Of a stretch of 64,000 bases of DNA, positions 1 through 64,000 are shown piece after piece. Positions within the stretch are counted from its first letter, which is position 1. Each line of letters opens with the position of its first letter. The translations under genes were made by a program, and so were the position numbers. The notes beneath the pieces are model-generated. The model saw only the letters and a list, made by a program, of their open reading frames with translations. It did no database searches and was not told where the DNA came from. Source of the stretch: Candidatus Bathyarchaeota archaeon (GTDB taxonomy: Archaea; Thermoproteota; Bathyarchaeia; Bathyarchaeales; Bathycorpusculaceae); contig CAWABA010000001.1 in assembly GCA_963780185.1 (NCBI GenBank), positions 128,001 to 192,000 on the forward strand, written 5' to 3'.

Positions 1-981
1 CTTGCAGGCGCAAGCTACCGAAAACTCCAAAGCGTCCGCGACAACGCAGGCGTCGACGTCACCCTTCCTCAGCTTCCGTTGACACCTAATTTTGCGGTGC
101 CGCCCAACTTCGGTAAAACCCTCGTCTGCACTGTGCATTCGACTTGGCGGGGCGAGGCGGAAGCCATCCGAGGGGAACCTTACAGTCGCCTCAACGCCAA
201 CGAAAAGTTTCTTGTGAGCTTTAACTGGTTTCTGCGTTTTTTTGAGGAAGGCATGCTTCATAGGGCGCGAAGAATTATTGCGGTGAGCCACTTCACAAAA
301 TGGGAACTTACGAACTACTACAAGATTCCAGCGGGCAAAATCAAAGTCATCCACAACGGCGTTGACACCCACAAGTTCCAGCCCGCCGTGGATAAACGGA
401 AGGTCAAGCAGGAACTCGGGTTCAACCCAGACGACATAGCCATCGTGTCCGTCGGCAGACTCTACGCACGCAAAGGTCTCTTCACGCTTATCGAAAGTAT
501 GCCTGCCGTGGTGAAGCGGTTTCCAAAGGCGAAGTTCATCGTTTCAGGCAAGGGACAAAGCGACGAAATGCATAAACTCATCGCTTACGCAGAAAAAATC
601 GGCGTTAAGGATAACCTTGTTTTCACGGGTTACTACCCTGACAAGAAGCTGCCGCTGCTGTACCAAGCCGCAGACGTCTTCGCCTTCAGCACCTTCTACG
701 AGCACCACCCATTCGCCGTCCTCGAAGCCCTCTCAACAGGCTTGCCCGTGGTGACAACATGGGTCGGGGGGATTCCTGAAACCATCGAAAACGGCAAAAA
801 CGGCTTCCTCGTCGAGCCCTTCAATGCAAAACAGTTCTCGGAGAAAATAATTTATTTGCTTGATCACCCCGCGGAAGCAGCGGAGATGGGACGACTTGCG
901 AGAAAAACCATCGTGGAGCAGTATGACTGGCGCATAGTCGTCAAAGATGCCATAAAAGTCTATGACAAAGCGCTAAGCTAA
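1..981 (+). CDS. GT4 family glycosyltransferase (5'-partial)
   Basis: Frame is open from base 1 (LAGASYRKLQ...). Contains IHNGVD, VGRLYARKG and ADVFAFSTFYEHHPFAVLEALSTGLPVV, typical GT-B motifs. Confidence 0.9.
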   Translation, partial: LAGASYRKLQSVRDNAGVDVTLPQLPLTPNFAVPPNFGKTLVCTVHSTWRGEAEAIRGEPYSRLNANEKFLVSFNWFLRFFEEGMLHRARRIIAVSHFTKWELTNYYKIPAGKIKVIHNGVDTHKFQPAVDKRKVKQELGFNPDDIAIVSVGRLYARKGLFTLIESMPAVVKRFPKAKFIVSGKGQSDEMHKLIAYAEKIGVKDNLVFTGYYPDKKLPLLYQAADVFAFSTFYEHHPFAVLEALSTGLPVVTTWVGGIPETIENGKNGFLVEPFNAKQFSEKIIYLLDHPAEAAEMGRLARKTIVEQYDWRIVVKDAIKVYDKALS

Positions 982-1040
982 ATGAGGCTTGAGCCCAGCA
1001 TTCTTTAAAAGGCGAGTAGACTAACTGTATTTCGATTAGA

Positions 1041-1334
1041 ATGCAGACCGTTGAGAGGCTAAAGGCAACTTTGGCTTTACACAAGGAAGAGTTAAAGGAA
1101 AAGTTTAGGGTAAAAGAGATCGGGATTTTCGGCTCTTACGTCAGAGGAGAGCAAAAAAAGAGAAGCGACGTAGATGTCCTGGTAACTTTCTACGAGACGA
1201 TTGATCTTTTCACGTTTGTTGAGCTTGAAAACTATTTGAGCGATATTCTAGGGGTTAAAGTTGATCTTGTTATGCAAGAAGGGATTAAGCCTCGGTTGAA
1301 GGAGAGAATTTTAAGCGAGGCAGTTTACGTTTGA
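1041..1334 (+). CDS. mntA: Minimal nucleotidyltransferase antitoxin (MntA type)
   Basis: 97 aa with [19 protein letters not shown] (GSx10DxD). Overlaps the downstream HEPN gene. Confidence 0.9.
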
Positions 1335-1699
1335 GGGATTTTCAAGTCTACGTTGAAGACATAATCGACGCTATTGACAGCATAGAGGCATACACTCAAG
1401 GACTGACTTACGAGGGATTTGTCAACGATAAGAAAACAGTTGATGCCGTCATTAGAAACTTCGAGATTATCGGTGAAGCAACCAAGCAAATCCCTTTGGC
1501 AGTACGGAGAGACTATCCGAAAGTGCCTTGGCGAGATATGGCAGGAATGAGAGACAAGCTGATACATGGATATTTTGGCGTTCAATTAGATGTTGTTTGG
1601 AAAACGGTTAAGGCGCGTTTACCAACCGTGCGGTCTTTGGTAATTGAGGCTTTAGCCAATATGAAAGCTAAGATAAACGCACATCAAAATATCAGATAG
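1331..1699 (+). CDS. hepT: HEPN/DUF86 RNase toxin (HepT type)
   Basis: [13 protein letters not shown] and RDKLIHGY (Rx4HxY). 4-bp overlap with the MNT gene. Confidence 0.9.
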
Positions 1700-1749
1700 T
1701 TTATCTTCATTTCATTTGGGTTCAAAAATTTCTAACTCCCTTACAGCGG

Positions 1750-2715
1750 CTAAGCAATCTGTACTGGTTCGCGTCGATAAGTCATTGTAACCTTCTGGAA
1801 CAGCTTAACTATGTCCAGCGAGCAAAAGAACATTTTAGTCAGGTACTCATGTTGGTAAATCATCATCTGCGCCTTCACAGGCAAGTCAATTCGTGGAGGT
1901 TCAAACCTTCGTTCAACCGTGGAAACCTGAAGCCCTTCAACACTGACGTCATCTTCATGCATACCCGTTTTGTTGGCGATGTAGCCCAGATAGGTTTCTT
2001 TCCAGTTTAGCATCATGACTTTGGCGGCGGCAATATCCACGGCTAGGGCGTCGTTGCCTGTCAGCATTAATCCCATTTTGACGGGTTTGCCTTTTGTTGG
2101 ACCGTTGCCTTCAATGCCGACCCGTGCATCCATAATCGTGAGCTGCGGCTTGAACAGGGTGTAGAGGCGATAGAACACTTCAGGCAGGTAGGGGTGCAGG
2201 TAGATGCGTTTGTTGCTGGGGACGCAGCCGAAGAGGTTTTTGATTGCGCCGCTGTAAGCCATAAACTCGTGCGTTTTCATCAGGGGCAAATCCACGACGG
2301 CGTCGGCGTCAAGGACGGTTTTGGGTAGAAACAGCCGCTTCAATGGGGTGTTGCCCGCAAATTTTACTTCGACGAGTTTGTCTTCGGAGAGGTTGATTAC
2401 GGTGCCGCCTGCAGCCTTCACCGCAGCTTGGGCGCCTGTTTTATCGAAGGCTGTCCAGCAGGGATAATTGAACCCGTTGGATTCGCCTACGATGACTTCG
2501 CTGTTGCCGTCGCGGAGCAAACCGACGAGTTGCCGCATAAGCTCTGGGCTCGTCACCACGCCCGGCAGGTATTCGGGGTGGCTCAAGTTAGGCTTAATGA
2601 AAATCTTGCGTTTGCCGTGCAGCCCTGATTTAGCGACGGCTTCCTTTACAATGTCGCTTATGTCGTCTTTGGCACGGAAAATTTTAACGGTTTGTGGGTT
2701 AGGCACTGTTAGCAC
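1750..2715 (-). CDS. DUF362 domain protein (putative Fe-S protein)
   Basis: IFIKPNL, LPLMKTH, GAIKNLFGC, IMDARVGIEGNGPTKG and DALAVD motifs. Confidence 0.85.
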   Translation of the reverse strand: MLTVPNPQTVKIFRAKDDISDIVKEAVAKSGLHGKRKIFIKPNLSHPEYLPGVVTSPELMRQLVGLLRDGNSEVIVGESNGFNYPCWTAFDKTGAQAAVKAAGGTVINLSEDKLVEVKFAGNTPLKRLFLPKTVLDADAVVDLPLMKTHEFMAYSGAIKNLFGCVPSNKRIYLHPYLPEVFYRLYTLFKPQLTIMDARVGIEGNGPTKGKPVKMGLMLTGNDALAVDIAAAKVMMLNWKETYLGYIANKTGMHEDDVSVEGLQVSTVERRFEPPRIDLPVKAQMMIYQHEYLTKMFFCSLDIVKLFQKVTMTYRREPVQIA

Positions 2716-4126
2716 CTTTCACTCCCGTTATGCAGCCAGGGTCGCCATTAAGCATGTCACCGTTATGGTAAGCTGCTGAACGTGCCCTGCAGCCGCCGCA
2801 GATGAACTTGTAGTCGCATTTGCCGCAGGACCCTTTAAGGTTGGCTCTGTTTCGAAAAGCGTTGAAGAGCGGCGCTTTGAGCCAGATGTCTTGGAACTTT
2901 TCGTTTTTGAGGTTGCCCACGTTTACTGGCAGGAAGACGCATGGGTGGACATCGCCTTGAGGTGACAGTGAGCAGTATAGTCGTCCTGCGCCACATCCGC
3001 CGATGAAGTCGCCAAGCGGAACCGCTTTTTTAGTTACCTTGACTGTTTGCATGTGCGCCAGGGACATGGTTACTTCGCCTGTACCTGATGAACCCTGACA
3101 CTGCAGGGCTACACGCGCAAGCTGAGGCGCAGTGGCTAAGATTGTGGTTTTGCAGCCAGCAGACATACGATTCAGCAGGTAACGCAGCACCTTTTCGCGT
3201 TCTTGAGGCGACAAATCTTGGTCAACATGTGCTTTGCCCCGTCCAGTTGGAATAAAATTGAAGTAGGTGAATCGTTCCGCATGAATTTCCTCGGCTAAAT
3301 CGATAATGGCTGGCAACTCCGCCATGTTATTTTTGCCCACCGTCGTAGCAATGCAAACACACAGGTCAGCTTCAACACAATTCTTAAGGCCAGCCAAAGC
3401 CTTATCAAACGTGCCTGGGACGCCTCGAAACTCATCATGCGTTTTGGCAGAGGCGCCGTCTATACTGACGTCGATGTAGTTTACTTTAGCTTGCTTGATT
3501 TTCTGCACATTCTCTTTTGTTAGCAGAGTGCCGTTTGAAGCAAGTGACACGTAGAGTCCACGGTCAGATGCGTGCCGCGCAACCTCAAAGAAGTCACTGC
3601 GCGTCAAAGGTTCACCTCCGCTGAAAGCCAACGCAGTCACACCAGCATCCGCCAGCTGATCCACAACCGCCAACGCCTGCTCAGTGGTTAATTCTTCCTC
3701 TTGAACTGCGCCGCTGTTGGAGTAGCAGTGCTTGCAGGCTAAGTTGCATTTGTGGGTGAAATCCCAAACAACCAGAAACGGGGCGGAAAGCGACATGGGT
3801 TTTTTTATGCCGAAATAAGCAAACGACCGAACTAAATTAAGAACCGCTGTTCGGGCGTAGCGGTCCGACAGAAGCTTCTCTACTTTTTCACGCTTAAAGT
3901 TGAGGCTTCTGCGCAAAAACTCGATCCAGAAACCCACAACCTGTGAATAGAATCGGCTGCAGGCTTCACATTTTTTGTCCGTTTTGCCCGCGTAATCATC
4001 CAACGCTGCTTCAAGAACTGTCCTTCCGCAAGCAGGGCACTTCTTAAGTGACAGCTTGAGCATCCGCTTAGTCATCGGCAGCGTTATCACTGCATTCCAG
4101 AAGGTATCATGGCTAAGTAAGCTCAT
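2699..4126 (-). CDS. Radical SAM/SPASM protein, similar to the GMGT synthase (Gms) family
   Basis: CNLACKHC, FSGGEP, SPASM GCGAG...PC...CGKCDYKFICGGCRA. The N-terminal extension ending FGIKKPMSLSAPFLVVWDFT matches my recollection of the archaeal Gms-type family. Radical SAM call is firm; Gms assignment is tentative. Confidence 0.75.
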   Translation of the reverse strand: MSLLSHDTFWNAVITLPMTKRMLKLSLKKCPACGRTVLEAALDDYAGKTDKKCEACSRFYSQVVGFWIEFLRRSLNFKREKVEKLLSDRYARTAVLNLVRSFAYFGIKKPMSLSAPFLVVWDFTHKCNLACKHCYSNSGAVQEEELTTEQALAVVDQLADAGVTALAFSGGEPLTRSDFFEVARHASDRGLYVSLASNGTLLTKENVQKIKQAKVNYIDVSIDGASAKTHDEFRGVPGTFDKALAGLKNCVEADLCVCIATTVGKNNMAELPAIIDLAEEIHAERFTYFNFIPTGRGKAHVDQDLSPQEREKVLRYLLNRMSAGCKTTILATAPQLARVALQCQGSSGTGEVTMSLAHMQTVKVTKKAVPLGDFIGGCGAGRLYCSLSPQGDVHPCVFLPVNVGNLKNEKFQDIWLKAPLFNAFRNRANLKGSCGKCDYKFICGGCRARSAAYHNGDMLNGDPGCITGVKGANSA

Positions 4127-4199
4127 CCGAGGCGAGTCTCCTGAAACAGCAACAGGGGAAGAGTAGGTTGGGCGGGGATGTTAAATATTTCCCTAAACG

Positions 4200-4817
4200 T
4201 TAAAATTTGGTTTTCATGATTTTTTCTGCTATTTCCAGGTCTTTGAGCGTGTTAATGTTGAGTAGGACTTCGAGTTCTTGCGTGATTAAGGCATTTGTTT
4301 CGATTTTTCCTTCGCCTTGGATTCTTGCGCCGTTTACAATGTTGACTCCTGACACCGCGTACCATATGCCCATGTACTCGTCGGTGGAGTCAATGGAGAG
4401 CCCCAAAGCTTCGCGGGCTTGAATGGGAACGAAAACCGCATAGAAATCTTTCCCGCAAGCCTCAAACTGGTTGACGATTTTGTCGAGAAACTTGCCTGTG
4501 ACAGCTGGCGAATCCGCTGGAACCGTCAAAACAGGACCCATCAAGTTGGCCATCCGCGTTGCCTGCTTGAGGTCGTTGTGGTACCCGTTGGCGTCGGTGC
4601 AAAGAACCTTCCAGCCCCTCTGCTTGCAGTGCAACTCGGTTTGGGGCGTGTTGGGGCTTGTGACCACGTAAAACTCGGAAACCCGCTCTGCGTCTGCAAC
4701 CGCTTCGACAACCCAGTCCAAGAGCGGTTTGCCCAGAAAGGGCAGAAGCGGCTTCTCCACTGGCAACCCGATGCGTTTGCCCCTGCCGCCAGCCATAATC
4801 AACGCGGGAACCTTCAT
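4200..4817 (-). CDS. CobY-like NTP transferase (paralog 1)
   Basis: ALIMAGGRGKRIGLPVEKPLL, VPADSP, GVNIVNG and NINTLKDL. Homologous to the copy at 15361-15980. Confidence 0.85.
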   Translation of the reverse strand: MKVPALIMAGGRGKRIGLPVEKPLLPFLGKPLLDWVVEAVADAERVSEFYVVTSPNTPQTELHCKQRGWKVLCTDANGYHNDLKQATRMANLMGPVLTVPADSPAVTGKFLDKIVNQFEACGKDFYAVFVPIQAREALGLSIDSTDEYMGIWYAVSGVNIVNGARIQGEGKIETNALITQELEVLLNINTLKDLEIAEKIMKTKF

Positions 4818-5644
4818 AGAAGAATCAACACGCCTGCAAACAAAATAAGCGTAACTGCCCTTGCCACCTCGTTTGTTGCGCCGATGGCGTCGCCTGAAAC
4901 CCCGCCGAAAACTCTCTGCGAAACCTTCGCCATCACAAACGCCACTGGAACGCTAACAAGAACCAGCCCGACGGCAACCAACCCCACGTAAGGTTTGCCT
5001 ATCAAAGCGAAAAACGGGTAAACAATCAAGACTGAGAGCGGGTAGGCGATTGCGTTAAGTTTGGTTTTTGCTTTCTTCAGGAAAATCGAGCCTAACCCCT
5101 TATGCGTGGGTTTGCCGACCCAGACGATGGTAACCATGGATAGTTTGGCTGAGAGTTCGGCGGTGAGGATGGCTCCGAAAGCGTAGAGTGGGTTAATCAG
5201 GAACAAGCCTGCGAACGCGGCAAACTCTACAACCATCGCCAGCAGGGCTCCCCAGTAGGTTACGGTCCAGGCGTGGGCGACCATTTTGCGGTCATGGAGG
5301 TTTCGCAGTCCGAAGGCGTTGCCTAGGTCGATTAAGCCGTCGAAGTGTTGGAGTCCTGTGAGGACCAGTAGGAACGCGACGGTCATGGCGGCGACCGCAA
5401 GCTTCGAAAGCAAGTCAACTGGCAGGGCAACTAACGAGTTAACTAAGCTGAGCAGATAGTGGACTATGATGTTTACGCCGACAAAGTAGGTGCCTGCAAG
5501 CACGCCGATTAAGCCGCCTACGATGGGAAAAAGATAAACGTGCTCTGCAGTGGTGAATATGAAATCTTCTTTTCCGCCCACGGGGATTATGGTTAGGAAA
5601 GACAGCAAATCCCTAAAAGTTTTTATAGCTTTCGCAGGCGACAT
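4814..5644 (-). CDS. CobS-like membrane transferase (divergent paralog)
   Basis: LLSFLTIIP, TGLQHFDGLIDLGNA and FGGVSGDAIGATNE; multiple TM segments. Confidence 0.85.
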   Translation of the reverse strand: MSPAKAIKTFRDLLSFLTIIPVGGKEDFIFTTAEHVYLFPIVGGLIGVLAGTYFVGVNIIVHYLLSLVNSLVALPVDLLSKLAVAAMTVAFLLVLTGLQHFDGLIDLGNAFGLRNLHDRKMVAHAWTVTYWGALLAMVVEFAAFAGLFLINPLYAFGAILTAELSAKLSMVTIVWVGKPTHKGLGSIFLKKAKTKLNAIAYPLSVLIVYPFFALIGKPYVGLVAVGLVLVSVPVAFVMAKVSQRVFGGVSGDAIGATNEVARAVTLILFAGVLILL

Positions 5645-5691
5645 ATACCCTACAACTAGTGAATGGAAATATAGGCTTTGTCGTGGTAGTT

Positions 5692-6621
5692 ATGGGGGAC
5701 CTTAAAGGGAAAAAGATACTTGTAACGGGCGGAGCAGGGTTCATCGGGTTCCACCTATGCAAGAAGCTATCCGGTTTAACGTCTAACTTGACGGTTTACG
5801 ATAACATGTCAAACGGCAAAATGGAAAACGTCAAAGACGCGGCTGTGCCAAATTTTGTGAAAGGCGACATTCTTGACCTAAAAAAACTTCAGTCGCTTGA
5901 AAAACAGGAATTGATCTACCATTTAGCGGCCCAGGTCGTTGTCCCCTACTCCATGGAGAACCCGCTTATCGATTTTGAAACCAACGCCAAAGGAGCGCTG
6001 CATGTGCTTGAGAAAGCCCGCAAAGACGATGCAAAAATGGTTTTCGCGTCCAGCGCAGCGGTGTACGGTAACCCAACTCAGCTTCCGACCACGGAAGATT
6101 ACGGTTTTCACCCTGTCTCATGCTACGGCATGTCTAAGGTGGTCGGCGAAGAATACTGCCAGATGTACAGAGACCAATATCGGTTAGACGTAACCGTCGT
6201 GAGGTTCGCTAACGTGTACGGGCTCAGATGCCACGGCGTCATCCATGACTTCCTCGACAAAATCGCAAAGGACCCGAGCAAGCTAGAGATAATTGGCACG
6301 GGATTGCAGTCACGGGACCTGGTGAACGTCGCCGACGTGGTCGACGCACTCTTAACTGTGGGAGCAGACGAATCAACCAACGGCGAAGTCTACAACATCG
6401 GCATCGGGAAAACCACCAAAATCATCGACCTCGCCCACCTGATGCTCCAAATTCTTAACCTGCAAAACAAAACCAAAGTGACAACAACAGGCGTCTCTTG
6501 GCAAGGAGACATCGACACGATCTGGTTTGACAACTCCAAAGCCAAGAAAGCGTTACATTGGAACCCCAAAATAAGCCTCGAAGAAAGCATCAAAGAAGTC
6601 ATCGCTGACAGGAAACTTTAA
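5692..6621 (+). CDS. NAD-dependent NDP-sugar epimerase/dehydratase (GalE-like SDR)
   Basis: VTGGAGFIG, ASSAAVYG, YGMSK (YxxxK) and RFANVYG. Confidence 0.9.
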   Translation: MGDLKGKKILVTGGAGFIGFHLCKKLSGLTSNLTVYDNMSNGKMENVKDAAVPNFVKGDILDLKKLQSLEKQELIYHLAAQVVVPYSMENPLIDFETNAKGALHVLEKARKDDAKMVFASSAAVYGNPTQLPTTEDYGFHPVSCYGMSKVVGEEYCQMYRDQYRLDVTVVRFANVYGLRCHGVIHDFLDKIAKDPSKLEIIGTGLQSRDLVNVADVVDALLTVGADESTNGEVYNIGIGKTTKIIDLAHLMLQILNLQNKTKVTTTGVSWQGDIDTIWFDNSKAKKALHWNPKISLEESIKEVIADRKL

Positions 6622-7514
6622 TGACTGCTCCAGCCCCAGCCAGAGGACTAATCGCCCTTCTGAGGCTTCCCTACTGGCTGATGACTGGCGGCTTATCTCT
6701 CTTAACAGCTTTTGCCATCACAAAAAACCCCACAGACCTAAACGTACAAACGATTCTGCTGATTTTCTTCTCGATGGCTTTCATAACATCCGCTGGCTTC
6801 GCAGTAAACGACTACTTCGACAGAGAAAGCGACGCATTAATCAAGCCAAAACGCCCCATACCCTCAGGCAGCCTGTCTCTTCGGCAAGTCGTGGCGGTTT
6901 CAAGCGTGCTTTTCACGGCAGGCTTAATCATGGCTTTATTCATCAACCCGCTCAGCTTCACAATAATCGCCGCAGACTCCGCCTTGCTGCTGGTTTACTC
7001 AACAGTTGTAAAGCGCAAGTCAGGGTTCGCAGCCAACGTCTTGGTGGGAATCCTAACAGGCACCGCCTTTCTCTTCGGGGAAGCAACGATCTCCAGCCCC
7101 CCAACCGTAAGCATAATTTCCCTGAGCCTGTACCCGATAGCGTTAGGCACAGTAGGCGGCAACATCCTGCGCGATGTGCTGAGCCTTGACGGTGACTCAA
7201 AAACGGGGTACCCGACGCTTCCGCAGAAAATCGGCATAAACGATTCAGCGAAGGTGGCGGCTGGGTTTTTCTTGTTAACTGGTTTTCTTGTGCCGCTTCC
7301 ATTCTTCGTTGGCGAGGGCAACTTTGACTTTTTCTATCTGGTGCCCATCCTTGTTTGGAGTGTGCTTCTGATTTACTCTTCAATTCGCCTAGCAACGGCG
7401 TCTTCGAATGTTTTGAATGTACGCAAGTATGAACGGGTAATTACCATGTCGATGATTCTGCTTCCGTTAGCGTTGATTCTTGAGGCAGTGTCCCACATGA
7501 TTGGAGGACTATAG
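6621..7514 (+). CDS. UbiA prenyltransferase, DGGGP synthase-like
   Basis: NDYFDRESDALIKPKRPIPSG and RDVLSLDGDSKTGYPTLP; about 8 TM segments. Confidence 0.85.
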   Translation: MTAPAPARGLIALLRLPYWLMTGGLSLLTAFAITKNPTDLNVQTILLIFFSMAFITSAGFAVNDYFDRESDALIKPKRPIPSGSLSLRQVVAVSSVLFTAGLIMALFINPLSFTIIAADSALLLVYSTVVKRKSGFAANVLVGILTGTAFLFGEATISSPPTVSIISLSLYPIALGTVGGNILRDVLSLDGDSKTGYPTLPQKIGINDSAKVAAGFFLLTGFLVPLPFFVGEGNFDFFYLVPILVWSVLLIYSSIRLATASSNVLNVRKYERVITMSMILLPLALILEAVSHMIGGL

Positions 7515-7515
7515 A

Positions 7516-8982
7516 GTGAGCGAAACAAAAAGTATCTGTCCAGAATGCCAGAAAAAAATAGACGCCCAACTGCGGCAAGCTAACGGCAAAATAAAAATCA
7601 CCAAACAATGCCCCGAACACGGCGACTTCGAAGCCACCCACTGGCAAAGCACACCCGTCTTCAACCACATGCAAACCTACGACCAATTCCAGTACCTCGG
7701 CGACTTAAACGCCCCCAAAAACCCAGAAGGCTGCCCCTACAAATGCGAAACCTGCACCGAACACGCCTCGGGTACGGTCATCGGCGTCATTGACGTGACG
7801 AAACGTTGCAACCTTCGCTGCGCAATTTGCTTCTCCACGTTTCCCGAGCAAGGAACCGACTATGAGCCAACCAAAGAGCACCTTGTAAAAATGCTTGAGT
7901 TCGTAAGTCAAGCTAACCCCAAGCCGCCAGCCATCCTGTTCTCAGGCGGAGAACCTCTCGAACGGGAGGACATGCCTGAAATCATCGGTGTTGCCCACAA
8001 ACTAAAGTTCATGACTATTTTGGCAACCAACGGGACCCATTTGGTTGACACTCCAGGGTTGGCGAAGAAACTGAAAGCCAATGGCTTAAACATTGTTTAT
8101 TTATCGTTTGACAGTTTTCACGACGATTTTAACACAAAGATTCGGGGAAAAGCGCTGCTTGAGGAGAAACTGAAGGCTATTGAAGTTTGCCGCAAATACG
8201 ACATGGAGATCATTTTAGTTAACACGTTGATGAAGAGCCTAAACGACAAAGAAGTCGGCGACATGATACGGTTCGCCGCAAAAAACACCGACATAGTCCG
8301 CGGATTAATCTTCCAACCCATCGCGTTCACCGGCAGAGCCACCGAGAACCCTTTCCGCGAAAACTTCCGCGAATGGTCCTTCGCAGAAGACGTTGAAAAA
8401 CAAACAAACGGCGAAATCAAAGCCACCGACCTATTCCCCATGTCCGTTATGACTTCGCCGATCAAGATAATGCGCAAATTCATGCAGAAGCCATGGCCCC
8501 TCTTCTCCTGCAGCCCACAGTGCGGCATCGTAAACTGGATCTACGTTTCAAAAGAGGGCAAAATGTTCCCCATTAACCGCTTCGTCAACTTTGACCGCTT
8601 CTTCTCCACCATCAGAAAAACCGCTGAATCCGCAGAATCCAGAGGCAAATTCTCGCTGCTTTCCTCACTGTTTATGGCGTCCATGCTTTCTATGAACATG
8701 TTGCTGGTGACGCAGGAAGTGGGCATGCTGACCTTGGTGAACTCGGTTATGCGTATGCATCTTTCGCCGTCGTATCAGTCGCTTGGCAAAATCCGCCGAA
8801 GAATCTTTCTGCTGGGCTGCATGGCGTTCATGGACAGCTACAACTTTGACGTTAACCGTGTCCGACGTTGCGTCGTGCACTACATCACGCCTGACCTGAA
8901 AATCATACCGTTCTGCGCCTACAACAACATCCACAGAGTCGCCATCGAGAAACAATACGCAGAAAAACAAAAAAAGCGATAG
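7516..8982 (+). CDS. tes: Radical SAM tetraether lipid synthase-like protein (Tes/GDGT-MAS, MJ0619 family)
   Basis: N-terminal TKSICPEC...KQCPEHG, GCPYKCETC, CNLRCAIC, FQPIAFTGR, CSPQCG, MDSYNFDVNRVRRCVVHY and IIPFCAYN. GTG start preceded by GGAGG. Confidence 0.8.
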   Translation: MSETKSICPECQKKIDAQLRQANGKIKITKQCPEHGDFEATHWQSTPVFNHMQTYDQFQYLGDLNAPKNPEGCPYKCETCTEHASGTVIGVIDVTKRCNLRCAICFSTFPEQGTDYEPTKEHLVKMLEFVSQANPKPPAILFSGGEPLEREDMPEIIGVAHKLKFMTILATNGTHLVDTPGLAKKLKANGLNIVYLSFDSFHDDFNTKIRGKALLEEKLKAIEVCRKYDMEIILVNTLMKSLNDKEVGDMIRFAAKNTDIVRGLIFQPIAFTGRATENPFRENFREWSFAEDVEKQTNGEIKATDLFPMSVMTSPIKIMRKFMQKPWPLFSCSPQCGIVNWIYVSKEGKMFPINRFVNFDRFFSTIRKTAESAESRGKFSLLSSLFMASMLSMNMLLVTQEVGMLTLVNSVMRMHLSPSYQSLGKIRRRIFLLGCMAFMDSYNFDVNRVRRCVVHYITPDLKIIPFCAYNNIHRVAIEKQYAEKQKKR

Positions 8983-9182
8983 TTCAACGGCCACGTTGAT
9001 ATCTGTCTTAGATAAGGTGTGGATGCCCTAGATAATTAGGCAAAATTCACTCTTGACCTTTTCCAGCGATGTCGTGCCCAACACCCTATTCCAGACATTT
9101 TTGGCTGTTCTTTTGGTGGAACAGGCTGTTCTTTAGGGAGAGTAATATCCGACTTTGAGACATTGTCTTTGAGCGAGTAGAA

Positions 9183-9947
9183 ATGCAATTGATGAAACGC
9201 CAAAAGATTGTTATCGCTTTTATCGTATCTGCATTGCTTTTAAGTTCAATCTTAGCTGTGACCCATGGCAACTTCAGCACTCGACAATCTGCAGCCACCT
9301 TAGAACTGCCAACTCCTCTGCCAACCCCTCTATCGTTTCAAGTTCAGGTTATTTTCCCCGTAGATAACCAGACGTATGGCATTTACAATGGACCCGAAAA
9401 CATTACATCAGACGAAACAGCACATCAAACTACATACAGCCTAATACTGCCGCTGAACATAACCGTGAACCAAGAAACTTCAAGAATTACCTATAGTCTG
9501 GATGGGTCTGACAATATTGATTTCAACGAAAATACAACTGCTGCTCTGACCTTGCGCTATGGAGTTCACAACTTAACAGCTTATGCCACCAACATCGAAG
9601 GTGTAGCTACTGAATCCAGCATAACATTTACTGTGGGTTACGATTATCTTCCTATCAATAAAATAACCCTGGAGCAGGTGCAGGAAGCCACCCGTTACTT
9701 TGAAAGCAGAGGATTAAGCGTCCAAGTCGACACAGTAGACGAAAGCAAATGGCAAAACCTCGGCCACTTTCTCTACGCTGGCTCGGTCGATGTGGTTTCA
9801 AAAGAGAATTTTGCGGATGTTGTAATTGCACGTGGCATAGACACAATTTGGCTCAGACAAGATTCCAATTATATTAGTTTTTACGCCAACTATTACGATA
9901 ATTCATGGTTACCGACAGTCTACGAATATTATGCAACCTTAACCTAA
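9183..9947 (+). CDS. Hypothetical secreted or membrane-anchored protein with an Ig-like segment
   Basis: N-terminal hydrophobic helix. ITYSLDG...GVHNLTAYATN..S.ITFTV resembles an Ig-like module. Lower GC than neighbours. Confidence 0.65.
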   Translation: MQLMKRQKIVIAFIVSALLLSSILAVTHGNFSTRQSAATLELPTPLPTPLSFQVQVIFPVDNQTYGIYNGPENITSDETAHQTTYSLILPLNITVNQETSRITYSLDGSDNIDFNENTTAALTLRYGVHNLTAYATNIEGVATESSITFTVGYDYLPINKITLEQVQEATRYFESRGLSVQVDTVDESKWQNLGHFLYAGSVDVVSKENFADVVIARGIDTIWLRQDSNYISFYANYYDNSWLPTVYEYYATLT

Positions 9948-9978
9948 CCAATATGGTCACTTTTTAGAAAGCTCAAGC

Positions 9979-10503
9979 TTAACTTACGACTTGAATCGGC
10001 AACACACAGAAGTCATACGTAAACTGCCATGAGCCGCCGTTCAAAGAATTGTAACTGTACAGTTCAAAAACAACCCAGTAGCTGCCAACCTGATTTTCAG
10101 TCACCGTGATTGACTGATGCCAGCTTTTCCCATCCGCCAAAGTCGTGTTGTAGGTTGCGGTGGGTTGGGTATTGACTGGGGATGAGTCAAGGTTGCTGGT
10201 TATTTTCACTTGAACTTGGTATTGCACGGTCCACCCCATGTTGTTGATAACTGTAAGCGGTACACTAAAGGTGCTGTTCTGGTTAGCAACCAGAAGCTGC
10301 GGGTAATTCTCCGCTTTGTTCTGTGCATCAAGAAGGTAAATCGTGCTGTACCCTTTCGGCGCGGGTTTGAAGAACACGTAGTAGCCTGCAAGCATCGACG
10401 CAATGATGATTAAGGCCAGAAAGATAGCGACTATGTAGCCTTTATCATCGTTTATGCCTATTTTCTTTCCAATGTTTTTGACAGACTCTAACCGTATCCG
10501 CAT
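9979..10503 (-). CDS. DUF1616-like membrane protein
   Basis: Single TM followed by YSTIYLLD..K.AENYP, and VVFELY near the C-terminus. Confidence 0.7.
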   Translation of the reverse strand: MRIRLESVKNIGKKIGINDDKGYIVAIFLALIIIASMLAGYYVFFKPAPKGYSTIYLLDAQNKAENYPQLLVANQNSTFSVPLTVINNMGWTVQYQVQVKITSNLDSSPVNTQPTATYNTTLADGKSWHQSITVTENQVGSYWVVFELYSYNSLNGGSWQFTYDFCVLPIQVVS

Positions 10504-11182
10504 CTAGAAATCCCTTGAATATAGTGCTAAATATTTCGATACCTGACTTAAATGGTTTAAGCTTGGTCTTGCCGTATATCCGGGGCTTGTAGGTCGTGGG
10601 GATTTCAACCATATTGTACCCAACCTTGGCGAACTGCACCAGCATTTCCGTGGCAAACGCCATGTCCCCTTCTACCAGCGGCACGTTGTCAATGCATTCG
10701 TGTGATATTGCTCGGAAACCTGATTGGGTGTCGCTGAGTATTTGGCTGTAGAAGAAGTCGTAAACCATTGTTATGATTTTGTTTCCGATGAAGTTGGTGA
10801 ATCCCATCGCTTTTTTCGGGTCGAACATGCGGGTGGCTAAAACCATGTCCGCGTCCTTCTCAAGCATCCGCTCAACTAAGCGGTTGATGTGTTTTACTTC
10901 GTAGGTTCCGTCACCGTCAACCATAACGATGATGTTTCCCTTCGCGTTTTTCATGCCTGTCCGCAAGGCTATTCCGTAGCCGCGTCTTGGCTCAATAATT
11001 AGCCTGCAAAAATTTGTGTCTTTAACAAGTTCCATTGTTCCGTCGGTGGAGTTGCCGTCGACAACGATGATTTCGTTGGGGTACGCTAACTCTTTGTGGA
11101 TAGTGTTGACTGCCTCAAGTATGTTTCCTGCTTCGTTAAGTGTCGGAATGACCACCGAAACCATTTCGACTTTTGATGTCAT
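10445..11182 (-). CDS. GT2 glycosyltransferase, Dol-P-sugar synthase-like
   Basis: SVVIPTLNE, VVDGNSTDGT, RRGYG, MVDGDGTY and DTQSGFRA. Likely start is MTSKVEM. Confidence 0.9.
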   Translation of the reverse strand: MTSKVEMVSVVIPTLNEAGNILEAVNTIHKELAYPNEIIVVDGNSTDGTMELVKDTNFCRLIIEPRRGYGIALRTGMKNAKGNIIVMVDGDGTYEVKHINRLVERMLEKDADMVLATRMFDPKKAMGFTNFIGNKIITMVYDFFYSQILSDTQSGFRAISHECIDNVPLVEGDMAFATEMLVQFAKVGYNMVEIPTTYKPRIYGKTKLKPFKSGIEIFSTIFKGFLDADTVRVCQKHWKENRHKR

Positions 11183-11226
11183 AGCTAAACTTTCCCTGCG
11201 AAGGCTATACTGTTTCCACATCTTGG

Positions 11227-12384
11227 TTAAATAAGCTCTTCGTATATTTCCACGAGACGTTCAACGTTTCTGTCCCAGCTGTATTTTTCTTCAACCGCAG
11301 CTCGAAGCTCCGGCTTACGAGAAGATAAATCATCACTTGAATATTCAAAGATTGCTTTCGCCATAGGCTCAGGCTGGTTGGGCGGCACAAGAGCACCGAA
11401 GTCATCAGTCAAGATTTCGCGGATTCCGCCAACGTCCGTGGCTACAACTGGCAAGCCGCAAGCCATGGCTTCCAGCGCAACCAAAGGCAAACCTTCCCCG
11501 GATTTAGATGGCAACACAAAAAAGTCAGCCGCGTTATAGCAAAACGGCAAATCCTCATCGCTGACAAACCCGGCAAGCCGAAAGTTCTTTTCTATCCCTA
11601 ACTCCCGAATTCTGGTTTGAACGCCGTTTTGGTCGGGTCCTTTTCCAACGACGAGGAAAACAACGTTCGGGTTCTTTTTGATGGCGAGGTTTGCGCTTTC
11701 AATAAGGGTGTCGATGCCGTTCTTGTAAACCAGACGCCTCACAGTTATCGCTACCTTTGCGCTCTTCGGAATCCCAAATTTAGCTCGCATTTCCTCCCGT
11801 TTTCCCGGCAGATGCCTGAAATGCTCCAAGTCAACGCCGTTGTGGAGGACTTTGATTTTGTCTGGTTTTGCACCTAAGCTTAGGACGTACTCTTTAGTCG
11901 CGTTGCTTACAGTAATTATTCTGTCAGCTTCCCTGAGTGTCTCTTTCCCAACGGCTAGGTCGTTGAGGCGCTCGACGTTGTCAAACATGCTGTCGTACTG
12001 GATGAACGTGTTATGCTGGGTTAAAACGAAGGGCTTGTGGTATCTTTTGGCAAGTTTAGCGGCGATAAGCGAGGTTAGGTAGGGGTGACCGTGCGCGTGG
12101 ACTATGTCGCTGCCTTTTACGGCGCTGAGGAAGGTTCCAAGGCTTGTCGGCGTCGGGATAGAGTAGGGTATGCCGAGGCGGAAGCCCGTGTTTAGAGACT
12201 CATAGCATTCGACAGGTATGCCATCAACTACGTAGGTTTTTGGGGTGTCGATGCGGTTTGTAACAACCGTGGGTTTAAAGTTCAGGTTCATCAGCCGTTT
12301 GCTCTGTTCATAAACAACCCTTTCTATCCCGCCAACATGGGGCAGAAAAGTATGCGTAACAATGCACAGCCTTGTTTGAACCAT
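11227..12384 (-). CDS. GT4 family glycosyltransferase
   Basis: FLPHVGGIE, LHNGVD and ADFFVLPSKSGEGLPLVALEAMACGLPVV. Start placed at MVQTRL. Confidence 0.9.
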   Translation of the reverse strand: MVQTRLCIVTHTFLPHVGGIERVVYEQSKRLMNLNFKPTVVTNRIDTPKTYVVDGIPVECYESLNTGFRLGIPYSIPTPTSLGTFLSAVKGSDIVHAHGHPYLTSLIAAKLAKRYHKPFVLTQHNTFIQYDSMFDNVERLNDLAVGKETLREADRIITVSNATKEYVLSLGAKPDKIKVLHNGVDLEHFRHLPGKREEMRAKFGIPKSAKVAITVRRLVYKNGIDTLIESANLAIKKNPNVVFLVVGKGPDQNGVQTRIRELGIEKNFRLAGFVSDEDLPFCYNAADFFVLPSKSGEGLPLVALEAMACGLPVVATDVGGIREILTDDFGALVPPNQPEPMAKAIFEYSSDDLSSRKPELRAAVEEKYSWDRNVERLVEIYEELI

Positions 12385-12733
12385 GGAGCCCAACAGCGTA
12401 AACTCCCAGCCAACATACGATAATAAGCTTTCTGGTAAATCTGCAGACAAGTGTTGCCGTCGGGAAATTTCAAATGGAAACATTTAATTGAAATCGGCGT
12501 TTTGCATCGAATTTTTTCTTGTATGTTTGTTGGCTGCTTAAACCGTAATGCTTATATGAAAAGGTTGGATAAACCAACCAAACATGGAATTGATAATTTG
12601 CTGAACATCGAGAAAAAATCGCTTGTTCGAGTCAAACTTCTATCGAAGGGCAAGTTATCTGCATATTTGACTGCCAAAACCCTATTTAGTTGTTCACCCG
12701 TTTCTGGACTTTTTCCCCTTCAATCGTTTGCAA

Positions 12734-12783
12734 GTCACGTTCACCTTAAACCCGCACGGAATTCGGGGTTGAGGGTGAAGGAC
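12734..12783 (+). promoter_or_regulatory. Leader stem-loop next to the Shine-Dalgarno of the cobamide operon
   Basis: TTCACCTTAAACCCG...CGGGGTTGAGGGTGAA pairs with G-U wobbles and is closed by GTC/GAC. It ends about 6 nt before GGGAGG. Confidence 0.4.
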
Positions 12784-12804
12784 ATTTAGGGAGGACAAAA
12801 TGAA

Positions 12805-13492
12805 ATGAAAGTTGTTGCTTCTTGGAGCGGCGGCAAAGACAGCTGCCTACGCATATTACTTGGCAACCCAGCAAGGCTGCGAAGTAGTCAAAATCTTGAC
12901 CATGATGATGAGCAAAGAAAAATCAAACTTCCACATGATACCAGCAGGCATCCTTGACGCCCAATCCGACGCAATAGGCATTCCCATAGTGAAACAGCAG
13001 GCAACTCCAAAAACCTACGAAGATGACTTCAAAGCTGCGCTGCGACAGTTCAAAGCCGAAGGCGCCGAAGGCTTAGTCACAGGCGACATCTACGAGGTAT
13101 CGGGGCATGAAGAGGGTTGGCTGGGCAGGGTACTTAAAGAAGTCGGGTTGAAACCGATTAAGCCGCTGTGGATGCTTGACACGAAGCAGATTTACCTAGA
13201 CTACTTAAAAACGGGTTTCAAAGCCACGGTGGTTCGCACTAACCTGGAGAAGCTGGGCGTGGAGTGGCTTGGGAGGGTGCTGGACAGAAAATTCTACGAC
13301 GACATCCTCAAACTCGGCAACGTTGACCCATGCGGCGAAGGCGGCGAATACCACACCGTCATCACGGATGGACCCACGTTTAAGAAAAAGATTGAAATCC
13401 TAGAAACACAAAAGCACAAGCTAGACGGCGGCTTCGGATGCCTCGAAATCAAAAGGTTCGAAGTCAAGCCGAAAGGCAAGGGTAAAGCGTAG
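12805..13492 (+). CDS. DUF71/Dph6-like PP-loop ATP pyrophosphatase, B12-associated group (frameshift near 12848)
   Basis: ATG at 12805 gives MKVVASWSGGKDSC, then shifts into the ORF with VTGDI and DPCGEGGEYHT. Lies directly upstream of cobT. Confidence 0.85.
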
Positions 13493-13493
13493 A

Positions 13494-14595
13494 ATGGACC
13501 AATCACTCGACGTAATAATCGCGAATAACGAGTTGAAAGCGAAGGCTTTCCTCGACGAAATCTCAGGCAAAAACCCTCTTTTCATCTGCACAATAGCAAC
13601 AACTGAAACCGGCAAAATCGCGGGAATATCTGCGGCTGGTGCGAACCCTGAGTTCACGGATTATACTCCTCCCGCCGATGCTGAATTGCTCCTTCTTGGC
13701 AGATGCAAATCCATCAGCGGCGTCCCCATAACTCCTGACGGTATCCCCACGCCTGGGTTGATCACAAGGTCTGCTCTGCAGCTTGCCGACATTCCCGTGT
13801 TGATTGCCAGCGGCGGCGTTGAGGATAAAGCCGCAGATTCCCTTTTTGGATTTAGGCGGAAGTCCCGGCAGAGACATTCGAAGCGGCAACGCAGTTGACA
13901 ATGTTGCGGAAGTTATTGAACGAGCAAAGACTGCGGGGAAAAACCTCGCGAAAGCTGTGGATTACCTTGTGATTGGCGAGAGCATCCCCGGTGGGACAAC
14001 AACCGCGCTTGGCGTGTTGTCGGCGCTGGGTGTGAAGGCGGAGGGAAAAGTAAGCAGCACCTTGCCCAACAATCCCCATAGCTTGAAGGCTGAGACGGTT
14101 CGGGCGGGTTTGGCGGCTGCAGGCGAACGTTTCGGCAGTTTAGCCAAAGACCCTGTTAAGGCTATCTCCTGCGTTGGCGATCCGATGATGGCAGCGTTTA
14201 CAGGTTTGGTTGTCGGCGCGGCGGGGCAGGTTCCTGTTTTGATGGCGGGTGGAACGCAGATGAGCGCTGTTTTAGCCCTCATTAATGCTTTGCAGCCCGA
14301 TGTTCTCTGCAACGTGGCGGTTGGCACGACCCGGTGGGTTGCAAAGGACAAGTCGTCTGACCTCAAAGGCATAGTGAAGCAGTTCTGTGATGTGCCGATT
14401 TTAGCCGCGGACCTGAACTTTGGCGGTTCACGTTTCCCAGGGCTGCAAATTTATGAGACTGGTTTGGTGAAGGAAGGGGTGGGCGCAGGCGGCGCTTCAA
14501 TTGCGGCGATGGCTAAGCTTGGCGGCGCTGTGACGGCTGACCTATTGCTTAAAGAGATAGAGCGCAATTATGGTTTGCTGATGGGTTTGAAGTGA
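13494..14595 (+). CDS. cobT: Archaeal NaMN:lower-base phosphoribosyltransferase (frameshift near 13820)
   Basis: GISAAGA...YTPPADAELL and PTPGLIT in the first frame; GESIPGGTTTA, MAGGTQM and VKEGVGAGG in the second. Confidence 0.9.
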
Positions 14596-14596
14596 G

Positions 14597-15370
14597 ATGG
14601 TTATTAAAGAGCTCAAGAACCTTCTGTCTTTCCTCACAATCTTTCCCGTAGCAATGGACAAGGACATGCTTACTGACTGCGCAAAAGGCATGTGGACTTT
14701 TCCGCTTATCGGCGCTTTCCTCGGTTTAATTGCAGGAGTTTTCGGCTGGGTAGCTGACCAATTTGTGCCAGGCATCGTTGTGGGCGCTTTGGTCTTGGCG
14801 GTTCTGCTGCTTATAACTGGGCTTCACCACACGGACGGGCTGCTGGATTTCGGCGACGGCGTCATGGCTCACGGCACACCCCAACACAAAATTGAGGTTA
14901 TGCATGACCAGCTAACAGGCGCAGGCGGCTTATCGTTGGGCATCATGACGATGCTGATTACCGCTTTAGCTATCGGGCAAATCAGCGGCAACGGACTCTT
15001 CAAAATCCCTCTAATCGTCGGCGGCATCATCGCCGTTGAGGCTTCAGCTAAGCTTTCGATGACCGTGATGGCTTGGGCTGGAAAATCGGTTCATCAAGGC
15101 ATGAACTCATCGTTCCTCGAAGCCATGAGCGGCAGCAAAGGCACCCTGCGTTTGGTCGCTGCGCTGGTGCTTTCTTTCGCGGTGGCTTTGCCTCTGCTGG
15201 GTTGGGCAGGCGCCTTCGTCGTTTTAACGGCTGTGGTTACGAGTTTGGTGATGGTTGCAGTTGCCCACAGAAACTTCGGCGGGGTCACAGGCGACGTTTT
15301 CGGAGCCACAAACGAGATAACCCGAATGGTCTGCGTGATTGTTTTGTTGGCGGTGGCTGCTTGGGCGTAA
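14597..15370 (+). CDS. cobS: Adenosylcobinamide-GDP ribazoletransferase (cobamide synthase)
   Basis: TGLHHTDGLLDFGDG, VMHDQLTGAGG and FGGVTGDVFGATNE; in an operon with cobT. Confidence 0.9.
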   Translation: MVIKELKNLLSFLTIFPVAMDKDMLTDCAKGMWTFPLIGAFLGLIAGVFGWVADQFVPGIVVGALVLAVLLLITGLHHTDGLLDFGDGVMAHGTPQHKIEVMHDQLTGAGGLSLGIMTMLITALAIGQISGNGLFKIPLIVGGIIAVEASAKLSMTVMAWAGKSVHQGMNSSFLEAMSGSKGTLRLVAALVLSFAVALPLLGWAGAFVVLTAVVTSLVMVAVAHRNFGGVTGDVFGATNEITRMVCVIVLLAVAAWA

Positions 15371-15980
15371 CTGCGCTTGTGATGGCTGGCGGCAAAGGAA
15401 CCCGCATGCAAATCCGCGAGGAAAAACCCTTAATCAAAGTCTGCGGCAAACCCGTTATCGAATACGTGATTGCGGCGTTGCAGCACGCAAAGAAAATCAA
15501 CCGCATCATCGTGGCAACAAGTGCATGTACGCCTAAAACCGCCCATCACCTGAGCAGCTTTCCCGTGCAGGTGGTTGAGACGCCTGGGCAAAGACTATGT
15601 TTCGGACATGGGCTATGCGAGCCAAAACCTCAAACTCGGCGTTTTCTTAGCTATCGCGGCTGATTTGCCTTTGGTCACGGGCGAAGTGCTCGACGCAATT
15701 GTTGAACGTTACGAATGCTGCGGCAAACCCGCGTTGACCGTTGCGGTTCCCCTCGAAACTAAAGAGGCGGCTCGGAATGAGCGTAGAGTACTCGTTTAAG
15801 ATGGATGATAAAGACGTGGTTCCCGTCGGCATCAACGTGATTGACGGTCGCAAACGGTACGGCGACGAATGGCTCGACCAAGACATCTACCTGCTGGACC
15901 TAGAAGAACTCGCAGTCAACATCAACACCGTGCATGAGCTGCAACTCGCCGAACATTTACTTGCCAATCGGAAACAATGA
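15361..15980 (+). CDS. cobY: GTP:adenosylcobinamide-phosphate guanylyltransferase (two frameshifts, near 15590 and 15760)
   Basis: MGVTALVMAGGKGTRM..EKPL, AADLPL, VGINVIDG and NINTVHEL are spread over three frames. Confidence 0.85.
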
Positions 15981-15984
15981 CTTT

Positions 15985-16074
15985 TTAGTTTTTTGAAGAT
16001 TTACTTTCCAGCACTTCCTTGAGCGTTTCTTTCATTTTCCGAGCGTCGATGTCCAGAATCGGGGATTCATGGAT
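15985..16074 (-). pseudogene. Orphan 3'-end relic of the EndoIV-like gene
   Basis: Translates as IHESPILDIDARKMKETLKEVLESKSSKN*, versus ICESPVLDIDARKMKETLTKVLKERL... at the end of the 16744-17633 gene. Confidence 0.85.
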
Positions 16075-16273
16075 CAAGGCTTGTTAGCTAATGAAAGAGA
16101 GTAAATCCCTTTTGGGAGTCCATTGTCAATAGTTTCGGGTTGGTGGTGATAGTGGTGGTAATGGTCACAATAATGCTTTTAATCTGGGGTAAATGAATAA
16201 ACAGATGTGGTATGAGTTGGGCAATCAATATGATGGGAAGACTTAAAAGAAAGAATACATTATTAAGATTTAG

Positions 16274-16582
16274 ATGTTAAATATGCCTGTCAAAAGCATA
16301 GACGAGAAAAAACTCAATCTGATCGATGCATCAGAAGTCCCACCCGGAAGGATAAGAGTCACAAGATGGCAAGTTATTTTTGATGAGATTCCTGCGGGAA
16401 AGGCTTGGGTTGTTACTGAGAAAGAGATTAGTTTCACAGCTGTTAGATGTTCTCTTTATGAGCTTCAACGTAAAGGTCAATTTAAGAATCTTGCCGCGCG
16501 TAAGGTCAAGGAACCTGACGGTTCCTACAGGCTATACGTGATCAATACAACCGAGGTAAAACAAAAGAAGTTAGCAGTATAG
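16274..16582 (+). CDS. Hypothetical 102-aa basic protein (cargo)
   Basis: Clean AT-rich ORF with an AT-rich upstream region, lying between two copies of the EndoIV-like 3' end. Confidence 0.65.
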   Translation: MLNMPVKSIDEKKLNLIDASEVPPGRIRVTRWQVIFDEIPAGKAWVVTEKEISFTAVRCSLYELQRKGQFKNLAARKVKEPDGSYRLYVINTTEVKQKKLAV

Positions 16583-16743
16583 TAACGGTAATCTCGGAAA
16601 CGGATGAGCGCCCAAACTGGTTGCGCCACATCTCGCGAATGCGGCGAGCAGGATTGAGATGGTTCACTCGATGTTCTCCGCTTTCGAGACTACCTTACAA
16701 CTTACTATTATCTTTTGTAATCAGTTATAAAGCAAGTGCTCCT

Positions 16744-17633
16744 TCATTGCTTCATGCTTTTAAAAATGAGTCTTTCCTTTAGAACTTTCGTGAGCGTTTC
16801 CTTCATCTTCCTCGCGTCAATATCCAAGACCGGCGACTCGCAAATCATTGTCGGATGCATCTGGAAATCCGCGATAACTTCAGCCAGCATGCGGAAGTCT
16901 GGACCGTACTCTTCCTCGTCAAGGGTGTGATGTTTTTTTTCGCCTTGGGCGCTGTACTCGATTTTTGAGAAGTGACAATGCATGCTGCGCATCGCTTCAG
17001 TGCCGAGCCTCTCTTCGACTTTTTCCGCGATTGCCCTGAAATCCTCAGTTTTCTTCAAGGTCCCTTGGTGGAGGGCATGCAGGTGTGCCCAGTCAACGAC
17101 GAGTTGTGTGTCTTCGATTTCTTGGTTGAGCGTTAGGATTTCGTCTATGCTGCCGACTTGGAATTTTCTTCCCATGGTTTCGGGACCCAGCTTCACTTGA
17201 AGCCGAGGCTTCGCATTTCGGCGCTGACTTCTTTGAGTGCTTTGAGGCAGGTTTTGAAGGCGAAGTCTTTTTCGAATTTTCCGTGAAATCCCGTGTGGAA
17301 AACCATGACGTAAGCTCCCATCCAGTCCGCTGCGGTTGCAGAAGCGATTAGCCGCCGTTTGCTGGCTTCCACAACGTCGGGTTTGCCTGCGAAGTTGATG
17401 AAGTAGGAGCCGTGGAGGCTAAGCCGAACGTCGCTTTGTTTTGCAGCTTCCCCCAGCTTTATGGCGAGGTCTCTTGAAATCTGCGGTTTTGGACCCCAAC
17501 GCACTGCCTCGTACTCCAACGCATCCAAGCCTTCTTCACGCAGCAGTTTGGGCACGTCGGGCAAGTCTGCTCCCATAAGCCGAAACATCGGCGGCACGCC
17601 TGCGGGTCCAAAACGGGTACGCTCAGCCATCAA
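16744..17633 (-). CDS. Endonuclease IV-like TIM-barrel protein (frameshift near 17195)
   Basis: RFGPAG, SLHGSYFINF, VFHTGF, GPETMG, VDWAHLHA, HCHFS, EKKH and ICESP metal-ligand motifs across two ORFs. Confidence 0.85.
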
Positions 17634-17678
17634 ATCCCATCCTTCTCTTTTGGGTGGTCAATAAAGATTCCTTAACCG

Positions 17679-18035
17679 TTAAGTAACTATTCTTATTCTC
17701 TTTTTGCTGATAATAATTAGCTTGTTTCTTATTTCTTTGAGATCAATTTTTTGTTGAGCAATATTCAGAGTCTCTATGATATTTTCAGGAGTAGCAGGTT
17801 TTGCTCTTATGATTATTACCGTAATTTTATCTTTTTTGAAAGTCCGATAGATTTGTGAGAAGTCTTTATCCATGGTAATAATTGCTAAGTGGTTTTTTAA
17901 CGCGAATTGAGCTATAGCGAGGTCTTTGGTTCCTTTAAGAGGTGTTTGAGAGACACGTATAAGATCAAAGCCTTTCTTCAAAAGCCACTCTACGGCGTCT
18001 CTCGGAAGGCTTTCATCAACTATTAGCTGTGGCAA
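17679..18035 (-). CDS. DUF5615 PIN-like toxin (VapC45 type)
   Basis: LIVDESLP, D..I and IITMDKDF motifs. Downstream of DUF433; AT-rich. Confidence 0.8.
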   Translation of the reverse strand: MPQLIVDESLPRDAVEWLLKKGFDLIRVSQTPLKGTKDLAIAQFALKNHLAIITMDKDFSQIYRTFKKDKITVIIIRAKPATPENIIETLNIAQQKIDLKEIRNKLIIISKKRIRIVT

Positions 18036-18051
18036 ATGTACGCAAGCTCTT

Positions 18052-18288
18052 TTACAATGTAATTGTCTCTTCGTTTTGCAAACATTTTGAGGCATAAAGA
18101 AGAGAGGCTTTGATGTCTTCACTTTTAATCGAAGGGTATTGCCTAAGAACTTCTTTTTCCGTCAAGCCATTACCGAGAAGTTCAATGATTAGATAAACTG
18201 GGATGCGTGTTCCCTTTATTACGGGTTTTCCAGCGAGGATTTCAGGGTCAATTACTATTCTGTCCATGACTTCTTCCATGAAATTCAT
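18052..18288 (-). CDS. DUF433 antitoxin
   Basis: IVIDPEILAGKPVIKGTRIPV...YPSI..EDI.A.L.YA. Confidence 0.9.
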   Translation of the reverse strand: MNFMEEVMDRIVIDPEILAGKPVIKGTRIPVYLIIELLGNGLTEKEVLRQYPSIKSEDIKASLLYASKCLQNEETITL

Positions 18289-18379
18289 CTTTCCTATCCA
18301 ACAGTTTTCCCGTTGATACTATTTAATGCTTGCAATAAATTTCAATTTTTCCCAGCAAATCTACAGCGTATGACGCTCA

Positions 18380-19163
18380 TTAGAGGAGATGGACGATTGT
18401 TGGGATGGGCACGTATAGGCGGATGTAGACGGATGCGACTATGATTCCGATGGTGATTGCCAGCAGGGCGTAGTCTCCTTTGTGGAGTTTTAGCGAGTAG
18501 AGGTTGGTGCGTTTTTTGGTTGCTCCCCAAGCTCGAGCTCTCCATCGCCTCCGCCAACTCGAGGCTTCTTCGGATCGCGCTGACGATAAGCGGGATAAGC
18601 ACGGGAATGTAGTTTCTAATCCGCTTCATCAAGCCGCCTTTCTCCAGCTCCAGTCCCCTGGCTTTTTGAGCATCCATAATCGTCTGGGCTTCCTCCGCCA
18701 GCACGGGCACGAAGCGGACTGCGGTGGTGAATGCGAAGGCGAATTCGTAGGGCACCCGCGATTCCTCCAGCGCCAAGCCCAGATGGTCTGGCGAGGTGGT
18801 TAGGAAGAAAACCGAGAAGGATTCTACAAGCACCACGAAACGCAGGGTCAAAGCCACCGCGCTTTCCACGGCAGGCGGCGTTACCTTGTAGCCTGCGTAG
18901 AAGAATGATGTGCCGACGTTGACGGCGAAGATGACTACTGCCAAGAAGGCGGCTCCCCGCAGGGAACGAAGCCACTGCCGCTGCACACGCGCAAGCAGCA
19001 CGAAGGGGATTTGCAGTACAAATAGGAAGAGCAGGGGGATGATTTGGGAGAAGATGATTGCGACGCTGAAGACGGCTATGACGTAGACGAATTTTACTCT
19101 GGGGTCCAAGTTGTGGATTGGAGAGTAAACTTTTCGGAACTTTAAGCCGTCGAAAACGCTCAT
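18380..19163 (-). CDS. ecfT: ECF transporter T component (frameshift near 18535)
   Basis: IHNLDPRVK, RFVP, IMDAQKARG and LAEAMES. The shifted frame continues RAWGATKKRT... to TAA at 18380. Confidence 0.85.
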
Positions 19164-19984
19164 CGCTGTTTGCTCTCCTTGGCTTTGAGGATTATTTTTT
19201 CTGCTTCGTAAATGTCAATGACGTTTTTGGGGAACCCCAGCGGCGACAGCTTCGAGAAGACCTGCGCTATCTGAGGAAGAACAATCGAGGACTCCGCCAG
19301 AATCTGCGGGTTCGTCAGGATGTCTTTTCCTGAGCCTTCAGCAACGATTTTTCCTTCCTTCATCAAAACAACGCGGGGGTTGCATTCCGCGACGAACTCC
19401 ACGTCATGGGTAACTATTACTACGGTTTTTCCCTGCGACTGCATCTGCAAAATGAACTGGGTTAGCTTCTCTTTCTGCTCGTGGTCTTGCCCGATGGTGG
19501 GTTCATCCAGAATCAGCGTCTGCGGGTTCCATGCCAAAACCGAAGCCAACGCGACTCGTTTTCGTTCGCCTCCGCTTAAGAGGAAAGGCGACGTTTTGCG
19601 GTACTGCGTAAGTGACAGAAGCTCCAGAGCCCACGTTACCCTTTTCTCAACTACGTCTGGGGTGAACCCGAAGTTTTTGAGAGCAAACGCGATTTCTTCT
19701 TCGACGGTTTCGCTGAAAAGTTGATGGTCAGGGTTCTGGAACACAAAGCCGACGTTTCTTGCGAGTGTTGCGACGCTTGTTTTGGTTGTTTCAACCCCGT
19801 CCACAAGCACTTTTCCAGATGTTGGTTTCAGTAGGCCGTTGAAGTGTTTGACGAAGGTTGATTTTCCCGCCCCGTTTTGCCCCATTACCGCCAGGAACTC
19901 GCCGTCTTTTATGGTTATAGAGACGCCTTTGAGGGCTTCTACCTTGTTAGCGTAAGAGAAGTGAACGTCTTGTGCCTCAATCAT
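19160..19984 (-). CDS. ecfA: ECF transporter ATPase
   Basis: GQNGAGKST, FQNPDHQLF, LSGGE, LDEPT and VTHD. Confidence 0.9.
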   Translation of the reverse strand: MIEAQDVHFSYANKVEALKGVSITIKDGEFLAVMGQNGAGKSTFVKHFNGLLKPTSGKVLVDGVETTKTSVATLARNVGFVFQNPDHQLFSETVEEEIAFALKNFGFTPDVVEKRVTWALELLSLTQYRKTSPFLLSGGERKRVALASVLAWNPQTLILDEPTIGQDHEQKEKLTQFILQMQSQGKTVVIVTHDVEFVAECNPRVVLMKEGKIVAEGSGKDILTNPQILAESSIVLPQIAQVFSKLSPLGFPKNVIDIYEAEKIILKAKESKQR

Positions 19985-20833
19985 TTGGCTCCAAAAGCCT
20001 CCAACAGTTGGTCAGCTAACTCCTCCGAAGACAGGGGTGTGTTGTCGCCGAGGTTTAAGCCGTCTTTTTTGAGCAGTTGATAAAGCAGCGTTGCCTTGGG
20101 GATGCCCACCCCGATTAAACGGGTTTCTTCTGAGTTGAGGATTTCTCTCGGGTTGCCTTCGTAACAAACTTTTCCTTCATCCATAACGATAAGGTGATTG
20201 GCGTACTTCGCTGTCAAATCCAACCTGTGCTCAACAAGAACCACGGTTATTCCTTGTTTTCTGGTTTAAATCGTAAATGACGTCAAAAATTTTCTGGGCG
20301 CTCAACGGGTCAAGGAAAGATGTCGGCTCATCCAGAACGATGATTTCAGGCTCCATAGCTAAAACAGCTGCAATCGCCACCCGCTGCTGTTGTCCACCGC
20401 TGATTTCATGCGGAGACCGCTCACGCAAATCGTAAATGCCTGTCTGGTTAAGTGCCCAATCCACTTTTTTCCTCATTTCCTCTCTGGAGACCCCAAGGTT
20501 CTCCAATCCGAAAGCCACATCTTTCTCAACGGAGAGGGCGAACAACTGGTTTTCAGGGTTCTGAAACACCAACCCGACGCGTTTAGCCATCTCGAACGTG
20601 TGGCGTTTGAGTACATCTTCTCCTGCAACTGTAATTTCGCCTTTCAACTCACCCTGATAAAAATGCGGGACCAACCCGTTGAAGCATCGGCACAAAGTTG
20701 TTTTTCCGCAGCCGCTTGGACCCGTAATCAGCACGAACTCGCCCTTCTCAACCTTGATGGAGACGTCGACTATGGAGGGCTTGGCTGCGCCTGGGTACGT
20801 GTAGGTGAGGTTTTTGGTTTCGATTATCGCCAT
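19981..20833 (-). CDS. ecfA: ECF transporter ATPase (frameshift near 20255)
   Basis: GPSGCGKTT, FQNPENQLF, ISGGQQQR and LDEPT; the H-loop VEHR lies in the next frame. Confidence 0.9.
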
Positions 20834-21073
20834 GACTTTGTGCCTGCATCCATAAGCGTTAACACCTGCTCATTTAAGCGTAACTACCCAAAAATGGCTA
20901 TTTTCTGACTTAGGGTTCTGGGAAATTCTCCAACAGTTGCTTCTCAATGTCACTTTTCGTCTGGAGGATTGCGCCCTGAATTAAGTTGTTGTATCCTTCT
21001 GTTGCCAACAAATCTTTATACTTATAAAACGCAGCTAGCAATTTAGAGTTAACTTATTTGTCGGCGGTTTTTT

Positions 21074-21277
21074 TTGACTAAATGCCCTAATTGTGGAGAA
21101 GAAGCTTCAAAACCTAAGAAATCATTCGAAAACCAAGATTTCCACGTTCATGCCTACACATGCAGAGTATGCGGAGCAGACTTCAAAGAAGCAAGAGATG
21201 GTTTTGACTCTGAAATCATATTGAGAACACCGTTAACAGAAGCTATGCTTTCTTGTCTGCATTCTGAATCAATGTAA
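21074..21277 (+). CDS. Small zinc-ribbon protein
   Basis: CPNC...CRVC in 67 aa, with a TATA-like TTTATA upstream. Confidence 0.6.
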   Translation: MTKCPNCGEEASKPKKSFENQDFHVHAYTCRVCGADFKEARDGFDSEIILRTPLTEAMLSCLHSESM

Positions 21278-21490
21278 GCCACTGTTTTTTCTTTCAATCG
21301 TTATCCGCATACTTCGAAAGGGTTTTGCCGTCTTCTAAGGTAGAAAATCGTTACTTAAGTCGTTTCCATAGATTTCTTCTAAATGAACATGGCAAAAAGG
21401 CTCCCGAAAGATACTGCCTAAAAGGACGCAAACAAGAACCCGTATGCTATTTGGTTTTTGTCTTAAAAGATTTGCTAATCATAAAGAAAT

Positions 21491-22498
21491 TTACGTTGAT
21501 TGCCGAGAATTTTTCAGAACCTGCCTAAAAAGCGCAAGGCACTGCTTAAGTGTCGGCTCTATTTCGCCTGTGCCGCTTACTCCTGACGCCATGGCGTGTC
21601 CTCCGCCGACTCCCCCCAGAAACTCGCCGAGAGGCGCCGCAATGTCCTTTCCCAAATTCACGCCTGCCTCCTCCGTGAATTGGCGGGTGCAGCGTAGGCT
21701 TACCTCGATTTTCCCGTTTTTGAGCCCTGCCACCGCCGATGCGTGGGCGCCTAAATCAACCAGCGACTTCGCCGCTGGAGCTTGAAAGGCGCTAACATGC
21801 GAAACAGCGATTATCCAGCCGTTGATCCTCACGATTTTGGCTCTTTTGCAAGCCTTCAGCTTAGCTAAACGTTCTGAAATGTCAATGGGCAAGGAAAACT
21901 CCTGCAGCGTCGCCTGCACATCTATGCCAACGCTGACAAGTCTGGACACGATTGCGAAGGTTGAGGCGCTTGCCAACGCGAAATGCCTTGTGTCAAAAGC
22001 TATTCCTACAAACAAAGCCTTTGCCTCGTTGAAGTCAGGCTTAACTTTTGCTTGCTTGAAAAGTCTGTACACTATTTCGCAGTTGGCTGGGGCTTTCTGG
22101 TCTACGATGCAGAGCTTGCAGATTGCGGTGGTTTCTGGGCTTGGGTAGTGGTGGTCAACGATTATTTTGGGTGCGGGTGATTTTCTTATGGTTTCCGCGA
22201 CTTCGTCAAGCTGCTCAATCGTGTTTAGATCAAGAAAAACAATGACCTCTGCCGATTCAATGTTCGGCTTAAGGTTGACTGTTATGGGCATGCGTTCCAG
22301 AAGCAGCTTAGCTGGTTTGTTGACGCCTTGGGGGCAGCCGACTTCAAACACGACGTCGGGCATAAACCGCTTCAGCAAGCCCTGCAAAGCGTAGGCTGAG
22401 CAGATTGCGTCAGCGTCGGCGCTGCGGTGACACAGCAAAAGAACAAAAGACGCGTTGGTTTCCCGTAGGATTTGAAGAAAATTTTGGAGTTCGTTCAT
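21491..22498 (-). CDS. DHH/DHHA1 phosphoesterase
   Basis: CHRSADADA, FLD, VDHH, IAFDT and GGGH. Confidence 0.9.
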   Translation of the reverse strand: MNELQNFLQILRETNASFVLLLCHRSADADAICSAYALQGLLKRFMPDVVFEVGCPQGVNKPAKLLLERMPITVNLKPNIESAEVIVFLDLNTIEQLDEVAETIRKSPAPKIIVDHHYPSPETTAICKLCIVDQKAPANCEIVYRLFKQAKVKPDFNEAKALFVGIAFDTRHFALASASTFAIVSRLVSVGIDVQATLQEFSLPIDISERLAKLKACKRAKIVRINGWIIAVSHVSAFQAPAAKSLVDLGAHASAVAGLKNGKIEVSLRCTRQFTEEAGVNLGKDIAAPLGEFLGGVGGGHAMASGVSGTGEIEPTLKQCLALFRQVLKNSRQST

Positions 22499-22782
22499 TT
22501 TAGCTTTCTCAAATATTTTTCAACGGCCCTATGTGCAGCCCCAGTGGCTTCCTTAACCAGCACCTGCACGTCTACGTCTTTGGCTTCAGGCGTTAACTCA
22601 AGATCGACTTCCACAGCGACTTTCAGCGGCTTTGACCCTTCAGCTTCCACGCTGATGTCCAACTTTTCAATCATTCTAGAAGAGACTTTGGAGAGAACCA
22701 GTTTTCTGGCTTCGTTCTCTGCTGCCGCGCATAAAGTTTCTATTTGCTCGGTGGATAGCTCTGGTATTCCAAGCTCATCCAA
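22495..22782 (-). CDS. DUF3194-like protein
   Basis: LS.EQIE.LC.AAE..AR..V.S pattern; sits between prefoldin beta and DHH, a typical archaeal context. Confidence 0.7.
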   Translation of the reverse strand: MDELGIPELSTEQIETLCAAAENEARKLVLSKVSSRMIEKLDISVEAEGSKPLKVAVEVDLELTPEAKDVDVQVLVKEATGAAHRAVEKYLRKLK

Positions 22783-22793
22783 CGGGGATTCAC

Positions 22794-23168
22794 CTAAGAA
22801 GTCGGTGGCTGATTTACTGGGTTGAGGTCTTCTTGGAGTTTTGTCTGTGACTCTTTTATTTGGCTGCGCATTCGTTCTTCTTGCCGTGCCAGAACGGTGC
22901 TTCTTGTGTCGAGCAGTTCTTTGCGTTCAACAAGTTCCTCGGTCACTTTCGGCTTTTCAGCTTTAACCAACAGTGAACCGACTGCCTTGTAGATGACTGC
23001 GGTATCAGCTGTTTTTGTAAGTTCAGCTATTGTCTGTTCTACTTCTGATTTTTCCATTTCAACCTGCTGTTTCTGCTGCAGAATCGTCTGAAGCGTTTGC
23101 TGTAGCTGCTGCAGTCTAAGAAGCCTTTCTTGGACGTTAGGCGGTAATCTTGAAAGTTCATCACTCAA
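22794..23168 (-). CDS. pfdB: Prefoldin beta subunit
   Basis: LPPNVQ, Gln-rich coiled coil and the IYKAVGSLLVK hairpin. Confidence 0.95.
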   Translation of the reverse strand: MSDELSRLPPNVQERLLRLQQLQQTLQTILQQKQQVEMEKSEVEQTIAELTKTADTAVIYKAVGSLLVKAEKPKVTEELVERKELLDTRSTVLARQEERMRSQIKESQTKLQEDLNPVNQPPTS

Positions 23169-23204
23169 ATTTTATCCTTCCGTACCCAGCAATAAGAGAA
23201 GCTA

Positions 23205-24560
23205 TTAATTAAGTATTTCCAACAAGCGTATGCGTTCCAAAAGCAGGCTAAATCCCTGTTTGGTTCCAATAGTAAACATGCTGGTAAGCCCACGTTGGCT
23301 GACAGGGTACTGTGGGTCAGCGTAAACAATGTCAAGGCTTACCCTGTACTCTGACAGCAAATCGCTTGTGGCTTGCGCTATCTGCAGGGTTTTGCCGTCT
23401 TGGAGCCAGAAACCCCAAATTGTGTCGTTAGGGTTACGCATGCCCCACCCGTAGTTCTGAGGCAAAACCAACACGGCGTCTGGACCGCTTAAATCAGGAA
23501 ATTGCTTATGGTGGATGTCGTTCCAGAAGCTTTGCATGGCGATTAGTTGTTCGTTTGTTAATGCGCCGTAGGTGCTTCCGTTGTCGTATGGGTAGTTGAA
23601 GACAGCGATGTACTTTGCGCCTGCTTCGTAGGAGGTGAGCATTTGGTCGTAGATTTGCGGTCCGCTGTCAAGGTAGTAGGGTTCATCGTTGTATTTCCAA
23701 GTGATCATTGCACCCCACTCTTTGTCCTGCATTCTTGCGGCTCCTTTCACAAGGGCGATTTGCTCAGCTACGCTGCAGTTCCAACCCAGTTCTGCGAACA
23801 TAGTGTCGTATCCGCCTAAGTAATCGTACCAATACAGGGCGTAGTCGGAAGTGAAGGTTTCAACGTCCGCGGCTTTCAAAGCGTTAAGTCCGCTGTCTCC
23901 TTCAAGGATGTCTTGGATGAAAAAGTTGGCTTCCATATCGTAGTTTGGAGGATGCGTCCCATTTTCCATGTACCCGAGCATCTTTAGGAGGATTTGGTCA
24001 AGGTCCTTGGTTGACTGTACATAATTCTGATCAAAGCTGGCTACTCTCGAAAAGTTGGTGTTCAAAAAATACTTCTGGAACAGCTGAAAATAAGCCGACC
24101 AATTGCCGTCCAGCTGAATCCCGCCCGGCTCGTCATTGTAGTACATTCCCAAAAACTTGTTGCCCCAAAGTGCCTTCCATTGGTCGGTAACGTTTAGTGA
24201 ATTCTGCCAGAACCAGTAGCGGCTTGCGTCCATGTGCTGCTGGATGCCGACGTTTACGATGATGCTTAAGCCATTAGCGACTGCGTAGCTGCAGATTTCA
24301 TCTACTGCTGTTTCGTTTTGGGTAAGAGCGTTTCTTCCCGCATCTAAAATGAACAGGTTTGTGTAGCCTTTCACTTTGTCTATGAGGACTTTGGCTTCCT
24401 GCGTGGTGTTTCCGCCGAAAGCTACCCCAACGTAAACGTTCGGGTTAGGTTTAGGTTGGCTTCCAATCGTGTAAGAAGTGTAGGCTCCCACTGAAACCGC
24501 CAGTATCACGATGAGGACGGCAGGAATCAAGAATTTCTTGACCCGCTTGAATTTGCTCAT
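23205..24560 (-). CDS. Hypothetical membrane-anchored secreted protein, possibly a GH-like TIM barrel
   Basis: N-terminal basic plus hydrophobic anchor; aromatic-rich; YYNDEPGG motif. The C-terminus may be frameshifted. Confidence 0.7.
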   Translation of the reverse strand: MSKFKRVKKFLIPAVLIVILAVSVGAYTSYTIGSQPKPNPNVYVGVAFGGNTTQEAKVLIDKVKGYTNLFILDAGRNALTQNETAVDEICSYAVANGLSIIVNVGIQQHMDASRYWFWQNSLNVTDQWKALWGNKFLGMYYNDEPGGIQLDGNWSAYFQLFQKYFLNTNFSRVASFDQNYVQSTKDLDQILLKMLGYMENGTHPPNYDMEANFFIQDILEGDSGLNALKAADVETFTSDYALYWYDYLGGYDTMFAELGWNCSVAEQIALVKGAARMQDKEWGAMITWKYNDEPYYLDSGPQIYDQMLTSYEAGAKYIAVFNYPYDNGSTYGALTNEQLIAMQSFWNDIHHKQFPDLSGPDAVLVLPQNYGWGMRNPNDTIWGFWLQDGKTLQIAQATSDLLSEYRVSLDIVYADPQYPVSQRGLTSMFTIGTKQGFSLLLERIRLLEILN

Positions 24561-24742
24561 GGCTAAACCTGCAGGTGACTGATAACTTGTTCCATCCTTA
24601 ATGTTTTACTGTAAAACCCCATCTTAGCTGGAAAAATGGCAGAGACCAGTTTCGGTTTTCCAAGTAAACGTTGCAAAGCCGTTTGAGAAGCTTTTAAAGG
24701 AGTCCCGTTATTAACCAACAATGAAAAGGAAGCGAAAACAAG

Positions 24743-25114
24743 TTGGAGCGTGCCAAAGTTACAAAGGAGGAAATCCAGCAGCAAGATACTCGTTTCCTAG
24801 CAGTTTACGTTGAATCGAAAAATTCATGCATGGTGATGCTGAGCGAAAGAGAAGACAAGCTTGGAACCTTGGCGATAGCTGTTCCCAAACCCAAAGACGG
24901 CGTAGGCGCCGTAACGTCTTCGGTGCTTCTCGGCGACAAAAACGTTATTACCGCACGAATGTTCGCTGAGTACGTCGCTTCAAAAAAGGGAAAAATCGCG
25001 ATTGTTTCCGTTTACTTGGAAAAAGTAGGTGAGGCTGAGGCACAGGGGTTCTTCAACAAGCTGATTGAAAAACTCATCAAAGGCGACAGCCAAAAAGAGC
25101 CAACGGCAGCCTGA
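24743..25114 (+). CDS. Hypothetical protein, possibly proteasome assembly chaperone PAC4-like
   Basis: LGTLAIAVP...SSVLLG..N...AR..AE..A.K..K...VSV pattern resembles PAC3/PAC4-like proteins. Confidence 0.5.
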   Translation: MERAKVTKEEIQQQDTRFLAVYVESKNSCMVMLSEREDKLGTLAIAVPKPKDGVGAVTSSVLLGDKNVITARMFAEYVASKKGKIAIVSVYLEKVGEAEAQGFFNKLIEKLIKGDSQKEPTAA

Positions 25115-25156
25115 GAAAATGCTCAACGTGAAGCCTACTGTGAACAGGGAAACTCG

Positions 25157-25651
25157 ATGATTAGCAGACTAACAAACGCCGATGTACCAGCTATATCAGC
25201 CGTGGTCAACAGCGCTGCATTTGCCTACAAAGGGAAAATCCCCAGCGACATGTGGAAAGAACCCTACATGCCGAAGGAAGAGCTTGAGGCGGAAATCCAG
25301 AGCGGCGTGCAATTCTACGGCTTCAAGGAAAACGGCTTATTGGCAGCGGTTATGGGAATCCAACCCGTGCAGGATGTCACTTTAATCAGGCATGCTTACG
25401 TGATGCCTACTCACCAGCGGCGAGGGCTAGGAAAAGACCTGCTGGCGTATTTGCTGGGTTTAGCCGCGACGGGTCAGGTTTATGTTGGGACGTGGCAGGC
25501 TGCAGAATGGGCAGTGAAATTCTACGAGAAAAACGGGTTCCAACTTATAGCCGAGGCAGAGAAAAACAGGCTTCTTAGGCGGTATTGGCGGATTTCGCAG
25601 CGGCAGGTTGAAACGTCAGTAGTGCTCAAACTAAAAAGGCAACCCAAATGA
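25157..25651 (+). CDS. GNAT acetyltransferase
   Basis: YV.P.HQRRGLG (motif A) and AVKFYEKNGF (motif B). Confidence 0.9.
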   Translation: MISRLTNADVPAISAVVNSAAFAYKGKIPSDMWKEPYMPKEELEAEIQSGVQFYGFKENGLLAAVMGIQPVQDVTLIRHAYVMPTHQRRGLGKDLLAYLLGLAATGQVYVGTWQAAEWAVKFYEKNGFQLIAEAEKNRLLRRYWRISQRQVETSVVLKLKRQPK

Positions 25652-26709
25652 AAGAAACCCTGCTGCTCAAAGTCGACTCTGAAAAGCCAGATGCTTCCAA
25701 AATTGAGGTTGCCGCACAATTCATCCGTAAAGGCGGGTTGGTGGCTTTTCCAACCGAGACGGTTTACGGTTTAGGTGCAGATGCGCTTAACGCTGACGCT
25801 GTCTTGGCTCTTTTTGAAGCTAAAAAACGGCCTTTAGATAACCCGCCGATAGTCCATATCGCCGACCAAAATGAAATTTACCGTTTGGTTGAAGAGGTGC
25901 CGAAGAAGGCTGAGTTGCTTATGGAGAGGTTTTGGCCGGGTCCGTTGACGCTGGTTTTTAAGCGGTCAAATCTCGTGCCCAGCGTGACTGTTGCGGGTTT
26001 AGACACGGTTGCAATTAGAATGCCCAAGCACAATGTGGCTTTAGCGTTGATTAGGCAAAGCGGCTGCCCGATTGCTGCCCCCAGCGCGAACCTCGCAGGG
26101 AAACCCAGCCCGACAAATGCTCAGCATGTTTTTGAGGATTTAAACGGACGCATCGACGTTATCTTGGACGGCGGACCCACAAACATCGGCGTAGAATCCA
26201 CTGTTGTGGATTTGAGCGTTGATCCACCTATGGTTCTTCGTCCCGGCGGCACATCTTTTGAAGCGTTAAAGCAGGTTTTCGGCGACATGCGGCTTCATCC
26301 TTTCGTGTTGGCTGAGGCTGAGTTGCCTCTGGAAAAGACCCGTTCCCCAGGAATGAGGCATAAGCATTACGCGCCTAAAGCAGAAGTGATCCTTGTAGAA
26401 GGCAACGTTCCAGCGGTGATGGTTAAAATCAAGGAGCTGACGGAGTTTTACAGGCAAAAAGGCGTAACGGTAGGTGTTTTAGCCACGGACGAAACCCAAG
26501 CCAGCTACGAAGCCGACGTGGTAAAATCTTTGGGAAGCCGCTCCAACTTGGCGCTTGTAGCTCAGAGCCTTTTCCGTTTGCTTCGGGAGGTCGACGCCGA
26601 AAACGTTGGGGTCATAATTGCCGAGGGTGTTTCTTCTGAAGGTCTCGGATTAGCCGTCATGAACAGGCTCCGCAAAGCGTCAGGCTACCACATCATCAAA
26701 GCAAACTGA
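25648..26709 (+). CDS. sua5: Threonylcarbamoyl-AMP synthase Sua5
   Basis: VAFPTETVYGLG, KKRPLDNP, APSANLAG, SPGMRHKHY and a C-terminal SUA5 domain. Confidence 0.95.
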   Translation: MKETLLLKVDSEKPDASKIEVAAQFIRKGGLVAFPTETVYGLGADALNADAVLALFEAKKRPLDNPPIVHIADQNEIYRLVEEVPKKAELLMERFWPGPLTLVFKRSNLVPSVTVAGLDTVAIRMPKHNVALALIRQSGCPIAAPSANLAGKPSPTNAQHVFEDLNGRIDVILDGGPTNIGVESTVVDLSVDPPMVLRPGGTSFEALKQVFGDMRLHPFVLAEAELPLEKTRSPGMRHKHYAPKAEVILVEGNVPAVMVKIKELTEFYRQKGVTVGVLATDETQASYEADVVKSLGSRSNLALVAQSLFRLLREVDAENVGVIIAEGVSSEGLGLAVMNRLRKASGYHIIKAN

Positions 26710-26712
26710 TCT

Positions 26713-27612
26713 TCACCTATGAATCAAAGCAAGAAGGTCATCCATATCCATCGTTGCGACGCAAATCACGCTGTCAGCGGCTCCATAGTAGATGAAAAGG
26801 CGGTCATCGATGATCACGTTGCCGCAACTGAAAACAACGTTTGGCACCTTGCCGAAGCGTTCGTAATCTTCTTTGGGACCCAAAATATGCTCTTTTGAAC
26901 GGTAAAGAACCTGCTCTGGATGGTCACTATCAAGCAGGGCGATGCCAAGCGAATAGACGCGGTCCACGCTTACCCCATGGTAGATTACAACCCAGCCTTC
27001 GTTGATTTTTATCGGTGTGCCTCCGACGCCTATTTTCCAGTTGTCCCAGCCTTCAACCTGTGGGCTCATCACACGAGAGATGTCGCACCAACGCAGCAAA
27101 TCATCCGAGTAAGCTATGCAGATGTCAGGTTCAATTCGATGAAGCATCACGTATCTTCCGTTGACTTTCTGCGGAAAAATCACGCCGTCCTTGTTTCGGA
27201 TGCCTGGAAACGGCAGCCTCCGTGGTCCCCAATTCCACTGGCCCTTGACGAAATCTTCTTTGGCTATGGTTGACATGGCAATCTGGTAGACTTGCATATG
27301 GCTGTATTCTCTGAGCGCTGTGTAAGTCATGACAATCTGATCGTTCACCTCGGTCAGTCTTGGGTCTTCGCATCCGTCCTTTTCGCTTTCAGTCGCAGGC
27401 TCAAAAACCGGGTTGGGAGTACGTTCTTTTATGCAATAGCCGTCGAGGGATGCGGCGTAGCCGAATCTTGAGGTACCGTCGTTGCCTATTGCCCTGTAGA
27501 GAAGGTGGACTTTGCCGCCGATGTAAATAGCCGCTGGATTAAACACTTCTCTTGACTCCCAAATGTGGTCTTCAATAGGCGACAAAATGGGGTTGTCTGA
27601 AAAGCGTTCCAT
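26713..27612 (-). CDS. GH130-family glycosidase/phosphorylase
   Basis: NPIL, VFNPAA, GCEDPR, NKD, YHGV, VPNVVFSCG and YYGAAD. Confidence 0.9.
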   Translation of the reverse strand: MERFSDNPILSPIEDHIWESREVFNPAAIYIGGKVHLLYRAIGNDGTSRFGYAASLDGYCIKERTPNPVFEPATESEKDGCEDPRLTEVNDQIVMTYTALREYSHMQVYQIAMSTIAKEDFVKGQWNWGPRRLPFPGIRNKDGVIFPQKVNGRYVMLHRIEPDICIAYSDDLLRWCDISRVMSPQVEGWDNWKIGVGGTPIKINEGWVVIYHGVSVDRVYSLGIALLDSDHPEQVLYRSKEHILGPKEDYERFGKVPNVVFSCGNVIIDDRLFIYYGAADSVICVATMDMDDLLALIHR

Positions 27613-27621
27613 AGAAAGTTC

Positions 27622-28089
27622 CTAAGTTGAACTCGGTATCGGCGTTTGGATTCCGTGAATTTCGTCAAAGAAAGCTCTGAGCGAAAAAAGCCCAATGACC
27701 TTTCCGCTTTCATCTGTCACAGGCAGGTGCCGTATGTTGTGGGACAGCATTAGTCGTTTGGCTTCGTGGAAAGAGGCTTCAATCGGCACAGTGACTGTGT
27801 GCCTGCTCATCACTTTTCCCAGCGGTTGATCTACTGGAAATTTCTGAGCAATTATGCGGATTGCGTCGCGTTCAGTGAAAATCCCGATGCACCTTTGCTC
27901 TTCGTCAACTATAACAAGTGACCCCACATGCCTCTCGCTGAGAAGCCGACACGCATCCAAAATGGACGTGTCCTCTTTCGCAGTCACAACTTTCTTGCAC
28001 ATGATGTCTCGGATTCTAAGCATGGGTTCACACATCATTTCATCACCAAAAAACAAGAAACTTCCACTAAAAGAAACCTCGCGGCTCAC
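27622..28089 (-). CDS. CBS-pair protein
   Basis: HVGSLVIVD...GIFTERD and IRHLPV. The true start is probably near 28038-28023. Confidence 0.85.
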   Translation of the reverse strand: MSREVSFSGSFLFFGDEMMCEPMLRIRDIMCKKVVTAKEDTSILDACRLLSERHVGSLVIVDEEQRCIGIFTERDAIRIIAQKFPVDQPLGKVMSRHTVTVPIEASFHEAKRLMLSHNIRHLPVTDESGKVIGLFSLRAFFDEIHGIQTPIPSST

Positions 28090-28093
28090 TTCT

Positions 28094-29149
28094 TTAGGTT
28101 TTTCTTCTAAACCCCTCCCGTTTCAACCGCTCAAGCTTCAAACGAGCCAAAAGGTACGAGACACATGATTCTGCACCTTGATTCAGGTTTACCCCTCTTG
28201 AACTTAACCCGTCAAAGCATCCTCCCGTCTCGGCGCAGTATATTGTTGCTTTAAGGCTGTTCCTGCCCAAAAACCACTCAAACGCTGAGTTAGCAACCTC
28301 CAAGTAATCCTTGTTGTTTGTCGCGTAGAAAGCGTCAACCGCGGCTTCAACCATAGCTGCCGCCTCCAACGGTTGCTGGTCGTAAAGCGCCCGTTTTTCG
28401 CCCCGTCTGTACCATCCGTCGTTGCCGATCGGCACAAAAACGCCGTCTAACATTTGGGTTTTAATTAGAAAACCTAGGGATTCTTCGGCTACGTCTAAGT
28501 GTTTTTGATCGCCTGAAAGCATGTAGGCTTCGAATAGGGCTTGAGGCAATCTGGCGTTGTCATATGTGAGGCAGCACTCAAACCACCGCCAATCACTTCC
28601 AGCTTCACCTTGGTACATCCACACAAGGCTGTTAGCCAACTTTTCCGCGTCCTCTGCAATCTGTTCCTGCGGGATAGCTTGATAGTACTGCGTGAGCCCC
28701 AAAATAGTTGAAGCGTAGAACCTTGGCGGCTTCGATTTCCAAACCCACGGCAAAGCCCTCTCGAAAATTTCCTTGCAAGCCATTTTGGTCTGATTTGGGA
28801 AAGTGGAGTTGACTGCGCACCCTAAACTCCAAAGCGCGTGACCCACTGAGTCCTCGGAGCCATTAACATCCAAAAAGGTTCGCTCGTAGCTTAAGCAATT
28901 GTGAAAAGAGCCTTCGGGTTTTTGCATGTGATTGAGGAAAGCCAAGTAAACGTTGGCTAACGCTTCAATTCTCGCGTCTTTTTTTAAGCTTTGGTATCTT
29001 ACGCAGGCGATTAAGGCGCGGGCGTTGTCGTCGGTTGTGTAGCCTTCTTTGCGCAGTGGAACACAGAACTTGGCGTGTTGAAAAAGGCCTGTGTCATCTG
29101 TCATGTTCTTGAGGTAGTTTATTTTTACAGGCGGAAGCTGGATGGCCAC
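28094..29149 (-). CDS. (alpha/alpha)6-barrel glycosidase-like protein usually fused to GT4
   Basis: MTDDTGLFQHA, GYTTDDNARAL, EDS.G, YDNARLP, DQQP.E, CFDGL and NQGAES. Confidence 0.8.
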   Translation of the reverse strand: MAIQLPPVKINYLKNMTDDTGLFQHAKFCVPLRKEGYTTDDNARALIACVRYQSLKKDARIEALANVYLAFLNHMQKPEGSFHNCLSYERTFLDVNGSEDSVGHALWSLGCAVNSTFPNQTKMACKEIFERALPWVWKSKPPRFYASTILGLTQYYQAIPQEQIAEDAEKLANSLVWMYQGEAGSDWRWFECCLTYDNARLPQALFEAYMLSGDQKHLDVAEESLGFLIKTQMLDGVFVPIGNDGWYRRGEKRALYDQQPLEAAAMVEAAVDAFYATNNKDYLEVANSAFEWFLGRNSLKATIYCAETGGCFDGLSSRGVNLNQGAESCVSYLLARLKLERLKREGFRRKT

Positions 29150-30339
29150 TCCTCCTCAGACTGCCGAGTTAGCTCATCAAAAAGGGCCAGGTACTTTTTT
29201 GCAACTGAAGGCCAAGTGAATTTTCTGCTGTACAAATAAGCCTTATGCTCCAGAGACTTTCGAAGCGTCGGGTTCCCGATTATCTCCGTTACTTTTTCAG
29301 CGATGGAGTCTGAATCGTGGAAACGGCAAAAGACGCCTCGTCCCTCCCCCAGAGCCTCTTTAGCATGCAGATAAGGCGTAGAAACTATGGCTTTGCCTGC
29401 TCCCAACGCGTAAGACAAGGTGCCGCTGCTAACCTGGTCAGGAGAAAGATACGGCGTTACGTACACGTCTGTTGCCTGCAAATAGTTTATCAGCTCAGGC
29501 TTCGAAAGGAACCTGTTCAAAAACTTCACGTGACCGTTTAGGCCGAGGCTTTTGGCTTTCTGCAAAAGCATGTTGCGGTAGGCTTCTCCATCCGTTTTCT
29601 TCACCTCGGGATGCGTTACTCCTAAAACATAGTAGACTATTCTTGGTTCCTGCTTAATTATGGCGGGAAGAGCTTCAATGGCGTATTCGATTCCTTTGCC
29701 TCTGCTTAGCAAACCAAAAGACGACATCACAACCCTGTCTTGCAACCCCAGACTAGGCTTAGCTTTTGAACTTGGGACAAGCGCAACATCAGGGCACCCG
29801 TGAGGAATCAACTTTATTTTTCGTGGGTTAACCCCGTAGCTTTTAACCAGCTCACCAGTGGTTTTGTTGAGCACAATTACCGCTGAGCTTAAGTCAACGA
29901 TTTTGTTAAAAACCTCTTTTGCCTTTGGCTCAAAGTTGGGAAGAACCGTGTGAAGTGTTGTTGCAATGGGTTTTTTCAACTTATTCATGAAAGCAACGAT
30001 GTGCTCGCCGAATTCACCGCCGAAAATACCGAATTCATGCTGAACATTAACCACGTCTACTGCAGATTGGTTTAAGAACTCAGCCATAACCACGTAATCT
30101 TCGATGAAGTCACGGCCAATTTTATGCTGCACGCCGTCATGTACAGGTTTGAAAAGTCGGCGTCCATCGATTGAAATGACTTTTTGGTCTCTCAGCTTGT
30201 TAAGCTGGCTAATGTGATTAATCAAGTCGTTAGTGAAAGTTGCAATTCCGCATTTTCTTGGCGGAAAAGTGCTTACGTAGGCAACCTCCTTAACACTAGC
30301 CCGCGTAGAGGCGTCTAGAACATAGTTTGCCAACAACAA
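29125..30339 (-). CDS. GT4 glycosyltransferase
   Basis: STFPPRKCGIATFT, QHEFGIFGG, IPHG, KGIE, SSGTL and STPY. Confidence 0.9.
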   Translation of the reverse strand: MLLANYVLDASTRASVKEVAYVSTFPPRKCGIATFTNDLINHISQLNKLRDQKVISIDGRRLFKPVHDGVQHKIGRDFIEDYVVMAEFLNQSAVDVVNVQHEFGIFGGEFGEHIVAFMNKLKKPIATTLHTVLPNFEPKAKEVFNKIVDLSSAVIVLNKTTGELVKSYGVNPRKIKLIPHGCPDVALVPSSKAKPSLGLQDRVVMSSFGLLSRGKGIEYAIEALPAIIKQEPRIVYYVLGVTHPEVKKTDGEAYRNMLLQKAKSLGLNGHVKFLNRFLSKPELINYLQATDVYVTPYLSPDQVSSGTLSYALGAGKAIVSTPYLHAKEALGEGRGVFCRFHDSDSIAEKVTEIIGNPTLRKSLEHKAYLYSRKFTWPSVAKKYLALFDELTRQSEEEWPSSFRL

Positions 30340-30446
30340 ATCACGTTATATAGTGACGTTTGGCAGATTTTAAGCCCATGTGATTGCATCGTTACAGTCA
30401 CAAAGGCGACTTTCAACATACTTTCCCATGAAGTTTATATGTTACC

Positions 30447-31376
30447 TTGACAAATGTCTGCTTCAGAGGGAGAGGGGGATTCTTGAAACGTTTCGAACGA
30501 AATCCCATATTGGAGCCAATTAAAGAGAATTATTGGGAGGCTCAATCAGTTTTCAACGCTGCCGCAGTTTACGGCAACGGTTTAGTCCACATCGTTTACC
30601 GCGCGATGGGAACCGACAACATCTCAAGGCTTGGCTACGCCACATCCGTCGACGGATTCACCATCAAAGAGAGATTTAACACGCCAATTTTCAACCCAGC
30701 TAACCACGCAGAAAGCAGCGGCTGCGAAGACCCAAGGCTCACCGTAATCGGCGACGAATACTTTATGGCTTACACGGCTTACCGAAACCACGATTACCCA
30801 GCGGTCTACCAGATTTCGCTAACGTCGATAAAAACAAAAGATTTCCTTAATCGGCAATGGAACTGGAAAGAGCGGATTCTGCCGTTTCCAGGGGTACGTA
30901 ACAAAGACGCCGTGATTCTTCCAGGCAAAGTAGACGGAAAATACGTGATGTTCCACCGCATCGAACCAAGCATCTGCGTAGCTTACTCGGAAGACCTCAA
31001 GAAATGGTGGGGTTTCAAGTCGATAATGGAGCCACGCGACAAAATGTGGGATGACCAGAAAATCGGCGCCGCAGGCACACCTATCGAGCTCAACGAAGGC
31101 TACCTATTCATTTATCACGGAGTAGACCAAGCAAAGAATTACTCGCTTGGCGCCGCACTGCTTGACAAAAGCAACCCTGAAAATGTGCTTTACCGCTCAG
31201 AAAAACCAATACTGACGCCCTGCGAACGTTACGAACGCGTCGGCGATGTCCCGAACGTCGTGTTCAGCTGCGGAAACGTACAGTTAGATGACCAAGTCAT
31301 CGTCTACTACGGCGGCGCAGACAGCGTACTGTGCGCTGCAAGCTACGAACTCAACGAGTTGCTACCCAAAAAATAA
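30447..31376 (+). CDS. GH130-family glycosidase/phosphorylase (second paralog)
   Basis: Same motifs as 26713-27612 (GCEDPR, NKD, VPNVVFSCG); divergently transcribed. Confidence 0.9.
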   Translation: MTNVCFRGRGGFLKRFERNPILEPIKENYWEAQSVFNAAAVYGNGLVHIVYRAMGTDNISRLGYATSVDGFTIKERFNTPIFNPANHAESSGCEDPRLTVIGDEYFMAYTAYRNHDYPAVYQISLTSIKTKDFLNRQWNWKERILPFPGVRNKDAVILPGKVDGKYVMFHRIEPSICVAYSEDLKKWWGFKSIMEPRDKMWDDQKIGAAGTPIELNEGYLFIYHGVDQAKNYSLGAALLDKSNPENVLYRSEKPILTPCERYERVGDVPNVVFSCGNVQLDDQVIVYYGGADSVLCAASYELNELLPKK

Positions 31377-31421
31377 GGCAGCTTTTTCCAAGCCGTTTTC
31401 TTGTCGGCTGCCACTTTTTTT
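31377..31421 (+). terminator. Hairpin plus T-tract after GH130
   Basis: GGCAGC...GCTGCC followed by T7, immediately after the stop codon. Confidence 0.45.
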
Positions 31422-31587
31422 GTCTTTTCTAAGTTTATGTTGGAGTAGAATTACAGTCACATATTCTTAAATCAAGCCTCCAAAACTATGATTCTGTGAA
31501 TACGTCTAAAGACTGCCGATGATTCTTATTCTCCGTTAAAGAGCTGTCACGTGTAGAGTTAAGGAGCTAAAATCAGCAGCGAGGCTG

Positions 31588-32250
31588 TTGAATCCGTTCT
31601 TGTCAAAGGGAAAAACCAAATTAGGTGATGGTCTAGGAGGTGAAGAAGTGCCGAGGCCTTATGGGCAAGGCGACGACTCAAGTAAAAGTAAGTTTGAATT
31701 CTCGGGTGGTTCTGGCTCGATTGATATGCGTAATTTAGACGAGGAAGGCTACACTGGAGAAGCACTTGAAGACGAAACCGACGAGGAAGAAAACATGCAA
31801 CCTTCAAGTGGACCCCAATCGCCAATAGCAGGCAAAATGTCAGGCTCCAAGGAGGAACTGGATAGACTTCAAGCCTCAGAGGGAAACGACCAAGTCCGCG
31901 AATGCCTCGACGACTGCATAGAATGCTACAAAACCTGCTCTGAAACCTTAACGAAATGCCTGACGATGGGCGGAGAACACGCCAAACTTGAACACCTAAA
32001 CCTTCTAATGGACTGCGCCAAAATATGCAGCACAAACGCAGATTTCATCCTTAGAAACTCAACCTATTACCCGCAGACATGCGGCATAACAGCCGACATC
32101 TGCGATGAATGCGGCGATACATGCGACAGGTTCGATGACGATTTCATGAAGGAATGCGCCAACGTATGCAGGCGCTGTTCAGAATCCTGCCGAGAACTGG
32201 CTGAGATAATCGAGCCCTCTTCTTTCGCTTACATTTTTATGCAGTTTTAG
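31588..32250 (+). CDS. Four-helix-bundle copper storage protein (Csp3/DUF326) with an acidic N-terminal extension
   Basis: Repeated CxxxC/CxxC: CLDDCIECYKTC, CAKIC, CDECGDTC and CANVCRRCSESC. The first ~90 aa are Gly/Asp/Glu-rich. Confidence 0.8.
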   Translation: MNPFLSKGKTKLGDGLGGEEVPRPYGQGDDSSKSKFEFSGGSGSIDMRNLDEEGYTGEALEDETDEEENMQPSSGPQSPIAGKMSGSKEELDRLQASEGNDQVRECLDDCIECYKTCSETLTKCLTMGGEHAKLEHLNLLMDCAKICSTNADFILRNSTYYPQTCGITADICDECGDTCDRFDDDFMKECANVCRRCSESCRELAEIIEPSSFAYIFMQF

Positions 32251-32259
32251 GTGGTGATT

Positions 32260-32410
32260 TTGCCTTCAAGAGGCGTGGAAAACGACAAGCGAAAAAGACA
32301 ATATGAACACTCAAGGAGTCCGAGTTAAAGCGGGAGCGTCTGAAGAGGATGCGGAACGATCGCTGCGTCAACAACTAACAGGACCAGAAAAGGCGAGACA
32401 GAAAAGCTGA
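32260..32410 (+). pseudogene. Small KRxRQYEHIK...IAAxTxN family protein, disrupted by several 1-bp gaps
   Basis: After GGTGGTGA, TTG opens MPSRGVENDKRKRQYEH / KESELKR / ASEEDAER / IAASTTNRTRKGE across frames. Confidence 0.55.
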
Positions 32411-32563
32411 GGAAAGCATTTCCGCGTCGTTTTCGAGCAAATGCGAATTCTGAAAATAGCCGTTAATCGGGTAGATATGTGTTGTTTGTTGAGAAAAATT
32501 TATATTTAAATACCTGATTGTTGAACTCCGTTTATATTAAAACAATAAAAACTGGTGAAAATT

Positions 32564-34229
32564 ATGTCTCAAGGTGGAACAGTTCCAATTCTAGTCCTTA
32601 AAGAAGGAACAGGCCGAACAACAGGCCGCGAAGCGCAGAAAAACAACATCATGGCTGCAAAAATAGTGGCTGAAGCAGTGAAAAGCACGCTTGGTCCCTG
32701 TGGCATGGATAAAATGCTTGTTAACAGCATGGGTGACGTCGCGATAACTAATGACGGCGCAACCATAATGAAGGAGCTTGATATTCAGCATCCCGCAGCA
32801 AAAATGCTGGTTGAAGTTGCCAAAGCACAAGACAACGAGGTAGGCGACGGAACAACAACCGCGGTGATTTTAGCTGGAGAGTTACTTTCAAAGGCTGAAG
32901 GCTTGCTTGACAAAAACGTGCATCCGACAGTTATAATTGAAGGTTACAAGAAGGCGAGTGAGAAAGCTCAGGAAATTCTGGATTCAATAGCTATTCCAAT
33001 CTCGATAGATGATGACAAAACTCTTAGGGATATCGCAATCACGTCTTTGGCCAGCAAAGGCATCAACGTTGCTGAAGATCACTTTGCAAAAATTATCGTC
33101 GAATCAGTTAAACAGGTTTCTGAAAAAATCGAAGGCAAATACAAAGCCGACATTGACCTCATAAAAGTCGTCAAGAAACACGGTAAAAGCCTAGACGAAA
33201 CAGAACTTGTCAAAGGAATAGTCCTCGACAAGGAAGTCGCAAGCTCACAGATGCCCAAAGTAATCGACGGCGCCAAAATCGCCCTACTCGACACAAAGAT
33301 GGAGATCGAAAAAACAGAGTTCGACGCTAAAATTAACATTGAAAGTCCGAACCAAATGCAGGCTTTCCTCGACGAAGAAGAACGCATGCTCAAAGAAATG
33401 GTTACGTCAGTTACGAAATCTGGCGCAAACGTTGTTTTCTGCGAAAAAGGCATCGACGACATGGCGCTGCATTTCCTCGGCAAAGCTGGCGTCTTGGCAG
33501 TTAAAAGCGTAAGCAGCAGCGACGTAGAAAAACTAGTCCAAAGCAACAGGTGCAACAATAGTTGCAAACGTAAAAGACCTAGGTGCTGATACACTCGGTA
33601 AAGCAAAGCGTGTCGAAGAGGTCAAAATCGGCGATGACAAACTTATCTACATACGCGAATGCAAGAACCCCAAAGCAGTAACCATCGTTATCCGAGGCGC
33701 ATCCAACCACGTTATCGACGAAGCAGAACGTTCACTGCACGACGGCTTATGTGTTGTCCGCAACGCGATTGAAGACGGAAAAATCGTTGCAGGCGGAGGC
33801 GCACCCGAAGCAGAACTAGCCAAGGGTCTACGTGCATACGCAGTTAAGGTCGGCGGGCGGGAACAGCTTGCGGTTGAAGCTTACGCAGACGCGGTTGAAG
33901 CAATTCCGCTTACGTTGGCAGAGAACGCAGGGTTAGACCCCATAGACATCATGGTTGCACTGCGGGCGCAGCATGAGAAGCCAGACAGCAAATACTTCGG
34001 CATCGAAGTCTCAACAGGCAAAATCAAAAACATGCTAACCCTACTCGTCATCGAGCCACTACGCGTAAAGCAGCAAGTCATAAAATCAGCAACCGAAGCC
34101 ACAAACATGATACTCAAAATCGACGACCTAATCAGCATAAAAGGCGGCGGAAAAATGCCTCCGATGCCTCCAGGCGGAATGGGCGGCGGCATGGGTGGCA
34201 TGGCTGGCATGGGCGGAATGCCCTACTAA
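32564..34229 (+). CDS. Thermosome (group II chaperonin) subunit (frameshift near 33540)
   Basis: [38 protein letters not shown] and a GGM-repeat tail. Confidence 0.95.
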
Positions 34230-34361
34230 GGAGCCCAACCTTCTTCTTTCTTTAATTTTTAAGACAATTTTTCCAATGAGTTTCGATCTTTTTCCTTTCT
34301 TAAACTGTAAACTTATATTCAAAACGGCTAGACATTATTCCTTATCTCGGAGACTCGCACA

Positions 34362-35087
34362 TTGAAGCACGTTAAGATTACAGCATTCGATTGTCCCGAT
34401 GCATGGTTCAAAGCCTTAACCAGCATTTGGACTGAGGGTGACGATTTTCAAGTTGGCTACGGCTCAGAAGAAACCCTCACGAAGAAACTTAATTTGACTT
34501 TGGAAATCACCCATCCTGAGAACCGCCCTCTGGTCAGCGACAAAGCACCGTGCGACATGAAGTATGTGCAGTGGTACGCTTTGAGGTACTTGTGGTGCGG
34601 CGAAGGCAAAGAGGATGAAACATACACGTACGGCAGCAGGCTTCGGGATCCCGTTGACCAAGTTGAAGAAGCCATCAACCGGTACGCCAAAGAGCAACGG
34701 GACAGGCAAATAACGATGGTTGTGAGGTTACCTGAAGACATCAGACTTTTCCGTCCCGGCACAACCGAACGCCACGAACCCCCATGCCTAAGCCTAATCG
34801 ACACAGAAATCCTTGAGGGAAAAATGCATTTGACATGTTACTTCCGCAGCTGGGATGCCTACGGCGGATTGCCCGCAAACATCGCTGGAATCCAGCTGTT
34901 CAACGAGGCTTTCGTGGAGGAAATCAACGAGCGCGGCAATCTTTCTCTGAAAACGGGAAAACTGATTTTCCACTCCAAAAACTGCCACATCTACAAACGC
35001 CAGTTCAACCTTGTCCAGGAACTGTTGGAGCCTAAAGACAAGCTTAGCCGAATGGCAAAAGCAATGGTTAAGGAAAAAGAGGAATAA
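34362..35087 (+). CDS. thyA: Thymidylate synthase, archaeal ThyA-like
   Basis: YTYGSRL, PPCL (catalytic Cys), FRSWD..G.PAN and HIY. Confidence 0.85.
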   Translation: MKHVKITAFDCPDAWFKALTSIWTEGDDFQVGYGSEETLTKKLNLTLEITHPENRPLVSDKAPCDMKYVQWYALRYLWCGEGKEDETYTYGSRLRDPVDQVEEAINRYAKEQRDRQITMVVRLPEDIRLFRPGTTERHEPPCLSLIDTEILEGKMHLTCYFRSWDAYGGLPANIAGIQLFNEAFVEEINERGNLSLKTGKLIFHSKNCHIYKRQFNLVQELLEPKDKLSRMAKAMVKEKEE

Positions 35088-35103
35088 ATTGGCGCAAGCA
35101 GGT

Positions 35104-35202
35104 TTAACCTTTCTTGATCGGGCAGCCAAGGTTTGTCCACGCAGTCATCCTGTCTAGGACATTGCTGACGTTTTTGAAGCCTCTACTGCTGCCAGTCCAG
35201 CA
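35104..35202 (-). pseudogene. Rhodanese-domain C-terminal relic
   Basis: Reads AGLAA / RGFKNVSNVLDRMTAWTNLGCPIKKG*, resembling the rhodanese end GFxNVxxLxGGMxAWxxxGxP. Confidence 0.6.
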
Positions 35203-35337
35203 GGCGCTTTTCGCCCTGAAGCTTCTGGATGTCAGATAAAGAAATCATTTTAGGGATTTATCTATTTCCGACATCAAAAATTCAAAATTAGTTAACGGAT
35301 AAAATAATCCGTCACAGAATGGATGTGTTAAGCTTAG

Positions 35338-36186
35338 TTATCGGCTATTTAGTTTTTTGTCCCACCATATCAGCGCATGTTTGGCTGGCTTTTCGTTTTT
35401 GAAGCTGAAAGTACCTTTTTTAGATTCTTTGAGTGTTTCCTCCAGGTATTTCCGTAATTTGGTTTTTTCTTCTTCGTTGAGTTCTTCGTTCATGCCCCTT
35501 CTTTCGAACCGTTTGCTTAGTTCAGTTAATGCTTCGTCAACACTCTTGTAGGGTATTGCGTTTGCTTCGGTTTCGAAGATTTCTATGTTTGCCCGAATTC
35601 CCATCTGGTAGAGCAGATTGTAGATAACTATGTACGTGCGTGTTTCGCCGTATGGTCTACCTATAGCCTTGTACATGTCTATGTCAAACGTTCTATCGTT
35701 TGCTCCCCACACCACGTACGCTCGTTTCTTGGCAGCTTCATCCATATTTTTTAGAAACTTCTCCAAGTTGTATTCCCACCCCATTGAGCGGGAAGCAACA
35801 ACGATGTCATGCTTCTTCACGTCCTTTCCAATGACCGCTTTCTCAAAAGGCATGTTTATGCATGAAATGTTGTGAACCTTCTTTAGTTCAGCATTTTGTT
35901 TCAGGTACCTGAGCATCTCGCTTGAAACGTCGAGCCCGGTGAGGTGTTTGCATTTTTTCGCCATCGGTATTGCTAATAAACCTGGTCCGCAGCCGACATC
36001 TAAAATTGTATAGTTCGGCTTGATTTTGATTCTTTTGACGACTTGTTTACCGTAGTCGCCTGCGTTCTCTTTGTTCCATCGAGGGGCTGCGCGGTTCCAA
36101 CTTGTTGCTTTGTCTGCTCGTCCAGCGAAAAAGATTATGCCGTCACGCCAAATTGCGCTCCAATCGGTTTGATTTATTTCCGTCAT
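35338..36186 (-). CDS. Class I SAM-dependent methyltransferase
   Basis: ILDVGCGPG, GLDVSSEML and DIVVASRS. Confidence 0.9.
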   Translation of the reverse strand: MTEINQTDWSAIWRDGIIFFAGRADKATSWNRAAPRWNKENAGDYGKQVVKRIKIKPNYTILDVGCGPGLLAIPMAKKCKHLTGLDVSSEMLRYLKQNAELKKVHNISCINMPFEKAVIGKDVKKHDIVVASRSMGWEYNLEKFLKNMDEAAKKRAYVVWGANDRTFDIDMYKAIGRPYGETRTYIVIYNLLYQMGIRANIEIFETEANAIPYKSVDEALTELSKRFERRGMNEELNEEEKTKLRKYLEETLKESKKGTFSFKNEKPAKHALIWWDKKLNSR

Positions 36187-36328
36187 TGTTTTCCTTCCTG
36201 TGCTCGCCGAATTCTGGTGTAGTTTTTCGCTTTGTTTTTTGGCATCCTTTGTGATGTTTTCATTCTCGAGTTCGCTGGCGCAAGCTTTTTAAATATGCGA
36301 TATGCATGTCCGAACATAACGGAGATTA

Positions 36329-37798
36329 GTGCAATTGAAAAATAAAAATGTTTACTTGACAATCGGAATAATCGTAATCCTAGTAGTTTCAATAGTAGCT
36401 TACATTCATCTCTCAAACACAACTAACAACGTAGCATCACCTTCTGCAACTCTTACACCTTCACCAAAGCCGACCACAACCGCAACCGCCACACCTACTT
36501 CAACTGCTTCACCCAGCTCAACTCAAACATCGGCAACAACAACTCCGACATCAACAGCGGCATCTGATGTTTCCGTCACTTTCACGGCGTCGGGTTTGGA
36601 TAGCTCAGCAACCAGCACGGTAGTAATAACCCCTCAGGGCAATGTAACTTATTCTCAGTTGCCTTTCACAATGTCGGTTGCTTCTGGAACAGACGTTTCT
36701 TTCTCCTTCCAGTCCAACGTGACCACCACGGTTGCAGACTGCTTATTCACGTTATCTAACAGTCCAAGCTTCAGTTCCACCGTCGTGACTGCTCCAACAA
36801 CACTAAGCGCCACCTATGGAAGAGCAATTATAGATTACAGCGGGACCATTGTGCAATTGCCTGCAGCATCGCAAATCAACCGAATAGCAGACTCATGGGC
36901 AGCCCACAACACCATCTTGGTCATGTGCGGAGCAGGAAACAAAATTGTAGCCACCACCCCAACGGACACCACAATTACCATGTTCAACTATATTCTACCC
37001 GGCATGTCAACGATGTCAGCTCCCTTCGACAGTTCAGGCAACCCCAATATTGAACAACTTCTTGCAGACAACCCCAACATAGTCTTCATGTCCTACAGTG
37101 CCAGTTCCACCGCGGCGTACCAATCCATGGTAAGCGCTGGCTTGTGTGTGGTCAGATTGTACTTCGCGACTTTCCCAAATATGCTCACTACAGTTCAGCA
37201 AACCGGGTGGATTCTAGGCCCCACTGCGCTGGTCAAAGCAAATGCTTACATATCGTACTTCAACGGTGTCCTCAGTAACACCACCGCGGTTACGTCTCAA
37301 ATTCCACAGAGCCAAAAAGTCACAGTGATGCATATCAGCGGCACAAGTCCACTCTACGTCGACGGAGCCAACAGCCTCATTGATACATGGATAACCACGT
37401 GCGGAGGAATCAACGCTGCATCGTCAGTCAGCGGTAACATGCAACAGGTAACCCTTGAACAAGAGCTTTCATGGAATCCACAAGTAATCTTGATCGGATC
37501 AGCCGCTGCCACTACGATACAAAGCCAAATTTTGGGTAATTCACAATATAGCCAAGTGAGCGCTGTGGTTAACGGGAAAGTCAGCGTTAATCCGATGGGC
37601 GTTTTTGATTGGAGCCGCTACAGCGTAGAAGAAGCACTTAACCTTCAATGGGTCGCCAAGACACTGTACCCTAACCTGTTCACCAACATCGACATAGCAG
37701 CGCAAACCAAATACTTCTACCAGACATTCTACGGATACACACTTTCCGACGCCCAAGTAACCGCGATCTTGAACAACACAACTCCACCCCCAACATAA
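36329..37798 (+). CDS. ABC substrate-binding protein (Fe-siderophore/B12 class) with Ser/Thr stalk
   Basis: N-terminal TM, Thr/Ser/Pro linker, PNIEQLLADNPNIV, VTLEQ..SWNPQVI, WVAK.LYP and FY..FYG. Confidence 0.85.
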   Translation: MQLKNKNVYLTIGIIVILVVSIVAYIHLSNTTNNVASPSATLTPSPKPTTTATATPTSTASPSSTQTSATTTPTSTAASDVSVTFTASGLDSSATSTVVITPQGNVTYSQLPFTMSVASGTDVSFSFQSNVTTTVADCLFTLSNSPSFSSTVVTAPTTLSATYGRAIIDYSGTIVQLPAASQINRIADSWAAHNTILVMCGAGNKIVATTPTDTTITMFNYILPGMSTMSAPFDSSGNPNIEQLLADNPNIVFMSYSASSTAAYQSMVSAGLCVVRLYFATFPNMLTTVQQTGWILGPTALVKANAYISYFNGVLSNTTAVTSQIPQSQKVTVMHISGTSPLYVDGANSLIDTWITTCGGINAASSVSGNMQQVTLEQELSWNPQVILIGSAAATTIQSQILGNSQYSQVSAVVNGKVSVNPMGVFDWSRYSVEEALNLQWVAKTLYPNLFTNIDIAAQTKYFYQTFYGYTLSDAQVTAILNNTTPPPT

Positions 37799-37832
37799 AC
37801 AACCTTGGCTAAAGAAAAAAGGCTGAAACCCC

Positions 37833-38888
37833 ATGACCGAGGCAAATGACAAGAAACGCAGAATACTTTCAAGCGATAAATTCAAAGGCGCTCTCTTGCT
37901 CATTTGCACGGTACTTGTTTTTATAATATCCTTAGGCTTAGGAAGATACAACGTTCCAGTACCTGACTTAATTAAAATCTTGTTTTCAACATTCTTGAAA
38001 ATCCATCAAGATTGGTCATCCACAATGACAACTGTCGTATTAAACGTTAGACTGCCACGTTTGATAATGGTTGCTTTGGTGGGGGCCGCTCTGGCAATTT
38101 CAGGAGCTTCTTTCCAAGCCGTCCTGAAGAATCCGCTGGTTTCCTCCGACATACTGGGCGTATCGGCTGGGGCTGGTTTTGGTGCGGCAGTCGGTATTTA
38201 CTTTAATCTGAACATAATTTCGGTGCAGGTTCTTGCGATAACCGTAGGAATGGGCGCGGTCGGAATGGCTTATGCCATTTACACTTTAACGAAAAAGTCA
38301 TCCACCCTAATTCTCGTTCTATCCGGCATAATCATCGCCTCGTTTTTTTCCGCATTGGTTTCTCTGATGAAGTTTCTCGCAAATCAAAGCGCTGCCAACA
38401 ACGCCTCTTTCACGGCTATCGTCTTCTGGCTCTTAGGAAGTTTTTCGAACGCTGGCACATACGCAAACGTCATCCAGTTTGTACCGCCAATCATAATCGG
38501 CATAGCTGTCCTTTTGCTGCTGAGATGGCGGATTAACGTTCTTTCGCTAGAAGACACTGAAGCCAAGGCCTTAGGGGTCAACGTCAAAAGAGATCAAGGC
38601 ATCGTCATATTTTTTGCCACTCTTATAACAGCCTCGGCAGTGAGCGTGGCTGGTCTAGTGGGTTGGGTCGGATTGTTTGTGCCGCATATAGCAAGAATGT
38701 TGGTTGGATCCAACAACAGCAAAGTCTTACCTGTCTCAATATTGATAGGCATATCTTTTATGATAGCAATAGACGACATCGCCCGAACCCTCACACCCTA
38801 CGAAATCCCCATCGGTATTCTCACAGCGATAATTGGGCTTCCAATATTCGCCTACTTACTAGTACGTCAAAAGGTGGGCTGGTCATGA
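37833..38888 (+). CDS. FecCD/BtuC-family permease
   Basis: VRLPR, FQAVLKNPLVS..ILGVS.GA, A.ALGV and GWVGL.VPH. Confidence 0.95.
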   Translation: MTEANDKKRRILSSDKFKGALLLICTVLVFIISLGLGRYNVPVPDLIKILFSTFLKIHQDWSSTMTTVVLNVRLPRLIMVALVGAALAISGASFQAVLKNPLVSSDILGVSAGAGFGAAVGIYFNLNIISVQVLAITVGMGAVGMAYAIYTLTKKSSTLILVLSGIIIASFFSALVSLMKFLANQSAANNASFTAIVFWLLGSFSNAGTYANVIQFVPPIIIGIAVLLLLRWRINVLSLEDTEAKALGVNVKRDQGIVIFFATLITASAVSVAGLVGWVGLFVPHIARMLVGSNNSKVLPVSILIGISFMIAIDDIARTLTPYEIPIGILTAIIGLPIFAYLLVRQKVGWS

Positions 38889-39739
38889 AACTTGAAGTTA
38901 AAAACGCAACTTTTTCCTACAAAAAAGGCCACCCCATTTTCAAAGACATATCATTCACTCTGAAACAAGGCGAAATCTTTTGTCTTCTAGGCCCAAACGG
39001 CGCTGGCAAATCAACACTGCTAAACTGCCTCGGAAATCTGTTCGATTTGGAAGCTGGCACGATAAGTTTCGACGGCAAAGAAATTTCATCTATGAGCCGA
39101 GTGGAAATTGCAAAAAGGATTGGTTACATCCCTCAGTTTCATAATCCGGTTTTTCCTTACTTGGTTTTTGATTTTGTTTTAATGGGTCGAACTCCGTATA
39201 TCGGTGTGTTTTCTTCTCCCAAAGAGGCAGACTTGACTTTAACAAAAAAAGCTATCGAAGCGGTGGGGATTTCTCACCTGTCTCAAAAACATTATAACGA
39301 AATAAGCGGAGGAGAAAGACAGCTTGTCATGTTTGCGAAGGTGCTCGCGCAAGAACCAGACATCATCCTTCTTGACGAGCCGACTTCACATCTGGACTTT
39401 GCAAACCAGATGAAGATTCTTAGCCTGGTCGAAAACTTGGCGAAAAGTGGGTTTTCAATCATAATGACTTCCCACTTTCCTGATAATGCCTTTTTGATTT
39501 CGACTAAAGTGGGTCTCTTGAAAGGGCAATCATTTATCGACATGGGTCCAGCCAACCAAACTATCACTGAAGAAAATATGAAACGAGCGTTCGGCATGGA
39601 TGTAAAGATTGTATTCATAGAACAAGCAAATCGAAGCATATGCATCCCGCTCAAGAATCCTTCCGCCACCACAACCTTTGGGTTCTCCAAGCAGAATGAC
39701 CCTAATTCCATTGACTCTTCAAACATAAAAAACTCATAG
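38885..39739 (+). CDS. FecE/BtuD-family ABC ATPase
   Basis: GPNGAGKST, ISGGERQ, LDEPTSHLD and TSH. ATG overlaps the permease stop. Confidence 0.95.
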   Translation: MKLEVKNATFSYKKGHPIFKDISFTLKQGEIFCLLGPNGAGKSTLLNCLGNLFDLEAGTISFDGKEISSMSRVEIAKRIGYIPQFHNPVFPYLVFDFVLMGRTPYIGVFSSPKEADLTLTKKAIEAVGISHLSQKHYNEISGGERQLVMFAKVLAQEPDIILLDEPTSHLDFANQMKILSLVENLAKSGFSIIMTSHFPDNAFLISTKVGLLKGQSFIDMGPANQTITEENMKRAFGMDVKIVFIEQANRSICIPLKNPSATTTFGFSKQNDPNSIDSSNIKNS

Positions 39740-39850
39740 AAAAAAGCACGAGGCAACAACCTTTCTGTTTAAGATCATAAACTGTAAGCTTACCTGAAGG
39801 ATAATAACATTTTATAGTTTCAGGTTAACAATACAATTTAGGGAAAAATT

Positions 39851-40375
39851 ATGGGCTACGTCTCCAGATGGAAGATTCTAGAGGATTTGATGCTGGGGCT
39901 TCACAAGAAAGGCTTCGCGACTCCTCCGAACGTCATTAACGATTTAAGAAGCGCAAAATTGATGATTAAAATCGCTGAGGCAGGCGAAAGCCAAGGTGAT
40001 GCAGCTTTGAAGCTGGAAGAGATTCTTGGCAGCGTCGAATCAGAGCTTATCAACGGAGCACAAACCATCCTGAGCCCGCAAGAAGTTGACGAGTGGCTCA
40101 AACGCCTAGACGAAGCCAGCTTGCCAACCTGCGAAATAAAAAGCGAAACTGAAACCACCCTGATAACGGGCGTTCCCAGAGACCAGAAGTGGATAAGAGT
40201 CGAACCCATACCGAACCTGCCTGCAGAAAAACTCACAGTCATCGCCAAAGAAAACAGCCTTTCAGTCAAGCAGCAAAAAGACGGACGCCTCGTGGTTTAC
40301 GGTCAACAGGACAGCATCAAGGCGTTTTTGAAGAAAATGGCGGAAGCGGCACAGCCAAAAAAACAAACCCCATAG
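39851..40375 (+). CDS. DUF2096-like archaeal protein
   Basis: W.IL.DL...L, DLR.AK..I and GVPRD..WIRV pattern. Confidence 0.65.
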   Translation: MGYVSRWKILEDLMLGLHKKGFATPPNVINDLRSAKLMIKIAEAGESQGDAALKLEEILGSVESELINGAQTILSPQEVDEWLKRLDEASLPTCEIKSETETTLITGVPRDQKWIRVEPIPNLPAEKLTVIAKENSLSVKQQKDGRLVVYGQQDSIKAFLKKMAEAAQPKKQTP

Positions 40376-40446
40376 CTAATCAGCCCTTAATTGGCGGTTT
40401 TTGTTTCGATATGTTTTTTACGTAAAGTCCGCTACTGTGGATACGC

Positions 40447-41694
40447 GTGATTGTTGTGGTGAAGCTTAAGGGGTTCCAAAAATTAACGTTAACAGACAAA
40501 GCCCTGCAAACATGGCTTGAAACGCTGCAGATTGGCAAGCCTCATGCCGAAGGGGTGTCTTTGCAGGATGCGTTAGGACGCGTTTTAGCCGAAGACTTTG
40601 TTGCCGAAGAGAGTTTGCCGCGGTTTGACAAGTCAGCCATGGACGGGTACGCGTTGAAGTCAGCGGATTCTGCAGGTGCTTCACAGTCTAAACCCGCAGT
40701 TTTCCAGCTCACCGACAGCCAAGAGATAGGCGCCAAACAAGCCAAGCAGATTTGGACAGGAAACCCAATTCCCAAAGGCGCCGACGCCGTCGTCATGCTT
40801 GAAAACACCGAGAAAAAAGAAGCCAAACTCGAGGTTTGGAGCCGACTTGTGCCAGGAGAAAACGTCGCCAAAGTAGGTGAAGACCTCAAAAAAGGCACCC
40901 TCATCGCTAAGGCGGGCGCCCGCTTGAACCCCTACCACATCGGGTTAGCCGCTGCGTTAGGTTTCAGCCAGCTGAAAGTCGCCGCGAAACCGAAAATAGG
41001 CGTGGTCGCGACGGGAAACGAGCTTGCAGAGGCTGGAGGGAAGCTGAGCGGCAGCTTGATTTTTGATTCGAACAAAGTCATGATTTCAGGCGTGTGCAGG
41101 GAACTTGGCGCTGAAACAACTGACTTTGGCATCGCAAAAGACGACGTGGACGAAATCGCCGAAAAAATCCGTTTGGCGCTCAAAACGCAGGATGCGGTGG
41201 TTACAACTGGCGGCACAAGTGTCGGCGGCTTAGATTTGGTGCCTGACGCAGTTAACAAGCTGGGAAAGCCAGGCGTGGTAGTTCACGGCGTCGCGCTAAG
41301 ACCTGCAATGCCCACAGCTCTCGCCATGCTGGAAGGCAAACCCGTCTTGATTTTGTCAGGTAACCCAGTTGCGGCAATCGTTGGGTTTGAGGTGTTCGGG
41401 CGACCGATGGTTTGCAGGTTGCTTGGCATGAAGGAAACGGAGCCGAGACCCATGCTGAAGGCTGTTTTGGCGAGGCGGGTTGCGAGTGCGCTGGGAAGAA
41501 AAACCTACGTTCGGGTCCGCGTAACCTTGAAAGAGGGCGAGTTTTATGCTGAACCAGTCAGCGCGAAGGGTTCAGGTTCAATATCCACGATGACGCAGAG
41601 CAACGGGTTCCTTGTGGTTCCTGAAAACCGTGAAGGCGTAAGCGAAGGCGAAACAGTCGCCGTGCACATGTTCGGCACCGTGGAGGCTGCCTAA
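40447..41694 (+). CDS. moeA: Molybdopterin molybdotransferase MoeA (copy 1)
   Basis: GRVLAED, SAMDGYA, TG..IP.GADAVVM, TGNEL, TTGGTS and GNP. Confidence 0.95.
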   Translation: MIVVVKLKGFQKLTLTDKALQTWLETLQIGKPHAEGVSLQDALGRVLAEDFVAEESLPRFDKSAMDGYALKSADSAGASQSKPAVFQLTDSQEIGAKQAKQIWTGNPIPKGADAVVMLENTEKKEAKLEVWSRLVPGENVAKVGEDLKKGTLIAKAGARLNPYHIGLAAALGFSQLKVAAKPKIGVVATGNELAEAGGKLSGSLIFDSNKVMISGVCRELGAETTDFGIAKDDVDEIAEKIRLALKTQDAVVTTGGTSVGGLDLVPDAVNKLGKPGVVVHGVALRPAMPTALAMLEGKPVLILSGNPVAAIVGFEVFGRPMVCRLLGMKETEPRPMLKAVLARRVASALGRKTYVRVRVTLKEGEFYAEPVSAKGSGSISTMTQSNGFLVVPENREGVSEGETVAVHMFGTVEAA

Positions 41695-42946
41695 GTGTTT
41701 AGGAAGCTTATGACGTTTGAGGAAGCCCAAAGAGCCATCGCATCCCACTTTAAGCCTGCTGCTTTAGGCGAGGAAGAGGCGGTGCTGCTTGAAGCTTACA
41801 ACCGCGTCCTAGCCGAAGACGTGGTTTCAACGCTGGATATTCCGTCGTTTAGCCGCTCCACCATGGATGGGTACGCAGTTAAAGCCGAGGACACTTTCGG
41901 AGCAGACGAAAACCAGCCTGCCACCCTCAAAGTCACAGGCGTAGTGAACATCGGCGAGCAGCCGCAGGTCAAGGTCGGCAAGGGCGAAGCGGTTGAAATC
42001 GTCACTGGAGCGCCGATTCCCGAAGGCGCCGACGCAGTCGTCATGGTTGAGGACACCGAACGGGAAGACACCGACCTACACGTTTTCAGCCCCGTCACCC
42101 CCAACGAGAACGTTATGAAACGCGGCTCAGACATCAAAACGGGCGAAGTGGCCCTCAAAAAAGGGCAGCTTTTGGGTTCATCAGAAATCGGCGTTTTAGC
42201 GGCTTTGGGTTTAACAAAGGTTAAGGTTTCAAGAATTCCCATGATTGCCGTTTTATCAACAGGCGGCGAAGTAACTGAGCCCGGCAAGCCTTTGCCGCCG
42301 GGAAAAATCTACGACATCAACGCTTACAGCATCAGCACCGCGGTTACGGAAAGCGGCGGCAAACCCGTTTACTTCGGCGTGGTAGCCGACGATAAAGAAG
42401 CGTTGTCTAAGGCTTTGCATGCGGCTTTGGCTTCAGCTGACATGGTTATAACCTCAGGCGGCGTCTCGGTGGGTCCACGCGATTACACTCCGCAAATCGT
42501 AGATTCGCTGGGCAAACCCGGCATCGTAGTCTACGGCATCGCAGTTAAACCAGGCAAACCAACCACAGTCGGGTTCGTCGGGGACAAACCTGTTTTTTCC
42601 CTGCCAGGCAACCCCACGTCGGCTTTGCTGATTTTCTATTTGCTGGCTAGACCCCTGATTCAGCAGTTAGCCGGCAGACCCGTCGGCGCCATGAAAACGC
42701 TTCAGAGCCTTCGCAGGTCAACGCATGTTCAGCGCCAAGGGCAGACGAACGTTTGTTATGGTTCGTTTGATGTTTGATGAAAAATGCCGTTTAATTGCTG
42801 AACCCGTTGAATCAGGCGCTTCAGGCGCAATTACCACATTGGCGAAGGCTGACGGGTTCGTGGAGATTCCTGAAAACGAGCAGTTTGTAGATGCAGACCA
42901 AGAGGTGCTGGTTTTTCTTTTCCGCAGCGTGCCCGGCAAAGCTTAG
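41695..42946 (+). CDS. moeA: Molybdopterin molybdotransferase MoeA (copy 2; frameshift near 42700)
   Basis: STMDGYA, TSGGVS, VKPGKP and LPGNP. The tail SGAITTLAKADG is in a shifted frame. Confidence 0.95.
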
Positions 42947-42965
42947 CAACGATAAAAGCATTTTT

Positions 42966-43174
42966 TTATAGAATGCCGTGTTTGTCGAGGACTGCTTTCA
43001 CGGTCTTAGAAATCTTTGCTTCTTCTATTTGCTCATGCAGATAGGCCCTCGCTTGCTCCAGCACGTTGGCTTTTTGAGAATCGGTCAGGTCCAGCCAATT
43101 AATTTTTTGTGTTTCCGTGTTCTCTACCCGCATCTGAATGTCTGTTTTCTTAATAAATCACTTGTTCTTGACAT
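42966..43174 (-). CDS. Small hypothetical protein (~69 aa; apparent 1-bp frameshift near the start)
   Basis: MSRTSD / IKKTDIQMRVENTETQKINWLDLTDSQKANVLEQARAYLHEQIEEAKISKTVKAVLDKHGIL*. TTTAAA TATA-like box upstream and a T-tract downstream. Confidence 0.45.
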
Positions 43175-43300
43175 GTAATATATCCAAAATGGGTATATCC
43201 CCAAGGCACGCGCTTTAAATCTGCCTGAAAATGAAAATTCAAATAAAAATTAGCCCTTGTGGCTAGAGCCAACGAAAACGGCGGGCTCAAAAAATTGGGT

Positions 43301-43658
43301 TTAGGGTTTTCTTCTTATCAGCAGCAGGTAAATTGCGAAGACCCAAGTCAACACAAAGTAGACAAGCAAGGTTAAAGCGACCAGTGCGTTGCTGAATCCT
43401 GCCACAACCAGCGTGTAGAGCGTGAAGGTTGAAGCAGCTACGAACAGGATGAATATTAGCCATGGAGCCCAACCGCGTTTTGTGAAGACGCCGTAGCCCA
43501 CAATTAGGCTTAAAATTCCAAGTAGCCCAAGCTGGGGTGCGTAGCCTGCGAACGGCAAGAGAAACTAGAAGGATAAGTCCGCTGAGCGCGTAGAAGGCTA
43601 ACGATATGAGTTCGATGCGGTTGAAGTTTTTCAGTCTAGACGCTAAAGCTAAAGTCAC
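43301..43658 (-). CDS. Small 4-TM membrane protein (frameshift near 43555)
   Basis: Two overlapping hydrophobic ORFs join into one protein. Confidence 0.65.
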
Positions 43659-43695
43659 TTTTTTCTCGCCTTTACCTAATGCATTAAACCTATAA

Positions 43696-44686
43696 CTAAT
43701 AAGTTTTTGCGGTAAAGAACAAGGAGCTAACGGGCTTTTTCCCTCTGCAAATGACGCCTCTCCGCCTAATCACGAAGACACTTCCCAGTCCAGCGGCAGC
43801 AACAATGGGCAAAACGACGAAGAGGCCAAATCTGAAGTTCGAGTCCGATGACGTTTGGGAAGGCGGTGTTGCAGGCGCTTTGGTCTCTACAGGCGCAGGC
43901 ATTCCGCTTGGGAAGATGCTGAAAGCCAGAGGGTTCACGAGTGGGTGGTTATCTTGGATTAAACTCTCGTAGCTGGAGTTGTAGCTGTAAGGCGTATCCC
44001 ATACTCCTGTTGAACCCAACTGCGACGCGTGCGGGTACCTTGCTGTGTATTCTGCCCAGTAGTTGCCGTCGACTGTTTCGTCGCCGCCTATCTCCAAGCT
44101 TACGCCGCCTGCCAAGTTGTTGTGTGTTATCGTGTTGCGGCTGCTGCAGAAGTGCATGTAGACTGCTGGGTCTCCGCTGATGGTGCAGTATGAGACGTTG
44201 TTGCCTCCGCATGCCCAGAAGAAGACCCCGCCTTGTAAGCCGCTTATCGGTGTTTGCGATGTAGTCGTTGCAGATTGTGTCGTTGCCGCCTCCGCTGGTG
44301 TTTATGCTGAAGTCGAAGTTTATTATTGCCAGATTCTTGATGGTGACGTTCCAGATGTTGTCTGGTCCCGGTATGCATGTCACGTTGTTTGAGAGGTCGA
44401 TTCCTGCGCTTCTCAGGATGCCGTCCCCGTTTAAGGCGTAACCTGCGCCGTCGATGATTATGTTGCTCCTGTGCACCAGGATGCCTCCTGAAAAGTTGCC
44501 TGTGAAAGTGTACACGTCGCCGTTTCGGGTCAGGGGCGCATCTGACGGTTGAAGGGTTCCGTCGGCGTTTATGCTGATGACGTTTGCGTTAGGCTGGGTT
44601 TGGATAGAATGTCCACATGGAAAAAACGCCAAGCTCAAAACGGCAAGAAACACAAAGGCGAAGACGGGTCTTTTCATGTCGGTCAC
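43696..44686 (-). CDS. NosD/pectin-lyase-like beta-helix surface protein (frameshift near 44250)
   Basis: Signal peptide, NIIIDGAGY.L.G, NVTIKNL.I, GNYW..Y, D.HPL and a C-terminal TM. Confidence 0.75.
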
Positions 44687-44827
44687 TGGCTTGATAGTTT
44701 GGGCGGCGTCTTATTACTCTCCCCGAGGAACGAAGATGTTCTGCCAAAAGAACACCCGCGTGACCTGCAAGCGAAAAAGCTTAGAACCCGTCTTGATGCA
44801 ATACACTCAGAAGAGGATTGAAATTTC

Positions 44828-45730
44828 ATGAGTTACCTCGAGTTGTTCGCTTCTCAAACAAACGTTTTCAGCGGTGTCCAGAAACCGTTTGAAAAGGCAA
44901 AATACGTGGTTTTCGGAGTACCCTTCGACTCAACCAGCACCTATCGCAACGGCGCAAGGTTCGCTCCCGCAAGCCATCAGGCAAGCATCCCAGAACATTG
45001 AAACGCTACAGTTTCCGCAGCGGAGTCGACGTTGAAGATTTGGCGTTGCATGACGCAGGCGACTTGGCTGCCTCTGATGGAAGCGGCGAAAACCGTTGAC
45101 ATGACCCGCCTTGTGGTCGACGAGCTTTTGGCGGCTGGCAAGGTTCCTGTGGCTTTAGGTGGGGAACACACGGTTACGCTTGGGGCTGCGAAAGGTTTAG
45201 GCGCCAGAGCGGAGAAAACGGCGATTGTAAGTTTTGATGCCCATCTGGATTTGCGCTGCGAATTTCTGGGTTCAAGCCTGTCTCATACGACGTTTATGCA
45301 GTTGATTTGCGAGGAAGTTAAGCCTGCGAAGATTGTTGAGGTTGGCACGCGGAGCGCCTGCAAGGAAGAGTTGGCTTACGCGAAGAAGGCAGGCGTCGAT
45401 TTTTTCACTTCCCAAGAAATCCTAAAGCAAGGCTCGCTGCTCATCGGGGAACAACTCAAAGAGAAGCTTCTGCCCTACGAGAACCTGTATTTGACAGTGG
45501 ATATGGATGTGCTTGACCCAGCGTATGCGCCAGCGGTGCAGAACCCTGAGCCTGAAGGAATCAGCACAACCCAGCTTATCGACCTTGTCTGCAGCCTATG
45601 CGACAAACGAGTCCTCGGGTTCGACGTAGTGGAGGTTGTGCCCATTTACGATCAGGGAATCTCAGCGATTGCAGCTGCAAAAGTAATATGCGAAATGCTG
45701 TGCCAACTGGAGAAATCAAGAAAAAAATAA
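44828..45730 (+). CDS. speB: Agmatinase (frameshifts near 44970-45070)
   Basis: FGVPFDSTSTYRNGARFAP, GGEH, FDAHLD, DMDVLDPAYAP and NPEP.G. Confidence 0.9.
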
Positions 45731-45735
45731 TCGAT

Positions 45736-45755
45736 TCCTGATTGCAGCATCAGGA
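45736..45755. terminator. Hairpin between convergent genes
   Basis: TCCTGAT-tgcagc-ATCAGGA, a perfect 7-bp stem. Confidence 0.35.
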
Positions 45756-45776
45756 TCAACCAAAATTTTCAGGGCA

Positions 45777-46331
45777 TCAGATTTTTTTGGCTAGTTCTTC
45801 TGCCCATGCTTGAATGGCGTTGTGGTCTCTTGTGTCGTAGATTCCCGGTTCTGTTTCCTTGTAGGCAGCCGCTACCCTGGGTCTATCCATCGCCATGGCT
45901 TTTTTGGCGTACCACGGCACATTGTTGTAGTTGTAGACGCCGCCGAACAAGCCTAAAGCGATCGGGTGAAGGTTGTATTTGGCTGCTTTTTCATCGAGGT
46001 ATTTGCATTTGGCTTTTTCAGCTGCGTCGGGTTTTTGTTTGTCGGTTGCTGAGCCGCAACAGACGAAAAGCGCCAGCTTCTTGTTTGCGAGTTCTTTTTG
46101 GTGTTTCTTGAGGAAGTCTTCTGGCTCGCTTGTCCACCGATGCATCTGGATGCCGCTGCCAACGATAACAAGGTCATATGGGGCTATTTCCTTGATTTTT
46201 TGTTCTTTAGCGTTCACTACGTCGGTTTCTATGTTTTTTTGGCGCAAGATTTTAGCGATTTCCTCAGCTGTGCTGGCTGTGGCGCCATAACGGGTTCCGT
46301 ACACAATTAATGCTTTACCCAAGTTTAACAC
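45777..46331 (-). CDS. Flavodoxin-like protein (HemG/Flavodoxin_5 type)
   Basis: IVYGTRYGAT...AE.IA, YDLVIVGSGI and DTRD...I..WA. Confidence 0.85.
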   Translation of the reverse strand: MLNLGKALIVYGTRYGATASTAEEIAKILRQKNIETDVVNAKEQKIKEIAPYDLVIVGSGIQMHRWTSEPEDFLKKHQKELANKKLALFVCCGSATDKQKPDAAEKAKCKYLDEKAAKYNLHPIALGLFGGVYNYNNVPWYAKKAMAMDRPRVAAAYKETEPGIYDTRDHNAIQAWAEELAKKI

Positions 46332-46446
46332 GGCATATGCTGTGTTGTTGGGTTTAGTTTAAAGAGCTTTACCTTTTTGCCGTGGCAGTAGCGCGTTGGA
46401 TTCTTATATTCTGAACAGCATAATTAGACGCTGAAGGCCTGCGGGT

Positions 46447-47025
46447 TTGGCTAAAGAATCAGAAATATCCGTCTTCACGATTGGGCATTCAACCCGAACG
46501 CTTGACGAGTTCATCGGTTTGCTCAAAACCTACTGCGTGACCTTAGTCGTTGACGTTCGCACGGTTCCCCGCAGCCGACACAACCCCCAATTCAACAAGG
46601 AAACCCTGCCTGCCAGCCTCAAACCCAGCGGCATACGCTACATTCACATGCCTGAAATCGGCGGCCTACGCCATCCAAAACGCGACAGCATCAACCTCGC
46701 ATGGAAAAACATGGGGTTTCGAGGCTACGCCGACTACATGCAAACCAAAGAATTCACCGACAACCTCCTAAAAATCGTCGCCCTCGTACGGGAAAACACC
46801 TTGGCGTTGATGTGTGCGGAAGCTTTGCCTTGGCGGTGCCACAGAAGCCTCATCAGCGACGCCCTCGTGGTACGCCACATAAAAGTGAAGCACATCATAA
46901 GCGCAACCAGCCTCATCAGCCACCAGCTATGCGAGATGGCGCAGGTAGAAGGCACAAAAATAACCTATCCTTTGTTCAGCAGAGAAATGCCGCAGAGGAC
47001 GCTGGGCGACTTTGGTTCAGGATAA
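46447..47025 (+). CDS. DUF488 family protein with a C-terminal PIP-box-like motif
   Basis: FTIGHSTR, VDVR..P.SR, GG.R, MCAE...WRCHR..I.D; ends QRTLGDFGSG. Confidence 0.9.
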   Translation: MAKESEISVFTIGHSTRTLDEFIGLLKTYCVTLVVDVRTVPRSRHNPQFNKETLPASLKPSGIRYIHMPEIGGLRHPKRDSINLAWKNMGFRGYADYMQTKEFTDNLLKIVALVRENTLALMCAEALPWRCHRSLISDALVVRHIKVKHIISATSLISHQLCEMAQVEGTKITYPLFSREMPQRTLGDFGSG

Positions 47026-47113
47026 ATTGTGCACTTTCTATGTTGTATTTTGTGTACTTTTTGCAACACAAGCCTTTTAAGTTTATTCGCCCCACTCATC
47101 AATGGGGTTGGTT

Positions 47114-47335
47114 ATGTCCACAACAATTACCATCCGCATTCCCAAAGACCTTAAAGAGAAAATGGATAAAACGCCTGCGGAATGGAGCCAAGAAGTCCGA
47201 ACCTTCATAGAAGCAAGAGTTAAACAGGCTGAAATGCTCCAAACCCTTGAAGAAATCGAGAAACGCGCAGACAAGAGAAAAACAAAGGTTGACTCAACCG
47301 TCCTAATACGGGAGGACAGAGAACGCCAAACCTAA
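47114..47335 (+). CDS. RHH/VapB-type antitoxin
   Basis: TITIRIP..LKEKM, WS.EVR.FIE and S..LIREDR. Confidence 0.85.
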   Translation: MSTTITIRIPKDLKEKMDKTPAEWSQEVRTFIEARVKQAEMLQTLEEIEKRADKRKTKVDSTVLIREDRERQT

Positions 47336-47772
47336 TCCTAGATTCAAACATCATCTCAAAACTAATCATCAGCGAACCCGGCTCAAAAGAAGCCCGAATC
47401 ACCATCGCCGCCTCCCTGAAAAAAGGGGTTGCCCTCTACACAGTTGACCTTGCCTTAATCGAGGGCTTAAACGTCATCTGGAAGCATGCCATGCTGCTTA
47501 AGGACCTAAAGATAGAAGAGATAAACTCCACGATAGAAGACCTAACCCGCGTATACGACGGCTTAAATGTTATCCCCGCCCGCGAACTAACCGTCGAATC
47601 AATGCAGGTAGCATTAAAACACAAGGTAAGCATATACGACGCCCTCTACATTGCCGCCGCAGAAAAAATAAACGGCACACTATACACTGCAGACCAAAAA
47701 CTCTTCAGCAGCGCGAAAGAGGTCACCAGCACAAAAATCCTCAAAGCCAGCCCAGACCTCGCGAACCTTTGA
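47323..47772 (+). CDS. PIN-domain VapC toxin (no canonical start; ACG)
   Basis: In frame upstream of the listed ORF: TPNLILDSNIISKLII.EPGS, then E..NVIWK, YDALYIA.A and TADQK. Confidence 0.8.
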   Translation, partial: TPNLILDSNIISKLIISEPGSKEARITIAASLKKGVALYTVDLALIEGLNVIWKHAMLLKDLKIEEINSTIEDLTRVYDGLNVIPARELTVESMQVALKHKVSIYDALYIAAAEKINGTLYTADQKLFSSAKEVTSTKILKASPDLANL

Positions 47773-47838
47773 AAGCCCAATAATTTGGTAACTTAATAGG
47801 GCTCAAGTAGGCTAGCTTAAGGAAGCCGAGTTCCGTCC

Positions 47839-47932
47839 AGCGAAATTTCACGTGGAAGGACCAAAAATAACCTTCGCACTTTACCTCAAAGGAACGCCAC
47901 AAAGAACTTTAAGCGATTTCGGGCAAAAATAA
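47839..47932 (+). pseudogene. Orphan 3'-end relic 1 of DUF488
   Basis: HVEGPKITFALYLKGTPQRTLSDFGQK*, versus QVEGTKITYPLFSREMPQRTLGDFGSG* in the intact gene. Confidence 0.85.
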
Positions 47933-47981
47933 CTTGGCTTTACTTGCCAAAACTTTTATGCTCATTTGCAGACTAAAGAGC

Positions 47982-48362
47982 ATGTCTACGCCTAAAGAAC
48001 GCGGCACGTTGATCGCGGTCTGGCTGCTTCTCTTGCTTGTGGTAAACTTGTTTGTTCTTCTTTTTTATTTGGCGTTAGCGATTTACCCATCTACTTTCAG
48101 CCTGCTAACCGCGATTATGCCCTTGTGGACACTTTATTTATTTGCCGCTCTCGCTGCATTTAACGTTGTTTGTGTTTGTTTTCTGTTCCTCTGGAAAAAG
48201 TGGGCTTTCTTCGGACTCTGCGGAAGCACGGCAGCAGCACTAGCAGCTAATTTGTATATTGGCGCAGGGCCCTACGCCGTTTCGGGAGTATTCGGAGTAG
48301 TCATTACATATTTGGTGATTCACGACAAATGGAACCTTTTCGATGATTTCTATCTAATCTGA
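47982..48362 (+). CDS. Small 4-TM membrane protein (cargo)
   Basis: MSTPKERG.L...WL...LFLWKKWAFFG; hydrophobic throughout. Confidence 0.75.
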   Translation: MSTPKERGTLIAVWLLLLLVVNLFVLLFYLALAIYPSTFSLLTAIMPLWTLYLFAALAAFNVVCVCFLFLWKKWAFFGLCGSTAAALAANLYIGAGPYAVSGVFGVVITYLVIHDKWNLFDDFYLI

Positions 48363-48387
48363 AGAAAGTGCTGAATTCAAGAATTTA

Positions 48388-48481
48388 TTGAGCATGATGG
48401 CGCAGGTTGAAGAAAAAAAATAACTACTTTATCAGCAAAGAAACACTACAAAGAACACTAGGCGACTTTACCGCAACTTGA
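48388..48481 (+). pseudogene. Orphan 3'-end relic 2 of DUF488
   Basis: LSMMAQVE / ISKETLQRTLGDFTAT*. DNA gatggcgcaggttgaag matches gatggcgcaggtagaag in the intact gene. Confidence 0.85.
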
Positions 48482-48583
48482 TTGCTTTAACTGATAAATA
48501 ATATTCTCAAGCCTTTATTTCATTTAGTAAAGCTAAAAAGCATTTGCTATAATTACGTTATAGAACAAAAAGGATGGTGCGCT

Positions 48584-49484
48584 ATGTTGGCTAATTATAC
48601 TCCAGCGGATTTTCGAATAAAACGAGGTATGCTACCAGCAGATGCATTCGCATATGGACCTAAAATCAATTATCTGCCAACTGATTTGATCGATGTAGAT
48701 ACATGGAATAGCATGACCAGTCTGCCTGATGATGTAAGTCTTCGTACATCCGGTGATTATGGTTCCACTTTAAAGCTTTATTGGAAAGCATGGGATGACT
48801 GGATTTGTTTAGCTATAGCTTTACAGGATATTGCCAATAAAGCATTCGACTCGCCAATTGCCAATTGTGCTACCGTAGGTATAGATGAGATTCAGGGGTC
48901 CATTTACAACGCACTCGTTGGTTTTTATCGCTTATCGTTTTCCGCATTAAGAAATATGGTTGAGCAGATTACGATAGGTCTTGCTCTTGAATTATCAGGG
49001 AACAATAAAATTTTTATGGAGTGGCTTAAGGGCGATACGGACCTTAAATTTGGTTGGGCTTCAGACCTCTTACTTCAGAATCAATCAATTCATAACCTGG
49101 AGGAAATGCTACTGCAAAGCATAGGTGACAGTCTTTTCCGACAAAAGACGAACTGATAACAAAGGCGGTTTTGCTCGCCGCTTATTTAGCGAATTGAGTC
49201 AGTTTACACATGGTAACCCAGAGTTTTCTAATGCAGATTTATGGGAAGGTAGTAACGGTCCAATTTTCGTGCCAAAATCTTTCAAAAGGTGGTCAATTAC
49301 ATTTTCTAAAGTATTTGCTCTCTGTGTTATCGAGGCTAAGCTTGCTAAACCTACCATCACAGTTTTAGGTGCTGGTTCAAAGCAAACTATTGACAATCTT
49401 TACAGTTTGTTACTTGGCAAAATTCCAGCAAAAGAAGATGGCTCTGCGATCTTTAAAGCGTTGATAGACTTGAAGATAATTTAA
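48584..49484 (+). CDS. AT-rich hypothetical protein, possibly HEPN-like (DUF5677-like; frameshift near 49150)
   Basis: GFY..S.S.LRN.VE and LFSELSQFTHG motifs; two ORFs join into ~300 aa. Confidence 0.55.
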
Positions 49485-49534
49485 ACTTCAATTAGTTTAG
49501 CAGGAAGCTCAAGAAAAGAGAATTGAAAAAAAGG

Positions 49535-50881
49535 CTATTGTTTTTGTAGTTTTGCTATGAAGAATCCGTTGCATTGATGAACGTTCGGGTAAAGCCGCTG
49601 GCACTGGCTAAGTCCACGCAGCCCCGGCAGCCCCAGTTCAGGCTTGATTTCTGCCAAGCTAAATTCCGGGTGGTCTTTGAGGAACCGCTCGATGATTATT
49701 TCGTTTTCTTCAATCGTTATGCTGCATGTTGAGTAGATCATGACGCCGCCAGCCGCCACCATTTCCGCGCAGTTGTTAATCATGCTCCATTGGATGTCTG
49801 CCATTTTGCTGATTGATTTTTGGGTGATTCGCCATTTGGATGAGGGCTGCTTGGCGAAGATGCCCGTTCCCGTGCATGGCGGATCCAGAACTATCAGGTT
49901 TGCTTCGCCTGAAAACGGCAGGCTGACACATGCGCTGGCGATGATCGGCTCCGCGATTTTGGTTCCCATGCGACTGGTTTCCAGCTTCCACGTCTGCATC
50001 CTGCGCGCCGAAAAATCAACCGAGTAAATCGCGCCGTTGTTTCCCATTTGCTGGGCTAAGTAGGTTGTTTTGGCGCCTGGAGCCGCGCAAACATCGAAGA
50101 CGACGCTGCCTTCTTTGGGGTCGGCGACTTCTGTGGCAAAGCAGCTTGCCTTGTCTTGAACGTAGAATAATCCTTCTTTGTAGCTGGGTAGACTGTTCAG
50201 CGGCTGTTTGGTTTCGCACAATTTGTAGGTGAATTTTAGTGGCGACGCTTTTTCCAGTTTGACGCCTTCCGCATCAAGCTTTTGCACGATGGTTTCTTCG
50301 GTTGCGGCTAAAGTGTTGACTCGTAGGTAAGTGGGCGGCGGGTTCATGCTTCCCTGCAGAAAAGCTATGGCTTCGCTGCGTCCCATAAGGTTGAAGCAGT
50401 AGCGGACAAACCAAACAGGGTGGAAAGTGTCAAGGCTGGTCCGTTCCTCGTCGTCTGCTGCTTCCAGTATGGGTTCCAGTTGGCGTGTAAGCAGAAAACC
50501 AAGGTACTGCTCGACTTCGTGCAGGGTTTCCCAGCCGAGGATGGCTCTTCCCATGCTGGCGATTTGCTGGGCTTCTTGAAGGTTGACTTTTCCCCAGTTC
50601 TTCGCGACGCGGGTTTGGTAAACGTAAAGCCGAAGGAACGCTTGGATGCCGAGGTTGTAGTCGCTGATTTTTTTGGGTGCCACGACGGTGTTGACGAGTT
50701 TGTCGATGAGGTTTCGGCGTCTGGTGACTTCGACGACGAGTCCGTAGGCGTAGCGTATGGCGTTTGGGTCTTTTACGGCGAGTTGGTTTATGGTTTTGGT
50801 GAGGGCTAAGTGTTCGCTGAGTTTCTGCATTTCCATCCAGCTTAGGGTTTCAATGGCGACTGTCCAAGCATCCTTCAACAA
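49535..50881 (-). CDS. RsmB/NOP2 RNA m5C methyltransferase
   Basis: YLRVNTL, VQDKAS, DVCAAPGAKT, LDPPCTGTG, YSTCS...EENE and GFFIAKL. Confidence 0.95.
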   Translation of the reverse strand: MLKDAWTVAIETLSWMEMQKLSEHLALTKTINQLAVKDPNAIRYAYGLVVEVTRRRNLIDKLVNTVVAPKKISDYNLGIQAFLRLYVYQTRVAKNWGKVNLQEAQQIASMGRAILGWETLHEVEQYLGFLLTRQLEPILEAADDEERTSLDTFHPVWFVRYCFNLMGRSEAIAFLQGSMNPPPTYLRVNTLAATEETIVQKLDAEGVKLEKASPLKFTYKLCETKQPLNSLPSYKEGLFYVQDKASCFATEVADPKEGSVVFDVCAAPGAKTTYLAQQMGNNGAIYSVDFSARRMQTWKLETSRMGTKIAEPIIASACVSLPFSGEANLIVLDPPCTGTGIFAKQPSSKWRITQKSISKMADIQWSMINNCAEMVAAGGVMIYSTCSITIEENEIIIERFLKDHPEFSLAEIKPELGLPGLRGLSQCQRLYPNVHQCNGFFIAKLQKQ

Positions 50882-51436
50882 GTATATTCACGGATAGAAC
50901 AAGATACAGGAGCCTCTAAATAAGAATGCAACCACGATTTCCCGAATTCTTCCGCAATTTCCCTCTAAATTCGCTGGCAAGCCTAGAGGTTTTTCACCTT
51001 CGGCGTTTTCCATGTCTATGGTCTTTTTGGTGTCTTTACGCCTGAATCTAAGCCAGATTTAAGCCCTAAACAGAAAAATCAAATCAAATAAGCCGCAAAT
51101 AGAAGCGTTTTCCCAGTGTTTTATCGCCAAGCGGTTAGTCCCACAGACTTTTGATATATTACAAAACTTTCAAAGTTGAAACCGTCTTTTCCCTGCCGCC
51201 CTCAGCTCGAACCTGAAAAAGAACCAAACCCCAAACCAAAAAAGCAACCCGAAACAAGCCCCAAGCAAAAGCCGCCTACCGCGGGGAGGGGTCTACTATT
51301 TACATCGAAAAACCAAAGTAAATATGGGTTCAAGAAGATGACGAAAAAGCTGGGTGGATGAGTGTGTAACTTGGATTCTGCACACAGTGGTTTATGGCAC
51401 TTTCGTCTATTTGGTAGTTAAGCCAGAGTTGAGCGG

Positions 51437-51589
51437 ATGAGTCAAATACGCAGAATCACCCCGAAAACAAGAGCAGGTCAATACATGTGCCCAGAATGCG
51501 GCAAAATCTTCGAAAACAAAAAATCAGTCGACAGCCACATCTACAGCAAACATGAGCCCAGTTTGAAAAGCGCATGGAAACTTGCGTAG
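51437..51589 (+). CDS. 50-aa C2H2 zinc-finger protein (not in the ORF track)
   Basis: MSQIRRITPKTRAGQYMCPECGKIFENKKSVDSHIYSKHEPSLKSAWKLA*. Confidence 0.8.
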   Translation: MSQIRRITPKTRAGQYMCPECGKIFENKKSVDSHIYSKHEPSLKSAWKLA

Positions 51590-51703
51590 CTGCAAACCAT
51601 TTTTCCTGCGTTTTTCATCTGCGGCTTTAAGCTGCAATCTGCTGTTTTTTAGTCACTAAGGTTTTTAGTCTCAACTGCACCATAGAGGGGTAGGTCAAAT
51701 GGG

Positions 51704-54439
51704 ATGGCGCGTACACTCTTAGACTACTGGATCAGCGAACCAGCTAAACCTCTCCCTAAACAAGAGGCTAAAGTGCAAGCCGCGCCCCCGCCTGAAGCAT
51801 CCAGCATTCAGCAAGTCAAGAAGGAAAAGAAACCCCGCAGCTTCCCCCCAGTTGCACCCATGAATCTTCCAGCATCCTACTTTGTCTCCGCCAGCTACGA
51901 CGGACGCCTAAAGAAAGCAGTCATCAAGCTTTACGAGCCTGAGTCAGAGCAACTTTACTTTTGGTACGACAACACGGGACACAAACCCTACTGCCTAACC
52001 AACCTGACGCCGCATGAGCTGGCGAAAATCGACAGGCTGGTTAAGCATGAAGGTTTTGAACGCATGGAAGTTGTCGAAAGATTTGACCCTTTGCTCAACC
52101 AGAAAGTCACAGTCACGAAGGTTATCGCAGGCGACCCCTTAGCCATCGGGGGCAGACCTGAAGGCACAATACGCGACATTATCCCTCAGGATTATCCAAG
52201 GATTGCAGAGGAGGGCGTCGCCAAGGAAGACATCAAGGTCTGGGAGTCAAAAATAAAATATTATCAATCCTACATTTACGACCGCCAACTTCTTCCAGGC
52301 ATGATATACGAGGTCAAAGACGGCAACCTCGTAGCTAAAGAAATTGAAGAAGCCAACGAAAACCTCAACAAAATAAAATCCCTCTTCGTCGACTGCACCG
52401 AAGAAGAACGCAGCTACGCTGAAATCTGGGCAAAACTGCTCGAGTACCCAGCGCCAAAATTCCGCAGAGCAGCCATAGACATCGAAGTTTACTCGCTCCT
52501 GTCAACCCGAATGCCTGATTCGCGGGAAGCAGCCAGCCCAGTCATAGCCGTTTCAGTTTACGGCTCCGACGGCGAGAAAAAAGTGCTGGTTCTGCGACGC
52601 GAAGGCATGCGGGAAGGCAACAAGCATCTGGAAGCGGACATAACAGTGGATTACTGCGAAACCGAGGAAGAGTTGCTTCGCAAAACCTTCGATGTTCTGA
52701 ATGATTACCCCTTCATTTTAACTTTCAACGGCGACGACTTCGACCTCCGCTACCTCTGCCACCGAGCCATGAACCTTGGATTTCACCGAAGCGATGTTCC
52801 CATCGACATAGGCAAACGCGTATGCCTCCTCAAATACGGTGTCCACATCGACCTGTACAAGTTCTTCTTCAACCGCTCCGTGCAGATCTACGCCTACGGC
52901 AACCGCTACCGCGACGTAACCTTAGGCGACGTCGGCAACGCACTCATAGGCGTAGAAAAAATACATTTGGACAAAACCTTCGGGGAATTAACGTACTCTG
53001 AACTTGCCGACTACTGCCTGCGAGACTCAGAAATCACCTACAAACTAACCAGTTTCGAAAACGATTCAGCTATGAAACTGATTCTTGTCTTGGCACGGAT
53101 AGCCAGCATGCCCATGGAAGATGTAAGCCGCCAAGGCGTAAGCCGTTGGATACGCAACTTCATGCATAGGGAACATCGAAGAATGAACATGCTGATCCCA
53201 AATGCCGAGGATATTCTAACCAAGAAAGGCCAAACTTCGTCTACAGCCACGATAAAAGGGAAAAAATACAAAGGCGCCATAGTTGTCGAACCAACACCAG
53301 GCGTCCACTTTAACGTGGCGGTCATGGACTTTCCAAGCCTGTACCCCTCCATAATCAAGGTTTGGAACCTGGGCTACCAGTCAATTGATTGCCAACATAA
53401 CGACTGCAAACACCGCATGATACCTGACACTCCCCATTGGGTTTGCAGCGAGAAGCGGGCTCTGGAAAGCCTGCTCATCGGGTCACTGCGCGATTTGCGT
53501 GTGAAGTGGTATAAGCAGCGTTCAAAAGACAAATCCCTGCCGCCCGAGCTCAGAAGCTGGTACAACATCACTCAAGGCGCGCTAAAAGTCATCTTAAACG
53601 CCAGCTACGGCGTCTTCGGAGCCGAAAGCTTTGACCTCTACTGCCCGCCTGTAGCAGAAGCCACAGCAGCCATAGGCAGATACTCCATCACCCAAATACT
53701 CAAACACGCCGAATCTGTAGGCATCAAGGTTCTCTACGGCGACACAGACAGTCTCTTCCTCAAAAACCCGACTAAAGAACAGATTGAAGATGTTGTCAGC
53801 TTCACAGAACATGAACTGCACATGGGCATAGACGTTGACAAAGTCTACCGATACGCCGTCTTCAGCGAACGCAAGAAAAATTATCTGGGGGTCTTGGAGG
53901 ACGGCACAGTTGATGTCAAAGGCTTAACAGGCAAGAAAAAACACATCCCCATCTTCATCAAAGACGCATTCAACAAAATGAAGGAAAAACTTGCAAAAGT
54001 CAAAAACCCCGAGGACTTCGAAAAAGCCAAAAAAGAAATAGCGGAAATAATCCGTGAGCGTTACCAACGTCTTAAACGAAGAGAATGGGCTGACATGAAT
54101 GAACTTGCATTCCACATGGTTTTGGGTGATGAACTGTCTAGTTATACGAAAACTACCCCCCAGCACGTTAAAGCCGCGCGGATCCTGCAGAAAAGCGGCA
54201 AGGAAATAAGGGCAGGCGACCAGATTAGTTTTGTTAAGGTGCTTAAGTCGTCTTCACGCGGCTCCTTAGATGATGTCAACTCTGGCGTAAAACCAGTGGA
54301 GTTAACTTCCAAGAACGAGGTAGATGTTGACAAGTACATTGCCTATCTGCAGTCTACCTTTGACCAGGTTCTTGACGCGTTGGGCTTAAGTTTTGATGAA
54401 ATCATCGGGTTAACGAAGCTTGAAAGCTTCCTTGCCTAA
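51704..54439 (+). CDS. polB1: Family B DNA polymerase, PolB1 type
   Basis: YFWYDNTGHKPY, DIE, FNGDDFD, DFPSLYPS, K...NASYG, YGDTDS, KKNY and KT.PQHV. Confidence 0.95.
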   Translation: MARTLLDYWISEPAKPLPKQEAKVQAAPPPEASSIQQVKKEKKPRSFPPVAPMNLPASYFVSASYDGRLKKAVIKLYEPESEQLYFWYDNTGHKPYCLTNLTPHELAKIDRLVKHEGFERMEVVERFDPLLNQKVTVTKVIAGDPLAIGGRPEGTIRDIIPQDYPRIAEEGVAKEDIKVWESKIKYYQSYIYDRQLLPGMIYEVKDGNLVAKEIEEANENLNKIKSLFVDCTEEERSYAEIWAKLLEYPAPKFRRAAIDIEVYSLLSTRMPDSREAASPVIAVSVYGSDGEKKVLVLRREGMREGNKHLEADITVDYCETEEELLRKTFDVLNDYPFILTFNGDDFDLRYLCHRAMNLGFHRSDVPIDIGKRVCLLKYGVHIDLYKFFFNRSVQIYAYGNRYRDVTLGDVGNALIGVEKIHLDKTFGELTYSELADYCLRDSEITYKLTSFENDSAMKLILVLARIASMPMEDVSRQGVSRWIRNFMHREHRRMNMLIPNAEDILTKKGQTSSTATIKGKKYKGAIVVEPTPGVHFNVAVMDFPSLYPSIIKVWNLGYQSIDCQHNDCKHRMIPDTPHWVCSEKRALESLLIGSLRDLRVKWYKQRSKDKSLPPELRSWYNITQGALKVILNASYGVFGAESFDLYCPPVAEATAAIGRYSITQILKHAESVGIKVLYGDTDSLFLKNPTKEQIEDVVSFTEHELHMGIDVDKVYRYAVFSERKKNYLGVLEDGTVDVKGLTGKKKHIPIFIKDAFNKMKEKLAKVKNPEDFEKAKKEIAEIIRERYQRLKRREWADMNELAFHMVLGDELSSYTKTTPQHVKAARILQKSGKEIRAGDQISFVKVLKSSSRGSLDDVNSGVKPVELTSKNEVDVDKYIAYLQSTFDQVLDALGLSFDEIIGLTKLESFLA

Positions 54440-55312
54440 TCAATACAGTTGGCTTGCGACGGCTAGCACGGTGAAAACTGCGACGATTACGGCTATTATT
54501 ATGACGACTTTTTTCTCAGACATGGGACGATGATAAGTTATCAGCGTGATTAGGCTTCTTCTGTGTTCAGAGCAAAGTTTGGTTCCGTCGAAGGTAACTT
54601 TGGCTTTTTGCCGCGTGAAGAAAATCGAGAGCAGTATTAGTGTTGAATTGAAGATGTAAGGCAGCATCGAGATGAGTAAGCTTAGTTTTAGGTCTGAGAT
54701 TACGGCGAACGAAGCTATGGTCATTCCTATAGCGAAAGAGCCCGAGTTTCCCACGAAGATTTTTCCTCGAAAATTAAAGTATGCGAGCACCAGCCAGAAC
54801 AGTAAGGGTCCAACCATGAGGATGTAGGAGGACGAGAGAGCCATCAACCCGACTATGACTATGGCTGGGCATATTGTTTCTAAACCGTTTAACCCGCCAA
54901 GCATGTTCACGGCGTTGGTGACTATCATCACGATGACTGGAATGATAATGTAGAAGTAAACTGCGCCCAAATGAAATGAAGCAATGTACGGCAGTAACAG
55001 GGTTGTTCTCGCGCCTATCGCTTGAGCGTAGTATATGAGAGGTAGCGCGGCGATTAACGGCATGAATGCTTTGTAACGCCATTTGAGGTCAATCCAGTCG
55101 TCAAGCAGCCCCATGAAGCCGCCGAAAAGGATGCATGACGCCAAAATCAAGGGCGCTGATATGGGCGCTGAAACGCCTGCGGGGGTCTTTATTGCTCCTG
55201 AGAAGTAGAGAAGAAAAAGGTATACGGTGGCGAATAGGACGTAAAATACGCCAAAGCCGTTTGCTACAAGGGGGTGTCCGGGTTTGTGTTGGTCGGGGAC
55301 CTTTGGGAACAC
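54440..55312 (-). CDS. aglH: UDP-GlcNAc:dolichyl-phosphate GlcNAc-1-P transferase (MraY/GPT family)
   Basis: D.HKPG.P, GLLDD, NAVNMLGGLNGLE and IFVGNSG; adjacent to aglB. Confidence 0.8.
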   Translation of the reverse strand: MFPKVPDQHKPGHPLVANGFGVFYVLFATVYLFLLYFSGAIKTPAGVSAPISAPLILASCILFGGFMGLLDDWIDLKWRYKAFMPLIAALPLIYYAQAIGARTTLLLPYIASFHLGAVYFYIIIPVIVMIVTNAVNMLGGLNGLETICPAIVIVGLMALSSSYILMVGPLLFWLVLAYFNFRGKIFVGNSGSFAIGMTIASFAVISDLKLSLLISMLPYIFNSTLILLSIFFTRQKAKVTFDGTKLCSEHRRSLITLITYHRPMSEKKVVIIIAVIVAVFTVLAVASQLY

Positions 55313-55340
55313 AGCGCCGCTTCCTTGTTGGTAGGCTTAT

Positions 55341-57671
55341 TTAGCCTACTTTTGTGACGCCTGTGCCGGTTTGTCCTGTTGCTGCGTAGTATGCACCGTA
55401 GTTTACTTGGTAGATTGCGACTAATGGCACTAATCCGCCGTATTGGAATGGTGAGGTGCTTAAGCCTGCGATTTCTACTGGTACGAAGTAACTTGGCGTT
55501 GTTGCTTTCCAACTTGTTGAGACGCTAAATCCAGCTTGAGTTAAAGCTCAGACGTACTGTGACGCGGCACCGTACATTAGCTCGTTTATGGTGCAGTTGT
55601 CTCCCTGCTGGTTCCATTGCCATGATCCGCTTGAGCTGTAGTTGCCGAAAGATGTTTCATCTTTCCACTGTGTTAATCCGTTTTTTGTGCCCATGTAGCC
55701 ATCGTTTATGTACATTTGCTCGTAGGTTCCTGAGATCCTTGCCATCCACACGAATTTGCCTTCGTCTCCGTAGCCTGCGGGGGAAGCTACGTAGGTTGTG
55801 CTGCCGCCGTTTGACTGCTGAATCGCCAGCACCATGAATACGACGACGTAGTTTACGCGTCCGGGGTTATCGTAGTTTTCGTAGTGGTTAAGCATCATCA
55901 ATGATTGGTTTTCGTTGCCCATCATCGTGAGGCCTACGTTGGCGATTTGTGTGGCGTTGTACGTGGTGTTATCGCAAAGCGTAGTAACGTTCCCAACATC
56001 ACTTAGCCAGTCGCCGTAATCCCACCAAGAGACTACAACACTATTTGCAGGCGCATTACCCTTAAACCAACTCAACGCTTGACTCCAAGCTCCTACAGCC
56101 TGCGTTAGACTTGTGCCGCCTATCGGGAGGCTTGATGCGCTAAGAGCTGTCGGAACGAAAGACTGACTGATGGATCTTGGGACTCCTCCTGTGGTTTGCG
56201 GTGAGAACGCAACTTCGGTTACGAGGATTATGAATATGAGGAAGATTGCGACTCCGCTGTATTCTTTGCTGACGCGTGCAAGTTTTCGCTTTGTCTTTGC
56301 AAGGCTTCGAGGCGACTCCTTAAGCAGGGTATAGAATGGTTTAAGTATGCTTAAGATGCCGACTGCGGCTATGATGGCGAAGGCTGGAGCAAATATTGCG
56401 AGCAGACGAATCATTGATGATGCGAAGAAAAGTGCTGTTACCGCGAAGATTATGAAGAAGACGTTTTTGGTCGTGGGGTTCCGCAGAATGAAGTACAATC
56501 CGATGAGGAAGAATAGTATGCCGACGCCTAATTCAAGGTAAACGTTTCCCCATGCAGTAATTTGCTGTTCCGCTACTGAGTTAATGATGGGTGAAGACGC
56601 CCTGATGAAGGGGTTCAGAACCGTTTCGAATTTCCCTGTGATTCCGCTGCCGTTGATTAGCCCAGTTACAGATAACCCGGCGAAGCCTCCAACTATTACG
56701 ACTAAAGCGCCGATTGCAACGGTTAGTTTGGTTCTCAGGGTTATGTTGTAATGCAGAAGTTCTGCTATGAGCAGCACTATGAATCCGGCGGCGACGGGGA
56801 GAACTGCTCCTGAACTCAGGTAGCCCAGCCCCATATACGGCACCTTGGTTGCAATCATCAACGCTAACCCGAAGGTTATGCTGTAGCTGACGAGCAGCCG
56901 TTGGCTGTAGCGTCTGAGCAGAAGCATAACGAACGTGAACAAGACTGTGGCGTCAATCATGTAGTATGCGCCTCCCCAACCTGCAATGAAGTAGGCTAAG
57001 GTTGCGGCTGCACCTATCGAGTACATGATGGATGCGCGCAGGGATTTGTTGTTGTCAATTGACCGAAGGAACAGGAAGACGAACAGAATCAAACCGATTG
57101 TGCCTGGAACCTGCGTGTCGAAAAATCCAAGCGAAGTTCTCTCGATAATTGAGGGTTCCAAAGCGATGAAAAGTGCAGAAAACAAGCCTACTGCTCTTCC
57201 GCCTATGTCTTTGCCAAGCAAATACATTACGTAGACTGAAGCTACGCCGATTACGGGAGGAATTAACGCGCACAGCGTCATCATGTTAACGTTTGCGCCC
57301 AAAGCATGGATAACATCGTAGACTACTGCTCCCGTTATGGGTATCGAAGGCAGAGCTGTTGCCATGTTAAGTCCGAAGGGATACCACAGTTGAGTGTTTA
57401 CCCAGTGTGAAGGCCAATAAGGTGAAAGTAAACCGTGGTTAACCATGAACTGTGTCACGGTGAACTGGTAGTAGGGGTCAAACTCGTTGAGTGTTGTCGT
57501 TCCCGCTGAAAGGTTCTCCCAGCGCAACGGCATAATTCGGATGATAAACGAAACAAACAATATTAGCGCTAGCGCAGAATAGGCAATTATCGTGCCGTGA
57601 CTTACTTCAATACGTAGTTTTCCAAAAGGTGCTAGCCTTTTACTAAGCCGGTCTTTAATTCCTTCCCCCAC
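55341..57671 (-). CDS. aglB: Oligosaccharyltransferase AglB/STT3 (in-frame TGA at 55548-55550)
   Basis: NEFDPYY, GFFD, SVAE, SWWDYG, DN.T and DEGK..WM. The frame continues 68 codons past the TGA, including LVAIYQVNY. Confidence 0.9.
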
Positions 57672-57976
57672 TTTAAGCCATCCTTGTCAATGCGATTAAT
57701 TCTTCGTTTGTTAATTCTTTACTTATACACATTGAGCGTTTATTTATGGCTTTCCAAAATGTACCCGCATGGGTCAGCGAACCCTGCGGCTTATAGGAAT
57801 CTGTAATTTAAACAAATGAGTAGGTTTTACTCAGGTTTCCTAACCATTCCAAGGCAAGCTGTCTCTAAAAGAGGCGGAAAATTTGCGGTGACAACTAAAG
57901 AGCAACTGGCGGTAACCGTTTTTTCGCCTGGTAGAAACCCTGTTTTACGCAGGCTTGGCAGCCTGAATTTTGGTTG

Positions 57977-58147
57977 TCAGCGTCTGGGTATGGGTTTAAC
58001 TTCGACATCAATTGGTAACAGTGAAAGTTTCCGACTGCACTTCGGGCATTTTCCGCCGTATTGAGAAATAATCTCGTCAGGCGGTTTCAGTTCAAACCCT
58101 TCATACAAAACTTGATTGCAACCATGGCAAATAACACGTTGCGGCAT
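57977..58147 (-). CDS. 56-aa zinc-ribbon protein (not in the ORF track)
   Basis: MPQRVICHGCNQVLYEGFELKPPDEIISQYGGKCPKCSRKLSLLPIDVEVKPIPRR*. Confidence 0.8.
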   Translation of the reverse strand: MPQRVICHGCNQVLYEGFELKPPDEIISQYGGKCPKCSRKLSLLPIDVEVKPIPRR

Positions 58148-58291
58148 CCAATTCCCCAGTTAATACACAGGTATGGATTATTTATTGGTTGCTTAATGGA
58201 AAGGCTGGTTGGGGCTTTGATGTTTGGACTGCAAACCTTTATTTCAAGAACGGCTATTTTTGTGACGCAGCAGTCTGTGGGTTAATCTGTC

Positions 58292-60370
58292 TTGGGAAAG
58301 TACACGTTGATTATTACTGAGAAGCCTGATGCCGCCAACAGGATAGCCGCGGCTTTGGATGTTGATGGAAAAGGGGAAAAAAACGTTGACTGCGGCGTTC
58401 CATACTATCGGGCTTATTGTGGCGGCGATTTGGTTGTTGTTCCTGCTCTGGGGCATTTGTACACGGTGGCGGGCAAGAAGAAGCCTCACCGTGATTTTCC
58501 TGTTTTCGACTATGAATGGGTCCCGAGGTACCTTGCCGAAAAGGGAGCGTCAAGAATTCGTGTTTGGCTGAAGGTTATTTCCAAGTTGGCGGAGAACGCT
58601 GAAGGGTTTGTTGACGCTTGTGACTTTGACATTGAAGGCAGCATCATAGGTTACTGCATACTCAAGTATGCCTGCGGCGGCAAAGAGCAAACTGCAAAAC
58701 GCATGAAGTACTCCACGCTTACGCGGGAAGAGCTGCAGGAATCCTACGGTCACCTTTTGCCGCATTTGGATTTCGCTCTGGTTCAGGCGGGTTTGGCGCG
58801 GCATGAAGTGGATTGGCTTTACGGCATTAATCTTTCAAGAGCCTTAACGTCAGCTGTGAAAAAAACCAGTGGGCAATACGCTGTTCTGAGCACTGGAAGA
58901 GTGCAGGGGCCGACGCTGAAGTTTGTTGAAGAACGGGAGAAAACCATTGGCTGCTTTGTACCCACGCCATACTGGACCCTGACCGCGAAAATAATGATTG
59001 GCGAATTTGCATGCGAAGCTGAGTACGAAAAAGTTCTTGAGAGCAAGCAGGAAGCGGTGCGGATTGCTGCGGAATGCAAAGCTGGGAAGGGCGAAGTGGA
59101 ATCGGTTGCAGTGGACGAGTTTGCTGTAAACCCGCCTTTTCCTTTTGACTTAGGCGCGCTGCAGAGTGAAGCTTACCGCGTTTTCCGCTACACGCCGATG
59201 CGCACTTCAAGTATTGCTCAAACCCTGTATTTAGACGCGTTAATCTCTTACCCCCGGACAAGCAGTCAAAAGCTTCCGCCAACAATAGGCTACAAAACCA
59301 TAATCGGCAAACTGGCTAAAATGCCGCTTTACACCAAACACGCCTCCGAGTTGCTTTCCAAACCCTCTTTGAAGCCGACTGAAGGTCCAAGGTTCGATTC
59401 TGCGCATCCAGCCATCTACCCAACTGGAAACTTTCTTGAAAAACCTCTCGGGGCACCTGAAAGAAACGTTTTCGACCTTATCATACGCAGGTTTATGGCT
59501 GCTTTCGGTGAACCAGCGATTCGGCAAAGTGTAAAGGTTACCGTTGGCGTTAACGGGAACAAGTTTCATTTGAGCGGTGTGCGTACGCTGAAGGCTGGTT
59601 GGATTCGACTCTACGAGCCCTATGCGCAACTAAAAGAGGTGGTTTTGCCGCCGCTGAGTCAGGGACAAACAGTAGCAATCAAACGGGTGACTCAAAAGAA
59701 CGAATTTACTAAACCGCCACCTCGGTATAATCCCCGCAGTTTGCTCTTGAAAATGGAGAAAGAAAACATCGGCACCAAAGCCACACGCGCAGCAACTATT
59801 CAAACGCTGCAGGACCGCAAATACGTGTGCGGAACAGGCAACTTTGCCGTTTCGGAGCTTGGTTTCGAAGTCGCCGAGGTGCTGTCAAGCTATTGCCCAA
59901 CGATTGTTTCGCCCGAGTTAACCAGAAGCCTAGAACAGGAAATGGACGACATTCAGGAGGGCAAAGAAACCAAAGAAGCCGTGCTGGAAAATGCAAAGTC
60001 CATTCTAAAGCCCGTTATGTTTGAGCTTAAAGCAAAAGAGTCTGAGATTGGTCAACGGCTAAGTGGAACAATAAAGACGTCTCGGCTTGCAGAAAGAACC
60101 GTTGGAGCCTGCCCAAAATGCGCTGACGGGAAACTCGTCATTTTGCGTTCCCAAAAAACAGGTAAACGTTTCGTCGGCTGCACCAACTACTTCCAAAAAG
60201 GCAAATGCAACGTCACCTATCCGCTGCCTCAGAGAGGCGCAATAAAGCCTCTTAGCAGCACCTGCAAAAGCTGCGGGTCGCCGATGATAAATGTGTGGCT
60301 AAGGGGAAGGAGTTCTTGGAAGCTGTGCTTAAACCCCATCTGCCCAACGAAAGGAGAGGCTAAACCGTGA
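58292..60370 (+). CDS. topA: Type IA DNA topoisomerase
   Basis: ITEKP, GHL, D.DIEG, S.GRVQ, ISYPRT (catalytic Tyr), AHPAI.PT, GT.ATR and C-terminal zinc ribbons. Confidence 0.95.
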   Translation: MGKYTLIITEKPDAANRIAAALDVDGKGEKNVDCGVPYYRAYCGGDLVVVPALGHLYTVAGKKKPHRDFPVFDYEWVPRYLAEKGASRIRVWLKVISKLAENAEGFVDACDFDIEGSIIGYCILKYACGGKEQTAKRMKYSTLTREELQESYGHLLPHLDFALVQAGLARHEVDWLYGINLSRALTSAVKKTSGQYAVLSTGRVQGPTLKFVEEREKTIGCFVPTPYWTLTAKIMIGEFACEAEYEKVLESKQEAVRIAAECKAGKGEVESVAVDEFAVNPPFPFDLGALQSEAYRVFRYTPMRTSSIAQTLYLDALISYPRTSSQKLPPTIGYKTIIGKLAKMPLYTKHASELLSKPSLKPTEGPRFDSAHPAIYPTGNFLEKPLGAPERNVFDLIIRRFMAAFGEPAIRQSVKVTVGVNGNKFHLSGVRTLKAGWIRLYEPYAQLKEVVLPPLSQGQTVAIKRVTQKNEFTKPPPRYNPRSLLLKMEKENIGTKATRAATIQTLQDRKYVCGTGNFAVSELGFEVAEVLSSYCPTIVSPELTRSLEQEMDDIQEGKETKEAVLENAKSILKPVMFELKAKESEIGQRLSGTIKTSRLAERTVGACPKCADGKLVILRSQKTGKRFVGCTNYFQKGKCNVTYPLPQRGAIKPLSSTCKSCGSPMINVWLRGRSSWKLCLNPICPTKGEAKP

Positions 60371-60591
60371 AATGCAGGATTTGCAGCAGGGATGCGGAAG
60401 AGGATGGTTTTTGCGTGTTGCATTTGAAGGCTTATCGGAACGTTTTGGAGAAATTTGATGTTTGGCGTAAAGCGTCAGGGCTTGTTTGGATGGAGTATCT
60501 GGGGCAGATTCAGAAAAATTCATTAACTGGATGCTGGGCTAAAGAGGTGGTAGAGCAATTAATTAAGGATGAGAATGGCAATGTCAAATAA
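60367..60591 (+). CDS. Small Cys/His protein
   Basis: CRIC...FC.LH, coupled to topA by a GTGA overlap. Confidence 0.7.
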   Translation: MKCRICSRDAEEDGFCVLHLKAYRNVLEKFDVWRKASGLVWMEYLGQIQKNSLTGCWAKEVVEQLIKDENGNVK

Positions 60592-61003
60592 ACTAAAGAA
60601 GCGGTCATCAGACGTATCCTTTTCGCTGAGTCGCTGGTTCCAAAGAATCTCAACAACAACTCCGTCGGCGCTAATCTTAACCATCATAGGGGTCGGTTAC
60701 GCAATTTTCCTTTTCGGCGGCGGCTTATACACTCTTACTCAACACCCCGCTCCAGCCTATGTAAGCAGCACGGTAATCTATTTCCTGTACCCGGGCGTCA
60801 GCCAACAATTCATTTCTGACACTATCGTTTCATGTATACTGTACGCTTTCGGCTTCGTCGGTCTCTTCGCAATTTACCAAAGCACCAAAAGCGCCTACAA
60901 GCCAAGGCAAGCCTACATGCTGCTAATCGTAGGCGTAACATTCTTGGCTCTGTCATACATATTCCTCGAAGGCGCAATTCGCTTCAAAATCAACGGAGCT
61001 TAA
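60581..61003 (+). CDS. OSTC/DC2 (OST3/OST6 C-terminal)-like membrane protein
   Basis: Three TM segments with FL.GG..Y....P...FL...V..QFI....S..L...G..G, resembling eukaryotic DC2. Confidence 0.6.
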   Translation: MSNKLKKRSSDVSFSLSRWFQRISTTTPSALILTIIGVGYAIFLFGGGLYTLTQHPAPAYVSSTVIYFLYPGVSQQFISDTIVSCILYAFGFVGLFAIYQSTKSAYKPRQAYMLLIVGVTFLALSYIFLEGAIRFKINGA

Positions 61004-61100
61004 TCTCCCTCTCAATCTTTTCATTGAGAATTTTTCGCTTCAAAAATTGCTTCTGAAAAGACTGGATTTTTCCCTGTGAACCCGTGTGGTTAAGGTTTCT

Positions 61101-61610
61101 TTACCAAGGGTTCTTTTTCAGCTTCAGCTTGTAGGCTAAGAAATTCGTGAACAGATGAATAGGCGGGGTGATGAGCAGAACTGTAACAGCCAGTTGCCAG
61201 CTTACGATGGCTAAGGGAATCGAAAACACGATTGCCCCTACAACGAAGTCGATTTGGTCAACAATCGGCAGCAAACCGCCAGGTGCAATTCCTACCCGTC
61301 TTTTGATGAAAGCGCCTGTTAAGTCTCCCAAGAGGGCTCCTAACGGAATTAGGATGGCGAATGAAATTGGGAAATGGAAAGCCACAACTTCCATGGCGCC
61401 GACCAGTATGCCGATGGCGAGGCCGAAGAAGAAGCCTCTGAAGGTTTTGTTGTTGCCGAAAACTCGTTTGCCGTCGTAGAAGTTTTTGCCGAAATCCATC
61501 TTTGTTCCGCCGCCTGCAAGCACTGGGGTGGCGTTTGCGCAGTAGGCTGGGAAAATAAATTTCAATGCATCAACGACTAGCAAGGCTATGCTCATGTGGT
61601 CAACCGTCAA
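61101..61610 (-). CDS. carS: CDP-archaeol synthase
   Basis: PAY.AN, DFGK...DGKR.FG..KT.RG, GDL...FIKRR and DQIDF. Confidence 0.95.
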   Translation of the reverse strand: MTVDHMSIALLVVDALKFIFPAYCANATPVLAGGGTKMDFGKNFYDGKRVFGNNKTFRGFFFGLAIGILVGAMEVVAFHFPISFAILIPLGALLGDLTGAFIKRRVGIAPGGLLPIVDQIDFVVGAIVFSIPLAIVSWQLAVTVLLITPPIHLFTNFLAYKLKLKKNPW

Positions 61611-61612
61611 TA

Positions 61613-62320
61613 TTATCGGAATTCAGTATCTTGTATTCCAGACTCAAGTATTTGTACATAGCAGCTGGTTTCTTGGGAGATTGCGGGTGATTTTTCAACT
61701 AAGGCTTTCAGGGTTTGGGGGTACTCGGTGGGTTTGAGGAAGATTATGGTGTCTGCCCAGAATTTTAGAACCCTGTTGGCGACTGGTCTTACGCTGACGT
61801 TTTCGTTGTCAAGAATGCTTCGAACCTGACTTGTCACGACTACGGGGATTTTTCGGATTTTTGTCGTCTGCGCCAAAATCGCCAGTTGCCTGTTTAACTC
61901 GCGGTTTACGCTGAAGGCTTTGCCTGAACGCTCAGCAACTTCTGCACCGTACAGCGAGGTTAGGGTGTCAATTATTATTAATCCAAAATTTTTCTCCGTG
62001 TAGTCTTGAATGTGGTCAACGACGGCTGTTTGCTCATGGAAATCTTTGGGTTTAATCAAAATGACTTGTTCAGCAACTTGGTCAAATCGGTTTTTTGCGA
62101 TCTGCGACATTCTTTTGGTTGAGAAGGTGTTGTCGCAGTCGATGTAGAGGGTTTTGAGGTTTTGCAGGGCGCAGTTGACGGCGCATTGAATGGCGAGGGT
62201 TGTCTTTCCAGTTTCGGGTTCACCATAGATTAAAACTACGTTTTCAGGCAGGATTCCTCCGCCGATGTTGCTGTCGATGCATTTGCAGCCCGTGCTTATG
62301 GTAGCCATTTCTATACCCAA
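61613..62320 (-). CDS. radB: RadB-like RecA-family protein
   Basis: STG...D...GGG, YGEPETGKT, IIIDT..SLY and T.QV; no N-terminal domain. Confidence 0.8.
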   Translation of the reverse strand: MGIEMATISTGCKCIDSNIGGGILPENVVLIYGEPETGKTTLAIQCAVNCALQNLKTLYIDCDNTFSTKRMSQIAKNRFDQVAEQVILIKPKDFHEQTAVVDHIQDYTEKNFGLIIIDTLTSLYGAEVAERSGKAFSVNRELNRQLAILAQTTKIRKIPVVVTSQVRSILDNENVSVRPVANRVLKFWADTIIFLKPTEYPQTLKALVEKSPAISQETSCYVQILESGIQDTEFR

Positions 62321-62384
62321 GTTTTATTAAACTAAAAACTAGTATTGTTTTTTGCACTTAAACGTATACTATCAGGTTGATTAG

Positions 62385-63032
62385 GTGAAGGAAAAAGTTG
62401 CGGTTGCAACGGTAAAGGGAAAAGCTTACTTTCTCATCGTTAAGCAGCTGCAAGAGCATGATATCCCTTTTGTGAATTTGGTTCCAGGCGAATCTGTGCC
62501 GTCAGAAGTTAAAGTTGTATTAACTACAGAAAAGGAAAAGAGCCTGATTAACCACGGAAAAATTCTAATCTTGCCCGATGGGGAAGAAATGGATTCTTTG
62601 GTTGATGAGGTAAAGCGGATTCTTGAAGGCAAAGAAGCGTACGAAAAAATTGTGGTGGGCGTTGACCCAGGCGGAGCCATCGGGCTTGCGGCAATCGCTG
62701 ACGGCAAGGTAATTGCGGAAAACAACTGTTTCAGCATCCGCGAATTAATCGAAGGCATACTTAAGATAGTTAAGAACGTTAATTTTTCTTTGACAAAAAT
62801 AATCGTTAAAATCGGCAACGGAGTACCCATCTACCAAGAAATAGTTAACGGTTTAGATGAAGCGTTGCCGCCTCAGGTTAGGCTTGAAGTTGTAAACGAA
62901 CGAGGAACCAACCAACCAATAAAAAAAGTCGGGCGCAGCCGAAAAATTAGACATATTTCTTCAGCCATACGAATATCAGCAAGAACAGGCTACATTGTTC
63001 CAAGAGGAAAGCCAATTGCAACAGACAGTTGA
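62385..63032 (+). CDS. Hypothetical protein with an RNase H-like (YqgF/RuvC-like) domain
   Basis: VVGVDPG..IGLA, KIGNG, V.E..T and H..SA.RI. Confidence 0.7.
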   Translation: MKEKVAVATVKGKAYFLIVKQLQEHDIPFVNLVPGESVPSEVKVVLTTEKEKSLINHGKILILPDGEEMDSLVDEVKRILEGKEAYEKIVVGVDPGGAIGLAAIADGKVIAENNCFSIRELIEGILKIVKNVNFSLTKIIVKIGNGVPIYQEIVNGLDEALPPQVRLEVVNERGTNQPIKKVGRSRKIRHISSAIRISARTGYIVPRGKPIATDS

Positions 63033-64000
63033 ATCCAGCAGGACTCTGCTAATAGATGGTCCCGCATCCGTAAAGGTTGTTTCAGGAAAAGCTGAAGTCT
63101 TCGGCTGCCCAGTTAAGCCATCTCAAAGGATCGTGGTGCGCGAAGGAAAGCGGCTGCCATTTCTTGTGCTTGAAAAAACAGAGTTTGACATATCGTTAGG
63201 CCCCAACGCAGCCGTAACAGAGACCGCTGGCAGCACAATCCCCACTTCATGGAGTAAACCCCTCGAATCGATTTTGGCGGTGCAGAAAAAACCAGCTGTT
63301 GTTTTGGTTGTTGGAAAAATTGACTCTGGGAAAAGCAGCTACTGCACTTACTTGGTGAACAGGTTGGTTGAGGGCAAATTCAGGGTTGCGGTTTTAGACG
63401 GCGATTTGGGACAATCAGACATAGGCTCCTCAGGCACCGTTAGCTACGCCATTGCCTCCAAGCCCGTTGTGGAACTGTATGATTTGAAGCTTGAGAACGC
63501 TTTTTTCGTCGGGGTTACGTCGCCGATGGTGGCGACTGTCACTACAATCGAAGGTTTAGCTGCTTTAAAGGCTGAAATTTTGCAGAAACCCGTTGATTTT
63601 GTTGTAATTAACACGGATGGTTGGGTTGAGGGTGACATTGCGGTGCAGTACAAGGCGGCTTTAGTTAAAGAGCTAAAACCTGACGTTATCGTGGGCGTTC
63701 AAGCAGGCGACGAACTCCGGGAGTTGATAGCCAACGTGGGGCAGCCCGTGTCTACGGTTGAGCTTTCTGCCTCTCTTATCCAACGAACCACGGAGAAACG
63801 CAAGAGCCTCCGGGAAATGACCTACGCAAGATACCTCAAAGACGCAAAACTTCAAAACTACCCACTGAGCCAAGTGACTATTGAACCCCAGTGGTCTCTT
63901 CCCAAAAGTCAGGTTCCAGAGAAAGGTGTGCTTCTCGGGCTGTATGGTTCAGGAAGCAAGTTTTTAGGAATCGGCGTTCTGCGGGAAATTAACCATTTGA
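63016..64000 (+). CDS. Clp1/Grc3/Nol9 polynucleotide 5'-OH kinase (3'-partial)
   Basis: TTG start MQQTVESSRTLLIDGPASV, Walker A GKIDSGKS, DGDLGQSDIG, FVG.TSP and INTDGWV; open to the window end. Confidence 0.9.
   Translation, partial: MQQTVESSRTLLIDGPASVKVVSGKAEVFGCPVKPSQRIVVREGKRLPFLVLEKTEFDISLGPNAAVTETAGSTIPTSWSKPLESILAVQKKPAVVLVVGKIDSGKSSYCTYLVNRLVEGKFRVAVLDGDLGQSDIGSSGTVSYAIASKPVVELYDLKLENAFFVGVTSPMVATVTTIEGLAALKAEILQKPVDFVVINTDGWVEGDIAVQYKAALVKELKPDVIVGVQAGDELRELIANVGQPVSTVELSASLIQRTTEKRKSLREMTYARYLKDAKLQNYPLSQVTIEPQWSLPKSQVPEKGVLLGLYGSGSKFLGIGVLREINHL

Follow-up and report, generated by a model that had tools for sequence, protein, structure and literature searches.

The locus lies within the window, a stretch of 64,000 nucleotides of DNA from a Candidatus Bathyarchaeota archaeon, in which a gap of 47 bp (5645–5691) separates two divergently transcribed operons with closely packed genes; the gap is a putative shared divergent promoter region with a conserved box at its centre. 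The minus-strand operon begins with CobS' (4814–5644), a divergent CobS paralog and polytopic membrane phosphotransferase, whose reading frame overlaps by 4 nt that of CobY' (4200–4817), a nucleotidyltransferase of the CobY family with a MobA-like fold. A radical SAM/SPASM protein (2699–4126; PF04055 and PF13186) follows, and the last gene, encoding a DUF362 protein (1750–2715; PF04015, 168.9 bits), overlaps it by 17 nt. The plus-strand operon encodes an SDR nucleotide-sugar epimerase/dehydratase-like enzyme (5692–6621; PF01370, 180.6 bits), the DGGGPS-like prenyltransferase paralog UbiA' (6621–7514) and Tes2 (7501–8982), a divergent second tetraether-synthase paralog. The closest solved structure to the epimerase is UDP-glucose 4-epimerase (3ehe, 176.7 bits), and its ATG at 5692 is conserved as the start, whereas coding conservation does not reach the GTG at 5659. 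The DUF362 protein has no solved relative at E ≤ 0.01; the family shares a Pfam clan with the N-terminal domain of LarA, according to the accessible part of PMC11770544.

The glycosyltransferase GT4a (79–981, plus strand; PF00534, 143 bits) forms the outer flank of the block, which also holds an MNT/HepT toxin-antitoxin pair (1041–1699) and an ORF matching no family (9183–9947). Three further minus-strand genes encode a membrane protein with the C-terminal part of DUF1616 (9979–10503; PF07760, 54.3 bits), with a similar length in relatives, an AglJ/dolichyl-phosphate-hexose-transferase-like GT2 (10445–11221; PF00535, 92.1 bits; TIGR04182, 156.6 bits, under the cut-off of 325) and the glycosyltransferase GT4b (11227–12483; PF00534, 148.5 bits). 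Gene content, gene order in both operons, packing, the divergent 47-bp gap and the GT4, GT2 and DUF1616 flanks are thus as the preliminary description gave them, but its account of the neighbouring B12 genes has to be amended. It had placed a complete canonical cobT-cobS-cobY operon nearby. A canonical B12-salvage operon is present (12812–15971, plus strand), headed by a DUF71/Dph6-like gene (12812–13492), but carries three frameshifts: cobT is split by one in this assembly (13494–13898 and 13804–14595), and canonical cobY is read in three frames with a single base inserted near 15590 and another near 15765 in comparison with three relatives, so that cobS (14597–15370) is the sole intact gene of the three. 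Because CobT is whole (366 aa) in a same-genus relative and at least 10 other genes are split in the ~56 kb around the cluster, assembly indel error is the likelier cause. CobQ/CbiP was not found in any of five genomes, which are salvagers.

The lipid enzymes of the block are divergent copies of known ones. Tes2 passes the Tes equivalog model NF045702 (462 bits, cut-off 450; 491.7 bits in the copy of the sister lineage g18), so that calling the gene Tes-like understated its relationship. Like Tes (GDGT-MAS), it has the Zn ribbon, the radical SAM motif and, across 15 sequences, all 12 cysteines invariant in 21 canonical class-level Tes. Unlike Tes, it is a second copy with 41 of 113 canonical-invariant columns changed (72 retained) and 18 positions fixed to residues absent from all canonical Tes compared, and Tes2-type scores (>470 bits) are confined to block-positive genomes. 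The main Tes of the genome, encoded on a different contig, reaches 654 bits and shares 37.6% identity with Tes2, which is thus not its ortholog. UbiA', with a first Asp-rich motif readable as NDYFDRESD, is closest among solved structures to the DGGGP synthase 6m31 (104 bits; chlorophyll synthase, 50.8 bits), in agreement with its description as DGGGPS-like, but falls below both DGGGPS equivalog cut-offs (NF009523, 164.9 against 269 bits; NF009521, 159 against 296 bits). A better DGGGPS candidate elsewhere in the genome (252.8 and 193.3 bits) is also under these cut-offs.

The radical SAM/SPASM protein (475 aa) has an N-terminal extension of ~110 aa and Pfam domains at residues 123–277 and 378–438, and its best NCBIfam match, AhbD, reaches 311 bits, under the cut-off of 500. 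Two orthologs that share 79% and 83% identity with the radical SAM/SPASM protein of the window belong to 90%-identity clusters that contain accessions in a published list of Gms homologs, where these cluster-mates stand at E 6e-106 and 39–41% identity to the query Gms. The Gms-like label is thereby backed, and the protein is probably a Gms (GMGT synthase) ortholog, its identity being drawn through cluster-mates of its orthologs. It resembles Gms, as presented in the available parts of PMC11186832 and PMC11214058, in combining an N-terminal domain, radical SAM and SPASM in more than 420 aa; its subclade differs from Gms in its confinement to block-positive genomes and in the low identity of its relatives to the query. 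The preliminary description had suggested a dedicated second lipid pathway. It is not a full one, since all five genomes checked have one GGGPS gene and no second copy.

The arrangement of the block is beyond chance: it is found again in each of the 13 relatives fetched and throughout a species-level scan of 80 loci around CobS'. The epimerase adjoins CobS' in 80/80 loci, a CobY-type gene and UbiA' in 78/80 each and Tes2 in 77/80, so that loss of the linkage to the lipid genes in related genomes, which had been named as refuting the proposal, did not occur. At 61 of the 80 loci, the radical SAM/SPASM gene is no more than 10 kb from CobS', and five of these have it on the Tes2 side. The outer genes are less constant, with DUF362 and GT4a each in 51/80 loci, GT4b in 58/80, DUF1616 in 32/80 and a GT2 match in 66/80, a count that merges the AglJ-like GT2 with a second GT2 beyond GT4a. 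In the fetched relatives, the epimerase-UbiA'-Tes2 genes always lie within ~5.5 kb of CobS'-CobY', abutting them directly in 11 and standing 2–5 kb off in two g18 loci. The linkage outlasts rearrangement in g18 and in a third lineage (G611), in whose cluster the epimerase was not found. Of 91 adjacent pairs, 90 have a divergent gap of 46–51 bp, and the central AT-rich box of this gap, ATATAG(R)(Y)TTT(R)TCGT, ~25–30 nt from both start codons, occurs in strict form in 83 of 91 pairs and as near-variants in seven of the other eight, the eighth (L053) having a 0-bp gap. The box may be a shared TATA box.

In a class sample of 151 genomes, 15 carry CobS', and exactly these 15 also have Tes2, UbiA' and the radical SAM/SPASM orthologs (613–953 bits), the high-scoring Gms subclade. 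Among 201 genomes of the order, 52 carry both CobS' and Tes2, 142 carry neither and seven are discordant, all of them 69–94% complete; no complete genome has one gene alone. Within family f1, presence and absence agree in 34/34 positive and 20/20 negative genomes. Since every positive genome falls into a single order, these patterns represent few independent events. The two operons could accordingly be functionally unrelated neighbours held together by inertia in a narrow clade, and gene order in f1 is for the most part kept to either side of the block. However, the linkage persists through three different arrangements among proteins as little as 40–57% identical between lineages, the length and central box of the promoter gap are conserved, and the agreement of presence and absence in f1 is complete, all of which makes inertia a very improbable explanation. 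In f1, the canonical cob operon directly adjoins the block (canonical CobS within 10 kb of CobS' in 31 of the 80 loci), so that the co-occurrence could in part reflect inheritance of a single large island. Within the order, the cluster is found almost only in genomes also carrying canonical cob genes.

CobS' belongs to the CobS family by HMM (PF02654, 93.2 bits, cut-off 23.2), although it barely passes TIGR00317 (112.4 bits, cut-off 110); the canonical CobS of the same genome scores 139.3 and 161.8 bits, respectively, and is 32.6% identical to it. As in canonical CobS, the His and first two Asp residues of loop 2, the loop-6 GxxGDxxG motif (G248, G251, D252 and G255 in 94–100% of sequences) and the E/K/R positions are kept, and 27/32 widely conserved and 24/35 canonical-invariant columns are retained. 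Unlike in canonical CobS, the loop-2 motif HxDxxxDxxD has become HxDxxxDxxN in 16/16 sequences, the third Asp being D in 116 of 117 canonical ones, and the conserved M-x-D-x-x-x-G stretch is likewise altered. According to the available part of PMC8092220, the Salmonella CobS substitutions D82A, D86A and D89A each lead to no growth, D89A abolishing function in vivo, and contact with AdoCbi-GDP has been proposed for the loop that is altered in CobS'. Loss of a residue essential in Salmonella suggests that CobS' is not a standard cobamide synthase. In the tree, CobS' forms a separate monophyletic clade on a long stem, apart from canonical CobS with 100% support, and thus does not show the grouping with canonical orthologs that had been named as one count against the proposal. 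It is always an extra copy: each of the 14 genomes of the class sample with full-length CobS' also has intact canonical CobS (two matches apiece), and the 15th positive genome (G148), which has the canonical copy too, shows CobS' only as a fragment at the end of a contig. CobS' is also wired to the lipid genes, not to cobT.

CobY' is much closer to its canonical counterpart. Its nearest solved structures are the Methanocaldococcus jannaschii CobY entries 2mzb and 3rsb, and it retains 20/23 canonical-invariant columns. It scores below both CobY cut-offs (TIGR00454, 122.5 against 174.7 bits; NF045495, 100.6 against 250 bits), as does canonical Bathyarchaeial CobY (138.1 and 120.3 bits). Together with the g18 copies, it forms its own clade (99% SH-aLRT), not grouped with canonical CobY. 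The two types have exchanged operons in 14 loci of one subclade, and in g18 the single CobY-family gene of 3/3 genomes checked belongs to the CobY' clade and adjoins both CobS' and a cut-off-passing cobD. Because it is the sole CobY-family gene there and sits next to cobD, CobY' must also be able to serve B12 if g18 genomes complete their cobamides, and the earlier view that the extra CobS'/CobY' pair is not needed for B12 is not borne out. The extra pair itself is present, but the duplication is wider. A CbiB paralog, CbiB', has the distribution of CobS' across the class sample (15 of 151 genomes), and a CobD-like gene lies a few kb from the CobS'/CobY' cluster, so that the whole cobamide loop pathway appears duplicated. 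CbiB' passes NF002281 (279.2 bits, cut-off 273) and TIGR00380 (236.3 bits, cut-off 165.9), canonical copies scoring 321–336 bits, and retains 35/45 canonical-invariant columns; it lies outside the block and the window, with B12-binding radical SAM genes as neighbours in 9/9 loci. The graded retention from CobY' through CbiB' to CobS' would fit a generic activator working with specific membrane transferases.

These observations bear on the main rival explanation, in which CobD', CbiB', CobY' and CobS' form a second system for cobamide nucleotide-loop assembly or remodelling that is merely co-located with lipid genes, through common descent of the island or through co-regulation with B12-dependent lipid-modifying radical SAM enzymes. 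Its substrate might be another salvaged corrinoid, or another type of loop or lower ligand. Consistently, the genomes are salvagers, all four loop steps are duplicated or common to both sets, CbiB' exceeds the CbiB cut-offs and adjoins B12-binding radical SAM genes, CobY' is near-canonical, swaps operons and is alone in g18 next to cobD, and the block abuts the canonical cob operon. However, we know of no need of canonical CobS for paralogs to handle different lower ligands, and to our knowledge, from the family description, Tes, and thus Tes2, has no need of B12; nor do UbiA' and Gms. CobS' lacks one Asp of a motif whose every Asp is essential in Salmonella, as far as the accessible text of PMC8092220 goes. 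The promoter region is common with the epimerase-UbiA'-Tes2 operon in 90 of 91 pairs, and no complete genome separates CobS' from Tes2. On balance we regard a second loop system as rather unlikely.

The block is best explained as a membrane-lipid island, conserved within a single order of Bathyarchaeia, that combines three tetraether-lipid enzymes with cobamide nucleotide-loop paralogs. The gene identities, the conserved linkage, the shared promoter region, the co-occurrence and the altered CobS' loop are established for this island, and the interpretation in the preliminary description is supported in part. We propose tentatively, at a little less than even confidence, that CobS' couples a special ether lipid to a phosphate donor activated by CobY, all substrates and products named for this reaction being putative. 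The lipid set would comprise UbiA' as DGGGPS-like prenyltransferase, Tes2 as second tetraether synthase and the Gms-type protein as chain cross-linker; the loop-paralog set would comprise CobS' and CobY' in the block, the CobD-like decarboxylase a few kb off and CbiB' elsewhere in the genome. A CobY-type enzyme would use GTP to convert a phosphate monoester into a GDP-activated diester, the likeliest monoester being an amino-alcohol phosphate from the CobD-like enzyme, either in free form or after CbiB' has joined it to a carboxylate through an amide bond. The membrane enzyme CobS' would then release GMP and place the phospho-group on a specialised isoprenoid ether lipid, at a hydroxyl, this lipid being one that UbiA', Tes2 and Gms make or remodel, and the epimerase and the flanking GT4 and GT2 enzymes may add or tailor sugars. 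In Kennedy-type attachment (CDP-alcohol phosphotransferases) and in the CofC/CofD pair of F420 synthesis, an NTP activates a phosphate monoester, which is then transferred to an alcohol with release of NMP. The proposed CobY'/CobS' logic would be the same nucleotidyltransferase-plus-phosphotransferase scheme, but built from B12-loop enzymes, which belong to unrelated protein families. Ordinary CDP-alcohol phosphotransferases are also encoded in these genomes (1–3 matches each).

Several observations stand against transfer to a lipid. CobY' is near-canonical, is the only CobY in g18 and exchanges operons; CbiB', outside the block and among B12-binding radical SAM genes, passes both cut-offs in a way that would fit a corrinoid substrate; there is no second GGGPS; and the cluster keeps to one order and nearly to canonical-cob genomes, abutting the cob operon in f1. 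A corrinoid-lipid conjugate would reconcile near-canonical CbiB' and CobY' with altered CobS'. CbiB' and CobY would build AdoCbi-GDP, and CobS' would join cobinamide-phosphate to a lipid hydroxyl in place of alpha-ribazole, anchoring the corrinoid in the membrane. Such a product would suit the strict linkage of CobS' to lipid enzymes and explain why the block occurs almost only where canonical cob genes exist. We know of no corrinoid-lipid molecule of this kind, and a literature search found no paper on one with the terms used. Because the altered CobS' loop is that proposed to contact AdoCbi-GDP (available part of PMC8092220), its alteration suggests that the donor has changed and not the acceptor, and we consider such a conjugate improbable.

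The distribution of CbiB', the CobD-like gene beside the cluster, the loss of the third Asp in CobS', the near-canonical character of CobY' with its operon swaps and its lone occurrence in g18, and the frameshifts in the canonical operon are new here. In these uncultured soil and gut archaea, a second, altered copy of the B12-finishing enzymes is locked to extra lipid enzymes. This association suggests a membrane molecule not yet described, although a second B12 route retains some probability.

In the window, open reading frame (ORF) listing and Pfam and NCBIfam scans bear out the two tightly packed, divergent operons of the preliminary description. On the minus strand, CobS' (4814–5644; 93.2 bits with PF02654, 112.4 bits with TIGR00317 against a cut-off of 110) overlaps by 4 nt with CobY' (4200–4817; 122.5 bits with TIGR00454, below the cut-off of 174.7), and the genes for a 475-residue radical SAM/SPASM protein (2699–4126) and a DUF362 protein (1750–2715) follow. 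On the plus strand, an SDR epimerase gene (5692–6621) precedes UbiA' (6621–7514), which scores 159–165 bits with DGGGPS-type models, below their cut-offs of 269–296, and Tes2 (7501–8982), a second tetraether-synthase paralog (462 bits; Tes cut-off, 450). A GT4 gene (GT4a, 79–981) flanks this block on one side, and a fragment-sized DUF1616 gene, a GT2 gene and a GT4 gene lie within 9979–12483. An MNT nucleotidyltransferase/HepT toxin–antitoxin pair (1041–1699, plus) between GT4a and DUF362 and a 254-residue ORF without a Pfam or NCBIfam family (9183–9947, plus) between Tes2 and DUF1616 are lineage-specific inserts: among the best 80 of 200 relatives retained from a pattern scan of species-level genomes, the pair occurs in 6–8 loci and the ORF has a counterpart in only 2, with weak partial copies elsewhere in the window's genome.

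In the class sample of 151 genomes, CobS' (high-scoring type, >145 bits) is found in 15, namely the window's genome, 11 of the 15 other members of its family (f1) and all three genomes of genus g18 (family f5), a sister lineage. G148, one of the 15, has CobS' only as a fragment of 63.6 bits at the end of a contig; in each of the remaining 14, a canonical CobS scoring at most 100 bits is present as well. Tes2-type matches (>470 bits), UbiA' orthologs and orthologs of the radical SAM/SPASM protein (613–953 bits) are each found in exactly those 15 genomes. All CobS' positives of the phylum sample (22 of 401 genomes) belong to f1 or g18 as well, and neither sample supports retention of the block throughout the class. 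In the order sample of 201 genomes, CobS' is present in 55 and Tes2 in 56, with both in 52 and neither in 142; the 7 discordant genomes are 69–94% complete. Inside f1, CobS' and Tes2 agree in all 34 positive and all 20 negative genomes.

The linkage of CobS' and CobY' to the lipid genes, as claimed from the sequence, is upheld by the synteny survey. The epimerase–UbiA'–Tes2 unit lies within about 5.5 kb of CobS'–CobY' in all 13 fetched relatives and directly abuts it in 11; in g18 the gene order is rearranged and the two units are 2–5 kb apart. Among the best 80 of the 200 relatives, the epimerase accompanies CobS' in every locus, UbiA' and a CobY-type gene do so in 78 each, Tes2 in 77 and the radical SAM/SPASM gene in 61; the loci in which a neighbour is missed are mostly at contig ends. 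In five loci the radical SAM/SPASM–DUF362 pair is found on the Tes2 side instead, still linked. In a third lineage (G611), where CobS' has 45% identity, UbiA' is directly divergent from CobS', and the epimerase was not found in the cluster. A link with butanetriol and pentanetriol tetraethers that would be shared with Methanomassiliicoccales is not backed: in 1.84 billion representative proteins, CobS' has no more than 17 matches at E ≤ 1e-30, and the best 80 of the 200 relatives obtained with CobS'-specific patterns are Bathyarchaeia-type loci. Five records titled Limnocylindrales, Nitrososphaerota or Methanocella (L063, L105, L116, L117, L129) carry a Bathyarchaeia-type cluster with CobS' identities of 62–80%; errors of binning or labelling in public MAGs probably account for these titles.

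Some loci contain additional genes. One relative has two Acyl_transf_3 membrane O-acyltransferase genes between its radical SAM/SPASM and CobY genes (L041:6627–8902), which hints at an acylated glycoconjugate as product. In g18, a dihydrolipoyl-dehydrogenase-type flavoprotein (739.7 bits against a cut-off of 592) is encoded between Tes2 and CobS' (L050:10989–12419, L051:7631–9082).

Of 91 adjacent pairs of CobS' and the epimerase gene, 90 have a gap of 46–51 bp between the two. A single conserved box, ATATAG(R)(Y)TTT(R)TCGT, occupies the centre of the gap, about 25–30 nt away from both start codons. Its strict form is found in 83 of the 91 pairs; of the remaining 8, 7 have near-variants and the eighth, L053, gave a 0-bp gap. 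From these features, we infer that the gap serves as a shared bidirectional promoter producing leaderless transcripts.

CobS' differs from canonical CobS. The only further CobS in the window's genome, the canonical copy (14597–15370), has 32.6% identity to it, and in the phylogeny CobS' is monophyletic on a long stem with no supported sister group in the tree. Of 32 columns widely conserved among 117 diverse canonical sequences, 27 are kept in CobS'. Its motif is HxDxxxDxxN in 16 of 16 sequences, with Asp at the last position in 116 of the 117 canonical ones, and a conserved M-x-D-x-x-x-G stretch is altered. PMC8092220 reports that D82A, D86A and D89A each abolish the in vivo function of Salmonella CobS, and its authors suggest that the loop with these Asp residues contacts AdoCbi-GDP. 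Of the columns invariant in canonical proteins of the class, CobY' retains 20/23, CbiB' 35/45, CobS' 24/35 and Tes2 72/113, and functional divergence, as judged from these columns, is graded across the paralogs. The data support a changed reaction of CobS' and its functional tie with the lipid enzymes UbiA', Tes2 and Gms.

On the lipid side, the other Tes of the genome, which scores higher (654 bits), has 37.6% identity to Tes2. Tes2 keeps each of the 12 Cys residues found invariant across 21 canonical Tes sequences of the class, with 41 of the 113 canonical-invariant columns altered and 18 fixed residues absent from every canonical Tes compared. The nearest solved relative of UbiA' is the Methanocaldococcus jannaschii DGGGP synthase (104 bits), and two further DGGGPS-like UbiA genes are present in the window's genome (best score, 252.8 bits). 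A decaprenyl-phosphate phosphoribosyltransferase-like role of UbiA' is rejected, that match reaching 52.3 bits over the N-terminal third as against the full-length DGGGPS-type scores. Among solved structures, the epimerase is closest to archaeal UDP-glucose 4-epimerases. The radical SAM/SPASM protein shares the Gms architecture described in PMC11186832. Two of its orthologs, with 79% and 83% identity to the window protein, belong to 90%-identity clusters that contain accessions from the sheet 'Archaeal domain-Gms-homologs' of that source, where the entries are given E 6e-106 and identities of 41.28% and 38.89%. None of 6 ortholog accessions is present in the 5 files of the PNAS Gms datasets, which are an incomplete list of archaeal homologs. 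Block-negative Bathyarchaeia have more distant, full-length homologs (330–480 bits), and block-positive genomes have the cluster-linked type only. Each of 5 genomes, one of them block-negative, has a single GGGPS copy, so the dedicated second lipid pathway that had been proposed does not stand as a complete one.

Duplication on the B12 side is wider than the CobS'/CobY' pair. In the Pfam survey of the same 151 genomes, two CbiB copies are found in block-positive genomes only. The lower-scoring type in this survey, CbiB' (241–257 bits), is present in 15 of 15 block-positive and 0 of 136 other genomes; it still passes both CbiB cut-offs. CbiB' is not part of the block: in the window's genome it is found about 30 kb upstream. 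In all 9 loci a B12-binding radical SAM gene stands next to it, and 5 of these loci have an adjoining Amidohydro_3 gene. Around CbiB' in the window's genome (G000), at least six B12-binding radical SAM genes are densely placed at C1:100775–119400, upstream of the window, together with Amidohydro_3, AsnC-type regulator, SAM methyltransferase and catalase genes; this run may be a lipid- or cofactor-modification island. In f1, a CobD-like decarboxylase (274–281 bits, slightly below the cut-off of 290.55) is encoded a few kb past GT4a, next to the gene for a DUF4234 membrane protein. In g18, the sole cut-off-passing cobD (299 bits) adjoins DUF4234 and is convergent on CobY'.

CobY' and the g18 copies are separated from canonical CobY with 99% support in the CobY tree. 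In 14 loci of one subclade, a canonical-type CobY stands beside CobS', and CobY' is in the cobT–cobS operon, followed by CbiB'; at the G611 locus, no canonical CobY was found after cobS. The only CobY-family gene in all three g18 genomes is of the CobY' clade, and the view that the extra pair is not needed for B12 is left without support in the case of CobY'. CobT is single-copy, and none of 5 genomes yielded CobQ/CbiP; these are therefore corrinoid salvagers. The main rival explanation, in which a second system for assembling or remodelling the cobamide loop just happens to be located with the lipid genes, would suit these duplications and is judged rather unlikely. A corrinoid–lipid conjugate as product would reconcile the lipid-side and B12-side evidence, and is judged improbable.

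The canonical operon (DUF71/Dph6-like, cobT, cobS and cobY; 12812–15971) was described as complete, which holds for the lineage but not for this sequence: cobT has one frameshift in this assembly and cobY two single-base insertions relative to three relatives. Because CobT is intact (366 aa) in a same-genus relative and at least ten other genes are split likewise in about 56 kb annotated, the frameshifts are probably assembly indels rather than targeted decay. Their density is about 1 per 5–6 kb, with none in the 10.7-kb cluster. The split genes are cobT, cobY (twice), AP_endonuc_2, ABC ATPase, Amidohydro_3, B12-rSAM, GT2, CobD-like, cbiB1 and RnfD-like, with sites at 13494–14595, 15361–15971, 16744–17633 and 19981–20833 of the window and at C1:96000–128000 and C9:155995–156847 of G000. 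Three DUF71/Dph6-like PP-loop paralogs are present (window 12812–13492; G000 C1:114116–114853 and C1:120759–121505). One heads the cobT–cobS–cobY operon here and in relatives, and fits the 'DUF71-B12' salvage subgroup predicted in PMC3541065. Convergent on the operon is a split gene for a xylose-isomerase-like TIM barrel (PF01261; 16744–17633, minus), the superfamily to which the cobamide-remodelling enzyme CbiR is assigned in PMC7733943. Genes for a CbiQ-type ECF transmembrane component and for two ABC ATPases, one of which is split (18342–20833, minus), are found 2.4 kb downstream of the cob operon and may encode a cobalt- or corrinoid-related transporter.

The best reading, held tentatively, is GDP-dependent transfer of a phospho-group onto a specialised ether lipid, the group probably being an amino-alcohol phosphate from the CobD-like enzyme. 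In the simplest model, a soluble activator, either CobY paralog, would recognise a common phospho-handle, and the duplicated membrane enzymes CbiB' and CobS' would carry the new specificity. More broadly, it seems somewhat probable that Bathy-6-type archaea have turned the loop machinery CobD', CbiB', CobY' and CobS' to lipid building, by either of two ways. One would be a third, GDP-dependent route placing an amino-alcohol-phosphate head group or linker onto a special tetraether, the product of Tes2, UbiA' and Gms. The other, more radical, would attach a corrinoid by a covalent bond to a lipid that spans the membrane. A literature search, with bioRxiv and PDF supplements outside its coverage, found no paper linking a CobS paralog with Tes or with Bathyarchaeia and their lipids.

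Bathyarchaeia rank with the most abundant archaea of sediments and soils, and direct measurements of their membrane lipids are lacking, according to a 2025 paper (PMC11868695). The block is a compact gene set for heterologous expression in hosts already serving Tes and Gms work, Methanosarcina acetivorans and Thermococcus kodakarensis. Were the product a cobamide instead, corrinoid salvagers would have two parallel loop-assembly systems, and genome-based prediction of B12 capacity would be affected, because current automatic annotation treats CobS', CobY' and CbiB' as ordinary cob genes. If a CobS'-dependent lipid is made, it would represent a new mode of polar-group attachment to archaeal lipids and may provide a lineage-specific biomarker.

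Follow-up and report, generated by a model that had tools for sequence, protein, structure and literature searches.

The 3′ end of a conserved DUF488 gene in a Candidatus Bathyarchaeota genome is followed by a three-module array in which copies of the gene's own tail stand serially between the cargos. The array lies in the 64,000-nucleotide stretch of DNA that was analysed (hereafter the window) and occupies the space between DUF488 and a convergent rsmB-like gene; from the gene outward, the vapBC module is nearest to DUF488, a small membrane-protein gene that we call tm4 is in the middle and a 299-aa gene is nearest to rsmB (Table 1). The target stays intact, DUF488 being a full 192-aa ORF, with direct repeats of its end flanking the inserts. 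We consider it highly probable that the locus is a tail-replacing hotspot with modular, exchanged cargo, which is the part documented directly below; the whole account, a tail-replacing insertion hotspot with an inferred site-specific step, falls a little short of an even chance. DUF488 has an ortholog in 113 of the 119 other genomes of the genus, and in the literature on DUF488 we found no report that bears on this locus.

Table 1. Features of the DUF488 array and its right border (positions in the window).
Feature	Position	Strand	Evidence
DUF488 gene, 192 aa, conserved target	46447..47025	+	PF04343, E 1.7e-33
Resident DUF488 tail, functional repeat copy, ends ...GDFGSG-stop	46929..47025	+	alignments
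vapB-like antitoxin candidate, 77 aa	47102..47335	+	overlaps PIN ORF by 4 nt
vapC, PIN-domain toxin candidate	47332..47772	+	PF01850, E 1.1e-10
Relic 1, in-frame displaced DUF488 tail, ends ...SDFGQK-stop	47838..47932	+	nhmmer E 2.1e-12, tblastn E 3.9e-5
Small membrane-protein gene (tm4), likely start ATG at 47982	47934..48362	+	hydropathy scan
Relic 2, displaced DUF488 tail, 5-nt deletion, ends ...DFTAT-stop	48394..48481	+	nhmmer E 1.9e-10
299-aa gene ('HEPN-like'), frameshift near 49125-49156	48584..49484	+	single ORF in L099
rsmB/NOL1-type methyltransferase gene, convergent, right hotspot border	49535..50881	-	PF01189, E 8e-45

The original prediction held that the last ~30 codons of DUF488 occur three times on the same strand, and this is what we find: once in the gene and once in each of the two relics. 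Relic 1 is in frame and reads VEGPKITFALYLKGTPQRTLSDFGQK up to its stop codon. In relic 2 the MAQVE stretch and the terminal SKETLQRTLGDFTAT are in different frames because of a 5-nt deletion. Both copies lie beyond chance, as judged by the nhmmer E-values (Table 1), for which 101 loci of ~20 kb were scanned with a profile built on the final 123 nt of the DUF488 genes of the genus. When the last 41 residues were searched with tblastn against the 2.75-Mb genome for additional 3′-end relics, the gene itself scored E 3e-23, relic 1 was recovered and relic 2 was weak (E 2.0); no DUF488 tail besides the gene and the two relics was found, none scoring below E 1. The two relics had been said to begin near the same codon, and both starts indeed lie within about 6-14 nt of gene position 46929-46943, which places the common left boundary of the two relic-forming events ~97 nt before the stop. 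Synonymous differences are many, as had been pointed out: 27 codons compared between the gene and relic 1 comprise 5 identical, 11 synonymous and 11 non-synonymous ones, and the relics resemble alleles of other lineages, not recent tandem copies. The spacers before the relics were also considered as older, longer DUF488 remnants and rejected, since 163-463 of 500 shuffles reach the observed score; no evident common motif was seen in the spacers 5′ of the relics. The idea that a relic is the remainder of a second full gene copy was dropped as well, the spacer between vapC and the relic being dissimilar on inspection to the vapC-DUF488 spacer of L056 and L059, two species with vapBC upstream of DUF488.

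The predicted order of the cargo, VapBC followed by a 4-TM protein and then an 'HEPN-like' gene, is borne out. The first module has the VapBC arrangement, a PIN toxin ORF preceded by a small overlapping ORF. The vapB-like ORF shares 91% protein identity with the copy at the same site in L055, and vapC shares 89%. The 77-aa vapB-like ORF had no Pfam or PADLOC match at the thresholds used, and no ATG, GTG or TTG was found upstream of the PIN N-terminus as a canonical start for vapC. The tm4 ORF encodes a hydrophobic product of 126-142 aa with 3-4 hydrophobic stretches in a crude hydropathy scan; it too had no Pfam or PADLOC match at these thresholds. Homologs of tm4 (57-70%) stand directly behind DUF488 in L054, L060 and L065 and in nine metagenome loci.

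The 'HEPN-like' gene does follow relic 2, but the two overlapping ORFs seen there (48584-49156 and 49125-49484) are one gene broken by a frameshift: L099 has the ortholog as one uninterrupted ORF of 299 aa, with 88% and 83% identity to the two halves, and in the genome of the window the gene is in two pieces with stops. The 299-aa gene has no relic of its own, here or in L099. Its region is low in G+C (0.32-0.41), and its family turns up in just 3 of the 120 genomes of the genus, as well as in bacterial MAGs; no Pfam or PADLOC family match was obtained at the thresholds used. An AF2 model of the L099 ortholog (pLDDT 86.3) returned nothing at E 0.001 or better in a Foldseek search against the PDB. 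In a wide VIA-align search the top four matches were HEPN domains (rmsd 2.8-3.9, 114-131 residues aligned) with Z-scores of 8.1-8.8, values under ~13 being weak for helical bundles. The catalytic motif of HEPN proteins is Rx4-6H, and it is absent from the 299-aa family in a 33-sequence alignment read by eye. The conserved Arg nearest to the invariant H209 is R198, 10-11 residues upstream, and the conserved R123-N124 pair is followed by E127 and no His. The product is possibly a HEPN-type protein.

Across relatives the cassette content of the DUF488 locus is variable and gene order is not fixed. The predicted insertion hotspot is apparent from the locus itself: 48 of 100 genus loci are empty sites, with 0-25 nt between DUF488 and the convergent rsmB-type gene, and the non-empty ones hold at least 12 types of cargo at this junction. 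Among 80 metagenome loci, 33 have the empty site (25 nt or less). Longer gaps in the 100 genus loci measure 26-350 nt (15 loci), 351-1000 nt (3) and above 1000 nt (22). The cargos include a restriction-modification trio (L081), IS elements, a trio of two membrane genes with an XRE gene, a restriction-enzyme-like gene that matches PADLOC REase_II (E 1.1e-12) and, in L117, DUF4062+pYEATS (PF13271, E 2e-25). With its conserved flanks and alternative cargo, the locus is a core-gene-flanked variable (defence) hotspot.

The modules of the window recur singly. L055 carries the vapBC module alone, in the order DUF488-vapBC-relic (one species), and L054, L060 and L065 carry DUF488-tm4-relic, with the relic 18-92 nt from rsmB (three species); tm4 with a relic is also present in several metagenome contigs. 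In L099 the 299-aa gene, intact, stands between DUF488 and rsmB (one species), and L161 has tm4 and a relic plus 1.1 kb more. Taken together, the loci form a clean natural series that runs from the empty site through single modules to stacks of two or three. Relics were found solely on the + strand and inside the gap, in 5 of the 100 genus loci besides the window and in 5 of the 80 metagenome loci. The best relative among the metagenome contigs is 86% identical, so that the comparison is above strain level. In L087 the insert measures 5.3 kb and holds ParA-like, MFS and other genes, with no integrase; its relic begins at another boundary, 165 nt ahead of the stop, and is in frame and barely decayed, and the event is therefore taken to be recent.

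We then compared tails with cargo. As far as sequence comparison can tell, each cargo goes with a particular version of the DUF488 tail, which stands upstream of it. An ending in K before the stop is found in 7 of 12 DUF488 genes that carry tm4, as against 5 of 163 without a listed cargo, and at vapBC loci DUF488 ends in G before the stop. The last ~26 nt of the resident tail, together with the sequence downstream, are common to L055, which likewise carries vapBC. The relics behave in the same way: the best codon-level matches of relic 1 are the tails that precede tm4 in L054 and L060, and the functional tail closest to relic 2 stands before the 299-aa gene in L099. This agrees with the proposal that incoming DNA renews the C-terminus and displaces the old end. 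For L054 and L060/L191, the nearest neighbours of the 5′ part of the gene are loci without tm4, whereas those of the tail are tm4 loci. Support from tail clustering is limited to these nearest neighbours; group-level clustering of tm4-linked tails above that of the 5′ parts was not supported (within-minus-between identity 0.043 for tails vs 0.062 for 5′ parts).

Third-codon positions separate the cargos from their surroundings. Between the window and L055, vapB/vapC are 87% identical at third codon positions, compared to 52-68% in four flanking genes, and between the window and L099 the 299-aa gene is 79-82% identical, compared to 51-63% in the flanks. The similarity of vapBC and of the 299-aa gene between species is far above that of their flanks, so both have moved horizontally. 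L055 and L099 are placed far from the window in our proxy for the species tree, a FastTree phylogeny of PolB alone with 72 rows, from which L060 and L087 are missing because their PolB match is partial. For tm4 the third-codon identity is 51-68%, like that of the flanks, and vertical descent with losses can therefore explain its distribution. The vapBC block is 90-98% identical between the window and L055 (about 47080-47826) and ends at the bounding repeats. The functional tails of the two loci are 76% alike except for the last ~26 nt, and the two relics ~60%.

The 3′ end of DUF488 normally lies next to the convergent rsmB-type gene, the two stop codons being ~10-20 nt apart. We propose that small gene modules enter repeatedly at this end, and that each of them starts with its own version of the last DUF488 codons. 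An entering module would give the gene a new tail, and the resident tail would be pushed downstream and decay as a relic. A short core, ~97 nt from the stop, was probably the place of the crossover that made the original joints, as happens when integrated elements of archaea target the 3′-distal region of a protein gene; the recombinase may have been supplied in trans or lost along with the rest of the element. Homologous recombination, acting in the tails and the flanking core genes, would then have carried tail-flanked modules from species to species and reshuffled them, and it probably brought in the relic-less 299-aa gene as well. The predicted stacking of insertions is retained in so far as tails are displaced, but not as a single mechanism throughout, given that the innermost 299-aa module lacks a relic. 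Points against the site-specific account are the size of the modules (0.55-1.05 kb), the lack of a recombinase gene in the array or window and the separate relic boundary of L087. Furthermore, the vapBC identity block excludes its bounding repeats, which a single fixed crossover does not predict; neither the tail pair nor the relic pair shares identity at the vapBC level.

The window contains no integrase, as had been noted before. In the genome, PF00589 has three matches, all on contig C7 and none on C1, and PF00239 has none. No recombinase gene was found beside or inside the arrays examined or in the relic-bearing DUF488 loci, and the only recombinase-like ORF among the clustered gap ORFs of the 100 genus loci, of which the Pfam scan covered part, is a C-terminal fragment in L130. 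In viral contigs, a scan with the aligned last 57 residues gave 19 pattern matches, none of which was confirmed, and no virus or plasmid form was seen; an integrase-bearing element with DUF488 as its target was found neither there nor in 181 loci. At the left edge of the repeats, identical runs measure 12 nt (gene vs relic 2), 9 nt in L054 and 9 nt in L087, and are lacking for relic 1 and L055. These runs could be due to chance or conservation.

Could the array have formed with no dedicated recombinase at all? This is the main rival, possible if rather doubtful in our estimation. A fragment or circle with tail and cargo would be integrated by host homologous recombination, in a Campbell-type event or an out-of-register double crossover with tail and relic as portable arms; the first joint would be illegitimate or based on microhomology, and later spread would run via the tails and the flanking core genes. 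The absence of an integrase from all arrays speaks for it, as do the different relic boundary of L087 and the greater likeness of the cargo than of its bounding repeats, which is expected of crossovers at varying places. The short left-edge runs are compatible with microhomology, and the lack of relics at the 299-aa gene and most other cargos fits replacement through DUF488 and rsmB. However, although the gene is 579 nt long, the starts of the tm4 and vapBC relics fall within about 6-14 nt of one another, tails that are ~65-80% identical over ~95 nt are a poor substrate for homologous recombination, and partial-tRNA repeats of the classical kind surround cargo in this genome. A mirror scan, which looked for 5′-end relics upstream of genes, returned a few weak candidates, mostly shared signal peptides, against 5-6 clear 3′ relics, a contrast drawn on a crude ORF set and not a statistical test; a direction-blind mechanism would not predict it, although selection could produce it.

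An old, vertically inherited array, with a single ancestral entry and later deletion between direct repeats in most species, at a site that is not active, is improbable. The junction from tm4 to its relic is homologous in all tm4 loci and points to a single origin, tm4 has diverged like the flanks, the tm4 loci of the window, L053 (a fragment), L054 and L065 fall in one 27-row clade of the PolB tree, and a loss of the DNA between tail and relic would leave a precise empty site behind. Such an array is hard to reconcile with vapBC and the 299-aa gene being far closer than the flanks between distant branches, with the many unrelated cargos at the site, with the recent event in L087 and with a 299-aa family found in just a few genus genomes and in bacterial MAGs. 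Even less probable is a true integron-like platform, in which a recombinase encoded elsewhere would act on a fixed primary site in the DUF488 tail and a structured site in each cassette. Ordered same-strand cassettes between diverged copies, the fixed left boundary and similar small cassettes at other gene tails recall such a platform, but its defining feature is missing, as no integrase adjoins it in 181 loci. Moreover, the repeat is coding sequence under protein constraint, as its synonymous differences indicate, and not a hairpin site; the cassette identity blocks exclude the downstream site, and the innermost cassette has no repeat. The term 'integron-like', if meant as membership, was therefore abandoned: no recombinase gene lies beside or inside the arrays examined.

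The genome is a MAG in 13 contigs, and the array is spanned by reads in part. Four public sequencing runs held 0.00-0.13 of the sampled words, in contigs that were mostly single 151-nt pieces; the runs or the bridging pieces may derive from the source sample. Exact pieces of 151-156 nt bridge two junctions, from the DUF488 tail into module 1 (46919-47069) and from tm4 into relic 2 (48323-48474), and leave 47098-47211, 47782-47895 (at relic 1) and 49150-49491 uncovered. They show no joints, circles or empty-site form and are too thin to speak on absence. A strain chimera joined at the repeated tails, for which the contig number and the thin coverage could be cited, is hardly credible, as the repeats (61-84% identical over 25-38 nt) are too diverged for misassembly, single-module versions with the same junctions exist in the independent 3-9-contig assemblies G095, G099 and G123, and two junctions are bridged by exact pieces possibly from the source sample.

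How does the tail-replacing hotspot compare with known systems? Integrons hold small, promoter-poor cassettes in the same orientation; a diverged recombination-associated sequence bounds each cassette, and the newest one stands at the entry point. The DUF488 array resembles them in its ordered, same-orientation small cassettes between diverged sequence copies, and differs in having no IntI-type gene adjoining and a repeat that is a host gene tail evolving as coding sequence. In streptococcal ICE families, integrase-less att-flanked segments are stacked at the 3′ end of a gene and are thought to be moved in trans. These cis-mobilizable elements share with our locus the accretion at a gene 3′ end in the absence of an integrase; ours, in contrast, is archaeal, and no integrase-bearing relative with the same target is present in the loci and viral contigs surveyed. 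Hotspots of bacterial pangenomes have core-gene flanks and alternative toxin-antitoxin or restriction cargo, often lack mobility genes and exchange via the flanks. Fixed core flanks with many alternative cargos are seen here too; to our knowledge, serial relics of the flanking gene's tail have not been described for bacterial defence hotspots, and unlike there, the DUF488 tail belongs to the exchanged module.

Going by a survey of Thaumarchaeota, 14 of 68 integrated elements lie in 3′-distal regions of protein genes, and arrays of elements arise through re-use of the site (PMC6563490). As that survey presents them, these elements share with the DUF488 modules the protein-gene 3′ target, a new end and stop supplied by the element, flanking direct repeats, the empty site in relatives and tandem arrays (PMC6563490). 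They are described there (PMC6563490) as having their own integrase or casposase, a length of kb to tens of kb and att sites with a median of 17 bp, whereas the modules here measure 0.55-1.05 kb, have no recombinase gene, are bounded by ~95-nt diverged coding repeats and recur singly in other species. In the account given of Prochlorococcus tycheposons, newcomers push older elements deeper into the island (bioRxiv 10.1101/2020.12.28.424599). Serial integration at one site, partial target copies amid cargo and degraded elements without integrases in the islands are further likenesses in that account (bioRxiv 10.1101/2020.12.28.424599), and the differences are a tRNA target, encoded tyrosine recombinases, a bacterial host and mobility that is experimentally shown, the DUF488 modules being known from sequence alone.

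The series of loci shows how small genes related to conflict, among them toxin-antitoxin pairs, restriction systems and possibly a HEPN-type protein, enter between two tightly convergent core genes and damage neither. Bathyarchaeia are abundant uncultured archaea of sediment and peat, and their means of gene exchange are largely unknown. If the modules were moved in trans at a defined core, the locus would be a simple recombinase-less archaeal cassette platform and the displaced tails a readable record of the order of acquisition. If homologous recombination alone were at work, a gene tail of ~95 nt would be enough to act as a portable homology arm between species that have diverged by ~20%. 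In both cases, the relic signature offers a practical way to look for recent gene gain in metagenome-assembled genomes.

A wider reading, which we judge unlikely, is that Bathyarchaeia have recombinase-less 'tail-first' mini-cassettes, mobilised in trans, stacked at many tails and traded between species. Each would open with a sequence that imitates either the final 25-55 codons of a host gene or the 3′ part of a tRNA. With host gene tails as their attachment sites and toxin-antitoxin and other conflict genes as preferred cargo, they would correspond in archaea to integron or cis-mobilizable cassettes. Speaking for the tail-replacing account of the DUF488 locus itself, tail relics in this genome also flank cargos of 0.6-0.9 kb at four other protein genes, namely those for an aminotransferase, deoxyhypusine synthase and a Zn-ADH and a gene of the window; the deoxyhypusine synthase relic has a 22-nt identical run at its left edge. 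At tRNA-Gly and tRNA-Thr, the cargo has partial copies of the tRNA on its flanks, and the tRNA-Thr array includes a tyrosine recombinase ORF.

The DUF488 locus and its relatives show an insertion hotspot at which the tail of the gene is replaced, with cargo that is modular and horizontally exchanged. In the window, the gap between the stop codons of DUF488 and of a convergent rsmB-type gene holds vapBC, a small membrane-protein gene and a 299-aa gene, as well as two relics, i.e. displaced and diverged copies of about the last 30 codons of DUF488. A repeat finder run on the window reports a three-copy 38-nt family, whose two other members are 61% and 76% identical to the copy in the gene, and a 25-nt repeat pair at 84% identity. 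According to a nucleotide profile of the last 123 nt of DUF488 in the genus (101 loci scanned), relic 1 scores E 2.1e-12 and relic 2 E 1.9e-10, while a tblastn search of the 2.75-Mb genome with the last 41 residues yields no DUF488 tail other than that of the gene itself (E 3e-23), relic 1 (E 3.9e-5) and, as a weak hit, relic 2 (E 2.0). The three 3' ends named in the original prediction are therefore real. Both relics start near the same place, gene position ~46929-46943, as had been proposed, and the spacers upstream of them are no more similar to DUF488 than shuffled controls. Relic 1 is open in frame up to its own stop codon and, over 27 codons, shows 5 identical codons, 11 synonymous and 11 non-synonymous differences to the resident tail; it thus diverged as a coding allele and is no decayed recent duplicate, in line with the earlier reading of the relics as alleles rather than recent tandem copies. 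Relic 2 carries a 5-nt deletion. The G+C content of the stretch with the split 299-aa gene is 0.32-0.41 versus ~0.5 around it.

Features of the array in the window and of similar sites elsewhere in the genome (C1, C7, C9 and C11 are its contigs; positions without a contig refer to the window)
Feature	Position	Strand	Match, cargo or copies
DUF488 gene	46447-47025	+	PF04343, E 1.7e-33
vapB-like ORF, 77 aa	47102-47335	+	
PIN-domain ORF (vapC)	47332-47772	+	PF01850, E 1.1e-10
Relic 1, diverged DUF488 tail	~47838-47932	+	
Hydrophobic ORF, 126-142 aa (membrane gene)	47934-48362	+	
Relic 2, diverged DUF488 tail	~48394-48481	+	
Two overlapping ORFs (299-aa gene, split)	48584-49156 and 49125-49484	+	
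rsmB/NOL1-type methyltransferase gene, convergent	49535-50881	-	PF01189, E 8e-45
Family-B DNA polymerase (PolB) gene	beyond rsmB-type gene		
Region with relic behind aminotransferase (L212)	C7:61558-63664		DUF2283 pair
Region with relic behind deoxyhypusine synthase (L213)	C11:29179-31046		Fic/Doc and small ORF
Region with relic behind Zn-dependent dehydrogenase (L214)	C9:77395-79190		166-aa ORF
Relic behind gene read as two ORFs (17193-17633 and 16744-17196)	~16000-16080	-	
tRNA-Gly(CCC), then ATPase gene, then partial tRNA copy (L215)	C1:12894-14320		AAA_14/DUF4143
tRNA-Thr(GGT) region	C7:4434-19848		partial copies 5061-5099 and 19807-19848

DUF488 is present in 113 of the 119 other genomes of the genus. 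The gene in the window matches PADLOC candidate-defence models (PDC-M45B, E 1.6e-35; PDC-M19A, E 9e-24); despite these matches, DUF488 is a near-universal syntenic core gene in the genus. We compared ~20 kb around 100 DUF488 genes, all genomes being metagenome-assembled and related ones not independent. The usual state is an empty site, and variation at this place is high: the gap to rsmB measures at most 25 nt in 48 of the 100 loci, 26-350 nt in 15, 351-1000 nt in 3 and more than 1 kb in 22, while rsmB is not found within 3 kb or more in 7, lies in the other orientation in 2, and the contig ends too soon for a call in 3. Clustering of the gap ORFs in these loci gives at least 12 unrelated cargos. 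Eight loci hold a trio of two membrane proteins and an XRE protein, seven a small membrane protein encoded on the opposite strand, three a large secreted protein with repeats, and three a 370-aa protein whose C-terminus is restriction-enzyme-like (PADLOC REase_II, E 1.1e-12). The other cargos include a Vsr-like, restriction and cytosine-methylase trio read from the sequences (L081), DUF4062 with pYEATS (L117), IS transposases (in L047 and L062) and a radical-SAM-like protein. A like picture emerges from 80 metagenome loci, where the gap is at most 25 nt in 33 and the closest DUF488 is 86% identical to that of the window. The insertion hotspot and the cassette variation expected from the original prediction are thus borne out.

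The modules of the window recur in other species, singly or stacked. L055, a locus of genome G123, has the order DUF488-vapB-vapC-relic, followed by a 154-aa ORF and rsmB, and its VapB and VapC are 91% and 89% identical to those of the window. Three loci (L054 of G099, L060 of G095 and L065 of G072) read DUF488-membrane gene-relic-rsmB, with membrane genes 57-70% identical to that of the window and 18-92 nt between relic end and rsmB, which equals the spacing of empty sites; in L053 (G122), from the PolB sister of the window, the membrane gene is reduced to a 25-residue fragment. L099 (G079) has DUF488, then one unbroken ORF of 299 aa (88% and 83% identical to the two ORFs of the window), then rsmB, with no relic. 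A profile scan places relics exclusively on the + strand and within the gap, in 5 of the 100 genus loci (L054, E 5e-19; L055, 5e-10; L060, 2e-9; L065, 0.05; L087, 2e-27) and 5 of the 80 metagenome loci (L161, E 3e-17; L191, 9e-10; L155, 0.009; L171, 0.08; L146, 0.15), counts that are partly non-independent because L065 has near-identical counterparts in L155 and L171, and L060 in L191. L161 is a further stack, with membrane gene, relic and then 1.1 kb more. The 5.3-kb insert of L087 (aaRS-like, MFS, polyprenyl-synthase-like, HTH and ParA-like genes, no integrase) is followed by an in-frame relic of 165 nt that scores 92-96 against the genes of other species and 67 against its own resident gene. 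A vapBC pair 68-79% identical to that of the window also lies ~80-700 nt upstream of DUF488 in L056, L059, L054 (vapB only) and L137, so both sides of DUF488 receive this toxin-antitoxin family.

Versions of the DUF488 tail move together with the cargo that follows them. The resident tails of the window and L055, both in front of vapBC, end in SG before the stop and share the next ~20 nt. A terminal K precedes the membrane gene in 7 of 12 loci versus 5 of 163 loci without listed cargo, counts inflated by related genomes; relic 1, upstream of the membrane gene, ends in GQK, and at codon level it matches the tails of L054 and L060 best (20 and 19 of 27 codons identical or synonymous). Relic 2, upstream of the 299-aa gene, ends in AT and is closest to the tail of L099, with similarity extending into intergenic sequence. 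These affinities fit the proposal that an incoming module supplies a new tail and pushes the old one downstream. In L054 and L060/L191, the nearest neighbours of the 5' 480 nt of DUF488 are loci without the membrane gene, while those of the tail are loci with it, although such statements are noisy since the tails are short. As a group mean, membrane-gene tails are no more clustered than the 5' parts (excess identity 0.043 versus 0.062). The junction between the 3' flank of the membrane gene and the relic is homologous in all loci having it; it had a single origin, after which it was passed on by inheritance or by transfer along with its relic.

Third-codon identity between the window and L055 is 87% for both vapB and vapC versus 52-68% for the flanking agmatinase, DUF488, rsmB and PolB genes, and that between the window and L099 is 79-82% for the 299-aa gene versus 51-63% for the flanks. 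In a PolB FastTree (72 rows), a single-gene proxy for the species tree, L055 and L099 share a small clade that lies far from the window. Members of the 299-aa family are present in just 3 of 120 genomes of the genus, and the 85 relatives found in the protein collection include some from Acidobacteriota and other bacterial MAGs. Because cargo identity far exceeds that of the flanks between such distant genomes and the 299-aa family is patchy, vapBC and the 299-aa gene must have been exchanged between lineages. For the membrane gene, third-codon identity to L054/L060/L065 is 51-68%, like the flanks; this module is old and could reflect vertical descent with losses.

The signature is not confined to DUF488. 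A census (the C-terminal 40 residues of 2786 ORFs searched in the genome, same-strand downstream copies kept, paralog ends removed, crude ORF calls) found relics behind three genes on other contigs, with inserts of 0.6-0.9 kb each and no recombinase gene. Up to the stop, 69 of 78 nt are identical in the deoxyhypusine synthase relic, whose left edge has a 22-nt run of identity, and 96 of 136 nt in the dehydrogenase relic. In the window, ~25 codons near the 3' end of the 16744-17633 gene recur ~670 nt further downstream, matching at 69% across 26 residues (E 6e-7) and with 45 of 59 nt identical. A 102-aa ORF (16274-16582, +) stands in between, and the signature is the one found at DUF488. The window also has, at 17679-18288 (-), two overlapping small ORFs of 147 and 78 aa that by sequence resemble a further toxin-antitoxin pair. 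A mirror-image scan of the genome for 5' relics gave few and weak candidates. Two tRNA genes, tRNA-Gly and tRNA-Thr, repeat the pattern. The tRNA-Thr site is a stacked array including an integrase-bearing element, with a 403-aa tyrosine-recombinase ORF (C7 14739-15950, -) between its partial tRNA copies. In G099 (L216, C3 1853-5891), two copies of a 60-nt tRNA 3' part, 93% identical, enclose a restriction/methylase pair (2216-4743), and a homolog of the 299-aa gene stands behind the second partial copy, which closes the restriction-modification module; the same cargo family is thus stacked at a tRNA site in another species.

For the entry of the modules we tentatively favor site-specific joining at the left end of the DUF488 tail, by a recombinase acting in trans or by a since-lost integrase, after which modules would have been reshuffled by homologous recombination. 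The 90-98% identical vapBC block of the window and L055 is confined to ~47080-47826; in the final 100 nt their functional tails agree at 76% (~92% in the last ~26 nt only), and their relics are ~60% alike. One fixed-core crossover or one Campbell event would give cargo-like identity to tails or relics, and neither has it, so a two-step history is needed: old insertions, and later an exchange in which only the vapBC block took part. The 299-aa gene, having no relic, probably arrived by ordinary replacement through the flanks. A close rival, somewhat less likely, is recombination alone, without a dedicated recombinase; the common left start of the two relics speaks against it. The relic boundary of L087, at 165 nt before the stop versus ~97 nt in the window, does not fit a simple model. 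No recombinase gene lies near the array or in any array examined in the relatives: the genome has three PF00589 matches, all on C7, and none to PF00239, which agrees with the earlier statement that the window has no integrase. Membership of the array among integrons is not supported.

The process is of a known kind: in archaea, elements that integrate in the 3'-distal portion of protein genes and form arrays at a single site are described in PMC6563490, and stacking with target fragments between cargo in a preprint on tycheposons (bioRxiv 10.1101/2020.12.28.424599). Unusual for such integration are the small modules with no recombinase gene at all, the long, diverged and coding repeats, the recurrence of the same modules singly and stacked across species, and the presence of the signature at several gene tails of a single genome.

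Since its counterpart in L099 is a single ORF, the 299-aa gene of the window is frameshifted. The frameshift lies at 49125-49156, and the G099 homolog is likewise a single ORF; the split reflects either decay to a pseudogene or an assembly indel within a short A-rich run, where public reads, which over the array are short pieces and may stem from the source sample, give no cover. The protein, earlier called HEPN-like, has no Pfam or PADLOC match, and its AF2 model (pLDDT 86.3) no Foldseek match. In a wide VIA-align search the top four hits are HEPN domains at Z 8.1-8.8, weak for helical bundles according to the tool. The canonical HEPN motif is Rx4-6H, and it is absent from the family alignment. 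A HEPN-like fold is hence possible but unproven.

In vapC, no ATG, GTG or TTG occurs between the upstream in-frame stop and the conserved N-terminal Asp, the first canonical start within the PIN ORF being at 47491. The vapC of L055 likewise lacks a canonical start, yet the N-terminal part is open and 89% identical, which points to a non-canonical start or some coupling to vapB.
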